From contig JAYWIR010000042.1 in the NCBI GenBank assembly GCA_036172245.1, positions 1,178,001-1,242,000 on the forward strand: a stretch of 64,000 nucleotides of DNA, written 5' to 3'. Below are positions 1 to 64,000 of the stretch, piece by piece (position 1 is the first letter of the stretch; the number at the start of each line of letters is the position of its first letter). A program made the position numbers and the translations under genes. The notes beneath the pieces were generated by a model. It was not told the origin of the DNA. It did not search any database and saw only the letters and a program-made list of their open reading frames with translations. Source of the DNA: Raillietiella orientalis (Eukaryota).

Positions 1-54
1 CATATTATCCGTTTTGTTTAAAAACATGTAAAAACATGATGTGTATGTTTCAAG

Positions 55-645
55 GGTCGGGTTAGGACAAAAACAGTGAAAAAGGCGGCAATAGTGATCA
101 TTGAAAAGTATCATGTCAAGTTGACATTGGATTTCCATACTAATAAAAAAATATGTGAAGAAATCGCAATTATTCCAAGCAAAAGATTGCGAAATAGGAT
201 AGCAGGGTAAGCAATCAATTTTTCATGGTTATACAAGCATACACATGTATTTGTACTCAATTTGTGTGATTTAATTAGAAGAAATCATTTCTCAGATGCT
301 TCCTTTGGTTTGATATGATGGAAAATTACTTTATAAGTCACTCATTCCAAATTTTTGCAGATTTGTTACTCATCTGATGAAGAGGATTCAACGTGGTCCC
401 GTGCGAGGCATATCCATTAAATTGCAAGAAGAGGAACGTGAACGACGTGATAATTATGTTCCTGAAGTATCTGCAATTGAGCAGGACATCATTGAAGTTG
501 ATGCAGATACAAAAGAAATGCTAAAAATGCTGGTAGCTTTGACCTGCATGATACTATTTAATTGATCATTTTGTTGTAGGACTTTGACAAGATCCCTGGG
601 CTGCAAGTACCTCATCAAACAGATGCTTTTTCCAGAAGAATGTGA
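55..645 (+). CDS. RPS17: 40S ribosomal protein S17 (eS17); first coding exon (ATG) lies upstream of the window
   Basis: Exons 55-206, 361-532 and 580-645 with GT-AG introns in consistent phase. They translate [84 protein letters not shown], the hallmark eS17 sequence. AATAAA at 655-660. Confidence 0.97.
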
Positions 646-1592
646 TTTTTATTTAATAAAAATTTGGTCTGCTGGAATATTGGTTTTTGATTTTTCATAA
701 AGTGGCTTCTCACTGCATATTTTTTTTTTTGTTTGAGACAACAGTCCATACAGTAGGTATTCTGTGTGTACCTTACATGCAGTTTTCTTGATTGTAACTA
801 TTTCTGTAGTGATAATACCAGTGAGCAAGCTTTACTTCATGTTGTTACTCTTGATTTTATGTAATATTATCTTACCACCTTGTATAAGGTAATATTTTCT
901 TGATTTAATAAAAATAACTTGTTTTATCGAGAAACTGTTTAAGAATGTACTTTCATTGAAAAGAATGGGTTTCTCTAAATGTGGTGCAAGCTATATGCTT
1001 GCTCTTTGCATTTGGCAAATTGTCAGAGAGGTTTCATTTGCCTTTTAATACAGATATCTTGGGGTTACTGTTGGGAAAAATCCTATATCCTGTATCTTTG
1101 CTTTTAAAATCCTTGTGCAACATTTGAGTTTCAGAAAAGTTGGTAGGAATTTTTGTTTCACTTGGCAAAAATTATGGAATGGTAGTTCTGTTTTTTAAAA
1201 TTGTATTTCTAGGTTTCATGCATGTAAAATATTTGCATATGTAGAAGGATTATGAAGGAAAAATTGTACCCTAAGCTGGCAATTGCATTTCTCATTATTA
1301 AAATCGGTTTATTTTAGTTTCGTCTGCTGACCACTATTTACTCAGAAATCTCATTCAGGTTTTTGTAGGACTCAAACGTGTTAACAAAATAAGCATTGGG
1401 ATTTACGAGTTGGGATGTTCTTATCTGAGGAAAACTTGCATGCAAAAAAAAAACACACAAAAACGCAGTGACTATTGAATAATCAGAGAACGATTCATTA
1501 TTGCATTCTGTATTTACGCATTGTTGTGATATTTCACATTGAAAATTTTCAAATGGGAAAACTTATCTTGGTGTGTTCAGACAGTGGGCACA

Positions 1593-2243
1593 ATGAAGCA
1601 TACGTCACTCACCCGTATGCCCAAAAGGACAAAAGAAATAGCACAAAACATAATGCATATCAAGGAGTACCGAAATCTGATGAGCAAATCTTTCAATGAT
1701 CGCTCCAAATTGGCGAGTACTACTTATGCATCCTCTCTGGAGCCAAGCTCCAGGTATTTGAAATTCTTTAGGCATATGCAAATTGCTTTCTAGAAAAGGC
1801 GAGTCGGCTGGCTTCGTGGCTTTGATAGAATTGGCTTCTCAGGGATCCCATGAATCGTTTGACACATTAAGTTACATTCTGCAAGAAGACAAACGACGGG
1901 GCATAGAAGCCAAAAAGTTCCACTTGCCCTACGAATTCTTGGAAAATCACGCTGAGAGAATGGAAAATTTAGTGCAGCATCTCAGTGCGTCGGAAAAAGC
2001 TAAACGAAAAGGTTTTACGAAATGGCCCCTCACTTTATTTATTTATTTTTTATTTAGGCGAAACACGTAATGCAATAGAAGAGTATGTAATCTTGGGGGA
2101 ATATTTTCAACAAAATGCCAGTTTCTGGTTGGAGAAATACTTCTTAGAGGCTTCGTTGGAACTTTGCCAACAGAACAGTGGGAAATTTAAGAGGCTTGAA
2201 GCACTTCTTATGTACCGTTTGGGGCGATACTTTAGGAATCATC
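1593..2243 (+). CDS. TTC29: TTC29-like tetratricopeptide repeat protein, 5' exons
   Basis: Exons ~1593-1753, 1794-2011 and 2058-2243 (40- and 46-nt introns; donor gtaagt at 2244). Translation IELASQGSHESFDTLSYIL...FLENHAERMENLVQHLSASEKAKRKGE...LGEYFQQNASFWLEKYFLEASLEL...EALLMYRLG follows the TTC29 N-terminal pattern as I recall it. Start codon uncertain. Confidence 0.65.
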
Positions 2244-3493
2244 GTAAGTTTCTTTTGTTCTGTCTGTTTCTCTCTGTGAACATGTCCAGCGTTAAACCAA
2301 TGTTGACACTGTTTCAGTAAAAGGTGTGCCTTTCAAAAATTCCAACATTTACAAGCTTCCGAAATTGCACTGTATATTTAAGAATCCAAAACAGACTTTC
2401 ACAATTGTTTGTTGTATGCTTTTCCTTGCTCTTTGCTTTTGAATCACAGAAACAGAGTCAATCGACGGTTGCATTCAAATGAAGCGTTACCCAAATGAGA
2501 AATGGAAAGTCCAAATTACAATTATTGTCAATAAGGACATGGGCATATTGAGATAAACGTGCATATTTCACGACATAAGTGTAGGTGATATATGAAATCA
2601 GGTTAAGATTTATACACCAAATTTTCACATTGCAGAGCTCTTTTTCTTCTGTATTATCTCAGGAGTTGTTAAAATTTTCCTTTTTTAAAAAGAGGTAAAT
2701 TTAGAAGAATTTTTGTGGTTTTACCATGTCAGAATAAATTTTGTATAATGTGAAAAGAGATTTTGCTTACGATTGTATAGAAAAATATAATACCATTGGT
2801 GGTCTGAATGGACTACACTACAGTTGAGCAAGCAAGCATCAGTGTCCACAAACAACTGGCATTAGTTCCCTGGAGAAAATGCTACAAGGCTGTTGAGAAA
2901 TCACCACACAGTGCCTCTTATTATCCTTTTTTCAGTATTGATTTTTTTTAGTAACAACGTTTCTGTGTATTTTCACAAGACAAGAAAGAAGCATGCATTT
3001 AAAGACAAACAGACAATTAATGTTCACTAAATAATTTCAATTCAACCCTTCATGCACATTCGAGGATGAATGTGTTTGGATCTTTTAAAACAATCCGTTG
3101 TTTTCTCACAATTCGCAGTCTGGAAATCTCTTCATTTCCCAAGGCATTTTTTTTTCCTCGTTTCAAATTGCGCCCTTGTGTTTCGGCTCTGACTTCGTAC
3201 TTATTTGAATTTTTTCCAAGTGAATTCATTGCTGGTTAACTGCATCCCATAGTGTGGGCAGAAATTCTGATGACAATGAAGGCAGATTAACCGAAGTTTT
3301 TAAAGAAAGGGCAGCTTCAGACTAGCGAAGTAAAAAATTCGTCTCATGAAAACAAGAAATTGGAGCGGATACTATATCCGATTCAGAATCTGAGCTCCGA
3401 TTTTGAACCGGGTATTGAGTTCGGCTCCAGTAGGATTTCCAGCACTAGAGGAAAATCTCTGCCAAAGAATGCCATTTTTCTCGTCTTATTCCA

Positions 3494-3950
3494 ATGATGT
3501 CAGTTCGATTGAAAAGTTCCATATGTGTTGGAGTGGAAGAGGTTTCTGGCAAGGAACGGGATATAGATGATACACGAGGGATCACATGCACTTCGCGTTT
3601 CCCAAGATTCATTCTAGACCAAAAGTTTGCTAACCAAAGCCTTAAGATGCTTCCTTCGGAGGATGAAATTTGTCATCTACCATTGGACCAATAAGCAAGA
3701 AGTTGCTTTCTCAGTCAGATGAGCACGGGAGCTTCACTGCTGCGGGGTATGGATATAACGGCTACACATGAGGGGAAAGAAAAGTTGCTTTTTGATGATT
3801 TCCAATGAATTTCCAATAAAGGATGGCCATTGGAAACCAGATGCATGCCCCACGGAGACATCGGACAGAAGCAGAAAGCCTGAAGTTAGCCAAATCCTTT
3901 GATTAATGAGAATGAAGGTTGATTGCAGTTGTAGAATCTTGGAAGCATAG
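3494..3950 (+). other. Putative decayed endogenous negative-strand RNA virus L (RdRp) fragment
   Basis: One frame with internal stops reads GKERDIDDTRGI (KERE..R premotif-like), LRGMDI (motif A-like), PHGDIGQKQKA*S (motif B-like, cf. GxxGxxQKxWT) and then LGSI. The order is correct but the A-B spacing is short. Confidence 0.4.
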
Positions 3951-4039
3951 GAATTTTTCTTAGTTTGTTATCTTGAATTCCATTAAAGCATGGATTTGAA
4001 AGCTGTTAAGAACTGTTCATTTATTTAAGAAGAAGCAGG

Positions 4040-4660
4040 TTTTTTTTCTTCGAGATTTCCCGTTTCCTCCAAAGACGAGCCTGCTCCTCAGTTTTCCCTC
4101 AGGGTGGAGGGAGCAGCACGAACCACAGCTAATAGTTGTCAACATCTGCTAGCTTTGGTTCATTTCTCCAGGAAGCAAAAGAAAAGTCTGCACAGATGTG
4201 AACGAAGGGTGGAGCGTTTGTTCAGTGCAGGTCATGGCCGGCTTAAAACATCTTCACGTAATGGCGATTGGTCCGCATGGGGAAGGTGGAAACTTTTGTC
4301 GACTTCCAAATAATTTTTCATGGACGTCGCAGAAAATCTAACGTTCGCCTATCTTTTCGATCATGATCGCGTGCTGATGCAACTCTGAGGGTTGTCGCTG
4401 CTGGCCTCCCTCGATCTTTCCGTCTCTCATTCATTCGGCACCGAGATCAGCTACCACAGTTCCACTCCCTTTCCCGGAACGAGAACGCGAGAGCATCCTT
4501 CGACGTTTTCTCTGAGAGAAGATTCAAAGGAGCAAATATTTTCACGTAATTCCTAGAGTATGCACGTGGACATTGGACTCGAAGCGAGACGAGCTGGTAG
4601 AGAGAAGGGACACTTGGTTTCTCTCCTTTTTTCTTTTTCCCAAGCTTTTCGTCCACATCG
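4040..4660 (-). mobile_element. Decayed L1/Tx1-like ORF2 fragment (linker to start of RT)
   Basis: Shares a 27-nt identical block (4077-4103 = 5830-5856) with the RT fragment at 5.4-6.2 kb. Minus-strand PSTLRE..GNLEE resembles the LPASFRK..LPKGDL segment of the RT at 53.2-53.6 kb. Confidence 0.45.
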
Positions 4661-5399
4661 TCCGCACCCTTTAGCGCGACGCCTCTCCTTTCATCTTAAT
4701 CTGAAGATTCTTCTTGCTACTCCATGACCCTTGGTCCGTCTGTTGCGTTCTCCCCCCCCCCCCCCCCCCTTCGACAAGGGTGCTGCGAAGTCCTGGAAGC
4801 AGATGCAAGGCGGATCGGAACCCTGGAGCTCGCCTATCTCCCCCCCCTCCCCCTGGGGACCACGAGGGGGATGAAGAATCGACAACGAAAACCAAAAAGC
4901 AAGGGGGCCTCCAAAGCGGTATTGACGCTCCCTGGAGGCTCTTGGAGAGAACTACTGAGTAATTCGTTCCTTGGTTGTCTTGATAACAGAAGGCTCGCTT
5001 TCACTTTCGCCATAGCCTTGGTGGGATGGTATCATTCGTCGCCTCCCTGCCGAGGCGTACACATGCCCATCTTCTGTGTTGTGCGCAGGGTGTGGGAAAC
5101 ATCGTCTATGGGAGGAATATCTGTGAACCTTCCAGACGCTTACCAAAAGGCTATCGCCTTCTTTGAGGAAGCCTACAAGAAGCGCATCGGGCCTGTGGGC
5201 TCACGGCAAGCGGTGCATGGGGACGAAGAGCTCCGCTCTCTGTGCAAGACCGCCTTGTTGTCTACGTACGAATGCTTCAAAGCCCAAAGGATCCAATGGA
5301 CCATCGAGGAGGACATCCTGTTCCAAGAAAGACTCCTGGTCGCCGCAGAAAAAGGTAGTAAGTTCATCAAAAAACTAGTCGAAGAAGGAGGATAGGAAG

Positions 5400-6250
5400 A
5401 GAACCCCGGCTTCCGGTCCGCTGCTAAGAAACACATCCCGTTTCTACTCTGCAGGTGGAGACTCTGAGCTAACCACAGAGCTGCTGGGCAGGCTCGGTGG
5501 CCTGTACTTGAAAAAGGACTCGGCGGATGTTGCCCTGTACTTCTTCCAGAGGGCAATTCACTCGAGCCACGACAAGGGTGCTGTCGAGATCTGTAGGGCC
5601 CACTTGGGTCTCGCGGAATGCCTTGCCAGGTAGGAAAGACAAAACATTTCTACGAGAAGTACCCGGTCGGAATTTACTGCCACCCGTGGAGAGATTGGCA
5701 GTTGCTGTGAGCAGTGTCGCGTGTTCCCTGGAGTCCTTTTCTGAAGTTGAGAGTACGTGACAGATCCACTTTCGTACTCCAGTTGGCACGCTTCAGGGGC
5801 TGCTGAGGTTTCCTGCTTCCCCCGAAGAGGAGCCTGCTCCTCAGTTTTCCCTCAGGATGGAGGGGGGAAACATGGAGTCAGGTTAACTCTGGTCTCACAG
5901 CTTCGTACTTCTTCCTGTTCGCTTCCTTGGACTCTCGCTCTGGACTGTTCGCTCCCGGGGAGCTAGTCACCGGGACAAGGCTTTTTGAGTGCGGAGCATT
6001 CATCCCAGTAGCGTGTTTTCCCGCGCTTCATATAGCTGAAGACACAGCTTGGCCTTAGTAGTCCCTTCCGGGGTCGTCATATCTCTTCGCGGTTTCTCAG
6101 GTGAAGATCACGGGTAGGACTCGATTTTCTTCCTCCTGAACTGCGTAACAACGTTCGATCCTCTTCTTGCTCTTTGTCCTCTTGATGCCCTCAGCTCTCC
6201 GTGTCTTCGCGTTTCCCTGCCCCCGGCAAGCTGCTGTGGTCAAGAATCGA
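5400..6250 (-). mobile_element. Decayed L1/Tx1-like RT fragment
   Basis: Minus-strand KKPCPGD*LP (KxPGxDGLP-like), PGKAFRE (KAF-like) and TLVVARVNCPLEEV..IRR (VNG...RG-like) occur in RT order, with stops and frameshifts. Confidence 0.5.
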
Positions 6251-7149
6251 GCGCTTGGGACTGCTTATTGGGCTGAAGCAGATTCCTTCTCCGTTAGTTC
6301 TGGAGAGACGACTCTCCATGAGATGTGGACCTAAAAAGATAAGGAAAAGAATGAGGACGAAGCATGCTGATGGATGCAGAGGAATATTGTCTAATCGTGG
6401 GTAGCTTCCATTCCATTGATTTGGTATCTCAGCCGTTACCATTCGTAAGATAAATAGGAAATCACAGAGAAGGGATCAGCAAACATCATCTTCATCTTCT
6501 CATGTAAGATTCCGGATGCATCATCCACAGGCAGTAGTAGAGAATCGGTGCGAGTGCGTACGGGCGCCAGGGCGCAGTCCGTCTTTCTAGGTCTCACAGG
6601 TAGTAGGTAGGCCTGCGCTTCAGTGGTATCCTATAAATAAAGGCGTATACAAACTGCGTCGATTTCGATTGCTTGTTGTGCAACAGTGTGCATTATTGGA
6701 CGAACCGTACCTTTCTCCAGGAGCCTTGCATCTCGTGCCCTGAGTCGATGCGATTACGTCACGAGGGGACAAAGCAAGGCATTCTTTAGTCGATCTATAC
6801 CATAAGCTCATGATCCAAACATATATTCTGCAGAGTAGTGGTGTACGGATATGGTATCTCATTCTTTAGACTCATCGATTTTTTAATAAATAATCACGAG
6901 ATACTATGTGAATACATCGGATCCTATAACTTGGTGCGGATGTCGAATAGAAAAGATAATTTTATTCTTTAAAGTTTTCGTGAGCAGACGGAGAGGACAT
7001 GAAAATAATTCCATCACCATGCACGTGAGATTTCGTGCAAATTCAATCCAGCAAGCATCCTGCGCATGCGTGCCTCGTAGCATGTGTGAGCACGCACCGC
7101 CGTTTTTTACATGTTGCTGAACTTGGTTTCGGGAGTCGCTCAGGGTCAC

Positions 7150-7400
7150 TCGAGGTTCTTCTCCAACACGGCGGTCAGCTGAGGTTTCCTCAAAGGTTTT
7201 CGCGATTTCCGGCAGGGTAGCTGGAGGGAGTTCCCGGAGATTTGTTGGTCAAGCAGGCGGCAGGCGCCCTTTCGATTTCCTCCGTCAGTTCCACCGTCTC
7301 CACACGGCGACGTCTTTCGTTCCCCCCTGCTTCCTCCCCGGTCTGTCGCCGACAGCTCTCTCTCTCTCTCCTGGAGCTGCCTTCCGATTTCGAAATCCTT
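7150..7400 (-). mobile_element. Short L1/Tx1-like RT fragment
   Basis: Minus-strand TEEIERA...LTNKSPG is the typical pre-RT motif. It shares gctgaggtttcct with the copy near 5800. Confidence 0.45.
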
Positions 7401-10400
7401 CCCGTGACATGCTTACTTCCCTCCCTCTCCTATGAGGAAGGGGAGGGGGCACCTGGCTCGGACGTCTCCACTCAAACGCTTCCGTTCCCCTATGGTGGCG
7501 ACCGCTCTGATCTCGCGAAACGCCTTGCCGTCCTCCGGATCGACTGGATGGGGAGAAAGAGGCGGAGAAAGAGGAAGAGGTCACTGCAGCTTCTTCTGCC
7601 TGCTCTCAAGCAGTGAAAGGTCGCGCATGAACTTTCCGTCGTTTGCCTTCGTCTCCCACAGGGCCGCGCCGTGCGTCCGCCTGGGTGGACGAACTCGTCG
7701 CCTCCTCATCCTCCTTTCCTTTCCTTTCCCTCGTGTGTCCCCCAGGAATGGCGACTTCCTCGAGGCAGAAAACCTGGGTTGCTACGTGCTCTCCATCGGC
7801 GTGGTCAGCAGGGCCACGGACGTCCAGGTCGACGCGCTGCAGTTCCTCACCCTCCTGAACGAAGCGGCGGTGAGTTGATGATTCCGTGAGGAGGAGGAGG
7901 AGGAGAAGGGAAAGAGGTAGGGAGGGATGCTCCTGCGCCCCTCCCCCTCTTCCATGTGTGGGCGCGCGCAAACCTTCCTCTTTCCCTTAGTCCAGGAGGA
8001 GGAGGCGTCCCGCCGGAAGACATCGCCGAGATCTCACGCCCTCCTGACATGAGAGCGCCCGTCCGCGCTTTAAAGCTCCTCCAAGTCGTCTCTTGAAGCC
8101 TTTTCTTTCCGGAGAAGCTCTCCTCTTCCTCCTTCGCGCCATCAGTTCGGTTACCCCGTCTGCTTCTGCGCGCGCAAGCGCACGCTATCCTTCGAGCAGG
8201 GATGCCAGATCTGCCCTCTCAGAAGGTTATCCTTTGACCTGTGGCTGCCGTTCTCACGCGTCTGCTCCCCTTCCTCCATGATTTGCACGTCTCACTGCAT
8301 GTGAAACGTGCAGAAACAGCACACACGAAACATATCGCACGGGACACCCACCACTGCATCAGGATCGCACGCGATACGCGCCTGAAGATTGTGCGTGTCA
8401 CGTTCAGAGACGGTGGGAGTCGCGCACCTGCTCTTTGCCAGATTTTTGCCTGTTCCATAGCTCCCGAGGTTGTGGACCAGAGCGAGACCCATGCGGATTT
8501 CTGCATCCGGTGGCCCACCTGCCGGCTGGTGGTGACCTACAGCGACCACGGGACAGTCGTTTCCTCAGCATGAAGACACTTCTTGCGGACGTAACATAGC
8601 GTAGGCGTTTGTTGACCGTATGGGAGGGGAAAGAGAGACAAGGGGGGAGGGGGAAAAGGGCAGGAGGAGGGATGATGGGAAGGGTAAAATTCCCGACTCC
8701 AGAACGGTTTGGGAGGGATGGGATTAAACTGGACTGCGTGCGGGCCGGCGTCCAAGTGGAGCTACGAGCTTCTCGCCTCCTCCGATGCTTTGCAAGCTTC
8801 AAGAGGTACCAAAACGGTCCATGAGTGGTGGCCGCCGAAGGCTGGAGCTTCGAGAACGAGCTTTCCGCGCGTGTCTTCCCTTCCAGGCCTCCGCGTCCCC
8901 TGGCGGCCGCGTGCAGACGGTCCTCAGCTGGTCCAGGTTCGCCAGCAGAGAGGATTTGGAAGAGCGCCGTGGGGATTTTTTTCCCGTTGCTCCCACCTTT
9001 CCCGGGATATCCCCGTAGTCGCCTGGGGAGGGAGGAAGAGGCTCGTCGCGGTTTCCGGGGGAGCTCTGGAGAGGTGCGTGCCTCTCTCCAGCGTCCTCCA
9101 TCCCTTGGGTGTTCACACGTCGCTGGTGATCCTGTCGCCGCCGGGCATTGGTTGGGAATCTTTGGAGAGCAAGGAGAACCGCGTGCTCTGCAAGGAGGAC
9201 CAGGAGGGGGAAGGAGGAGGAGAATTCCAGAGGAACCTCGGCAGCCGCTGCGTCTGGGAAATACCTCGGAAGTCCACGGCCGCTCCCTGATTCTGACGGA
9301 GTCCTTGGTCCTTGGCGCTTTTGCCTCGGTTCGTTCCGGAGTGTGATTTGGGGGTCTCGCGGGGTCATCTGAAAAGTGGGGAGAGATGGGGCTGGGTGTT
9401 TATTGGGTGGAAAAGAGCGGGAGCTTCCGTGGCCTCCCTCGCCAGCTCTCCCCCCTCCCTTCCCCAGAGCGGGCGCTACTGCGCCCGCGAAAGCATGGCC
9501 GCCTCTTTGAGCGTATCCCGCTCCTCTTTCCCTTCCGGGTACGCCCTCACGGGATCCGTCCGCTCCGCCCTCTCCGGAAACCGACTCGGCCGGAATCCCT
9601 TGGACGGTCTCAGATGCCTGCCGCCGTTGCAGTGGCTACTTGAGCTGCTGCCTGAAGAGATCCTTTCCCGACAGTCACGCGAGCCGCCTGCGTTCCTGGT
9701 GAGGAGGAGAGACTCCTCCTGTGTTTCCTGCTCCCTTTACCCGGAGGGAAGGGTGGGCGGAGGGAGATGGGGAGGCGAGATACGTGGAGGTGCGTGGACG
9801 AGAGTGGACGGAAGCGGAGGGGCGCCTCCCTGTTCCCTAAAGCCCTCCCCGCTGCGCGGGCGATGGAGACCACACCCGCCCATCCTTCCGCCCAGTCGAG
9901 GAGCCGAGCATGCCTGCCTGCCCCCTTCTTCCACACGCCCTCCCCCATCTGTCTGAGAGAATGGCATGGTTAAGCAAGACCTCAGGGAGGAAAGGAGTGG
10001 TGGGGAGCCCGAGCGAATAAGAAAACGCGCTCCTTCCCTTCTTCATCCCCTCTGCCCCCCCTCCGGGTTCCTTGCATCCTTCTCCCTCTCGCGTGTTGCG
10101 CTCACCCGCCGGCACGCTCCCTACTTACTCGTTGTTGCTGTCATCCCCTCGACCTTGCCTCGGGAGGCCGCGGGAAGGGACCAAGATCTCCGGAGAGGGG
10201 CCACCTAGAGTCGCCTCCGCCGCCGCCGAGGCCCCCGGCCCTTCCTCTTCCTCCTCAACCGATCGCGGGAGAGGGGTGGGTGCTCTTCTGGCACACGAGT
10301 CATCTTCGGGTGTGTTTTCCAGGGGCAGCACGAGAAGGCCTGCCAGCTGGCCGCAAAAGCCCTGGAGGCAGTGGAATCCTCCTTCCCGGAGAAAAGGGAG

Positions 10401-12329
10401 CTAGCCTGCGCTCTGTCCGGGGTCTCCCGCGCCCATCAGCTCTATGCGGAGTACGTGAGGCTGCTGCTGGAGCCCGAGCTCCTGCCGTCGCTCCTCCGCT
10501 GGAAGTGCTCCGGGAAGACGTTCCGGAAGTCGGCGATCTTCCTAGAGCAGACGACGGTCTCGGGATCCGTGATCACGCTGGAAGTGTGAATCGGGGTCAC
10601 GGAAAGGGAGAGAGCCCCTCCCTCCTGAAGAGAGGAAGAGCGGAGAGGAAGAAACGGTCGAAGGGGGAGGAAGGGTGCCTATAAATTCGGAGGATTCTTC
10701 TCCTCCCCTTTCTGACCGAGATGCTACTGCTGCTAGGAGGTTCTTTCAGCGTCCTGGTTGCTCAGCCCTCCTGTCGCACCCCCTCGACGCTGGAGGGCAG
10801 AGATACCACCGCCTCCTGAATCATGGGGGGACCGGAATGGGGGTTGGCGGGTGGACCGGCGGACGGGCAACGCAGCATCCGCCTCCGTGATGATATTTGG
10901 CGGATCCCCCTTAGTGGAGTTGGCGCTTCTGCACAGTACTCGTCCGCGCTCTCGCCGCTTTTCCAGCAGCACACGGATCAGGTGGCGCCACCGTCACCCA
11001 CGGACGTGTGGGTGCACTGCGGAGGGCGCCTGCGCCGCGAAGACGTTGGAAAGGACAAGGCGTGGGCCGACTACCGCACCAGAAAGTCTCTAGCCGGCTG
11101 AGCATTGGGGTGGATCGCCATCCAGTCAGTACGGAGCCCCACGGCGTCAGAAGCCTCGGAGCATCCGGGGTGCGCCGAGGCCGGGAACCGACGCACAAGC
11201 CGGTAGCACCGATCAGCGGAGCCAGGAGGAAGTTGGCTGAAAGAGGAGAAACTGCGCCGGAAGACGCTCAGGAGAGAATAGGGATACCGAAGGTGCTGTC
11301 ATACCGGGAGAAGCGGGAAAGACAGAGGGAGAGGTAGCAGAGGATGCTGGAAGATTCGACCGTCTGCGGACCGCGGAGCTGTTAACAGCGACGGATGCTG
11401 CCGAACTCCAGAGCTGGCTCAGGGAGAACTAGCTCTTCTCAAGTCCTCTCCCCTTTCTCTTTTCCTTTCGTGAGCAGCCACTCTTCCGTTGCCGCTCACG
11501 CGACCTTCTTGAGAAGGTGACGCAGCGGAAGAAGAAAGGAAGAGGGAGAGCCGCTCGAGGCAGAGAGGAGGATGGACAGACTTGAGCGAGGCAGCCGGGG
11601 GAACTTCCTCCTGCCCTTCCTGTGGTCGATCGAGGGAGGGAGAGCACGGGAGGGAATCGATTTTTCCGGTGCTTTCCGGAGCAACTCGAGTCCTCCCTCA
11701 CCCTGCTCCTCACCTCTCGAAGCGATCTGAGGATGCTCTGTTTTTCTCTGCAGAGTTGCGTCTTTTTCTGCCCCTAAAGATGCGTCACACGGACCACGAC
11801 GACCGATCAGGGACGGCGAGAACTGGGGGGTGGTCGTCGCTGGACGACAGGACGGTGGGGGATAGGACAGGACCTCCAACTCTTCCCTAATCGGACTCAC
11901 GACTGCAGCTCGAGGCATCGTCGTGAGATGCTAAGGAAACTCGAGCTGCAATGGAAAATGCCCACAGAAGGAAGAAAAGGGGGGAGGGAGGGTCATGTGG
12001 GCATGTGGGAGAGAAGATCACGCAGGAAAAGAAGCGGAGCTGCTCGGCTGCTGTCCCTTTCCCGGAGGTCTGCCGTTCAAAATCGACCCAGAGGCCTCGG
12101 GAAAGGATCGAGGTTGTCCTGCCTCTCATCCCAGCCTGTCAGGGTAAAAGACGTGCTTGATTGATCCTGCTTCCGGATTCCTTGGCCGCCAACATCCTTG
12201 CAGGCACGGAGGCACCCATCTCGTTCTCCATCGCGCATTGCTCGCTTTCTTGTCCGGAAGCGGGCTCGCGTTGGCAAGTCTCCTGCTATGCAGAGGTTCT
12301 GGACTCTCGAGGTGGAGGTCACTGAACCC

Positions 12330-14800
12330 CGTGGGGAAAAGGAAAAAACAAAAACAAACAAGAACTGTTGCCATGTCTTGCACCGTCGCACAGATATTTT
12401 TGTTCCTCAGTCATGAGGCGATGAAATCCCTTGCATCCCTTGCTACCAGTTCTTTTTTGGCTTCAATGTTCTGAGATATTCCTCATCCGGTGAGGGAAGG
12501 CACCTCGTATCTACCACTTTATTCCGAAGATCAGAACTTTCCCTCAACCACAGAGAAGACTTCGACTATCGCTTGGACGTCGCAAAGACCTCTCGGCGAC
12601 TACGTTCGGCCACACTCAAGCACTAATGAAACACATCACGGGTGCTCTCGAAAGGCGAGAGGACGTGCAGGATGATTATTCCTCTCCCCTCGCTCAGCAC
12701 CACACCCAGAAGGTGGCGATGCCTTCAACCTGCGAATGGGCTGGTTGCGGAAAATCGCTCTCCGTCTCCCTTCAGCTGCTCCCTTCCCATCGGCGAGGCG
12801 GCGCATCGTGTCAGCAAGATGATGGGCACCGCTTGACATGTGCAACAACACCAGGGACGGCGACCGAGATTGGACGAACTGGCTAGGACGCTCTGTAAAC
12901 GACGAACGCGCCTGATCGAGCCGTCGCCCGGGACAACCACCAACGGTTGCAACGTGGAACCACCTGCGAGCAGGCTTGCCGCTATGGCCGTTCTCAGACC
13001 TGTGAGGCATGCGCGCGAGAGGTTGCTGCCATCGGTGGTTTCCCAAGCGAGGTGAGGAAGCGTGGCTGGAGCTTCGATGCCAGCAACGAACGACATGGCT
13101 TCCTCCCGGCCCTCCATTGGGGCAAACACGTGCCACGCCTGGCCGCGCCGGAGGTTACGGGCACTTGACTCGAATTTCCTCTCCACCATCGGATGTGCAG
13201 TTTTCAGCAATGGTCTGCGGCTCCCCGCCTGCAAGCGCTCGCCTCGCACCCGCGAGTGATACCGCTTGTCCGACTGCTGCCCGCAGGTTTCGCGGGTCCC
13301 ACCACGCCATCTTTCGGAAATTTCACGGAGGTTCCGCCCGAACGGAATGGTCACACGTCGGACACGAGAGTCAGAAGCTCATTCTCCGTGTCCCACGTCA
13401 CTCCTTCAGCCATCCCTCGGATGAAGTGGTCTACTCTGGCCTTGCCGCAGCGCTGCATGCCCTGAGGGCAGAGCCAGCTTTCGACCGGAGGAGTGAGGGT
13501 TCTCCTGTACCATTGCGGGAGTCACTTCTGCGAGCGAAAGAATTGGTGGACGACACCACTCTGCGTTCCCGGAATAAGGGACTGCTTCCGCAGGCCGCCT
13601 TGCTTGTTGTCCCTCCCCTGTGTATCGACACTACGGTGCTCCAATTACAGTGGAAGCAGGATGTGCTGTCGTTCCTGCACTGTGGTTTGCAGTCCAACCA
13701 GCACAGACTCCTGATTCCCGGGAGATTTGCCTACCTGAACTTCTCAAGGTGCGGGGCGATGGAGCTCGTTGCCGCGCCTCTTGATGGACTGCGGCGCTCT
13801 CAGAGACATCTCGCGGAGATCCGCTTCGGCGCTCCGCCACCAGAAGGACACCACTGCGGACCTGCTGCGGAGATTTTTCTCTAGAGGCAGACCCTTGGAT
13901 GCGCCGTGATTGCCACGATATGCCTCTCCCGCGCCATCGTCACAGACCGCCACTCACCGGGGTCTCGGCACCGCGAAAGGAGGCCACCCGCATGGCAGCC
14001 GTGTTCATGAGGAAGGGCACGAAGTGGCTTCACCTGGAGCGAGGAGTCTCCAGGGGGTCTCCACAGTTTGGCGGCGTCGTTTTTAGGAAGCAAAGAGCGG
14101 TTTCAGTCAAAGACCCCTGTTACTCTCCTGCTCGAGACTTCAAACGCCAGCCTGAGTGCCAGTGGTCACTCCTTGTGGTTATTTCTGTGCCCTTTTGGGA
14201 AACGCCTTCTCAGCATGTAGATTCATTCTCAAGATGAACTCTCCGGCGTGACCGGGAGAGAAGCTGAGCATCCGCAAGCGAGGTGGCGATCCCCCTTTTC
14301 GCCGCTTGCCAGAGGATGGATAAGGGAGGGTTTGCACTGCCGGGGATGCAAGACGAGAGGCCTGGTGCAGCTCGAAGCAGCATCCGCCTCATCTAAGAGA
14401 TGCACAGAGTGCAAATGTCGTTTCGTGCTTTCTTCGAATCTCTCGATGGTCTTCCGTCGTGGCAATGAGGACTTTCGTATCCAACATGTTTCCAGCGTGA
14501 CTTGGCGTATTACGCCATCGTCCTACTTTCCAACGCAGCCACCGCCTCCGCGTGGGGCGCCATCGTTGGGGAGATTCTTGCTGGAGACTGGAACTCTGAA
14601 TGGAAAACTTCTATCCGAACTGCCGGCAGTCCCCGAAACGAGTGACCACGAGACCGGTCAAAAGAGGTTGGACTTTTCTGCGCCTGCACAGAGTTGAAAG
14701 CACTATAAGCTGTTTCTCGGCTTCCCTTTTCCCGATCTCGAGGACTTCTCAATAGAGCTTCGTCGCAGCAGCCGAGGGTAAGCAAAGGGGGAGCTGTTTG
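12330..14800 (-). mobile_element. Decayed L1/Tx1-like ORF2 (APE endonuclease through C-terminus) with T-rich 3' UTR
   Basis: Minus-strand TCW....PRRKTIERF (endonuclease SRIDRF-like, ~14440-14490) and VGKSPG (~13715-13735). The T-rich tail (A-run on +) lies at ~12335-12362. Heavily frameshifted; boundaries approximate. Confidence 0.5.
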
Positions 14801-16319
14801 AGGAGCGGATGGTGTAGGCCAGCGACCGCAACGACGGCGGAGAATCGCATGCGCTCAACGGGAAGCGCTGCGAGCCAAGCAGGCATTCCAAGAAGCCCGG
14901 AAAGTCAGCGGCCATCCGAGCAGCGCCCTAGCTTTGTTGACACAGCACTGCTACCGGTGCAAAAGAAAACAAGAACGAAAACAGTGCCGGCAGTCAAGAG
15001 ACCGAGACTGTATGAACTTGCATCGATTGCTGACACCAGCCAGCTTCCCGGGATGGTGACCCTCCGACTCTGTTCCGGGTTTGGGTCCGTATTGGTCTGT
15101 TGGTCGACGCGTATGAAGGTACGAAGTTGCGGAGGAAGAGTTGCATTTCACGGATGAAGAGGATACATTAATTTCGAAAGAAAAGGTCCAGCATAGAGAA
15201 CGAGTTGGGTCACAAGGTGACGCTGCGTGCTTTTTCTTCATCCGTTGTCCTCACCGCTGGCTGACCTGCTCCTGTCATTTCAAATCGAAGTGTGAGAGTT
15301 TCAACGAACCGGAAAGCAGTGTTGGTAGAAGTATTGGAATTTCTATGGGAACAATCCCGCAAGGCAAAGCGCATCTGTCGGAGATATGTGTGTGAGGGGG
15401 GGGAGGGAGAATATAGGAAACAGAGATTCTCCAAATACGTGTCCTAATTCACAAAAATGCAGTAGTCCACATCTACCCGAGCAATTTAGATTACAAATGA
15501 GGCCGACCAGAATAAAGAATAATCTTTGTCAACAAGACGTTGATGGACCTCGTTTGGCGGCACACCAGGAGCCGAGAGGAAATAGGATTTGGATATGCAG
15601 GGAAAAGCAGAAAAGGATTCGACCACCTATCAGAACCCGGTCAACGCATATCAAGCCGAAGTCAACAAACCGGTACTGGCAATACTAGCATGTAGAGGGA
15701 TTACCGGCGTATGTGGTGATGAAACAGGAGAGGAGGTGTCGGAAGCAGAGAAGGCTGCTATCTGGAGCGGTGTTTGCGGTGTTGGACGTTCTTTCGATTA
15801 CACATTTCTGGAATAGACCTGATAGAAACCTGACAGAACGCGATCAAATGTCAAACATACCTTCGGATCGTGCTTGCATAGAGTCCTACTAAGCAATGTC
15901 TTTGGTGAAGATGGTCCTAACGTTATATAGACGAGGTGCACACTGCTACGATCACTGATGAGCAAACATCTACCATGGGAAGAACAAGGCTGCAGTCCAT
16001 AGCAAAGTCACGCTAAAAGGAAAACATGTTTGAGCTGACTCAGAAACTGATGTGGATCAGAAAACAAGGTCGCAAGAAATGTGCAGCTCTAAGGATCTGT
16101 GTTTGGAAAGCTTTGGAATGGAATGGCCTCTGCCTTTTTTCGACTACTTTGTGAGGCCCTCGAAAAAAGAAAAAAATTACTAAGGATGGAGCTATAAAAA
16201 GGTCGCTAGATCTGAAGAAGAAGCTGGAGACCCATTGGCACCGTAGGACGAACCGGCGAAGTGTGATACAGGAGATCACTGGCTTTAGGAACACACATCA
16301 TAACTTCTAGTATAGGAAG

Positions 16320-17100
16320 TGGAGGAATGTTTTATTGAAAACTTTGAGACCATTTTCGGTGCCAGATTTTTTGATACCAAACGATGTTGGAATCAGGAGT
16401 ATCTTGTCCCTCCAGAGTATCTCACCCCATTCAGAGCATGAGAGAAAATTCGATGGGCTTTCACGTAAAGGTTTGAAAAGTTTGAAAGTCCTTACGTCTG
16501 GAGGCAGAGGTGATTTTCATTATCTTCAGCACCTTCTTCCTGGTGGAAAGGGATACTAGCATCCAGAATCCTACTTGCTAAAGGTTTTGCTGGATGGAAC
16601 TTATTTCCATGGATGTCTCCATTTACTACTTGCATACAGAATGCCTTACTCAAATGCTCCGAGGACCAATCATAGGCAACAAAGTCACCTGCCCACAACG
16701 TTTGATGGACTCCTGGAATGAGTCTTTGCTCCGCGAACAAGAGTCGATGGCGATATCCAAGTAGAGCATCTGCGAAGCACCTGTTTCCTTAACAAATGCA
16801 CTATGAGATGGCGCTTTCAGCTGCTGGGGGGCTGCTCTAAAAAATTCATATGCACATGGGGTGGAATCGAGGATGCTTTCTCACCTCGTTTTCCTTCCTG
16901 GCGATAGCGATCGAAGGATCTGAGAAAGATTCCCGCCCTCTCTCTTCTAGCATCCTCCCAGATCAGCCGAGCCTGGAATGGACTTCACAGATCTGGTGCT
17001 TTAGCGAGGAGGAGGAATGATTATATCAAACATCTGTTCCTCCGAAAAGACATCGGCGGCTCTAAACGGGTCAACACGGAGAAAACGGAGAGAACATTGG
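16320..17100 (+). other. Possible second decayed negative-strand RNA virus L fragment (region downstream of the catalytic motifs)
   Basis: ILLAKGFAGWNLFPWMSPFTTCIQNALL resembles the conserved LPxxLGG...DPLT block of L proteins. Base composition is virus-like and lower in GC than the flanking LINEs. Many stops and frameshifts. Confidence 0.3.
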
Positions 17101-18614
17101 GGTTCGGCTCTCCAATTGTTTATCAAAAGAGTGCAAGAGAGTGTTGCGTCTGCGAGAGATCGTCCAGGGATTCTTCGGATATTGGGATCCCTGAAAACAA
17201 CTAAACGAAGAAAGAACTGAAGATACCTAATTTTCCATCAGGCAGAACCTGTTGGAAAATGAATGGTGTGCTCGTACATCAAACACATCTAGAGAGATGT
17301 GTTTGATGCTGGAAGCACCAGCTGGACCGCTGCGAGGCAAGAATGACACTTTTGTGCGTTAGATGACATGCAAAGAATAGCTTGAGTGATGAGTGGCGGA
17401 GGTACCTATGCCATTTGTTTTCATCCCTCCTCCCCCTGTCGGTATTCTTTGTAGGTAAAAGTGGGAAGAAAATCCTCGAAACATAATCGTTTCCCGCACG
17501 GTGGTCACTGCCTTTCTGAAGTGGTCTATGGACAGGAGGATGTAGATTACAGAGAGACATTGTTTCAGCTGCCCTTCCACTATCTGTTTCAACGTGTGGC
17601 ACCCCTTCGAGAAGAGAAAGCGTTAGGAGGCTTCTAAACGTCGAAGCTGCCCCATCTCTGCCGAAGAGTGGTTTGTTCTGTGATGAGCGGAAGAGCGGGC
17701 CCATTCAGAACTTTTGTCCACGTTGGATTCGTCCTTCGAACCTCCCATCTTCTCTCTCCTTCTTCCAGTTCTCCTCTCGCGTTTTCTACCCGCAGCAACC
17801 CAAACTTTTTCTAAAAAGAGAGAGCAATCGACTCGCTTTAAGTTCCGTCATTATTATCTATCCTAATTCAGCTCACTATAATCCCACTTGGATATCGTCA
17901 TTGGAGTTCTTCCATGTAATCAAAGACTTTTAAATCACTGCGGGCTGCAAGAGGCACCCTGACTTTTGTTTCATGGAAAACGAAGCATCATCCAAAGGCT
18001 GGACCAACAAAAAACGTCTCTGGGCGAGCAAATCCCGACCACCACCATTCGTTCACTTTCATTCTTCCTTTCTTCTTTCTCGTCTCCTCGGGAGAAGACA
18101 CTCCTTCAGACTCTAATTCCTGAGTTTGGTGTGTATTGATGAGGAGTGTCCTCCAATGAGACGCTTTGGCTGTCTGTTTTGCTGCAAAGACGCGCAAGAC
18201 AGCTGTTGCAGTCGTTGCAGGGAAAGGATGCTGAAATTCCCAAGACGGGCTCGGAGACTCAGCAGAAGCAACTGTCTCAGGAAGCCTTGTCCATGAGATC
18301 AATGACAGAAGGAAGAGTAGAATTTCTCGGTGAACATATTGAATTCGAGCACACTAAGGGTCCATGTACTGCACCCCTCAAAGGAACTCCAAAAGACAAT
18401 CCTTAACGAGGCTTCAAAAAAAGCTGCTGCAAGAGAAAAGCCAAGACTACGAGGAGCTCCTTTCTCTTTGTGATTGTCTTTATCGTGAAAATCGTGAAAT
18501 CTTTCAAGCATATTCAAGCATCTTCAGATGAAGGACAGTGGGGCAGACATCGATGTGAATCCGTTCGTTCCACCTCCTATTGGAAAGCATCCCAGATGCA
18601 ACTCATCCGATTAG

Positions 18615-19480
18615 ATCCTTCAAAAAGTGGAGAAAGCTTGAGAATTTCGAAGTCAGTAGGTGAGATCATGGAAGCCACACCTAGGAAAGGACATGGTTTA
18701 CGCAGCAGAAAAGTTGACGTGTGTGTTCCAAGGAATAGCTCAAGACACAAAGTCCCTCGTTGATTCTTCGTTGATGCTGGAGATGATAGAGCACGCCGCA
18801 TCCTCATGCAGTAGAGGGATTTTGCTCAAAACTGGATCGTTGCAAAAAAACATTCTGCAAGCACCTTCTCTACGATCGAAAGCAGAGGGAAATAGGGTTC
18901 GATCGTGAGATGGTGGAGTTTCCACCTTCCCGCAGGAGTAACCGTGAGTTTGTGTCCTTCCATTTTCTCAAAACCTGAGCAACGGGTTCGAGTCGAATGA
19001 AACCAAGGTGACTGATGTAGCCCCTGGAAGGGTGGATCGTGAAGAAAATTATCCTTGAAATGGCCAAACAATTAAGAAATTCTGAATGCTTCCAGATTGG
19101 CTTGATGTCTTCTGCCTTTTGCTTGCTCATTGGACTGGACAATAGACGGTAAAACGAAGTATCAGATTGAAATTCATGCAGCCACAGTAGATCTCTTCAA
19201 GCAAGTCGAATCGATTTCTGCTTAGGATTAAAAAGAAATTTCTGTTAGAACACAGAGTTCTTGAAAATCCCATTCATCAACTCCATTTCCTATTCAGTTT
19301 CGTTCTTCTGCTTCCAGAAATTGCAAGATGTGATGAGAATTTGAAGGAGTGTCAACGGAAAGCTCCGGAATAGCAATGAAGCTACGGAATCTCTGACAGC
19401 AGTTTTATCAAGCTCCTCCAGAGACTTCCGTTCATCAACTACATTGTATGGAACCGGAAGATTTGAGTATATAACGTCAC
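18615..19480 (+). pseudogene. TTC29: TTC29-like 3' exons, apparently frameshifted or degraded
   Basis: The acceptor ttag at 18611-18614 is phase-compatible with the donor at 2244. Segments RSWKPHLGKDMVYAAEKLTCVF...EMIEHAASSCSRG, ILEMAKQLRNSECFQIGLMSSAFCL, AATVDLFKQV, EIARCDEN, NSNEATESL and LYGTGR follow the TPR-region order of TTC29, but frame changes are needed. Confidence 0.45.
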
Positions 19481-22249
19481 ATTCTTATGTATCGTCCTTA
19501 TTATTCATTATTCAACAGTGCCTTCCAACCCCATGCAAGCTTTTTAATTGCCACACTTTCCTATCAAGGAAAAAGATTTGCGTACCCTTGAGGTCCATCT
19601 CCATCCAAATTATTGACTGAGAAAGAAACGGGTGATTAAACCGTGTACGGCCTTAGAGGTTAACAAGAATACTGCCTATGTACTTTCCTCTGATGTAAAT
19701 GTCTTCTCCTTTTCTACTGCAAATCGAAAAAACATCCTCCTCAGCATTCTTTATCGAATTGATCATGTAAACCAAAAAAAATGAAAGCCGGCTGAGGTCT
19801 ACAGGATCTCAGTTCTTTGATAGTTCCACGCTTATTTTCAAACACAAAGAAAATCTACTCTGGAAGTTCAGGATGCGTGATTTGGCAAGCAAACACCGGG
19901 TGCCTTGAAAACAAGGGCAGTAGCACATCTTGTAGCATCATGTTAGTGACTTCCTTTCCAGGACCCTTAGAAAATTCTGTTCTCAGAAATGCCCATAAAT
20001 CAGATGAATTATCTTTGAAAAGGCTCCCATTCCCTGCACATGGCATACTTCAAATATTCAAACATCATTTACTTTTTAAAATTCACTATCCATTCGTCCA
20101 CAATGCGATGGATGCAATTGAAACAAAAGGCTCGTCTCGTGAGCGGTCCTCCGCCGAAGATCGCACCCACCACCATCATCACTTTGCTGGAAGCAGACTG
20201 GTGGAAAAAGACATGGCAAGTCCGTGCAAAGACATCGACCAACTTCCATTCTGCCACGCTTTTCTTCTGGAAGCCAGGTGCCAGCTCCACAGCTGGCGCT
20301 ACCAGCATGCACTGAAGCTTCCGGTCCGACAACGTGTCCGACAACATGTGGAAGGGACTCACCTCGGCCCAAATCTGCCCACATGGGCATTGGGATTCCA
20401 CTCTTCCCTGGTGCCGTCGTCCAGGGATGACCCTCGGGCAGGAGCCCAGACGTTTCCAGTCAGGTATGCTGGCTAGGATGGGGCCCATCGCCACTCTCAC
20501 CTGTCCATTGCTTCATCGGGAAGTTCCGCCTCGTGATGGAACCAGGAACCCTTTCCCACACGTTCCATACAGCGCTCTCCATGCTTTACTGCTGGGAAAT
20601 GCCCACGGGAACGTGTTTCTGTTTGAACGACCTTGTCTCCGCTTGCAAGGTCAACTAGCAGATCTCTGCAGGGGGACTCTCTCGGACCACAGTGCAGGCA
20701 CCACTCTTGCATCTGGAAGAGATGAAGTCTCCTTGGTCCAAAAGCGCGGTTCAGGAGGAAGGCGGACCACCACTTGCACATTCGATGAAGCAGAGCGAGA
20801 CCGGAATGAAGAACGGACACTCATGCACCGATCACCGATTTGCCCTCCAGAATTGCCCCCGCGCAACACCAGTTAGGAAAATTGTCAGCAACCTTTTTTT
20901 CTTCTGCAGCACCTTCCTAAATGCGTTCTTTGAGTCTTTCTCGTCAGAGACCGTGCTTTCTGATGCACTCCGTAACCTTTATCACCTAATCCGTCTCGAG
21001 TACGATGCAGCTCTTCTTCTACCCTCTTCCGGTTCACCGTGAGTTCCTGCGCATCCCAACGCCTCATCCCCAACGCCACAATCCTTGGGCCCAGGCAGCC
21101 GACGATCCCACTTGCAACGTGTATTCGCCTTCCTACGGAGGGCAGGGAGATCTTCTACCCCTTCCCCCAGTGTCCATCCTTCCACACTTGCAACCACCAA
21201 GAAATTCACAACCGCCTCATCGAATGCAACTTTTATATCTCCTGCCTCCTCGTCGGACCACACGCCCCAGCACCGGACATCCACCAACTTCACCCTGCGA
21301 CAAGACGGAAGATCGAAATCTCTGGCTCGCCTTTCATCAGGAACATCTCTCAAATCTGGTTGCGGTCTCCAGTCTCAGATCTCGTTCCCATGATTCCTGT
21401 TTGCAAGAAAATTTTGCTTTCAAGTTCTGAGGCTGGTCATGTTCGTTCATTGCAGAGAAGTCTGAAGATGAGCTCGAGAGACGATTATGCGTTCGAAAGA
21501 GAGAAGATTCCAAGCTCGAAAGCTCGTCCTCCTCCCTGATAGCTTCTCGCACTCCGACCCCAGGGGCGGCGGGGTCGTGCGCGAGAGGATTGCAAGGCGA
21601 CGAGCTCGCCTGAGTAGATCAAGAGGACTGCAATGTACAACAGGATTGGTCGCTCAGCGTGCCTGGAGTGGCCTGCAACCCCTTGACCGGATCGTCTTCG
21701 TCCACCTCAGACGAGACGGGAGATCTGCTTGCGAGGGAGGTCCACCCGCAAGAAGTGGATCTTAGGGCGCCTGGACCCGAGTCGGCGTTCCCGAATCCTT
21801 CGACTGCGGAAGCACGAAAAGTGCTCTTCCTGGATTCAATCTGCCCACACTGTGGGAAGGCGTGGTTAGACCAGGAGTGGAACTTGACAAAAGTCAGCAG
21901 CGGCCTATATCTGGGGCCCATCTGGACACTGGTACGGGTCCGTATCGGCTCCAGTGACTCTGAGCATCTGTCTGAGAGCGCCGCGCTCTCCGGAGACGGT
22001 GGCAATGGCGATGGAGGAAGCTGCTGCGGAACGGCGGCTGCCAGCAGCTTCGAATCTCCCGCCAGCGCGCGTCCCAGCGCGGCAGGCGGCTCCGACCATG
22101 TTGTGAGCTCACCGCGCTCTCGGAAGGCCGGCGCGAAGACAAGGGTCCTGAAATTTTTCCGGGGGTTGTTGCTTCGCATTGGTCCTCGGCGTCGCCAACT
22201 GACAGCTGTTAATGAATAAAGTCCGAGATTCTCGGTTTTCTTCGTGCAG

Positions 22250-24715
22250 TATGAGAGTTTCGGCTACAGGTTTGGTTGGTTTGGCGGGACCCTCAACAAC
22301 GCGAGGCCTTGGACGCAGCCTTTCTCTTCTCAGGAACTTGGAAGAGAGGAGGGGAAGTCGAATACTGTGGAGGCTGGGGCAGGTCTTGGGGTCGCTCGAC
22401 CCGCCTTCCAGGCAGGAAATGCCGATTTCCGTATTGGCAATTTTGCTACGGACGATCGCGAGTGTTCTTGCAGAAGGAACTTGGGAGGAGCTTCCGTTTC
22501 GAATGCATTCAGAAACAGATACGCTGCTCTTCTGCTAGCACGGCGATTTCTCTAAGGTACTAACGAGCGAGATACCTGCATCGTCGGTGCCGCTATTAAT
22601 GGAGACGGTTCCGACGAAGGACGGAGTCTGCAAGGAAGTAGTCAGATGATTTCCGGGGGGAAAAGCACGTTTCGAATCACGGAAGGATAGGACGCAGGAT
22701 CGACGTGTCAACAACGGACGAAAACCAGGCTGTGGGAAGGTCGGATGCTGTGCATTCTTTCTTGAAAGAAGAAGTCACAGGCTCAGCTCATGAGTGTTCA
22801 CCAAGAATCCATAAATACTCTCGGCGTCCGGATAAATGTTTCCAGAGGATCGAGAGCATGCCTTCCGGGCATGCTGGCGGCGCCCATGGCTGCAAGCACG
22901 TGTTTGCGTACGTTTTCGAAGGCAACGGAGCGGAGGAGGAGAGAATCAAAGTGGAAAATAGGAGAGGAGCCAAGGGAAAAGCATTTTTAGAACTTGTTTA
23001 CAAGATCCGCGTCCGTGGCAGCCGCGTTCCGTGGCTACCACGGACGCTCCCGTCGGCAAGGACGCGGTCACAGTTCCGTACGACAACGCTGCGGGTGCCT
23101 TCCTTCCTGTCGCAGAGCTCGGGAGTGTTCGTATGCGCTCCGCTTGCGGCAGTTTTCACACTCCTTGTGTGAGGTGTGTGTGGAGACCCGACGACCCGTG
23201 TGATAGTAGAGATGCCTGAAAACGCCGCTTGGAAAGGCCGGTTGCATTCCGTTCTCCCGGAATGCAACCCGCCTGAATGGGAGGCGGGAGCAGCATCACC
23301 GACTTCCTGGTCATGGCGCCGGGACTCGCCTCGTGCAAGGGAGGCATCGGTAACTCGTCTTCTCAGCCTGTGGAGGTGGGGACATGCGCTCCCAAGGAAT
23401 GGTCCTCTGCCCCGGGGAGAGCTTGCTGCACCGTCTGCGGCAGCCGCAGCAGAACAACGGACCTACAAGGCCTAAGGATACAAGCTGGGACTGCTATGCA
23501 AGGTGAGCTGGCTTTATTCACAGAACCCCGCGCGCTCCTTTGGCAGGCAGTTACCCAAACAGGGCGTTATGCCGGAAGAGGTGGACGAGCTGTGGATAAG
23601 TAGCGGGATCAGCTTGTTGAGTGACCTGCAAAGATGCAAGTCTTGCTCAATGGCTACTATAAACGTCCTCCGTATTCGAGGGACGAAAACTTTACCCAGT
23701 GACGGAGAATCACTCGCAGGTGGTCCACCTCACTGGGATAACCCGTGCGAATATCCAAGGACGAACGTTCCGCGAACAGCCGACATTCGGAACCGTCCAC
23801 GCACTGTGGTCACTGTCCAACCTTTCCGAAGGGTTCGAAAACCCGTTTAGTGGTCTTGCCGTAGCGCGGAACCTGCTTCCACAACAGGAAATAGGGAGGC
23901 AGTAGCCGCTGGTCACCATGTCTGCCTTGAAGCAAAATGCGAGGGAAAGGACTGCAACTGTGAATCGACTTCCACAACAGGAGACAGAAAGACAGAGGGC
24001 ACTTACCGTAGTTTCTGTCTGGGGACAGAGTGCAGGATAAAAAAAAAAAAGGAACTGAGGATCTGTGGATCTGCTTCCTCAACAGGAGGCACGAATGCAG
24101 CAGCTGCTGCTCTCCAATTTCGGCTTGGACCGAGATGCGCGAGGAAAGAACGCAACTGCGAGTCTTTTTTCTCAGCAGGATACAGAAAGATACTGATCGC
24201 ACTTGCTTGCTCTCTTCCCCCTGTGGGAATGCTTTTCTGTGTCCCTGTAGATAGCCGATGGCAACCCCAGAGACGTTTAATGCCCTTCTTGCGCGACGCC
24301 CTCACGCCGCCTGCATCCCTAGAGCACTTTGCTGCCTACACGGGATCGTGGTTGCATGGAGCAGAGCCAGAGGAGGACACAACGATAGGGACGCCATCTG
24401 CTTTGTGGTCGTCTTCTTGAGGATAGTGTCAAGATGGCTCCATCTGGGAATCATGAAACAGGAACTTGCCGGCATCCTGCAAAGAAAGCAGAGGACTCCC
24501 TAGAGGAGACAGTGATCTCTTCCCGAACCTTCCCAATGTTTTTGCATATATTTTTTTGGTTTTATTTTTCTTTTCGTTGTTTCCTCTTCCCCTCTGCTGC
24601 CCAGGCGAACCTCGCCGGCCTGCGTGCTGGTTCTCAGCAGGTTCCCATGGTTACATTTGTAACGTAACCGACTTCTGTTTTTATTTCATATGAATAAACT
24701 CCCCGGGAGTCAACC
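22250..24715 (+). mobile_element. Decayed L1/Tx1-like element, 3' part (RT C-half, C-terminal domain, 3' UTR)
   Basis: ETDTLLF (YADD-site-like) and SINTLGVRI (KYLGV-like). The C-terminal peptide GIVVAWSRA..DRDAICFVVVFLRIV..ELAGILQRKQRTP is shared with other copies. T-rich UTR; AATAAA at 24693-24698. Confidence 0.6.
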
Positions 24716-24778
24716 CTCTCAAGTGGCAGGAACCGCCGTCGCTGCAGCTGCATTGGGGAATGCAGGAAAAGCGTGCCC

Positions 24779-25450
24779 CTACCACTGGACCCGGAAGAGT
24801 GCGACAGCTGCAGGGAAAGGGAGACCCACCCGCACCTGCCCCTCAACTGCTTTGCTCTCTTTGGCTCCTCTGGGAACGTTTCTCAACGACCCTCCGGATC
24901 TCCAGGAATGATCCCAGAGGCGTGTTGAAGCGCCTCTTCGTGCGTGAAGCGCTGTCACGAGCCACCGAGTGCCTAGCAACCGTTTGCTGCATGCAGAGTG
25001 CCGTGGCAGATTGGAAGGCCGCGAGGAAAAGGTCAGACTGACAGCGGATGGAGCAAGAGACCGAGCTTCTCGCGTGGGTGTGCTGAATTGGTGGAACTGG
25101 ATGTTGAGGAGCCTCTTTTTTGAGGTGTCTCCAGCATCACAGTGTTCACAGAAACTTGGGTTTTTCCACATGCCACAGGTCAACAAGTTATTTGAAAACA
25201 GCCTGTGAGGCATCCCCTCATCTTCGTGAACCGTTATTCGCACTGCGGCAAGGCCCCTGAAAACCCTTTCGTATCCCTTTAGAGGGTTGCGATTTGCCCA
25301 CAGCGCGTGGGCGATTCCACATTTTGAGATTCCCTCGCGAACGACGTCTTTCGCCATTCGCAGTGTAGTGTCAGTTAGTTGGACCAACAACGAGCGGTTT
25401 CCTATAACCAGAAAGAGCTTCCGACTTTTCATGCTCGTGGGAGTTTTCAA
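24779..25450 (-). mobile_element. L1-like ORF2 C-terminal (zinc-binding) fragment
   Basis: ALWANRNPLK...NNLLT...SFCEHCDAGDT resembles the W..P.K..L.T..CxxC zf-RVT region of L1-clade ORF2. Confidence 0.45.
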
Positions 25451-26699
25451 CAGCCCCTGGGAGAGATCTGTTTGCAGGTCAGCTCAACGAACTGACTCTC
25501 ACTTCCTATTGGGAGGCTTTCAAGATCTCCCACCGCAATGTTAAACCTGAGCAGCTCCTTCCTGAGGGAGAGCTCAGTTTCAAGAGAAGAAAGCATGTCC
25601 ATCTTGTGCAGGAGATTCTGCTTGTATCCTTGGGCATTGTAGATTCTTTCTTTAGCAGTGGCTACCGCTGAAGCTACAGAAGACACTGAGCTCCGTGGCT
25701 CACCATCTTGGAGTTCAGTACATAGCCGACATGAAGGGCAGCCACAAGAACTGTTTGGAGCAATCATGGGGAAAGAAGACATATAAGTTAATATTTTGAA
25801 GGGAAGGGGTAAGAGACATCGGAATTTATGCTCCTCCCCTACAGCTTCTGCAAAATGGCGGCGATCTCCCTGCCGACTTTTGTTTTCCTATGGAATCATT
25901 GGCATTTCTTCCTCAAGAATATAGCGATACAGATGAATTCCCATTGGAATTTCTGCAAATCCATTGAGTATCAGACCTTGATGATTCCGCGGATGCAACA
26001 CGGAGTTACAATCACTATGGCAGATGAGAGAGCATCTCGCGAAAGGAACGGACGCAGCCAATTCGGCTGGCGAGTCTTCAGGACGCAGGAGAGCTTGATC
26101 TCCTGACACTGGAGTGAATGGAACACCAGTTGTAGTTTGGAAGATTAGCGTTGGCAACAGCAGAATACTGGAGCATTCATTGGTGCACTCTGCGCTCATC
26201 CTGGCCACGCGAGCAGCCGGCTCAGCGGGATTCACTTCGTTCCTCGTGAGCAGCCACCGAAGACTGTCCCCGTGAGGGTACCAGCTCCGACAGTTAGTTG
26301 CCTGGGCGCAGAACCATGCGTGGATCTCCTGCTCGCCCGTGAACTGCAATACCTGGAAATAGGAAACGACATTTTTTTTATTGCGATCTCGCAGGGAGAA
26401 AAAAACAATTGGTAGCATTGTGGACGTGACATTGGTGCCCTGCTGATGCTTCCACCGCACTGTCCTCCTCTGCTGGGGGGATTTCCTGGGAATCCCGTTG
26501 GAAAGAAAGGAGACCCCCGCAGTTTTCATGGACAGCTCCCTGCTTCCCTTGAAGTGGTAGGACTCGTTGTTGCGACTGCTGGACTAGGTCCTTCCATGCA
26601 ACCCACACCTCCACCACTGGACCACGGGAATTGTGGTCCCATAGTGTGGTAGATGCGGTGAAAGGGAAACCTTCCCGCACCTGCTACTGTTCGAGTGTT

Positions 26700-27300
26700 G
26701 CGTTCCAAAGTGTTTGGGAACGCTTGGCTGCGGCCCTGAACTTACAGAGACAACCCGAAGAATATTCTGAGATGCTTTTTCATGAGCGGTGCAATGTCTT
26801 CCGCGGCCACGATTGCATTTTTGTGCTATCTCCGTGAAGCTGTGGCGGAGCGAATCCACGACGACGAAGAAAATAGGAACTGGGATGTCATCCCCATCAT
26901 CTTATCCTTCCTAAGGATAGCAGTAAGATGGTTTCCTTCGATAAAGCTAAAGTAGGGACTTCCTAGCATCCTGCAAAAGATGCAGAGGATCCCAGGGAAG
27001 TCACTGCGATCGCTTTCTTTGCTCGCTCCCAATTTTTTTTTTGTATAAGTTTCTATTCATGACTATCTTTCCTCTCTCGATGTGTTTACTCCCTCTCCCT
27101 GATCTTACCCGGAGCGTACATCTGACGATAAGCTGCTCGCGAGTCTCCCAGACTTGACTCAAGGAGTGGGACTGCAACCTCACTTCGGAATAATTTTTTT
27201 TTTTTGTTGCCATGGTTTTGTTTTTTGAATGTTTTATTGTAAACGATGTTTTCTTTACGTCAGATTCCTCGGAGCAACCGCGTGAAAATAAACGTGGCAA
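26700..27300 (+). mobile_element. 3' end of the same L1/Tx1-like family
   Basis: WDVIPIILSFLRIAVRWFPSIKLK*GLPSILQKMQRIP is homologous to the 24.3-24.5 kb C-terminal peptide. T-rich UTR and AATAAA near 27287. Confidence 0.6.
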
Positions 27301-27339
27301 CCGCGACACCCAATTAATTAGCGCATCGCGCCACAATAC

Positions 27340-27990
27340 TCCTCAATAGGGATCAACAGAGAAAAGCAACAGGGAAAGTCTAGGAGCTCGTGGTTTATGC
27401 AGTCTAAAGCCTTGCGGACATAGACTGCGACCACCAGAGTACCTGGTCCTCCGCCTGCATGCGAGTACTGTCGCCACAGCCCTTCCGAGAGTTCTTTTCC
27501 CTACGGGCCTCCCCTGCAATCCTCTGGTGGCAACCGAAACCAGGTCTGCGCGGGAAACAGGTTGGACTGCCAGGCGCAGCATAAGTCTGCTGCAGTCTGA
27601 TGAAGGAGTCGGCCAGCCGTCCCAAACGCGCAGTCGACAGCTTCGAGAGCAGCTTGAGCGACCGCATTCACTAAAGTTGACTCGGACTGCAATTGCTCAG
27701 ATCTCCTTTCGGAAGGAGAGGAGCTGAAGCAGAAAGGAAAGCAGGCACCTCGCCTCTCTCTCGGATCAGCACGAGTATTCTCTGCATACCAGTGGAACAC
27801 GTTCCTCCGCAAAGCTCTGGAAGAACTCTGCTGGCAAACCGTCTTCCCTGGGCACCTTCCTCTTTCTGTGCGCGCCATCGAGAACGACTCTTCGAGATGC
27901 GCTGCTGCGGCGCCTTTCCTTAGAGCTGCATGCGGACTGAAGGTCTCGGCTTTCCCGTGACCTCTGCAAGTTTCCATTGGAGAAGTTTTT
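27340..27990 (-). mobile_element. Decayed L1-like RT fragment
   Basis: Minus-strand LVVAVYVRKALDCINHELL matches the RT D..KAFD.V.H..L motif (~27385-27445). Confidence 0.5.
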
Positions 27991-28300
27991 CACCTGGATA
28001 AGCCGGGGATTTTATTTTTAAAATATTGCAGGATATGTTATAATTAATTCTGGTCTTTAGGGCATTTTTTTCAGTCAGAACACATGGTTCTGGCTTACCG
28101 ACCCGTAGGCCGGTGGGGTCCTCTCCATGGGTAAAGGAGACGAGAGAACCAAAAAAAAAAAAAAGAACAAAAAACAAAAACGCCAGGGAGGACAAAGTTT
28201 TATGGGGTGGGGAGGGATGGGACGAGATCACTGGTCGCCGGGAGGAGTCCTTTGCATCCGGTTTAGGATGCGGGCAAGTGCCGGTTTAAATTTGAGGTAC
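27990..28300 (-). mobile_element. 3' end of the same L1/Tx1-like family (inverted copy)
   Basis: Minus-strand PALARILNRMQRTP, T-rich UTR and AATAAA (tttatt at 28011-28016 on +). Confidence 0.6.
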
Positions 28301-30269
28301 AATACTTCTTTTGGAGAGTTTGGCTTCCGTTTGTTTTTAAACAAAACTGCTAAGGAAATTCGGTCGGGTCTCTGAACAAATGAGGTATACATTCATGCAT
28401 GATGTATAACAGTGGTGTATAGTTGATTTAATTTTCGTGCCTCATATGTTCCTGAAATTCATTCGTCATACATTTCCAATGCAAATTCTTTCGCCGGCTG
28501 CTTTCTCCGTTCAAATGCAATTCCGCATATTTATTTTTTCGCCAAAATCTTGATGCAACAAGTCAATCGGAATAGAAAGTTCTCGTGATTATTTCCGTTT
28601 TAAAATCTCGAAATAACTTTGAAATAATGATTTTTATTCTCATAAGGCAGTCCAGGAAAGTTTCCTTGGCTTATCTAACAAAAACACGCATCCCAGTAAC
28701 TTGTTCAAAATGGATCACACCGATTTATATGTTTTAGCTGTTTAACTGCATTCACTTTTGAAGTTTCCTAGCTCGGATCGAAGGAAATTCCCGTTCATTC
28801 AATCCACAACTTTGTGCAAAAACGATCATGAAGCACAGTTGGTTCACAGTCCATTTGCCTTTGCAGCAGACTTAAGCAAACGCCTTTAGCTGTCTCTTGA
28901 ATTTGGTAATGTTACTTTGTTTTCATAGGCGGACCCTAACCTCCAATGTATTCTGAGCACTGCCGCCCAGGACTAGATTGACTGAGAATACACAGATGTA
29001 TGCAAACTGTACAATAATCCCACCATTCCTGTTAAGCATCTTTTAAATTTATCTAACATTTTTGCTTTTCGGTTACTTTCCTGGCTTCGAGGTTTTGATA
29101 TTGCGCTCACGAATGCAATTCCTCCAGAGTGAGGCCTGGCCATTGCACCAAGGCAGGGCTGACCTCTGCAATAACCCCTAAAGCGGGTTACTCGGAAGCA
29201 TAATTTTAAGGGATGATGGAAATCCTTTTGGATTCTTCTGGGTCTGTCTTCGCTGTTTTTTCCCTTCCAACATTTTTTTTTGAGGTTTTTCAGGTTTTTT
29301 TTTTTTTTGTGGTACGCTAAGTACCTCAAGAGCCGGTCGCGTGCCTCGCGCTTCACGTGGCTCTTCAACACTGTTCCACGCCGCCAGCGGAGGGTGCGTG
29401 CTATTCTTCAAGATGGGGGCACCCCGGAAGGGGGATGGTCCTCTTCATTTCATCTTCTCCGAAGGGAATCAAGAAAGGATCCGTTAGTAGGAATTTCTTC
29501 TCCGGAGGGAACCCGCAAGGGAACCGCTCCTGTTCACTCCTCTGAAGAGAGTCCGAAGGGACGCTTCCGAAATTCAGAAGGGGCGCTGCAGCTTCCCGAA
29601 GGGGGATTCCTTGAACTCCTCTGGAGTGCTGGCCTTCTTCATGGGCCTCCTAGCTTAAACCACCACCGGTGCTTCGCCCGAGTGTCTCAGCCAACCAGTG
29701 CCATTGCAGGAGAAACTCGGAACCCAACGATGCAGTGGCGTCCGTTTTTGCCGGAGTATTCGAACCCGCGACGCACGGTGCCACGCGCGGAAACCTTAAC
29801 CACAAAGCCTCCGACGCGGGCAGGAGGTGGCTCTTTCAGCTGCTGGCAGTATTCTGGTGTTTTTTTAGAAGGTTTTGGAGCTGTCAAACAGATGAGCCAT
29901 GCCCATCATTCTTGGAACTCTAGAATGCCATGAAGATCTAATCTGGCGGGGTCACTAGCACACGTAACATTTGCTGGCCAAGTTTGTAGTGAATACGACT
30001 TGTTGATTTGCGATAGCTAACTTTGTGACGTCATCATTCAATGAGGGATGGAATTTGAAATCTTCCACTGTCAGGTGTGAGGTTCCGGAACCACAGGCTG
30101 AGGGTTTTGCCAAAGAAGTACCTTCGTTAGGGGTGTACGCTGCCGTTGCTCCAGGAATGCACATTTTCGCGAGGGACTCGACGAAAATGACAAACCCTCA
30201 GTTGAGAACAGCGTCTTCCAGACAGTTCTGAGGACCTCACTTTCAGCTCCAGACTTCTACGCAAAGGTC

Positions 30270-32675
30270 ACTGCAGAGAACTCATCCCCCGGAGAGGATG
30301 GAATACGTACGCCGGGTGGAAGAGCATTGATCCAGAAGCTGAAATGCTCACAACAATTTTTAATCTGCTAAGAAGGTTTCGGCGGATTCCGGAAGAGTGG
30401 AAGTGTATCAGAACGGTACTCATGGCGAAAAGTCCCGCAGCAGCGGGAGACATCTACAGCTGGAGGCCAAGATCCATTAGCAACAGTGCATACAGGCTCT
30501 ATGCCAAATGTTTGACCTCCCGACTCAGAAGATGGATTCTGGAGAATGAAGTCATCGGCACTCAGCAGAAGGGCTTCCTTCTCTTTGATGGAGTGTTTGA
30601 GCAAAACTTCATCCTGCAAGCACGGTTGGATGCTGCACGTCGTCTGTCGAAGGACTTCTGCGCGGTCTTCATCGACTTCGCGAATGCCTTCGGCACAGCT
30701 TCCCACGACACTATCATGGGAGCACTGAAGGAAACAAGGGCTGGAGACGACATAATCAATACTGTCCGCGAGATATATATAGGAAGTTCCACCTTCGTTC
30801 AACTGGAAAACGCAGAAACTAGGACCTTCTCAGTGCGGCGCGGAGTGAAGCAAGGACGTCCCTTAAGCTCACTCCTTTTTATCATATCGATCGAGCCGAT
30901 TCTGCGCTCAATGAGGCAAATCTACGGGACGAGGAGACATTAGTCTATGCCGACGACATGGTCATACTGAGGAAGGAAGAAAAGAAAGCCCAGGAAATGA
31001 TGGCACATTTGCAGAGGTTAGTCGACCAGACCGGCCTATCCATCAACCAGGCAAAATGCACCTCGATATACTACAGCGGCCGAACCCCCAAAGGCATAAG
31101 GGATGTGGATATCCAGGTTAAGGAAAGGGAAATCCCTTGTATTGCCTTATCACAGGCATACAAATACCTGGGAAAACCCCTTTGGTATGAAGGTCTTCAA
31201 CATACAACCGACTAAGGAAGACATCTGCCAGAAGGAGAGTGCCATACTTGAGAGTGAACTTTAGGATGGCAGAAAATAGACGCAATGAAAACCTTTTTCT
31301 ATCACAGTCTAGTTCACTACGAGAGGCTGGGAACTCACCGGAAGGAGGAATAGCAGTATGTCGACGAGCAAAAAAGGAAGAAAGTTAAGAAGGCCCTTCA
31401 CTTACCACCCTGGGCAGCTAACGAGTATTTGTACGGAGAGAGAACGAATGGCTGCCTAGAACTGATGAACCTAGCTCAAAAGTCCGATACCTTCATCGTG
31501 GACAGCTGCTCCAAACTGCTTACGTCGGCAGACAAAGTAGTAGGTAAACTTGCAAAAATAACCCTGTATGAAATCGTCCAAACACGGATGCAAGAAGCCT
31601 CGACAGAGGAAAATCTCGAGGAATTCATGACGGGCAAGAAGATCGCAAGGCCCAGCAGGGATGCTGAGAGCCTCTGGTCGAAAGGAAGGTCTCTAGACGA
31701 ATAAAGGCACGCTGGGAGTTTCGACAAGGAGAACTCAGCGTCACGGTGGACGGAATACTCTTCACCAGCAGTGCAAGAAGACGGCTCGCCTCCGGCTTAA
31801 GAGCATTGCAGCGAGAGTACGCATGGCAACCCCTTATTGAAAATCACGTTAGTCAAAGGAAGGCCATGCAGTGCGTGGGCATGCATCACTCTTCAAGCTT
31901 CTTCCATGCAAACGGAATCCACTTAAGACACCAAGACTACAGGTTCATCCATGCGGCAAGAGTGAACCTTCTGCCACTAAACCCTGCACCAACAAAAGAG
32001 GTACACGGAAGAATATGTCGACGCTGCGGAACAGAGGATGAAACATTATGCCCAACAGATGCAAAAAGCACTCGCCTTTGACGATGCAGCGCCATGATGC
32101 TATCCTGGAGATTATCAAGAAGGCCGCAACGGATGACGCCAAGTGGACTCTTGGATCGAGTAATCGCAGAGTGCCAGGAACCACCTCCAGCCTAAAACCA
32201 GACCTGGTTTTGGAAAAACGAGACCGAATAGGTGTGCTGGACATCTCCTGCCCATTCGGAAACGGAAAGGAGACGTTCACCACAGCGAGGAAAATCAAAG
32301 AAGCCAGGTACCAAGATGTCGCCATGCAACTCGGAAACACTGGGAAAATGACTAAAGTGCAGGCGATCCCTGTCGGCCCGCTTGGAGCACGGGATCCTGA
32401 AAACGACAACGTACTCCAACACCTAGGAATTCCGAAGAAGAAGCTGATGAGGCTACGACAGCGCATGGTAGCCACCTGCATCCGCTTTTCAAGTAGCATC
32501 TATGCAACGCATGTAAAAAAGAAAGATGCAGCCCAACCAGGTGATCTGGACGACGCTCTCACCCCGGAAGAGAGCACCGAGGAACCGTGAGAAACACGGA
32601 GGAAACAACACTCGCGAAAGAGCCTCCGGAACCATTCCAGCAATGGTGATTGTAATAACCCAAACGCTCAATAAA
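30270..32675 (+). mobile_element. 5'-truncated, degraded Utopia/NeSL-clade non-LTR retrotransposon (RT + CCHC + restriction-like endonuclease)
   Basis: RT motifs: ENSSPGEDG..WKSIDPE, IPEEWK, WRP, QKGF..DGVFE.NF, DFANAFG, GVKQG.PLS, YADD (30946-30957), YKYLGKP. C-terminal motifs: RFIHAAR.NLLPLN, CRRCG..DET, RHDAI, KPDLV...LDISCPF..AR..K...Y, GPLGARDPEND. AATAAA at 32670-32675. Multiple stops and frameshifts. Confidence 0.9.
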
Positions 32676-32891
32676 GTTTTCATAGAGGTAGTTTGTTTCT
32701 AATCTCTTGCATCCCTCGACTCGGCTTCTACTCTTAGATTCTAACTTTAATGTAACATTCTCTTCACATATAGTTTTCTAAAGACTTTCATCAAAAGGAG
32801 TTTCTCCAAATCAGTATGGAATTGATTTATAATAAATGCAACCCCATGACAATCCGTTAACAGTAAAGACCAGCTGCGTAAACGTAGTGCA

Positions 32892-33413
32892 TTAAGGGGA
32901 TTCTTGGCGGTGGTGTTTCTGTAGAGTCTGAAGCACTCTTTCACGAACCGGATGTTCCTGGCGTAGAATCTTGTGTGATGGTCCGGGCTGAATTTCTCTG
33001 AGCACCCCGTTTTGATGAGTTGTAGGATTTGTCGTAATGATATATATAAATAAAAAGATTATCGAACTTACTTGGTTTTCATAAGTTTGGTTGGCGGAAG
33101 AGTCTTCGGAGATGCATCCGTAGATCCACGCTTGTTGGTCCTGTTTGGTGCAGTATTTTCTGTTGGCTTCTGCACTCCCGTTTGCTTTTTCGAGATGAGC
33201 TCGTTCAAACGGGGGTCGTCGCATGGTCGGTAATGGGCGTGGATCGGACAGTTGAAGATATCCATGGAGATGCAGTGTGCCGGAAGCACCGATCTCCTTG
33301 GCGACGATGGCGTAGGAAGCGTTGGGGCGGCACCAGTGTTTAATGGCAGTGACATCATCTTGAGTGTAGTTGTTGAGTGTGAAGCACCAGTTGCTGTAGA
33401 TTCCGTATGGCAT
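32892..33413 (-). CDS. rep: Endogenous CRESS-DNA virus (circovirus/cyclovirus-like) Rep, HUH endonuclease domain only
   Basis: RCR motif I WCFTLNN, motif II TLHLHG (canonical xPHLQG) and motif III YCTK within RAHLEKANGSAEANRKYCTK, plus the typical KEIGASGT segment. No Walker A/B found. Confidence 0.92.
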   Translation of the reverse strand: MPYGIYSNWCFTLNNYTQDDVTAIKHWCRPNASYAIVAKEIGASGTLHLHGYLQLSDPRPLPTMRRPPFERAHLEKANGSAEANRKYCTKQDQQAWIYGCISEDSSANQTYENQVSSIIFLFIYIITTNPTTHQNGVLREIQPGPSHKILRQEHPVRERVLQTLQKHHRQESP

Positions 33414-33454
33414 CGTCGTCGTAGTACTGGTAAACCCAGACCTAACGTGGAGAA

Positions 33455-33460
33455 TTTATA
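33455..33460 (-). promoter_or_regulatory. Putative TATA box for rep
   Basis: TATAAA on the minus strand, ~42 nt upstream of the rep ATG and between the ori hairpin and rep, the position typical of CRESS viruses. Confidence 0.55.
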
Positions 33461-33471
33461 CGGAATAACTG

Positions 33472-33507
33472 CGCAGAAATCTGGTTAGTATTACCCAGAT
33501 TTCTGCG
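33472..33507 (+). other. CRESS rolling-circle origin: stem-loop with nonanucleotide TAGTATTAC
   Basis: Perfect 13-bp stem cgcagaaatctgg (33472-33484) / ccagatttctgcg (33495-33507). The loop ttagtattac contains TAGTATTAC at 33486-33494. Confidence 0.93.
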
Positions 33508-34073
33508 AGGTCAGGGTTTCCTAACGAAAATCTGAGTAGGGCAAATCTGCGCTCTTCAACATATGGAATAAGCACATTGCTTGTCTGTAAACATGGTAGC
33601 TAGTGCTGTACAAAAAGTCGCTATGGAGGTGCTTCAACATATAAAATATTTTGCCATGGAGGTTTGGGAAGATCCGAATCTCGGAAATGACAAGAACCCG
33701 ATCCATTCAGCAACATTCGAAAACAAATACTCGTGACATAAACAGAATACTTGACACAAGTTTACTTGGTTAGTAAAGACCACCTTTAACCAAAAGCAAG
33801 TGTTAGTACCTTTTAGTTGAAAGTTACAAAAGATTCTTATACCCTTAGTATGCAAAGAGTATCATATTAGGAGTTTTTCTCCTATCTTCAGTAGAGTCAA
33901 CACAAGACTAGCAGCGAAAAAAATACAAAAAAGAAAAAAAAACTGTTTAGTACATCGGCTCTAATGTTGCTTTTCACCCAAGAAAAACAACACTGGAGCA
34001 CATGATCATTTTTTATTATTACATTTACATAGTAATGCTGTAATATTAGCATCTGTTCATGCAAATCCACATC

Positions 34074-34872
34074 TCAATTCAACATTGTATGCCGATCATA
34101 AATGTTTCGTCTTTGCTCTTGCACTTGTCTCTTCCATTTATGCTGTTGATGTCCCACTTTGTTAAGCATGCCATTTGACACTTCTGATAAAACAGGATAT
34201 GACTCATCCTAAAACACAAATGGTTTCACTTCCTTGATCACTAGAATTCAACACTCATACTGATGTCTTTATAAAATGCAAAACCTTAAATTCATTACCT
34301 CTTCATTCCTTTGTTCTTGATATGAAATCAATGTTTTCTTAGTTAAGATCGGATCCAAACATGTTAAAAACAGCATGTAAAGAACAAGGAGAGAAATAAT
34401 CCAAATAATTGTAATGACCACAACCTAAAGATCAAACTTGAACAAGTGGCACATTTTAGCAGACAAAAACCTTTATGGTTCCGGTATTCCGACTTTCATG
34501 TTTGCATTCACATAAAAGACAAAACTCAGCTTCCTTCTTCTGAATTTCATCTTCAACTTCAGGAATGACTACATTTTTGCAAAGACTATGTAAGAACAAG
34601 TACTGATGAATAGTGACATATTTGAAATACTGCACATATGTGCTCAAAATTTTTTACATATTTCAAGGTTTCATTATTACATTAAGATTTTAACAAAACA
34701 AGTAAAAGAAACATCTAAACTAACTTTAAGTTGTAAATATAAGCAAAGTAGAATTTTACCATTTTGTAGGAAACACCTTTTTTATGTAAACTTTTCTTCC
34801 TGATTTTGAACAATTGAAAATAACACTTGTATCAGGGCATACACATTTGCATCGAACATCTTCATATTGTGT
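34074..34872 (-). CDS. TMEM9: TMEM9 family membrane protein (signal-peptide exon not located, lies further upstream)
   Basis: Exons 34872-34760, 34585-34471, 34424-34299 and 34208-34074, all GT-AG and in phase. Translation: YEDVRCKCVCP...FCLLCECKHESRNTGTIKVVVITIIWIISLLVLYMLFLTCLDP...QQHKWKRQVQEQRRNIYDRHTMLN*. Confidence 0.93.
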
Positions 34873-36929
34873 CTAATATTAGAAAATTAGTCAAAGCAGC
34901 CAGATGAATTATTCTACAGTATTCTACAATAATTTCTAAAAGTTCGAAAGATTATAAAATAACTTCAGATACTGAGGTGATACATAGTTAACTTTGTAAC
35001 AGAATTCATACAAGTTTCAACAGATGACTTCTAAACAGACGTAACTACTGTATAAATAAAGTTTAATCTTCTCAAATCTGGCTATATGAAATAATTCAAA
35101 ACATGAATGAACAATGACTCAATTGCCAAGAAAACAGATATTCATCAAATAATACAATAATCCACGCATCCATTTCTGAAAGTTTCACTTGCAATTATTA
35201 ATTTGTCTATGCATCCATTATTATTGATCAATTGCTGCTATTGAGTACAACACCTCACTGAATATTATCCTTTTTTGATAGACTTGCAAAGTGCTGATTT
35301 TATTTTATTGCTTATTTCATTAAGTATATTTTTATACTTATCTCTATAAAATTCGTACATTCCTAACTTTTTCAATATCCTCACTCACATTCAATCTATT
35401 TCTAAACCTTTGTTCCCATCTTTCTGATTTTATCATTATTGTTTATGATATAAGTATGAACACTTACTTACTTAACAATTTATAATAATTACAATAAGAT
35501 GGTGGTTGTGTAAATAAAAGCGTAAAAAAAAAAACACATATTTAGAATACTGGGAAGAACCAAGTTAAGAACAATTCAAGTGCCCCACATGCTTCCCTTA
35601 AGTTGATGACAGATAGATGTACACAGTATGCAGTAATAGCAACACAAGGAATAAAGTTCGTGATTAACGTTCACTTAATTTACATCTGCTAAGCATGAAA
35701 ATGTCAAGATTCTAAACACAATTTCAGCAACATTCACACAAACACTGTTAACATGCCTGAGATACACATCCATAGGTATGTATTGATATTCTTACATCTT
35801 GAATGAATAGAGGCAATTTCAAAAAATGAATACTTCCGAACTCTTGACAACAAAAGCAACTGCTGGTTAGACTTTATTGTACTGATTTATCGTTAAACAT
35901 TCTACTTAAAAATAATAGTACTGAAAAAATTCAAATTGAGGAACTTTTCTACAGCAATTTTTATTTAATTTTAACTTTTCATTTAACAAGAAATTCTAAC
36001 AGTGGGTACATAGTTTTACCTGGATCACAATGCATTGAGATAAGTCTCGAGTTCCATTGTTATTCGACAAAGTAACTGTCGCAAACCAATGACTTTAATC
36101 AAAATTGAGGGATGCAATCAAAACAGGCTCAAAATAAAAAAAAGTTCATCACTAAGCTCTAAATATTAACATAACTCGCAATTAAGAATACCACACAGCG
36201 AAAAGCTTATCGAAGTATATAATTATAAATATTCAACTTGATGCTTTGATGCTGCATTATGAAATACTCCTTCACATGGCACACAATAAAACAATATGCA
36301 TACGGTCAAGAAAACATACTTACATATACAGTACCGCTAATACAACAGAAAACGAACAAAATGTTTGGGTGCCAATTCATTTGTAAGTCTATCATCCATT
36401 CAAGGAATACCACAATCAAAACTTCAGAATTGTGACAAATAAATAATTCTTCATAATAATAAAACTGTTTTTCTATACGGAAGAAAAGGAAGAATTATTA
36501 AGTTCTTTTCATAATTTAAATCATGATTTAAGAATAACTTATTTGAATATTTTGCCTTGAGTGCTAAATTACTTTGAAAAAGGATGAGATTGTGACATCC
36601 AGTTTAATTCATAATAAAAAAAAAAGGAATGAACGAGTCATGTACTGTGTTCATGGAAAATGTTTCCTTTAAGAACTAATAACGATTATTAGTCAAGTAT
36701 CTGTTCAAGAACAAGAATAATTTTGTAAAGATTTTTACATCCATGTAAAAATATAAGGAAGCACCAGATCGATACAGAAATTATGACACTGACAATATAG
36801 ATTCGTAATCAAGCTAAAGACTATCAAACTGATGAATCAAATGGAAATTTCCTTAAGATCAAGGGTAATTTCCTTGTTATCACATTAATGATAAATAATT
36901 TAGTAATTTCCTTTTCTATCACTCTTTAG

Positions 36930-37150
36930 GTTTCCATTTTTTTATATTCTCGTAGAATATGGTATTTACTATATCATCACTTGGATTTGGTTAATGATAT
37001 CCATTAGTTGTTACTGTTAATGCATTTATTTACTGATATCCACTGATTTTTCCATACATTTGAATTTCTTGTGTAATCTTGAAGTTTATTTGCAGCATTT
37101 TAACTTTCACTGGGAGTTTGTCTCGGAATAATAAATAAAGTTTTCGAAAT
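36930..37150 (-). mobile_element. Possible ancient AT-rich LINE RT remnant
   Basis: Minus-strand AANKLQDYTRNSNVWKNQWISVNK resembles the LQ..L....W...W.I.IN..K segment following YADD. Very degraded. Confidence 0.25.
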
Positions 37151-39172
37151 ATTTCGGTTTGAATAAATATCAGCTTAATTTAGTCGATCAATTATTTAGT
37201 ATTCCCACGGATTTTGACACTTGGAATTTGATTCATATTTCTTTTTGAATCCTTAAGAAATTAATCAGTAGAATAAATGCTGCGTAATTGCATAATGTCT
37301 GAGTTGGTAAATGTTATAAAATTTGTTGTGTTGTGATATATGACTTTGAATGCATTTTATAAAAAAATGTTTTCTTAAAATGTAAAGTCTTAATATCTGT
37401 GATAAGTTTTCTGATTTGAGTAGGGAGAATGGAAATAATCATTTGCAATGAGTAACCAAAGATACAACAGTAATTGAATTAACCATCATATGATAATAAT
37501 AAGTAATTCCAGTTACAAAATAAGAGATAACGTATTTTATGAACGTAAATAATTTGACCGTTCCTTCGAACCATGTATTCTGATTGCTTCAAATCTCTTT
37601 ATACTTTTGGTTCATCCAATGATGGAAATGTGAATTATAAAAAGAACGATATGGAAAAATATTTCAAGATCTTAAATTGTAGCATGCAAAAAAAAAAAAA
37701 AAAAAGTTCTCTTTACTTGTGAAGGATGAAGTCTGCAAATTTTAATTAAAAGAAAACACTGCGCTAAGCTGGAGTTTTGAATTCTGGGCCTCCCTATTGA
37801 CTGTCGCAGTTAGAACGATCTCGAAAAGTGTCTGTAGAGATTGCAGGCGAGCGGGTGAATTTCCTGCGTTGTGGATTACCAAATTTAGAGTATGACTAGT
37901 TAAGTGTATTTTACATGCCTATGAAATGACAGATGTAATAATAAGCATTAAGTGTTATTGCTAAGTTACCTTATTTAGAGCACCAGCATCTGCATGATCC
38001 GTGTTTTAAAAATTTTTTTAAGAACGAAATTAAGATCAACAAGAATCTAGATACTCATTTAAAAAACAGTTTTAAATTATTTCCCAATAAAGGTTCAAGA
38101 ATTTTGTAATTTGCATGCAAATGAAAACCTTTAAGTGTTATTTGAAAGTTGCAACTTGTAATAGAGCTTTTCAATCCAAGGAGGGAATCAGAGGGAGCTT
38201 GCAAGGCAAAAAAAATCGAAAAAAATGATGGAGGATTGTAAGAAAAAAGCTTCTGCGGAACAGAACATGAACAAAGGATTGAGCTTGGAATCGAGAAAAC
38301 ACAGGTAATGTTGCTTCAGAGGCACCAGTTTGTTCATCACATTTGAGTGAAAATTCAGCAAAAGTGGTGTGCATTATGTTTAATTTATTGAACATCTCGT
38401 TAAGCAATTTGTCTTCATCTTTCATGGGAAAATGTATTTTTAACATGTGCATAGCATATTTTAGAGATGCAGAGGCAATGAGACAGAAACAAAAGCAAGC
38501 AGAGCAAAAGAAAAACCTTTCTTAGGTCACAATCATCATTAGTGATTGAAGTACTTTGACTAGATTCACATATTTGGACCCTATAATTAACTGCAAACAA
38601 ATTTTTTATGTAATGTGTTAATAAAAACATGTAGAAAAATATATGTAACTATAAAAACAAAGTATTTTTATTTTCTTTGAAACTGGTGTTAATAGTAGAC
38701 TTGTATACCCAAACCGTAACAATAATGAAGCTTTGGAATGAAAACGGGAGCATTTTAATTTTTGAAAGCCATTTAACTAAGGTGCTTTACTTGGAAAACC
38801 AGTTACAAACATCTTTAAATTTAGGATCAGCTTCACCAACATGGTATGAAGTATTATCATACATAATATAGATGTACAAGTATTTGTAAATAAGGTTGCC
38901 AGTCATAAGCTGCTGCACCAAACTAATCATTTTTTTCATGTACATATCAATCATATAATACAAAGTTGTAGTTTACATGGAAACTGCACTTTGTCTAATA
39001 ACAGCAAACATATGAACATGGCCATTTCTTGTTTGCATACAATGCATTGTCAGAAATTGTTGTTCAAGGTTTATTATATTTTATTGAAAACGCATCTATC
39101 TAAAAGTAACAAAATTAGACAATACAAAACTTGAAATATAATTGCATAAAAACATACTCTATATTAACATGA

Positions 39173-40671
39173 TTATTTTTTTGGTTCAGCTTGGTTACTT
39201 CTAACCAATGTCTTGTTCTTGGCATGCCGTAATCCATGATAAAATCCTGGAAATCAAATAAGCCTACTTTGATTATGCAAAGGCAACTACCAGTATGATA
39301 TCCTGACATGTACCATGACATTAGCATTGATGACAAAGCTTCATCATCATTCAAAGTATCTTCTGATGGAAATGGGGGAGGAGGAAACGGAAAATTCTTG
39401 TTTTTCTTTTAAATTAAGGTATTTATCAGCTACACTTACAGGTATGGAAGTTGCCACATTATTTACACTTCTAAAATTTGGGAGCATCCAAGGAGAGTGT
39501 GTAAAACAAGGTAATGGTGGAGCAAACCAGGGATCTATATTATTTTTACCACTATGTTTTTGATCAGACATTCCAGGGTCCTCACCATGCTCTACAGCAG
39601 AGCTATCACTTGCATTCTAAAAAAAAATTACTAGCAATTTAAAACAAGTTTTCACTGATAAAACCATTGTGCCATAATCTCCTAAAATAACTTTTTCTGT
39701 TTGTTGATGACGATGTTCTAATCCCTTGCTTTTCTTTAATTTTGATAATGATGTTTCTTGCACATTATTGTATCCTGTAAGAAAACACAAATAAAAAAAA
39801 AAAATTATATACAGTGTTAGATGGCTAAAGTTACATAAATTCTAGAAACTTGATTTACACTTGATTTCAAGCCTTTCCATGCTTAGACTAAATGCTTTGA
39901 ATGCTTTGAATTTGTGGTTACTTTACTTTAGATTATTAATTTCATTTTTTTTTGTCTGAACTATGTATATATTCTCTTATGCCAAGTTCTCAGCTTTGCA
40001 CAAAATTAATTCAAAACTTAATTTAGGAATAATTAATTACCCAGAAACTGCACTTGACAGCTGTCTTTATCTTTGTCAATCTCTAAAATAGTGGCTTCGT
40101 ACCAGAGACCATCTTCATTGTATTTTGCTTGGCAGGCATCACCAATTTTCCACTGAGTCAAAGACTAGTGATTATAGAACCAAACCCCAAATAATTTTAT
40201 AAAGTATACTTGCAAAATATACTACAAAATTACTTAAATACCTTGAAGTAGCGAGGTGGTTTTTTATTTTTCTTTTTGGTTTTTGCACTTTCATCCGAAC
40301 AGTTCATCTGACTATCACTATTTGCATTGTCGGAAAGTTTTTTTGCAATTCTTTCCTTTGCTACAGTTAGAGCTTTGTTGCAAGCTTTGATGAGGGCAGA
40401 ATCATCCCATATTTCCTCGTGATTTATGTCCTAAAATATGGTTTTAAACAAAACTTGGGGTTCACTGTGCTTAAATAATTATTTTTGCGCAACGATTTGC
40501 ATTGTATTCAACGCATGTAATAAGAAACAATCTGTGGGTTCTTTAAACTTACAATACTAATAACTGCTTTTCTATATTATACTTGTAATTGTACGTTCGG
40601 CTACCTTTACAATGAAATTTCATTCTTACCTCGCTGTTTTTTTCATATAACAATTGCCCGCAGTCCTCCAT
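39173..40671 (-). CDS. SMN: Survival motor neuron protein
   Basis: Seven in-phase exons: 40671-40630, 40430-40242, 40152-40041, 39774-39665, 39616-39440, 39396-39291 and 39246-39173. Gemin2-binding [10 protein letters not shown], Tudor [30 protein letters not shown], poly-Pro PFPPPPFP and YG box [21 protein letters not shown]. Confidence 0.96.
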
Positions 40672-43600
40672 ATTTCAGCTTTCCTTGGACATCATATTTC
40701 ATTAGCGTAATACATGTACTTTGTACGAACACATTACTAGACGAAAAAAACCAATACCCTGGACTTCAGCATGCTATGCAAGAACTCAGTGACTTGTATT
40801 TTATATTATTCCTGCAAAAAATTATGACATGAATGTATTTGAGATTTGTTACGATTTTTGTTCTTTTTTTACAAAGATATATGTTCGGGATTTAATACTC
40901 TATGAGTTTTGGACGTGACATTTGTGAATTCTTTTTTTAAAAAAAATATTTTCCAAATACATATGAGCTCAAAACGTTCCAGTACAATAGCACTTTGTGC
41001 TGTTAACTCCGGAAGCACTTCGAAAGTAAACACTCAAGTGGTAAAGAAACCTTAAATGAAAGACATCAACTTAGCATAAGTATTAGAAAATTGCAAGCCT
41101 AAGTATTAGACAGATGATTAATAAAGAGCATTAGACAAAGCCATGGCAACTAAGCAACACATAAGACACGGAGTGAAACACCAAAAGTATCAGCAAGGAA
41201 ATTAATTTTTTTAACCTACAAATATTCAAGATGTTTCAATGCACTAACAGTGCTGTACTGTACATCGAATTAAAATAACGTACGAACACGCTTCTCCGTC
41301 CGATCCTTCTCCTCTATCTAATATTGTATAAAGGAACTGTCCTTTGTACTCGGGGATTATGTGTTTGTATACAAAGAGAAAGGCTAGGTTTGCTGTAGAC
41401 TGCCGCAAGACCGATAGACTGGCATGCATGTTACCATACGGCACTGCATCCTCTGCTACTTCGAAGTTTTCCGTGCACAATGGATCTCAGCCAGTTCTAG
41501 GAATAGTTAGCAGAACAAGATTGCATCCTAAGAGCTGAAATGCACCACGATGACCTATCAGGGAATTTGTCAGCATCTGTCAATCAAATGTTAATGATCA
41601 TGACATTTTAGAAGCTTAAAGATTGAAAGGTAGGAACTCCTTGCAAGAGTTGGACATACTGATGAGTAAAAAGCATATACGAAACTAGATGCATTCATTT
41701 CAAAACGGAACAAATACCGTCTTGAATTTAATTTAGAGTATCTAAAGGCAAATCGTACGTATGTATCGATATGTTGAGAAAAGGATTAAAGAAGTTCATG
41801 AAACCTTTAATCAAAATTTCCGGTTTTCCACGCAACCATAATTTTATTATTTTAAATGAATATGAATGCTAATCCCAAAGATGATCTGTGCATCTGTAGA
41901 GAACTTTAACACTGTGTCTGTGTTTCTATTCTGTAAGTGTAATCCGATTAATTCCGATTCGGGAAGGTCTCCATGCTTGAATCAACTAAAACACAGATCT
42001 TGAAAAATAATAATGAGACAATTAAGAGACTAAAAAATAATAATGAAGAAATCAATCAAACAACTTTCTAATAGAACTCAAATTTTAGTAAAATCATATT
42101 AATAAGTATAACAGTGGTGGATTCATTATTCACGAAGTGAGATCAAGTGTCTTGGTACGCATTTAAGGTTTCGAAAAGCAAAATCTCATTATTCTCATTC
42201 AATAGTTTAGTTTTGGTATCATAACTAAATGTGAATTACAAAATCTTAACGAACTTATTTATATTACTATTATTTTAACACATCTGAATAGAACTAGTTC
42301 ATGAGATTAATGAATGTGCAAAATTGAGTAAGCTTCAGCAAACCAAAGGTCAATCCTGTTCCCGGACCATTGGCCAAGCTGAGTCAATGACCATAGGGTG
42401 AGCAAGGGATTAGGAAGGGGGCTCGAGCGGGAAGGGATTTACTGCGCACTCCTCGGAGTCCTTTTGTCACGAAGACTCTCCAACAGTCCAACCGGTTGCT
42501 GAAGTTAAGTTAATGATCGCTATTTAATACGCTTGATGTGACGTTTAACTAGAGTCATTATCCGCATAAGCATAATTCTCTGAGGCTCTTTCCAGATTCA
42601 TAAACAAATCGTAATTATGAGTTGCCAGGGATAAAGGATAAGATATGTTCGAGCATTCTTCTATTCTGCAACAGTCTTAGGGACCGATATTTTGCGATTT
42701 CCCTCCTCAGAAGTAAGGCAATGCATGTTTCTTAAAAAAAAACACAGCGCAAGGAGTTTAGGAGGCGCGAATATAGCCTTCAGCTTCCACACTTTGCACG
42801 CTGGAATGAGAAAGTAGAGCTCCTTGTAATCAGAAGAAAAACTGCCCTCTTTCCATGGAACGGAGCTCCTTTTTGCCATGGGCTAACTAGAATATTTTCA
42901 TCGAAAATGCTGCCATATTCCTGGGAAATAGCATTTTCTAGAAACATTAGTTTTCTACAGAAATCAGAAGGCCGTCTTACTCCATGTACTCGAAATATTG
43001 TCTCAAACTAAAGCTGCAATGCCTCTTTCCAGCCTCATTTTCTGGAGCAGTCTGTGGACTTTTTGGAGTGTAAAAGTGCTTTTGTAAGACTGCATAGAAT
43101 TACCAACGAAGGTGAAAACATAAATTCTGACTATGATGTGAGCAAGACTCCCACTTCCACATTAAACGAATCAGAAATGATTACACTCTCTGGTCTCATG
43201 TCTGTCAAGATGTGCTTGTTATCACATTTCCTTCAACGGAATGCTTAAGTTCAAAATCACTGTGTTCTTTTCTTTATGACCCCAGCATGCTTTTCCAAAA
43301 ATGTCGATTATATACTGCAACCATCCTTGCACAGCATGATTCATGCAGACAATCTTATTCATTACCAGTACGGCATTTACGAGAACAAAGATTGAGTAAA
43401 GAAATCATTAGAGAAAAACGTAAAACAGCATACACTACCAACAGACGACTAACTTGACTGCCTTTGTGAATCCTGTAAATGTATGGATGTCCGTCTATCC
43501 ATACCAGTCTCTTAATGCACTTGACAACCCTGTTTTCAGCGTACTTCTTTCACAGAATTCGTTCTTTCAGTAGAATCACTTTCCAAAGAATGGCCGTCGA

Positions 43601-45457
43601 CTTGCTCCTCAATGGAAGTTGATACCCAATCGTCCCTTGACTTTTTCTTTTAGTCAAGACTCACTTGCCAGTATACATTTAAGTATCTGCACTAATAATT
43701 ACACAATATGAACACAAAATAATTAAATTCACATACCATCACTGCCTTAGTAACAGCGTATGAACTTGTGAGACACATCCGGAATCAGTTATGAACTTCC
43801 AAAGAAACAGCTGCTTTTGCAGCTTCCAGATGAGTGCTTTTGGTTCAAGTAATAATTCATGGAGATTTGCGAGCAATTTCTTTCGAAAAGCACTCCAGAT
43901 TCGTTGCAATTATTCAATGAGCTTGAGCTTTTCCTTCACTTGCTGTTGTGACTATTATGGTGATATGTCTGTGACAAATGGTTGGCACACAGAGCTCCTC
44001 TGAACCATTCATTCTTTCCTAAGGCCGTTCTTCGTCAGTCACTGGCGATATAATGCAAATAGTCACAACTCTACTTTGCAAACTATGTCTTGAACCTCAT
44101 ATCAATCCAAATCAAATCTTTAAAATGCATCGTTTTTTTTCCTGAATTTGCATGGTATATGGTATCAGTGATCCATGCAGTTACGGTAAATTCCATTTCA
44201 GAAAATGCTTGTCACCGAGATGGGTGAAACAGAAAAAAAAAAAAAATTGAATGCGTTCGATACGTTCAGGTAGGCAGGGTTCCTGGAAATTATCAATTGA
44301 AGCCCATTATCAGTTGATCGTGCAAATTGTCAATTCAGCACGTGCACAAATGCATTGGCAAAAATGTCGAATTTTTTGTGCTAACATCCTGGCAATTCAT
44401 CCATCACGTAGCTCGTGCTCGCGAAGTTGGCAGCAGAAGTCTTATCAAGAGAACAGCGGATCATCCTCCAAAAGCACTTATTGATGTAATAAACACTTCA
44501 TGCATCGACGCCTTCCATCTTCGAATTCAAACTAAACGAGCGAGGTGTGACGTGAGACCTGTGCCTTGTGAACGCTGATTTAGAACGTTGATTACCCCGA
44601 AGCGCAAGAGCTTAATGAGTTAATGGCCAAGCCGACCTGCAATTTGCCCCAACAGTATTCTCAGGAGTGCTGGATTACTCCAGAATCCGGATAGTTGCAT
44701 CCGCTGGAGATCTCTCACCATCCTACACATTGCTGAATATAGTCCATCGGATTGTAATGCTTGCATTCTGAGATGCAACCCCATTCCCTTCAGGGGGTGA
44801 CAGAACATACTGGAACACTTTCTCGGGAATCATTCACCACAAACCCTGTTTTTGTCTATTGATAAGGATTTGGAAAGAATGGTTTGGGCATTGCCCAAAT
44901 TTAACTTTAATTCACTTCGGGACTGACAATATGCTGCAGTTGTAATTTTATGGGATATCACAAGACCTGTGTTGGAATACTTTTGTGCTTTGCAGAACAG
45001 CTCTGGTGCAACGACCTATTGAGTACATGATTTGTGAAACTTTTGCTTTCATGATATAGTGTGTGTAATTTACTTGTCAGTCCCTGGAAATCGGGAAGGT
45101 TTTTTTTTTTTTTTTTCTCACTAAAAACAGTCACTACAGTTGGGGGCACAGACATGCCTTTAGGGTCCAAAATGTTGAGGAGCTTTAAGCTTGATTGAGG
45201 TACACGTCACGTAAGCTCTTATTTTTCCAGTGCGTTTGGCCTTCGAGATTTAATTTCTCAATAATTCAACAAGCAATATTTAATTTGCAACTAAAGATCC
45301 ATTTAAGATCCACGAACAGAGTCCCTGAGGACTACTGTAAATCCTCTTTCTTTACTTTAATTATTTTCTTTGGCTTTATAAATCGCAGACCATCGGACAC
45401 ACATCTTGAATGAAATCCATCAAAGCATGAACAACTTGGTGTACCATAGTTGGAACC

Positions 45458-45509
45458 ACCGGTGCATTAAAAATTTCAATAAACTGATGTAAATTTTTAA
45501 TGCACCGGT
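45458..45509. repeat. Perfect 19-bp inverted repeat with 14-nt spacer
   Basis: accggtgcattaaaaattt (45458-45476) / aaatttttaatgcaccggt (45491-45509). Confidence 0.9.
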
Positions 45510-45760
45510 TGCACGAATGTGAAACTGTGTTCCTTCGAGCTAGCTGAACTTTATTTGAACGTGCTTGGAAATTTTGGCTCCAACCAACTGCTTTTTGTAC
45601 TTTCAGAACAGAACGGTGACCGGTTTTTCCGTCTAAGGGACACGCAATGTTGTACTCGGGATTGTTATGTATTGTGCTGTTACATTATTGATTCATTGAC
45701 ATAGAAACATTGCTCGTGTTATGTTGATTACGTAATTGCTCCCAGTGATGCTAACGGATC

Positions 45761-48700
45761 ATGCATCGTAACATGATAGCATCGGAAGATGATGACAAAT
45801 TTCAGCCCACAAGAGACGAATATGAAAAACTCACGGATGCTTTCAAAAACAAAAAGTTTCGGGAAATGTTCGTTGAGTATTTGGAAGAGCTCGAGGATCC
45901 CGAAAACAAAAAAAAGTATGAGGAAGAAGTGAAGGTTCTGTATACAAAATTATTATCAACTGATTGTACAAATAATTGTTTTCTTATTTGTGAATAACTG
46001 AATATTCTTCAAGACTGTACGGAATAGAAAAGCTCTAGTCATATATCGTGTAACTGGGTTTTGCGTTTAAAATGTACAAAGCGAGCAAACGTCATCAAAG
46101 TTGTTTTCAGAAAGTATTAAATCTGTAATCTTGTATATCAAGTTTCTACTTGGTAGATTTATAATTTTGCATTTTCTTTTTTGTTTTCCTCATTTGACAG
46201 TATTGCAATTTTAGATTCTAGAAAGGGAAAGAGGATATGAAGTTACATTTCTTCATCCAGAGGCAGGATATGTTTTGAAAACCAGTGTTAATGGAAAAAC
46301 TAAATGTTTTATTAATATGTGTTCAGATGAGAACATTCAGCATCCATCAAACAGCTATTCAGAGCTTAAGAATGAACAAGGATCTGTATGGTCTATTCCC
46401 TATTCTCAGTCACCTCCTCGCAAAGAATTTGATAAACAAAAGAAGCAGTGTTTGGTTTATGATGTCATTTTCAACCCATCAGTTTTTGAATTGATAAAGA
46501 ATTTTAAAAACATAAAACAAATGGTTGAAACAGTAGCTTTGGATGCTGTGGAAAAGAACTTCAAAGTTAATCTTGACAGAGTCAACATTTGCTATCCAAA
46601 GCTCAAGTACAAAGGTACTTCCCGATCTATAATGATCCGCAAAGCCTTAAAGGATGCTCCTAAGAGAAGTCCAGAAGATATAGAATTTGATGCATTGATT
46701 AAATATCCCCAGATAAGAGACACTGAACTGAAATTTGAGTCAGTAATACAAAAAGGATTTCAAGAGAGTGGTCAGTTTGGATACACAACCCCACAATGCG
46801 TACTGAAATACCGGGATCACATTGACTTGCAGAACTGCCTTAACAATCAGGATCTTCATGCTCCTTGTCAAGAATTAGTATTGGAAGTGGATTTGCCTTT
46901 GTTGAACTCTGCAGCAAATGTGGAGCTGGATATCCAAGGAAGGCAACTCAAGCTTCATTGTGACAGTCCTGCAAAGTATCATTTGGAATACAAGCTGCCC
47001 TGCAATGTTGATGATCAAAAATGCCGTGCTCAGTTCGATTGCTCCGAAAGAAAGTTGCTTGTGCTGATGCAGCTTGTAGGGAATGGGCAAAACAGATGGA
47101 AAGATAATGGTGGTGATGGTGGTGACATTGACAGTGAAGAAATCACCAGTAGTAAAGGAGACAGTAATGGAGCAGGGGATAGGCACAGCGAAATGCAGGG
47201 AATGCCAATGGAAAAAGACTATATTCCTCCTTCATGTGATCAGTCTGATGCAGATCCTGCTGACGAACTGCTTAGCTGTACAAGTTTTGAAGCAGCTCCT
47301 TGCAGCATTTGTGATCAACCTGTTTGTCAAATGCCAGATTATTTCTTCCTGTGCACTTTACACAAAGGTTGTCTCTTATTCCATGTCAGCAATGTTGTGC
47401 CTTCATCAGTGAATGTAGAGTTGATCAGCAAGCAGGCAATCTATGCTACTTTCAATTCTGTAGGAGAAGGCTTAGTTCCTTTGTTCTACTCTTTCTATGC
47501 TAAATTCCCTCCTGAAATCACTCTACAGTCTCCAGTCACACCAGTCTTCACTGAGAATAACCATTTGTCCATTGTCTTCACCAAGGAAGAAGGAAGTGGA
47601 TGCTGGAGCAACGGTTTCATTGGTAGGAATGAGACAGAAGCCACAGAAGTTCACCTTGCACATCACATTCAAGTAGCATCTATCTTGAAAGATAAAAACG
47701 TTAGTATTATGATCTTTTGTTAGCTTCCACTGTTTAGTTTTCCAGGACTTTTACCTCCAGAGCACTGCAGAAGTAAGAGACATCACTGTGCAAGCCATGG
47801 TATCAGATGAGTGTACAGAGTTATGCCAAGAATTTATGCTGGCTTTGAATCATTCTGTGAAGGTAATTGATGCCTCATTAAAGCACATTGCGGAATCCTA
47901 GCGCGAACTCCGTCTGTTAGAATCAGGAAGCAAATGCTGCCTGTGACAGTCCTTCTAAGGTCAAGAGTAATTCCAGCACACCTGAACTAGAGGAAGTAGA
48001 ACTCCAGCCCAATGCTAATAATCTTGGTGATGACGAAGTGCTGTCAAACAGTACAACCCCAGTCCCTGGATTTGATCATGCTCATTTTCACCATAGAAAT
48101 AGTGAGTTGTACTTTTTCTCCTCAAGAAAGCCCAGCTGTTCCAAAGACCATAGCAGTCTTCCAGTTTCCTCTTCTGTGAGCCATGTAGTAGGCAAACGCA
48201 ACTTGAACCGCAGTGTGTCTGAATGTCAAGATCTCGTATGTTATTTACTGACTGCTTAAATCTGAGAGCATCCTGTCTCAATTTTGCAGAGCTCCTTAGC
48301 AACTCTTTCACCACGGAAGGGCATTCTGAAATGCAGGAGCAGAGCCCACTCAGAAAGCACCATGGACATTGGATTCTGTTCACTTCCTGAACTGTGTTCC
48401 ATGTCCCAGGACGTAGAGAATGAGTCAGAGCCCAAGTCAAAGAAAACAGTGCAATTCAATGACAAAGTATCATGTCAGCTTTTCAGGTTGGACTCAGAGC
48501 ACATGTGAATGACTACTGTATGTACTACATGTGATCGTTTCCCAGATTCAACTCTAGCATCTTGGGCCAGAGGAAGAAGAATCATCGTAAGCAGGTAAAA
48601 AAGAGGCAGGCCCAAGAACGCAGGACATCAGAATCCAACGAGCAGGTCAAGGAAGCAGAGTGCAAATCCGAAGCAGAGGAGCTCGCCAAATTGAATACAG

Positions 48701-49075
48701 AAGGTAAGCAGGAGAAAAAAACAGGGAAGAAGGAGGAGTTAACACGAGAGTTTTTTTTTTTTTTTTTCGGAAGTAACGGACTGCAACGAAAGTTTCATTC
48801 ACATGAAAGAGCTAAGATCCGTTGTGGGCATGCTGGCAGATAGGGAGAGCAAGGCTTTGTCTACCAGCTTGCAACCCGATGCCAAGGATGAGGATCATAG
48901 CCAAGTTTGTGATGGGAACTGGGAAGCCAGTTCTCTCAGAGAATCCAGTAGAAATCCACAGGAATATGTCTCCACTTACAAGCATGGTTCATCAAAGAAA
49001 TGTCGAACAAAACTTACCGTAAGTTCATTGCAAAAGCCGGTGCTCTCGAACCCTCTGTTTTTGACGGCAGAGTAA
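45761..49075 (+). CDS. DNAAF2: Protein kintoun / dynein axonemal assembly factor 2 (PIH1 domain)
   Basis: Exons 45761-45934, 46215-47699, 47746-47862, 47921-48235, 48290-48486, 48546-48703 and 48774-49075. Motifs: FREMFVEYLEELEDPENKKKYEEE, ERERG..VTFLHP.AGYVLKT, KCFIN, WSIPYSQSPPR, VYDVIF, YPKLKYKG, ELVLEVDLPLL.SA, KGILK, KKTVQFND, NSSILGQRKKN. The last acceptor is the least certain. Confidence 0.93.
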
Positions 49076-50284
49076 TTTTGTTTTTGAGTTTTGTTGTGTT
49101 GAATTGTACCCAAATTCTTGACTCCCAATATCATGTGGAGTAGAGGCACCCACACCAATTACGTTTCGTTGTCGTCTTGTTTTTGAATGTACAGATATTT
49201 TTTTGTTATAAAAATTGCAAGCTAGAGTAAAAAAAAAGTTCATGCCCATTCTTTTTCACGTTTTCCACAATATATATCCATCTTGGGCGCAAAATGTGTG
49301 CACGTTAGTGCTGTGGCGTGGCTCCCCCAAAACTCCGAAGGGCTGCAGCGCTCTTTTCATCTTTGTGGATTTTTGATGCATCTGCTGTCTGTGTTTAAGG
49401 GAAGTTCCTTTGTAAAATTGCGCCCAGTGCCCTTTTCAATTTAATTCACGGTCAATACTCTGATTTCTATTTTTTTGTATTGATTCCGTTTCTCGGTTGG
49501 GAAAAAGGAAAAATCACTAGAAATGACAAAGGAAGCCAACGACAACCTCACACGGCTCTGCGTTTATAGATATTTAGAGAGGTTGTGAGCACACAGTCCA
49601 AAAGAGAACTGCAAATTGTATGTTAGGTCAAGTTTCTTTTGCAATTCACATGCAAACACGCCAACACGTTTGTGTGCAAGAGTAAAAAATCAACACCCAC
49701 CAATGTTTTTTTTTACATGATTCACGTGTGCTTCTTCGTTGGTCCCTATTCTAAAAGCTTACATGCAAATGGCCCACTTTGCTGTGAGGTGAGAAATCGA
49801 TTTTTCTTCGATATTTAAGAGGATTGACTTGATAAGTAGTGGTAGAATAGGTAAAGAGAAAATCATCAGCTTGCGACGTGAGTCACAAGATATACTCAAG
49901 TATTTATGGTGATACCCTTCCGCGTCTGCTTGACCCACAGACTCGTGAAGATTTTCGAGTTCCTGCAGTTTCTCCTTTCCCGAATTCCAGCCTCCTTGTC
50001 ACGATGCTCGTGGTGGTGAATGTGGTTTGGGGTTTGGGTCACAGTCGCCAAGGACACAGTCCCGAACCTGTTGCAATCCCGAGAGAGGAAAATCCCGAAA
50101 ACAGGGTTCACCATTACTGAGGAAACTGTATCGAACCTTTTCGAAAACGAAATGTATAGCATAGAGAATTGTAAAAAGAAAATGCTGGCAATTTGAAATA
50201 GTGGAGAAACAGGTTAACCCCCCCCCCCAAAAAAAAAAAAACAAAAAAAACAAAAAAAAACAGCGACAGTTCGACATTCGAAAA

Positions 50285-50830
50285 AGTGTGTTGGAGGGCA
50301 GTTGCACGGAGGTAGTCCATAAGAGCTGAGATGGTATTTTGAAGTATTTTATCGCGATGAATCGTTGCCTTTTTTTTTTTTTCTAGGGCATGGCTCTCCT
50401 CGGAAAATACGTTCACATGCATTTTCGGAGTGGCGCTGCTCTTTTAAAAATTCTTCTGTGATTCGATAGGCACCGACATGGGCATTCCCTATTAAATTTT
50501 ATTATCCGCCTCCAGCACCATGCTTCTATGTAATTTCGGGTACGCGGAAATCCATTCCGCGTGCACTCTCACACGCAGACCACAAATTTGGCAGGAAGAA
50601 CACTGGTGATGGAACAGGCAACACCGATGCATGTCTGCTTGCCCTCCCCTGCACACAGTTATGCTCAAACCAGTCAGTAACTTCTCTGGCTCTTTCAGGC
50701 ACATGCAGCTTCGATCCGTTGAAAGCTCCTGGAAATTCATAAGCTGGAAGGAATCCTAGTGCTGACAAATGGCGCATTTTTATACTGGAGTTTCGGCTGC
50801 TGCCGTACTGCGTGACCAATCCACTCGTCC
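50285..50830 (-). mobile_element. Mutator-like (MULE) transposase C-terminal remnant
   Basis: LGFLPAYEFPGAF..K.H.PE.A.EVTDWFEHNCVQGR...PVFFLPNLWS and a terminal MDYLRA match the LAFLP...DWFE.NYV.GR...FPP.LWSV...DYLR pattern of MULE transposases. Confidence 0.8.
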
Positions 50831-51699
50831 GAAGTTTCCGTCAAATGCATCGGGCTGAATGGAAGAAACGAACTTTTATTCTCAACGCCTGGACATTCCC
50901 GTCGTCGCGCAGCCCGTTGACTGCTTCGACAGGGTCACGCGCAACCGACGGGAGGGCGCGATTCCCCGTTTGACCGCTGGGAGTCTGGCCGGGTGGCTCC
51001 CGCCTGCCGGGCAAGCGGGCCGTCCGCAGAGAAACTCGACCAACCGCAGCTGGTCCTTTCTCCTTTTTCCTCTCCGATCGCGGGCACTTTCTCCTGAGAG
51101 GAATCCCGCGGTGCAGCGGACGTTGGCCTCTCTCCGGAGTCCGGCTCTTCGATCGATTCCGGAAAAGAGTGCCTCCCCGCAGCCCTGGACCATCTTCCGG
51201 ATACCCTACGGCGACTGGTCGCGCTCGCAGTTCTGTTTCCGGCTTCCACGCGTCGAGAGTTCGAAAACTCGCTTCACCTCCACTGCACGCCTCCTCGAGG
51301 CGTCCCTGCCTTGGCGGACGATCGCAGCGTTTGCCGCCGTCAGACCATCTACGGCCTGGAAGAAAGGTGTTTAGTGGCGCTGTTCGCCTGTTTCCCTTTC
51401 TTTTCCTTGTCGCGGAACCTGGCAGATGGAGTCTTCCCTTCCTCCTCGCTCCCGCACGCACGGGTTTTCGCGAATCCCGGATTCAGGACTCCTTCGCCGG
51501 TCGCCTCTATTTGCTCCTCTTCCTCCACTTGAAGCAGGAGTGTCTCGGGGAGTGGATGTGGCCGGACTGCCTTCCCTGCCCGAGACGGATGAAAGATTTC
51601 CTCTCTGGCGATTTGCCTCCCAGCACTTCGGTGCACTTTCGGAGGACCACCATGGTGGCTTCCTCCACTATCGGGCACTCATGCCCCTTCTAGGGAGTC

Positions 51700-52450
51700 A
51701 CTTTGGTGTCCTTTCCGCGTGCATCTTTGTAGCGCTTTGTTTCATGTTGCGTCTGCGGCAGGTCGCTTGCTGATGTCCTCTTTTTCTTCCTCCTTGGATT
51801 CTTCTGTCCTGCTCTTCCCTTCTACGACGACGCCATGACGCCAGAGACAGCTCCCACCTCCGCCTCGCCATGGAAGGCGTGTTTGGGGCGCTTTCTCTCT
51901 CCGGGACGGTCTTCCCTTTCAGGATCTGCCGTTTTCCCTGCTGTCGCAGGTAGTCCCGCCGGAAGTCCTTCCTCGCGGCAGAGGTGCCATCACTCCTCCT
52001 CGCTCGGGAGCACGGATGCGATTGACCCACTTGGACGCATTTCCGGCAGCTTGCCGATGAGCCTGCCATGGTCCGATACCCCAAATTTTCGCAGTCTCCG
52101 TCATAATGGGAGAAGTGTTGCCACACACTGCTTCGGGGGATGGCCACTTCCAGAGAGAAACCCAGAGTCCCACGCAAGATCCTCTCCTTGACCTTTGATT
52201 CCCCGAAAACCAGCCTGTCGGGGATTCTGCTAAGTCCTTGTGCACGGAGCAGCCGCCGACAAGGGGAACGGCGGCTTTCGTGCGCTGGACGTCCATTTCC
52301 CTGCCTTGGATCTCATGGGCCGTGCTGTTTTGGCGACCAACACTTCCGGATGTGCAAATCGGTTTGCGGACGTTCTTCGTCCCGAGAGTCATTCGCCTGG
52401 TCGAGTGTGGGGGCGTTCCCACTGCTCCCGCCGCTGCCGTTGCTAAGGTC
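51700..52450 (-). mobile_element. Possible LINE ORF1 (gag-like) fragment
   Basis: RIPDRLVFG followed by a degenerate knuckle CRKCVQVGQSHPC. Confidence 0.35.
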
Positions 52451-52949
52451 AACGACGACGACGCGTTTGATGCGGAGTCTTACTCGCGAGGTGCCCCAGC
52501 GGTTAGTCCTTTCCTCTCACCGCGCTGGACTTCCGAAACACAGGGAGAGAAAGGGATCATTCGGTCTCTTACCTGAAAGTCTTCGGTTTCCATGAATTTG
52601 CACCAACGCCATAGTGTTGAGAGAGACCAGCCGTCATCCACCAGCGCCCTCAACTCAAAGGCGATGCAACCTTCCACCAGCTTTCCTCAGACCGGCTTGA
52701 GAAAGGGGGGAGGGTATTTCTGTTGGAGAGTCCCAACAAACGGGAATCACAAACAGAAGTAAAACTCGAGTGAGCAACGTTTGTTCACCTCGCCAGTTCC
52801 ACCTTCTGCTAGAATTCCCCCCATGCCCCCCACAAACGATGGGAAGAATTTATTTTCATAACTTATTTATACAAATAAAGACGCGAAACAACTTTCTTTC
52901 AGCGTTTACTGCGCTGAAATGTGGCCTTGCTCTTTCCAGGTTACCGCGT

Positions 52950-55900
52950 CCTTGGAATTTCACCAGGGATCACTGGGTTTCGCTCGCACCTGGCCGTTGC
53001 CTTGCGTTCTTCCCGGAGTGCAGAGATTTGTCTGGGCGGTGTTGACACCAATTTCCAGAGCTGTTCCTGGGTTTTTCCTTTCCCTGGTTTTTGCCCTTCT
53101 CACTGGGTTACTAGCGATGACGAGGGCAATGGTTGCCCTTACCATGGGACTATACAGGGGAAAGCGGCCGTCTCTTTGAAATAATCTACGCAGGATTTCT
53201 AGTTTTATCTGCACGTCGCCTTCTTGACCTCTTCCCAGTCTCGGCATAGCATTGGGCGGATGAAGACTGGGAATTTTCTTGCTGAAGCTTTCTGCAAACA
53301 GGGCATCCGTGTTGAGACAGGCATCAGCCTCCATTCTTTGACCAGACCAAGATCTCCCTTCGGCAGAAATATCATCCTTACCTTTCGGAAAGACGCAGGA
53401 AGTCTCCCTTCCTCTAGGATCCTATGCGTCGGTTCTTGGAAAAAGCATTGGTAGACATTCAGATACCGTTGACATTGAGAGATTGGTACACTATCGGATC
53501 CGGTGGCCATATCCTTCCGCAGTCCAGAGAAAGGTCCTTTCGATTTCTTCCGTGGTGACTCCTTCCCTTCCACGAGTACTGCCGATCATTCGCATCTCTT
53601 CGAAGATGCTGCAGGATTTTGCTCTCTGCCTCCCCGCACAGTGCGACTTGAGAACGAAAATGTTCGTCATGGTGGAGCTAATGACAGCCAAGATTCCATA
53701 AGTCTGTCCTTCGTACTGGATGCAAAAGATAGCCAAGGAGATGCTCTTCTTTTCCAGAAATCTGATACCTCCTTTGATGCTTTGGAATACGCGCCTCTTT
53801 TCGTACTGGTCTCACTACTTGGAGAGGGAGCAGTCTTTGCTTTTTCCGTCCCTAGTGCGCTTTCATCTTCCATCTTCCTATCTCATAGCTAAAAGTTGTT
53901 GAAGAAATGGGTCCCATGTTTCATCCCATCCCTGTTATCAACTCTACGAACGGTGGCGTCGCGCAGCATTGCTTCTGTGACTCCTTGGTGACGGAATCAG
54001 GCCGGGCACGCAGATGAGCAGACCTTGCAGCATGTTGCTGGAGTCGTGGCGGCGTGGAGAGATGCAAATGGAGAAACCAATGACAGGGACGCCATCCACT
54101 TCACTCTTTGCTTTCTACGGATAGCGGTAGCTCCTGAACATCTACATAAAGCAGGATCCTGCAGGCCTCCTTCAAAGGATGAAGAGGAAAGCCGCCAGCA
54201 TACTGTGACTCCTTCCCGTACCCCCCAAAATTGCGCTATTTTTATTTTGTTAATTTTTATTTTTGTTTGCCCTTTCCCCTCTGCTTTCATGGTAGACCTG
54301 CGAAAGACCATGCGTAGACCGGTAAAATGGCAAAGTATATACAAAAAGGACGTTTGTGATGTTTATTTTATTTCTAAATAAACGCCCGGGCGAATCCGAT
54401 TAAAAATTCTTCCTGAGAAGGTTCTATGTCTTCTAGTAAATCGCAGCAGGGTGTGCTCCGAGAGCAGAGTCTACTTGCCTGGGAACCACTACCCCGTGTC
54501 CTCGCTGAAGAGCCATCCCTTTCATTGTTTTCTATGCATTCCCTTAACTGCTTACTACCTGATACGCCGCCACCAATCTGATGGCCAGCATCTTAAACTA
54601 CTTTTTGTAGTAGGTGGGATGCTTGGAGCTTGTTCCTCTCCTGGAGAGGGTCTACCCAGTAGTGCTCCGAAGTCGGCCTTCTTCCATGGGGAGGACGACA
54701 GCTCAAGAGCAAAGTCAAAAAAACGGAAGCTGAAGAGCCCTCTTGTCTGGCTCACGAGCGGCTCCCGGTCTCTTGCGAGGTCGATCGGTCTGTGTCGGCC
54801 GGCCATCCACAGAAGTGCGGAGGCAGTTGCCGATTCGCCCTGCTTGCTCGGCAATCTCCGCTCCACTCGATGTTTAATGGGATGTTCAGATCGCCCACGA
54901 CGACAGCGACGGTGTGGCCTTTCTGAGCAGAAGAGCTCGCGCTGATTCCGCGCGCCGATCCTTTCCCTCGCGTGATCCGCACGCAAACCCTGGAAACAGG
55001 CGAGTCTTTCCAGTCCGGGAGCGTCCGGGCTCGACGGATTCGGCCGTGCCGCGGAGAAAACGGCTTGTGTACGATCCCGCTTTCGAAGAGGATCTCCCCA
55101 CCTTCTTCTTGCCGGCGCTGACGAGGGAAGCTGGGCATCTCTCGAGTTCCAGTTCGACCGCGATCCACCTAGCGTGTTTTCTTGCATGCACACGATGTGG
55201 TCGCGCTTGATGGTCCTTGTGACGCGCCTCCACCTGTCCTGGTTCCACGTTCCATCGATGCTCCAGGGTACAGTACGGGCACTCGTGATCGATCGTTATG
55301 AGGAGGGGTTCACTGTGTCTCAGTGTCTGGTCTTCCCCTTCTTCTTTCTTTGCCTAGGAGACTGGAGGCTCTTCCTATTGGCAGCCGTATCTTTCCCCAT
55401 GTCGCTTCCAGACTCAGCGTGGTCTGTGCTTTCCAGGATACGTTTATTATGCTTCCTGGACCCTTAAGTTGGTCCTCCTCGTCCTCCTTTCAGGAAGCGT
55501 GGTCTTCTTGCTCGCCATTCCAGTGAATTCGTCTGTCACCAGATTCAACTGTGCTTTCAGCTCCGACCTCTTCTCCTCGTTCGTTGCTATCTGCGGCGAT
55601 GGCGTCCTGAACGTCGCGAATCCGGGGCGAGGCATCGCCTTGTTCCTCGATGCTGGTGCCCAGTCGCACCTCTCTTTCATCATGGAGTGCGAGAACGATG
55701 CCCCTTCCCCCGCAAACTGAAGATCGGCAATGGGCTGGTCGATCTTTGGTACGTGGGGAAGCCACTGTGGCCACTGTGACGTCACGGGATGTCTAAAAAA
55801 GAGGTGAACGAGCATCCACTCTTTCGAGAATGTCAACTGCTCGCTCATTCACCTGTCTTTCTTCCTGCTCGGCTACCATGTTAGCTCGGCTACCAAGCCC

Positions 55901-56330
55901 ATGTTATCTGGCGTTCGCGAGGGTTGCAGCTCTTCCCTGGATCCCTTTCTCTTATTTTCCCTATCCCCCATTTCCGTAAAGGCTGCGCCTGCGACTGTAA
56001 TCTCTCTTCCAGATTTTCCTTCCATTTTCTGTTTCGTCCACTTCGGAAAGGTGGACTCGGGGAATCGAGCCGCTGTGAATGCTTCCTGAGTCCTCGCTCC
56101 GTAGGGTCCGATCACCCGCAATGGCAGCACTGCCTCAGTTGCAGGGGCGGCGTTGGTGGCATTGTGGCCGCGGTCTCCGGCGTGGTGCCAAACGTTGCGG
56201 GCTTGAATCTCACCCGGAGAAGGGCGGAAGCCGAGAGATGGGGGTGAGTCGTGAGTCCCAATCCCCCCCCCTCAGGATGACGCTGGTTGGCCTGGTAGGC
56301 TTCGAGCGCGGCATTGGTTGACACCCGGTC
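52950..56330 (-). mobile_element. Decayed L1/Tx1-like element (ORF1 end, APE endonuclease, RT N-half) with a nested opposite-strand insertion
   Basis: CCHCG knuckle-like motif (~56115-56130), TVPWSIDG...IKRDHIVCMQE (APE start, ~55175-55280) and ATGSDSVP..ILEEGRLPASFRKVRMIFLPKGDL..KEWR (RT, ~53320-53510). Confidence 0.75.
54020..54395 (+). mobile_element. Nested 5'-truncated 3' end of the L1/Tx1-like family
   Basis: GVVAAWRDANGETNDRDAIHFTLCFLRIAV is homologous to 24.3 kb. T-rich UTR, AATAAA at 54377-54382, then palindrome cgcccgggcg. Confidence 0.7.
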
Positions 56331-56334
56331 ACTC

Positions 56335-57180
56335 TGGGGCTTTTATTTATGAAAAATAAACGTCTGTGGCAAGAGGTTTGATCCTACCACGTTACTTATA
56401 GCCACGAGAAAGAACTTTCCTGGAACTGAAATGCAGGCCAGCGAGGTTCGCCTCGACAGCACAGGGGAAGGTAAGACAAACAAAAAGAAAAAAAAATAAA
56501 ACAAAAAAAATCAAAAAATGGGGGGGTTCGGGAAGGGGTCATTAAGTGCTGGAGGATGTTGTCTGCATCCTATGCAGGATGCCGACAAGTTCCTGTTTCA
56601 AGACTCCCAGATGGTGCCATCTCCACGATCCTCATGAAGAGTACAGCAAAGTAGATGGCGTCCCTTGGTGCGGCGTGGGCAGGACGGCCGGCCTGGATCC
56701 ACCTGGTGATCCCCAGGGGCAGGCACATCAGGTGCCTTGGCGTTCCGTTGGGGGACTTCTGCGTAGCAGAAACCTGGTCCGGCCGTCTTCAAAAAGTAGA
56801 AATGGCGCCCGGCCCGTTCCAGAAGGGCAGGTTTTATCTGCCGGAACGGTCTGCGGTGTGAAACACGTTCGCGGCTCCCATCTTCCGCTCCTTACGATGG
56901 CGAACGGTGGACATCTCAGCGAAGTATTGGAGAGTCTCCTGATGCGTTCCTGCACGCATCCTTTCCAGTCGTGTATCCCGTACGGAAGGACTTGCCTCTT
57001 ACCTTTTGTGCTCTGTCCGAAAGGTAAGAGGTCCATAGTCCATTCACTCATCAGCTTCTTCCTGCGATCCCGCAGCGAGCAGCACCCCCAGCAGCGCTTG
57101 GCTGCATCCGCGGGATTGTGGAGGCCTGGGGTGGAGCCGACGAGGGAAGAAACGGGAAACCATGCAAGAAGCATGCAATA
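56335..57180 (-). mobile_element. 3' part of the L1/Tx1-like family (inverted copy)
   Basis: Reverse-complement similarity to 24.3-24.7 kb (e.g. gggacgccatct.ctttg, aaacaggaacttg.cggcatcctgca, gcgaacctcgc.ggcctgc) and AATAAA on the minus strand at 56342-56347. Confidence 0.75.
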
Positions 57181-57964
57181 GTGAGATGGTACGACTCTGA
57201 AATGGGTAGGGATTCTCTCCAATAAAACACTGGAACCCTTTTCAGTCAGACGAGGTGGAGATCAAATGTGTTGCTGCAGCAAGTAAATTAAAAAAAATTC
57301 CTACCCTGGAAGGCTGAGAGCTCATCGTCCTCTGCTCAAAGATGAGCCGAAAATTCCCAATTCGTGCTTCCATACATTCACCTAGTTTGTTTGCTTAGCG
57401 CCTAGTAGTGATCTGGAAGGGAGTGTGGAGGAATTGCCAGTAATTTTAATTATGACAAATCAAAGAGCTGCACCTCTTGCTGATCCTTTCCCTTCCAGAA
57501 GTGGCAGTCGGAGGAAGAATCACTGGAACAGGGGAAGGTGCTGAAAGCGATCCCTCATGGAAGTATTAATATCTTCCATGGTCGAGTCGGGGACTGTGAT
57601 TAATCTTGAATGATGGGTCGGTGGCTACGCGTGCAGTTCATCTTGGGTATGATTTTCGAAAGCAGAAGTCTTGGAAGGTATGGGGCGTTTAATACAGCAG
57701 AATATGGAATCCAAACACCCATGATTTCGATGCCAGGATGGCACAGTAGAACAAATGGGAGCAAAATTCGTGTGACCACAAGAGGACAAGACGAACTTGC
57801 AGCACGAATTATAAGTTCGTTAAGGAAATTCAAAATAAATTTTCAAACTGGGAATACTTCTTGCAATTCAAGGAACTGAAAAAGAATATTAAATGTTCCT
57901 TCGACCCAAATAGAATTTCGTCTTCATGAGAGAAAGTGTATTGAACTGCTGCATTGCGTTTATA

Positions 57965-58209
57965 CAGTGGTACCTCGAACGAGTTTTTCAAATAACGAAT
58001 AACGGAAACGCTTGAAATGCACAGAAAGCACAAAAAAAGAGGAACGATTCGTGAGGCACTCTATGGAAGACTAAAGCGTTCCCTTGTTTCATCATGAGAG
58101 TGGGCTTCCGAGAATGTTCCGAGTGTCGAAACCTTTTTTTTTCTCGTGAAAATGCGACGAGTACTGAGTTTGACGAGTTCCGAAACCGTCGAGTACCGAG
58201 GTACCACGG
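57965..58209. mobile_element. Tc1/mariner (pogo/Tigger-like) MITE
   Basis: TIRs cagtggtacctcg (57965-57977) / cgaggtaccacgg (58197-58209) match at 12 of 13 positions. TA on the left flank and CA on the right (probably a mutated TSD); no ORF. Confidence 0.75.
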
Positions 58210-59149
58210 CATTGTGTTTATTTCGGACGTCTCTGTACCGGGAATGCAGGCTCATCAACAACCGAGGAATAAGATAGATTTGTGTTGAAAGTGAAATGCT
58301 GTGAGAACAAAGCAACAGAAACTGATTAAAATATCTATCTATCTATCCAGATAGATAGATTGATAGATGGAATTGCAGAGATTTAAAATAATCGGTACAG
58401 TCATCTCACCTAAGTGACCTGATTTTAAATCCCTTCTGCATTTATGCTTTCGCACGAGCAGACTTTTTCATCCGGCAATATCTTGCTTTCAGCTGTTGCT
58501 GTATAAAACAATCTGTTGCATCTTGGAAAAAGGGGGAAAAAAGGGCTTCAACCAGAACAGGAATATCGATGAGAATAAATCCATATTTACAAAATCTTTG
58601 CAAGAATCAACAGATCCAGAAGTGTGAAGAACACATGGCAGCAAACAAATTCAAAGCAATGTGTTTGTGCCTCACCACAACCTGCTCTCTGGATTTGGAT
58701 GCTGTTCTTCAGTGCTATCACACGCCCCTGAACCTTCTTGTTGCCACCTTCGCCATGGTTGCCACTTCCTCAGCGCTTCAGCTTTCATCAGAGTTCGTGT
58801 ACTCGAAAGACAAAAAAAAAAAAAAAACGCCAGCAGCGGTCACCCTGCCCCTTAGCGGATTAGGTAGCGACCACTTCTTTCCCAGACGTGCCTGCAGGCC
58901 GCCGGGATTCCTCTGGGAGATGATTCCAGCGAGTCCTGGGTGCCGCCTGCAGCCGGAAATGCAGAGTTTCCGAGAGCCGAGGAGGTTTGTCTCTTTCTCC
59001 TTGGTCTGCTCCCTTCCACTCCTTCCCCTCCGTCCTGCTCCCTGCCCTGTTAAGCGATGCTGCTCCCACGACGAGCAGAGTTCAAGAAGGTCGCGTTGCC
59101 GGGGGGGGGGCGCTCTCTCCTCCGTCACCCTCCGTCCCTCCTCTTGCAG

Positions 59150-59276
59150 AAGCGCGACAACATGGTGCAGAAGTGCCATTCGCTGAGCCTGGAGGCGAAG
59201 ATCGCGGACTCGGAACAGAACGAGCTGAAGATGCTGAACTGCCAGCTGAAGGAGGACAACGAGAGTCTGAGTTCAG
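59150..59276 (+). CDS. Internal exon of an unidentified coiled-coil host gene
   Basis: Pyrimidine-rich acceptor ctcttgcag, GC3-biased codons reading KRDNMVQKCHSLSLEAKIADSEQNELKMLNCQLKEDNESLSS, then a GT donor. Neighbouring short exon-like segments lie at ~58870-59090. Confidence 0.4.
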
Positions 59277-62200
59277 GTTGTTGTGTGTTCGGACTCTGCA
59301 GAGTGGTGGGTTGGTTCGGAAGACCCATTTCTCCAAATGAAGTCAGAGCCAGGAACCGGGAATCAGACCCATTTTTCAGAACTGAACGAGCTCGGAGGCA
59401 ACCGTAAAATATTCCGATAGGTCGTAAGCATGAGCATTCCATTCATGTCGACAGAAAGCCTGAAGATCTGTTTCCTCGGCTGCTTTTTTCCTTAATACAT
59501 GCTTGAGAAAGGTGCTGTTAGGATGCCTTCCTAAGTCAGTCTTTGTTTTGTTTTGTTTTGCTTTTTTTAAAAAAAGAAATAATCGAACATTTCTGTCGAA
59601 AGCATGTTTTTGAAAGAAACACCATTTGAACTATTCGACGTGAATGCAGCGTTTCAGTTCAGTAATGGTTCTCACAGCTCCAATGATAAACAGGAAAAAA
59701 TCGGCTAAAATTGTCCATGAAAGACGATACTGACTACTCTAGAATAATTTAGCAGTACTTCCCGCATGTTTTGGAAGAATTCTAAAACAGTTTTTCCCCA
59801 AAATCAATTTTTTCCTTCTTGCGCTCAAGCCAAGACTTCAGTGATTCAGTGACTTTCAGTGATTCGCTTGCTGACCTTTTTTTTGATTTCAAAACCAAAG
59901 AACAGTCACAGTCTCTTTTTGAGAACATCGATGTAAAAGAATTCCTCTTTACTCCTGAACGTGTTGTGAGGAATCGGGAATCCCACTGTGGTGCTCAGTT
60001 ATTGTACTTTCTGATACAGGGAATTGCACGTGTCAGCATGAAACCGAGAAGCAGCATGCGTATAAAAATTCCGGTTATTAAATTATCAAATTCCGGCCTT
60101 GAGTAACTACTTATTGATTTTTTCGCCGTCATTAAGATCACTTTTGCCTCACTTCAAAGAAGACAGTCCTCGGTCCGTTGGTTTCCTTTTCTTTTTCGAC
60201 TGAACGGTAACCCCTAGGTTCAAAACAACGTTCAAACCAGAGTCTCATCCAGGTCAGGATGTTCAGGCATGGACCCCATCCAGATGCAAAGTGAAGCAAA
60301 TAACCGTGAAAAGTGGCACACAAAACTCGACACCCAAATCTCAATTCTTGTTTTCTTTTGTGCATAACACATCGAAAAAAGTCTCACATTATCAGCTGTG
60401 CCCTAAGTAATATTGGCCAAGTTATCAGTGGTGTCATTTTAATTAGGTAAAAATTAAACCTTAGCGTTAGCCCAAATCTTGACAAGCTACTCACCTAAAA
60501 GGCACATCATTTTATTTTCCCTACGGCGATGATGCTTGAGTCGAATTTTTCTCCGATCACGCTATCCATTTGTATTTAAAATGAAGATTTGCATCAAAAT
60601 GTCAATTTGGTTTAGTTTTAATGATTCCTTCGTAATTACTTTAATTTGGCAATTATACAGGCAATTTCTATTGCAATTCTGTGGAAACTTACAGCATCTC
60701 AGCGTCCATTCGGAAAGCTGGGATGCAATTTTGGCAAAATTTCCCGTGGTTGCGCGAGTTGTGGCAACCCGTGGTTAACGGAAGCGACAATTGCAGCGTG
60801 CCGGTAAGTCGGCCATGTTTTCGAATTTATCCAGTTTCCGGAATTAGAGTTTTATTCTGGATGAAAGCCATGTTTCTTATAAATACGAATAGGGGAAATT
60901 TCCACGAAAACCGTTCTTTTGTGTTTAGAAAATCACTTATTTTATCGAAACTTCAAAAGTCAGATTTCCCAAATGTCAGTCTTCCTGTCGCTCATGTATA
61001 ACATTACTAAAATGTGGTGGTCAGTTGTTATTGTGTTCCTTCATTTCAGCAGTCATCCTAAGTGACATCAATGGACAAACCTAACGGAGAAAAAGGACGC
61101 ACACCTCGGGCCGGTTGGCGGTCTTCACTGAAAACTGGGAATATAACGCGCTGTTAATGGAGCTGACCCAGGGTCTGCTCCCAATGAAGACATAATTCAT
61201 TCGGTGTTGGGTCTTGGATGTTAATGAAACCGACGCCTCGTGGGTCCATCTTTAACTCTATGGGGATCGAAGTTAAAGTGAAAATCAAAATGCTAATTTC
61301 AATACGTGGGCAAACGAGTGCACGGACGACCGTGAATACGGAGGCAGTAATGTTGATTGACATCTTCGACACAGATTCCAGACTTAGACGGACATCAATG
61401 CACTGGAAGCATCCGAGCGCGATTCCCCTCATCTTCAGTATCTGAAAGAACTGCCTAGTGGAGACCAGTGTCCGTTCATCTCCTCCTCCATGCGGAATAC
61501 CTCCCTAGAAGACTTAGGGAGTGTGACTCATCGGCGACCGAGTCATCTGCACGCAGCAGACGACGTCCATCCCATACGATGGAGCCCTACAATTTTTTTG
61601 TTGATTCCACAAGTGCTGAAGAACCGTTCGCCACCTTAGGGAATGCTCACGGAGCTTTTTCACAAGGTTCCATGTCACTCGAGGGTGCGTGTTGACTCTT
61701 CAAGTTACGGTTGGATGCCCTGGAAGCGTACCACTTTATAAATCCAGGAAGGGCTCCGGAGCAAGGAATGCTTATTGGGAACCCTCGCCCTGGTTGTCTC
61801 CTAAGGAAACCTCTTTCCTATTCTCTACGGGGTTGAACCTGGCTGGCCCACGGACTTTGCGGCACTGGTGGAAGTCGGATGTCCCCCTCGAACTGGATTG
61901 GTGCTTGACCTTCCAGGATCCTTCTGGGAATCAAGGAGTCCGGTTCCCTTCGGGGTTCCTCCCTACGGTTGTGAAAATGGAGCCGTCCATCTCTTACCAC
62001 GAAGCGGGTGGATCGATACCTCTCCAGAGTGTCCAGAAGCGCGCTGATCCCTTCGGAGAGCGACCCTTCAGAGAAAATCGGAAACATCCCTTCGGGGTTC
62101 TCTTCAGAGTAGGAAACAGGGAGAAGACCCTTTCCGGGTTTCCCCTCCGGAGAAGAAATGACGAATCCGCTCTGGGAATTCGCTCCGGACCCCCACAATG

Positions 62201-62476
62201 CAGCGTGAGAGGCAAAGAACTCTTCCCTCTTGGAGCCTTCCTGCGTTCATAGGGTGATCCCCTATGACTTGGAGAGCGAACATGCACCCTCGGGCGGCGT
62301 GGAACAGTGTCGACGAGCTGCGTGAGCCCCTAGGCGGACGGTTCCTCAGTGCTTGTCGAATCGAGAAAAAGGCAAACCCGAAAAAAACACACACACGCAC
62401 ACTGGGAGGAAAACAGCGAAATAGAAGAACTCAAAGTGATCTCCGTCGTCTGCTGAGGATGTGACCCATCTTCGGA

Positions 62477-62511
62477 CGCTTCTCTGCCTTTTGGCTAAGA
62501 TCAAAGTGCAG
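62477..62511 (+). ncRNA. RNU2: U2 snRNA 5' fragment (pseudogene or retrotransposon target remnant)
   Basis: cgcttctctgccttttggctaagatcaaagtgcag vs U2 5' end (AT)CGCTTCTCGGCCTTTTGGCTAAGATCAAAGTGTAG: 2 mismatches in 35 nt. The rest of U2 is absent. Confidence 0.85.
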
Positions 62512-64000
62512 GAAGTGGTGTGCTCGAGCATGCAGCATTCCAGGGACATCTACTGGAAACGTCGGATAAGTTGCAGCCTGTAACGAAAAGACCACTGAAA
62601 GATCGCAGATGTTGAAGAGAATGGCCGGGAGGAGGAGCGACAGGAACTCTCTGCTTGTTTGTACCTCCCCGCGCGTACGTTGCTATGTGCATGCACTAAA
62701 GTGTAGTCAAGGATTTCACTAAGTACACCTAAACATAAAAGGACATGCTGTTGCCATCTGGGAAGACTTGCGCTACGGCTTTCGCACCGCAGAGATGCCT
62801 CGCTGTTGCCTAAATTTACGGGGACGCGCATGGAGCTGCTGCACGAGAAACCAGGACTCCTCTGCAGCACGGGTTTCGTGTTCCCGGAAGGACGACACTA
62901 TCGATGCCACCTCATGCCTTCATCGTGTTCCCAGTGGAATTTAGGATCCCAGACCACCTTCCTCCAATCGTATCCTTTGACTGAAGCCCTGCTTCTCATT
63001 TTGTTCCTCACGCAGCTCGGTTGTAAAAAAGAGAGAGGATGAGGGGGGAAGGAAGAGAGAGAGGAGAGCTGTGGTACTCTGCAAAACAAGACGATCCGAT
63101 GCATCTGTTTTGCTTTTATCATTGTCTTTGGTTCCGTTCTCCGCAAGGAGCTGACAGTGATCAGCGGTCTTATCTTACCGAACGCTCACGAAAGCGAAAC
63201 AGTCGCACCATCCCTTCCAGCTGTCTTTAGGATGATCTCTGGGCACGTCTTTACGTCCCAGCAGCTGAAAATTTCTGGCACTGTGGAAGAAAAAAAGCTG
63301 CTTGATTGGAGAATCTTAGCGATATTTGGAATTTGCACCGACATCTTAAGAAGGAGAAGCAAAAAAACGAAACAAAACAGTTTGCTCCCGACTGCAGGGC
63401 TGTGCCAAAGGCGCGATTTCTTTGAAGAAAGTCGAGGAGACCAACTGGAAGTCATCTGCTGGCTTGGAGGCCTTGAAGACAAGCGCTACTTGCCATGGAA
63501 ACGCTGCAGCTTTTACCGGTGCGCTGAGCTCTCGAGCTTGCCTTTCCGTTTCGTTCTCTTGAATTTCCCTGTTTCGGAGTGAACAGCGTTGAAGAGCAGC
63601 TGGACTACTGCCACTTGCTGCAGAAGTCCTCCGCGGCGAAGAGTCGGAGGTTGCTGCGGTTGCTTGTGAGTGCAAGATCAGTCACCGGTGCCGTCAAGCA
63701 GGCGAGTCTCTCAATGCACAACGAACTTCCGTTTACGGGACAGCACTTTCTCAGGCGAGCGTTACCGGCCTTTGAGCTTCGCGCAAATTCTTATGCAGCA
63801 GCCGCTCGGTGCGTCTCCCCCTCCCACCCCCTTCCCCGAAGAACTCGCAATCCCTTCTTCATCTTAATGGGAACGGGATGTCCTGCCGTTTCTGCACTGG
63901 CGGGATTCGGGTGCGAAGCAGCGCAGGCGCTTGGTCTCCGGGGGGGAGATGCGTCTCCGAACTGTGCCGAGGGCGGGTCGGCGGAATCGCTCCCGCACCG

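Follow-up and report, generated by a model that had tools for sequence, protein, structure and literature searches.

The virus-like block of ~0.9 kb described here, which lies within the 64-kb window (the whole stretch of DNA that was analysed), is best explained as a single, probably young, truncated endogenous viral element (EVE) of an unsampled CRESS-DNA virus that was dead on arrival, a reading to which we assign a probability of roughly three in four. The insert would consist of an intergenic origin, with a TATA box, a nonamer-bearing hairpin and iteron-like repeats, joined to approximately the first 40% of rep, and the rep portion would comprise the HUH nuclease exon in full, followed by what is left of the rep intron and by a stretch of the linker that is out of frame. 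As both the origin and the intron donor are kept, it would have arrived as DNA rather than as a spliced mRNA, and as the similarity to Rep runs out at the border of the insert, the cut before the helicase domain probably preceded arrival. The preliminary description of this DNA had recognised a CRESS virus-derived segment in which an origin hairpin accompanies a Rep HUH domain, an identification borne out by the PF02407 match, the hairpin fold and the nonamer.

The first exon of rep (33072..33413, minus strand, 114 codons) encodes a complete HUH endonuclease domain. When it was compared with Pfam, there was a clear match to Viral_Rep (PF02407), scoring 56.9 bits (cut-off 26; E 2.6e-15) and covering positions 3-81 of the 82 in the profile. 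All three RCR motifs that had previously been read from the sequence were found on the minus strand: motif I (FTLNN) at 33369-33383, motif II (HLHG) at 33261-33272 and motif III (YCTK), with the catalytic Tyr, at 33144-33155. The best PDB match of the Rep domain was 7kii (E 5e-14), which an excerpt of PMC9973303 identifies as the Rep of Muscovy duck circovirus, and circovirus Rep domains were matched with E values from 5e-14 to 1e-7. The profile score of the HUH domain, 104.6 bits, is mid-range (median of 107.3 among 77 viral relatives), and 21 of the 23 conserved columns are retained, the sole departures being within TLHLHG, found in place of TPHLQG. Motif II is thus HLH, at a position where Q is present in 130 of 130 aligned relatives. 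The same TLHLHG was also found in one of 79 metagenome relatives (L114), whose origin layout matches, and the motif II changes were therefore rejected as a sign of decay. The mid-range score, together with departures that recur in L114, argues for little decay of the HUH domain.

Beyond this exon the gene is broken. An uninterrupted Rep ORF had been proposed, corresponding to the stop-to-stop ORF at 32892..33455 on the minus strand (187 codons, 173 from the ATG), of which only codons 1-114 (33413-33072) are Rep; the final 59 codons read through an intron relic and an out-of-frame linker. Reading through 59 codons past exon 1 without meeting a stop has a chance of ~5% by a rough estimate, which counts against a plain fossil and leaves some small probability for a helicase-less product under selection. 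The Rep homology ends exactly at a GTAAGT donor (33071-33066), the position of the rep intron in related viruses: rep is split at the equivalent position in 4 of 78 related virus contigs (L005, L011, L070 and L053), the first three of which carry clean, in-frame GT-AG introns of 54-60 nt and 68-81% AT at the same Rep position. Here, the intron relic (33038..33071, minus strand) is a 34-nt stretch of 82% AT from which an acceptor AG is absent, the sole AG being inside the donor. An alternative, in-frame GT-AG intron of 76 nt (33071-32996) was considered unlikely, because its 3' half is not AT-rich and because it would excise a part that aligns to the linker of the relatives.

The remnant of the linker between the nuclease and helicase domains (32915..33037, minus strand) does not share the frame of exon 1 and comes to an end short of Walker A. 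It aligns with Rep profiles collinearly but weakly, scoring 1.4 bits, and 2.5 bits in a second profile comparison, a score that was reached by 6 of 2,000 shuffles. Searched as a single sequence against 1.84 billion protein representatives, the linker gave no matches; it has no Pfam family, and its BLASTP comparison with the C-terminal Rep ORF of L114 gave no significant match (E 21). Pfam also returned no family for 32747-33058.

No SF3 helicase (Walker A/B and motif C; PF00910), and hence no complete Rep, was found in the window. After six-frame translation of the window into 1,994 pieces, the HUH positions 6-102 were the only part of a 282-position profile of full-length Rep to match any of them, and tblastn with 47 full-length Reps likewise returned the HUH part and no helicase. 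For the capsid, 172 non-Rep ORFs of the 78 related virus contigs found nothing at 33510-36000 nor elsewhere in the 64 kb, which is a weak test, and no plus-strand ORF of more than 54 aa was present to the right of the hairpin. The earlier statement that helicase and capsid are missing therefore stands for the 64 kb. A second copy of the element was searched for by tblastn, profile and self-BLAST, and the window was found to carry a single origin and a single copy of Rep; when the 28-35 kb region was compared with the whole window by self-BLAST, no further copy of either the neighbouring LINE or the viral fragment appeared. We also considered whether the LINE had split rep, but no remainder of the gene was found beyond the LINE or in any other part of the window, so that such a split did not occur within the window. 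The window has one copy, one nonamer and no helicase, whereas HUH-type mobile elements of the Helitron, IS91 or IS200/IS605-like kind are present in multiple copies with conserved ends and have either a helicase of their own or two cleavage sites. Without helicase or capsid, and with a single origin, the fragment would be unable to replicate or to leave the chromosome by rolling circle.

The origin itself is well preserved. A hairpin at 33472..33507 (plus strand) has a perfect 13-bp stem, formed by fully complementary arms at 33472-33484 and 33495-33507, and a 10-nt loop, TTAGTATTAC, in which the nonamer TAGTATTAC occupies 33486-33494, with rep on the other strand. The centroid of its DNA fold is -14.3 kcal/mol (z = -6.2), an equally good fold was found in 0 of 200 shuffles, and the nonamer occurs once in the 64 kb (0.10 expected). 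The rep ATG at 33413 is 59 nt from the hairpin, and a TATAAA read from the sequence (33455..33460, minus strand) lies 42 nt upstream of it, an arrangement that is that of a CRESS-DNA virus origin. Both the perfect stem with its nonamer and the TATA box had been noted in the preliminary description, and both were verified. A comparable hairpin was found in 55 of the 78 related virus contigs, in 18 of which it is on the strand opposite to rep. The 24 nt that make up the inner stem and loop of the hairpin had no exact match in IMG/VR.

Two direct copies of AAATCTG to the right of the hairpin (33528-33534 and 33543-33549, plus strand) are candidate iterons. They repeat part of the 5' arm of the stem (33477-33483), 4 of the 16 copies in the whole window fall within 73 nt at the origin, and a hairpin-derived 7-mer was found twice in the flanks in only 70 of 20,000 shuffles. 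From these observations AAATCTG appears to be a better candidate than ACCCAGA, which had been suggested as an iteron and is indeed present at 33434-33440 and 33493-33499. One hairpin-derived 7-mer in the flanks is at chance level (~0.7 expected, by arithmetic), and the observed total of three such matches was reached in 1,196 of 20,000 shuffles (p ~0.06), so that the candidacy of ACCCAGA was dropped. The hairpin is also bracketed by a 12-nt inverted repeat (11/12 matching; 33432-33443 and 33508-33519, total extent 33432..33519), accompanied by CCTAACG at 33441 and 33520.

The GC content of the block is above that of its flanks, with steps at ~32850 and ~33740 that coincide with a 14-nt direct repeat on the plus strand. 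The left copy, AGTAAAGACCAGCT (32862..32875), is at the left GC step and at the end of the Rep-derived sequence, and the right copy, AGTAAAGACCACCT (33772..33785), is at the right step; the two are identical at 13 of 14 positions and spaced by 910 nt. In block shuffles, copies of an exact 11-mer fell at the two GC steps in 10 of 5,000 cases, for block boundaries that had been defined after the GC profile was seen. Since an exact 11-mer pair occurs anywhere in 1.7 kb in 31% of shuffles, the repeat is persuasive only through its placement. The right-hand part of the block (33553..33771) has a GC content of ~0.40, compared with ~0.31 in the flank, and may derive from an intergenic region or from the 5' end of cap; capsid similarity was not found there. 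It also contains an imperfect local duplication (33554-33570 with 33632-33648, and 33609-33630 with 33642-33663); tandem repeats were not found in the window. A 10-mer, TTACTTGGTT, is present at 33068 and 33762, and a 9-mer, TGGTTAGTA, at 33482 and 33767, beside the right repeat; by arithmetic, several such pairs of 9-10-mers are expected by chance in 1.7 kb.

The repeat allows a more specific history to be entertained, although only tentatively and with a low probability, in which the 910-nt unit between the two repeat copies would correspond to an entire defective (subgenomic) circle of a CRESS virus, containing the origin and the 5' parts of genes, that was integrated when it crossed over once with the host at 11 nt of matching sequence. 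Such a crossover would duplicate the 11-nt match on both sides of the unit, and the one mismatch between the repeat copies is just outside the shared 11 nt, as this model predicts. The defective (subgenomic) DNAs known from geminiviruses and other ssDNA viruses are likewise small circular molecules, in which the origin and the 5' parts of genes are retained and the remainder is lost, and the 910-nt unit has this same content. However, those DNAs are extrachromosomal in infected cells, whereas here the copy is chromosomal and a circular origin of the unit is only inferred. If this history is true, the block would represent a replicon of the defective-interfering type, preserved as a fossil in an animal genome, and, with a competent-looking nuclease domain and origin, might be recognisable by a related virus infecting the host.

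The genomic setting is host-like on both sides, with a LINE reverse transcriptase (30206-31215) to the left and a kintoun-like (kintoun/PIH1) gene (46215-47723) to the right, as is found for an EVE, and the contig is gap-free across the window. Pfam, when applied to 39 further long ORFs of the window, recognised these two and no others. The insertion is in AT-rich DNA of an animal genome that looks like that of an invertebrate, ~280 nt downstream of the last ORF of the decayed non-LTR retrotransposon, and the viral fragment is antisense to the LINE, which is itself contained in a block of higher GC at 4-34 kb of the window.

PiRNA-type small RNAs from EVEs have been described in arthropods, and the fragment could have been co-opted at the RNA level as a template for such small RNAs against its source virus. 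Its context is compatible with this, as it is at the edge of a 30-kb GC-rich, TE-like block with a decayed LINE to which it is antisense. However, most long ORFs of that block have no Pfam family, so its TE nature is putative, and we regard RNA-level co-option as unlikely.

The truncated EVE favoured here has to account for the good preservation of the nuclease exon and origin, which the preliminary description had contrasted with the decay of the neighbouring transposable elements. The disruption density of the rep fragment is similar to that of the neighbouring LINE, at which an open exon of 342 nt is expected 56% of the time (by arithmetic), so the fragment is not statistically cleaner than its neighbour. 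The good preservation most likely reflects a fairly young age rather than selection, and the suggestion of a fairly recent integration is plausible. A specially retained unit of origin and nickase, which had been put forward as another possibility, is difficult to reconcile with a rep that is broken right after the HUH domain, with an acceptor-less intron relic, a linker out of frame and a gene end before Walker A, or with the one origin and no second copy in the window.

Co-option at the protein level would take the form of a helicase-less nickase of the Rep' or RepA type, made either from the 173-aa ATG-to-stop ORF or from a spliced form of 196 aa. Such a nickase could bind or nick the adjacent origin, for example interfering with related viruses, or could constitute an HUH mobile unit of minimal size. 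In favour of this, nothing is missing from the HUH domain, which has its three motifs and a mid-range profile score, the TATA box, hairpin and iteron-like repeats are intact, and no stop interrupts the read-through for 59 codons. Nicking and joining activity is reported for Rep', the helicase-less protein of porcine circovirus 1, in work cited in PMC5656780. However, at the decay rate of the neighbour, chance accounts for the open exon (P ~0.56), the gene is broken immediately past the HUH domain, the window has one origin and one copy, and a paralogue or orthologue above 51% identity is absent among 5.8 billion proteins. Rolling-circle release requires an initiation site, a termination site and strand displacement by a helicase. 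Taken with these points, a co-opted protein is very improbable. Least probable of all is an assembly artefact, in which sequencing reads from a CRESS virus, free or contaminating, were misjoined into a host contig, since, common as small circular viruses are as contaminants, the fragment is internal to a 64-kb contig with 0 N and would need two false joins, carries a broken gene rather than a whole genome, and is bounded by the short direct repeat at both composition steps.

The closest Reps are at most 51% identical among 5.8 billion proteins, so the source lineage of the EVE is unsampled; the named cyclovirus match, Cyclovirus roach Rep 1 (P0086), is 41% identical. In a tree of 131 HUH domains, which included only one named cyclovirus sequence, the present HUH domain fell in no starred clade, and its end branch was 0.68 (median 0.36). 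According to the ICTV Circoviridae profile (PMC5656780), cycloviruses have the origin on the cp strand, opposite to rep, a nonamer of the form (T/n)A(G/t)TATTAC and a circular genome of 1.7-2.1 kb with cp, and several of them have rep introns. The present sequence resembles them in a nonamer that fits this pattern, located at the 5' end of rep on the plus strand while rep is on the minus strand, so the cyclovirus-type arrangement noted earlier agrees with the profile. It also resembles them in the intron in rep, and its closest solved Rep domains are circoviral. In contrast, its motif II is HLH rather than HLQ, and it is ~0.9 kb without capsid similarity rather than a 1.7-2.1 kb circle with cp. 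Judged from its sequence, the source virus would be cyclovirus-like in layout, and we leave the genus assignment at that level.

Excerpts of Rosario et al. (2018; PMC6186406) describe cyclovirus-like endogenous CRESS-DNA viral elements (CEVs) from mites and the tapeworm Hymenolepis microstoma, which share with the present element a Rep-derived sequence in an animal chromosome, and one Rep copy of H. microstoma is interrupted at the Walker-A motif, near the end point of our fragment. The present element has kept the hairpin, TATA box, iteron-like repeats and intron relic together with only ~40% of rep. A truncated rep next to an intergenic, virion-strand origin hairpin is also found in the Nicotiana GRD and yam EGV1 sequences, the latter with a TATA box as well, as described in excerpts of Filloux et al. 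(2015; PMC5014472), and the combination of truncated rep and origin is thus an architecture already known from GRD. Those are plant geminivirus derivatives with TAATATTAC, whereas here an animal genome carries TAGTATTAC. The same excerpts report tandem, multi-copy arrays that are degenerate or, in yams, expressed, whereas the present fragment occurs once in the window and has kept its nuclease exon open.

For scans of genomes, this element is a reason for caution, as an open nuclease exon next to an intact hairpin is, alone, no sign of selection. The flanking repeat provides a concrete and testable model of integration, and the retained intron donor and origin indicate that the insert was probably derived from viral DNA and not from a spliced mRNA. 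Direct host evidence is missing for most metagenomic CRESS viruses, and the element would tie an unsampled lineage of these viruses, with Reps at most 51% identical to those known, a cyclovirus-like layout and an intron-bearing rep, to an animal host.

The minus-strand frame in the viral block (32892-33455, 187 codons from stop to stop) carries a Rep HUH nuclease domain, as the preliminary description had proposed. Residues 22-104 match Pfam Viral_Rep (PF02407; 56.9 bits, E 2.6e-15), and RCR motifs I (FTLNN, 33369-33383), II (HLHG, 33261-33272) and III (YCTK, 33144-33155) were all found on the minus strand. The closest solved structures are nuclease domains of circovirus Reps, led by 7kii (E 5e-14), from Muscovy duck circovirus Rep (PMC9973303). 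Against a profile of relatives, exon 1, which comprises the 114 codons of the nuclease domain (33413-33072, minus strand), scored 104.6 bits, compared with 73.5-129.0 (median 107.3) for 77 free viral relatives, 29 of which scored lower; both the profile relatives and the comparison set were picked for resembling the window, and its score may be flattered by this. Of 23 columns with 80% or higher conservation in 130 relatives, the exon retained 21, and neither comparison detected any decay in it. The two departures give a motif II of TLHLHG where relatives have TPHLQG. Drift was dropped as an explanation, since TLHLHGYLQL is also present in one of 79 metagenome relatives, L114, in which a TAGTATTAC hairpin lies directly upstream of rep on the opposite strand; TLHLHG is more likely to be a lineage trait. 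In L114 itself (1440-2514 of a 2.5-kb contig), Rep moves among three reading frames over some 70 nt past motif III, which could be due to frameshifts, short introns or low-coverage assembly errors.

The hairpin and TATA box described previously are both present. The origin hairpin (33472-33507, plus strand) is a perfect 13-bp inverted repeat with the loop TTAGTATTAC. Folded as single-stranded DNA, its centroid is a simple hairpin of -14.3 kcal/mol (z-score -6.2), which none of 200 dinucleotide shuffles equalled, and TAGTATTAC occurs once in the 64 kb against 0.10 expected. The TATAAA (33455-33460, minus strand) is located 42 nt ahead of the ATG at 33413. For ACCCAGA, suggested earlier as an iteron, the pair does exist, but about 0.7 hairpin-derived 7-mers are expected per 200 nt of flank by our own arithmetic, so a single one is at chance level and the candidate was dropped. 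A better candidate iteron could be AAATCTG, which repeats the core of the 5' stem arm in two direct copies at 33528 and 33543 (plus strand), 15 nt apart. Four of its 16 copies in the window fall inside this 73-nt stretch, and only 70 of 20,000 shuffles placed two occurrences of a hairpin 7-mer in the flanks. Iterated sequences close to the ori are putative Rep-binding sites in both circovirus genera (ICTV Circoviridae profile, PMC5656780). The hairpin is also flanked on both sides by a 12-nt inverted repeat (11/12 match). To the right of the origin there is an imperfect local duplication (33554-33663), with CTTCAACATAT... at 33554 and 33632, and ...GCYATGGAGGT at 33609-33630 and 33642-33663.

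The claim of an uninterrupted Rep ORF stood only in part. The frame is open for 187 codons, but in-frame Rep similarity stops at ...TYENQ (33072), directly followed on the minus strand by GTAAGT and a 34-nt stretch of 82% AT (exon 1 has 51% GC). Rep is split at the same profile position (104/105) in four of 78 related IMG/VR contigs. GT-AG ends were resolved for three of them, with in-frame introns of 54, 54 and 60 nt and 68-81% AT (L005:320-373, L011:505-558 and L070:887-946); the fourth, L053, has its gap at about 2015-2110. These introns separate the nuclease half of rep from its helicase half in uncultured CRESS viruses and, being short, AT-rich and of GT-AG type, imply eukaryotic hosts for the contigs. 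Several cycloviruses carry introns in their ORFs (ICTV Circoviridae profile, PMC5656780), and the 105-residue "replication-associated protein 1" of Cyclovirus roach, a named match to the domain, resembles a first exon of this kind.

After GTAAGT, the spacer in the window contains no AG except that within the donor, which leaves exon 1 with no canonical splice to the sequence that follows. An in-frame GT-AG splice of 76 nt (33071-32996), possible on paper, was judged unlikely, as AT-richness is lacking in its 3' half and it would remove the part resembling the linker of relatives, the region between the nuclease and helicase domains. The alignment to this linker (33037-32915, minus strand) is weak but collinear and lies in another frame than exon 1. 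It was the best of 12 local pieces (1.4 bits) and scored 2.5 bits against a larger profile of 102 Reps, a score that 6 of 2,000 shuffled versions of the piece also attained. Used alone as a query, it had no match among 1.84 billion proteins, and no Walker A follows it. Because the intron relic has no acceptor and the linker is in another frame, the last 59 codons, from the end of exon 1 to the stop at 32892, are read-through of the intron relic and the out-of-frame linker.

The reported absence of helicase and capsid was borne out, with neither detectable in the window, including beyond the neighbouring LINE. A Rep profile of 282 positions was built from 34 full-length Reps that the domain had retrieved. 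Of the 1,994 pieces from six-frame translation of the window, it matched only this ORF, over profile positions 6-102, the nuclease domain. A tblastn search with all 47 Reps agreed, and no significant helicase match was obtained anywhere in the window. The 78 related virus contigs supplied 172 non-Rep ORFs, none of which matched right of the hairpin, a weak test as capsids diverge fast, and the longest plus-strand ORF there (54 codons) is not arginine-rich.

The GC content (80-nt windows) changes from 0.29-0.38 at 32640-32880 to 0.41-0.59 over most of 32840-33720, dips to 0.31-0.34 at the AT-rich spacer (33000-33119), and is back at 0.30-0.33 from about 33740. The longest direct repeat in 32500-34200, a local duplication aside, is AGTAAAGACCAGCT (32862-32875) and AGTAAAGACCACCT (33772-33785), with its copies 910 nt apart, and we read it as marking the ends of an insertion of about 0.9 kb. 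The repeat could be a match that was duplicated when a defective circle of 910 nt entered the chromosome by a single crossover, and the one mismatch between the copies lies just outside the shared 11 nt, as this model predicts. It could also be a target-site duplication. Chance is a third possibility. An exact 11-mer pair arose anywhere in the 1.7 kb in 1,531 of 5,000 block shuffles, but only 10 of 5,000 gave a pair whose two copies fell no more than 50 nt from the two GC steps, the positions of which were set after the profile was seen. Rep-derived sequence ends at the left copy, and the fragment was therefore probably truncated already when it arrived. The LINE, a decayed non-LTR retrotransposon to the left, did not cut rep within the window; its last ORF ends at 32590, with AATAAA at 32670. 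The insert still has the origin and the intron donor, from which we infer viral DNA, rather than a spliced transcript, as its source. At the exon 1/donor junction there is a 10-mer (33068-33077) that recurs at 33762-33771, and a 9-mer at the stem end and loop start (33482-33490) recurs at 33767-33775; both adjoin the left side of the right-hand repeat copy, each by itself at chance level.

Identity to the domain did not exceed 51% for any protein among 5.8 billion clusters, or 47% for any locus in IMG/VR or the metagenome contigs, and a 24-nt stretch of the hairpin had no exact match in IMG/VR. A nonamer hairpin was found in 55 of 78 viral relatives, on the rep strand in 37 and opposite in 18, at least seven of the latter within 100 nt upstream of rep, as in the window. 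The nonamer opposite rep had been likened to the cyclovirus arrangement, in agreement with the ICTV Circoviridae profile (PMC5656780), in which an ori on the cp strand and a rep intron are Cyclovirus traits; the layout can thus be called cyclovirus-like. However, in a tree of 131 nuclease domains the window fell in no supported clade (end branch 0.68, median 0.36), and placement in Cyclovirus is not claimed.

The host is an animal. The only clear host gene found in the window is an intronless kintoun/DNAAF2-like ORF (46215-47723, plus strand, 502 codons) with PIH1 N-terminal and PIH1 CS domains, the best matches of which are kintoun proteins of insects, rotifers, a springtail and fishes (29-38% identity). 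Blocks of 45-62% GC lie within DNA of 30-40% GC at 4000-34000 and 50000-64000, with many long ORFs on both strands (37 of 39 tested against Pfam without a family) and no tandem repeats; they may be unrecognised TEs or something else.

The view that the module is cleaner than neighbouring TEs was not confirmed by comparison with the LINE (29217-32590, plus strand). Two reverse-transcriptase pieces of this element (30206-31215, plus strand) match RVT_1 (PF00078), and the 3' pieces, which have no Pfam family, belong in our reading to the same LINE. By eye, its C-terminal pieces show CCHC-like and PD-(D/E)xK-like motifs, as in R2-type elements. Over 30206-32590 the coding frames run 2, 1, 1, 0, 2, so that no fewer than three frameshifts, plus one stop, fall in these 2,385 nt. 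At this density, by our own arithmetic, a 342-nt exon would be intact with a probability of exp(-0.57) = 0.56, and the fragment, counting the broken exon 1-linker junction, has about one disruption per 500 nt, which is of the order seen in the LINE. The neighbour comparison does not favour selection. About 130 nt right of the insert there is an A-rich tract (33917-33942, plus strand; 23 A in 26 nt). Were this the LINE's poly(A)-like tail, the fragment would have inserted into the LINE's 3' untranslated region and be the younger of the two, which alone would explain the difference in decay. No second copy of the LINE was found within the window.

The fragment, which had been suggested as a possible retained unit, most likely does nothing. 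In rolling-circle replication, strand displacement depends on the helicase half of Rep, and the release of a rolling-circle unit requires two cleavage sites; the window has one origin, no helicase and no second copy of the fragment. A helicase-less product of 173 aa may be made from the unspliced gene, comparable in kind to circoviral Rep' and mastreviral RepA, and nicking/joining activity has reportedly been seen for Rep' of porcine circovirus 1. Nothing here argues for its being made or selected.

Non-homologous integration of ssDNA-virus fragments has been reviewed (PMC3187698), and endogenous CRESS elements (CEVs) are widespread in invertebrates, including a tapeworm copy interrupted at Walker A (PMC6186406). 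A far from exhaustive literature search yielded no statement that animal CEVs retain an intact origin. In plants, a truncated rep with an origin fragment, as here, is the arrangement that defines the Nicotiana GRD elements, and yam EGV1 retains a hairpin and TATA box (PMC5014472). With these precedents, the fragment joins an already known type of element, a truncated rep with an origin, and what is notable in this one is its preservation, its intron relic and its flanking repeat.
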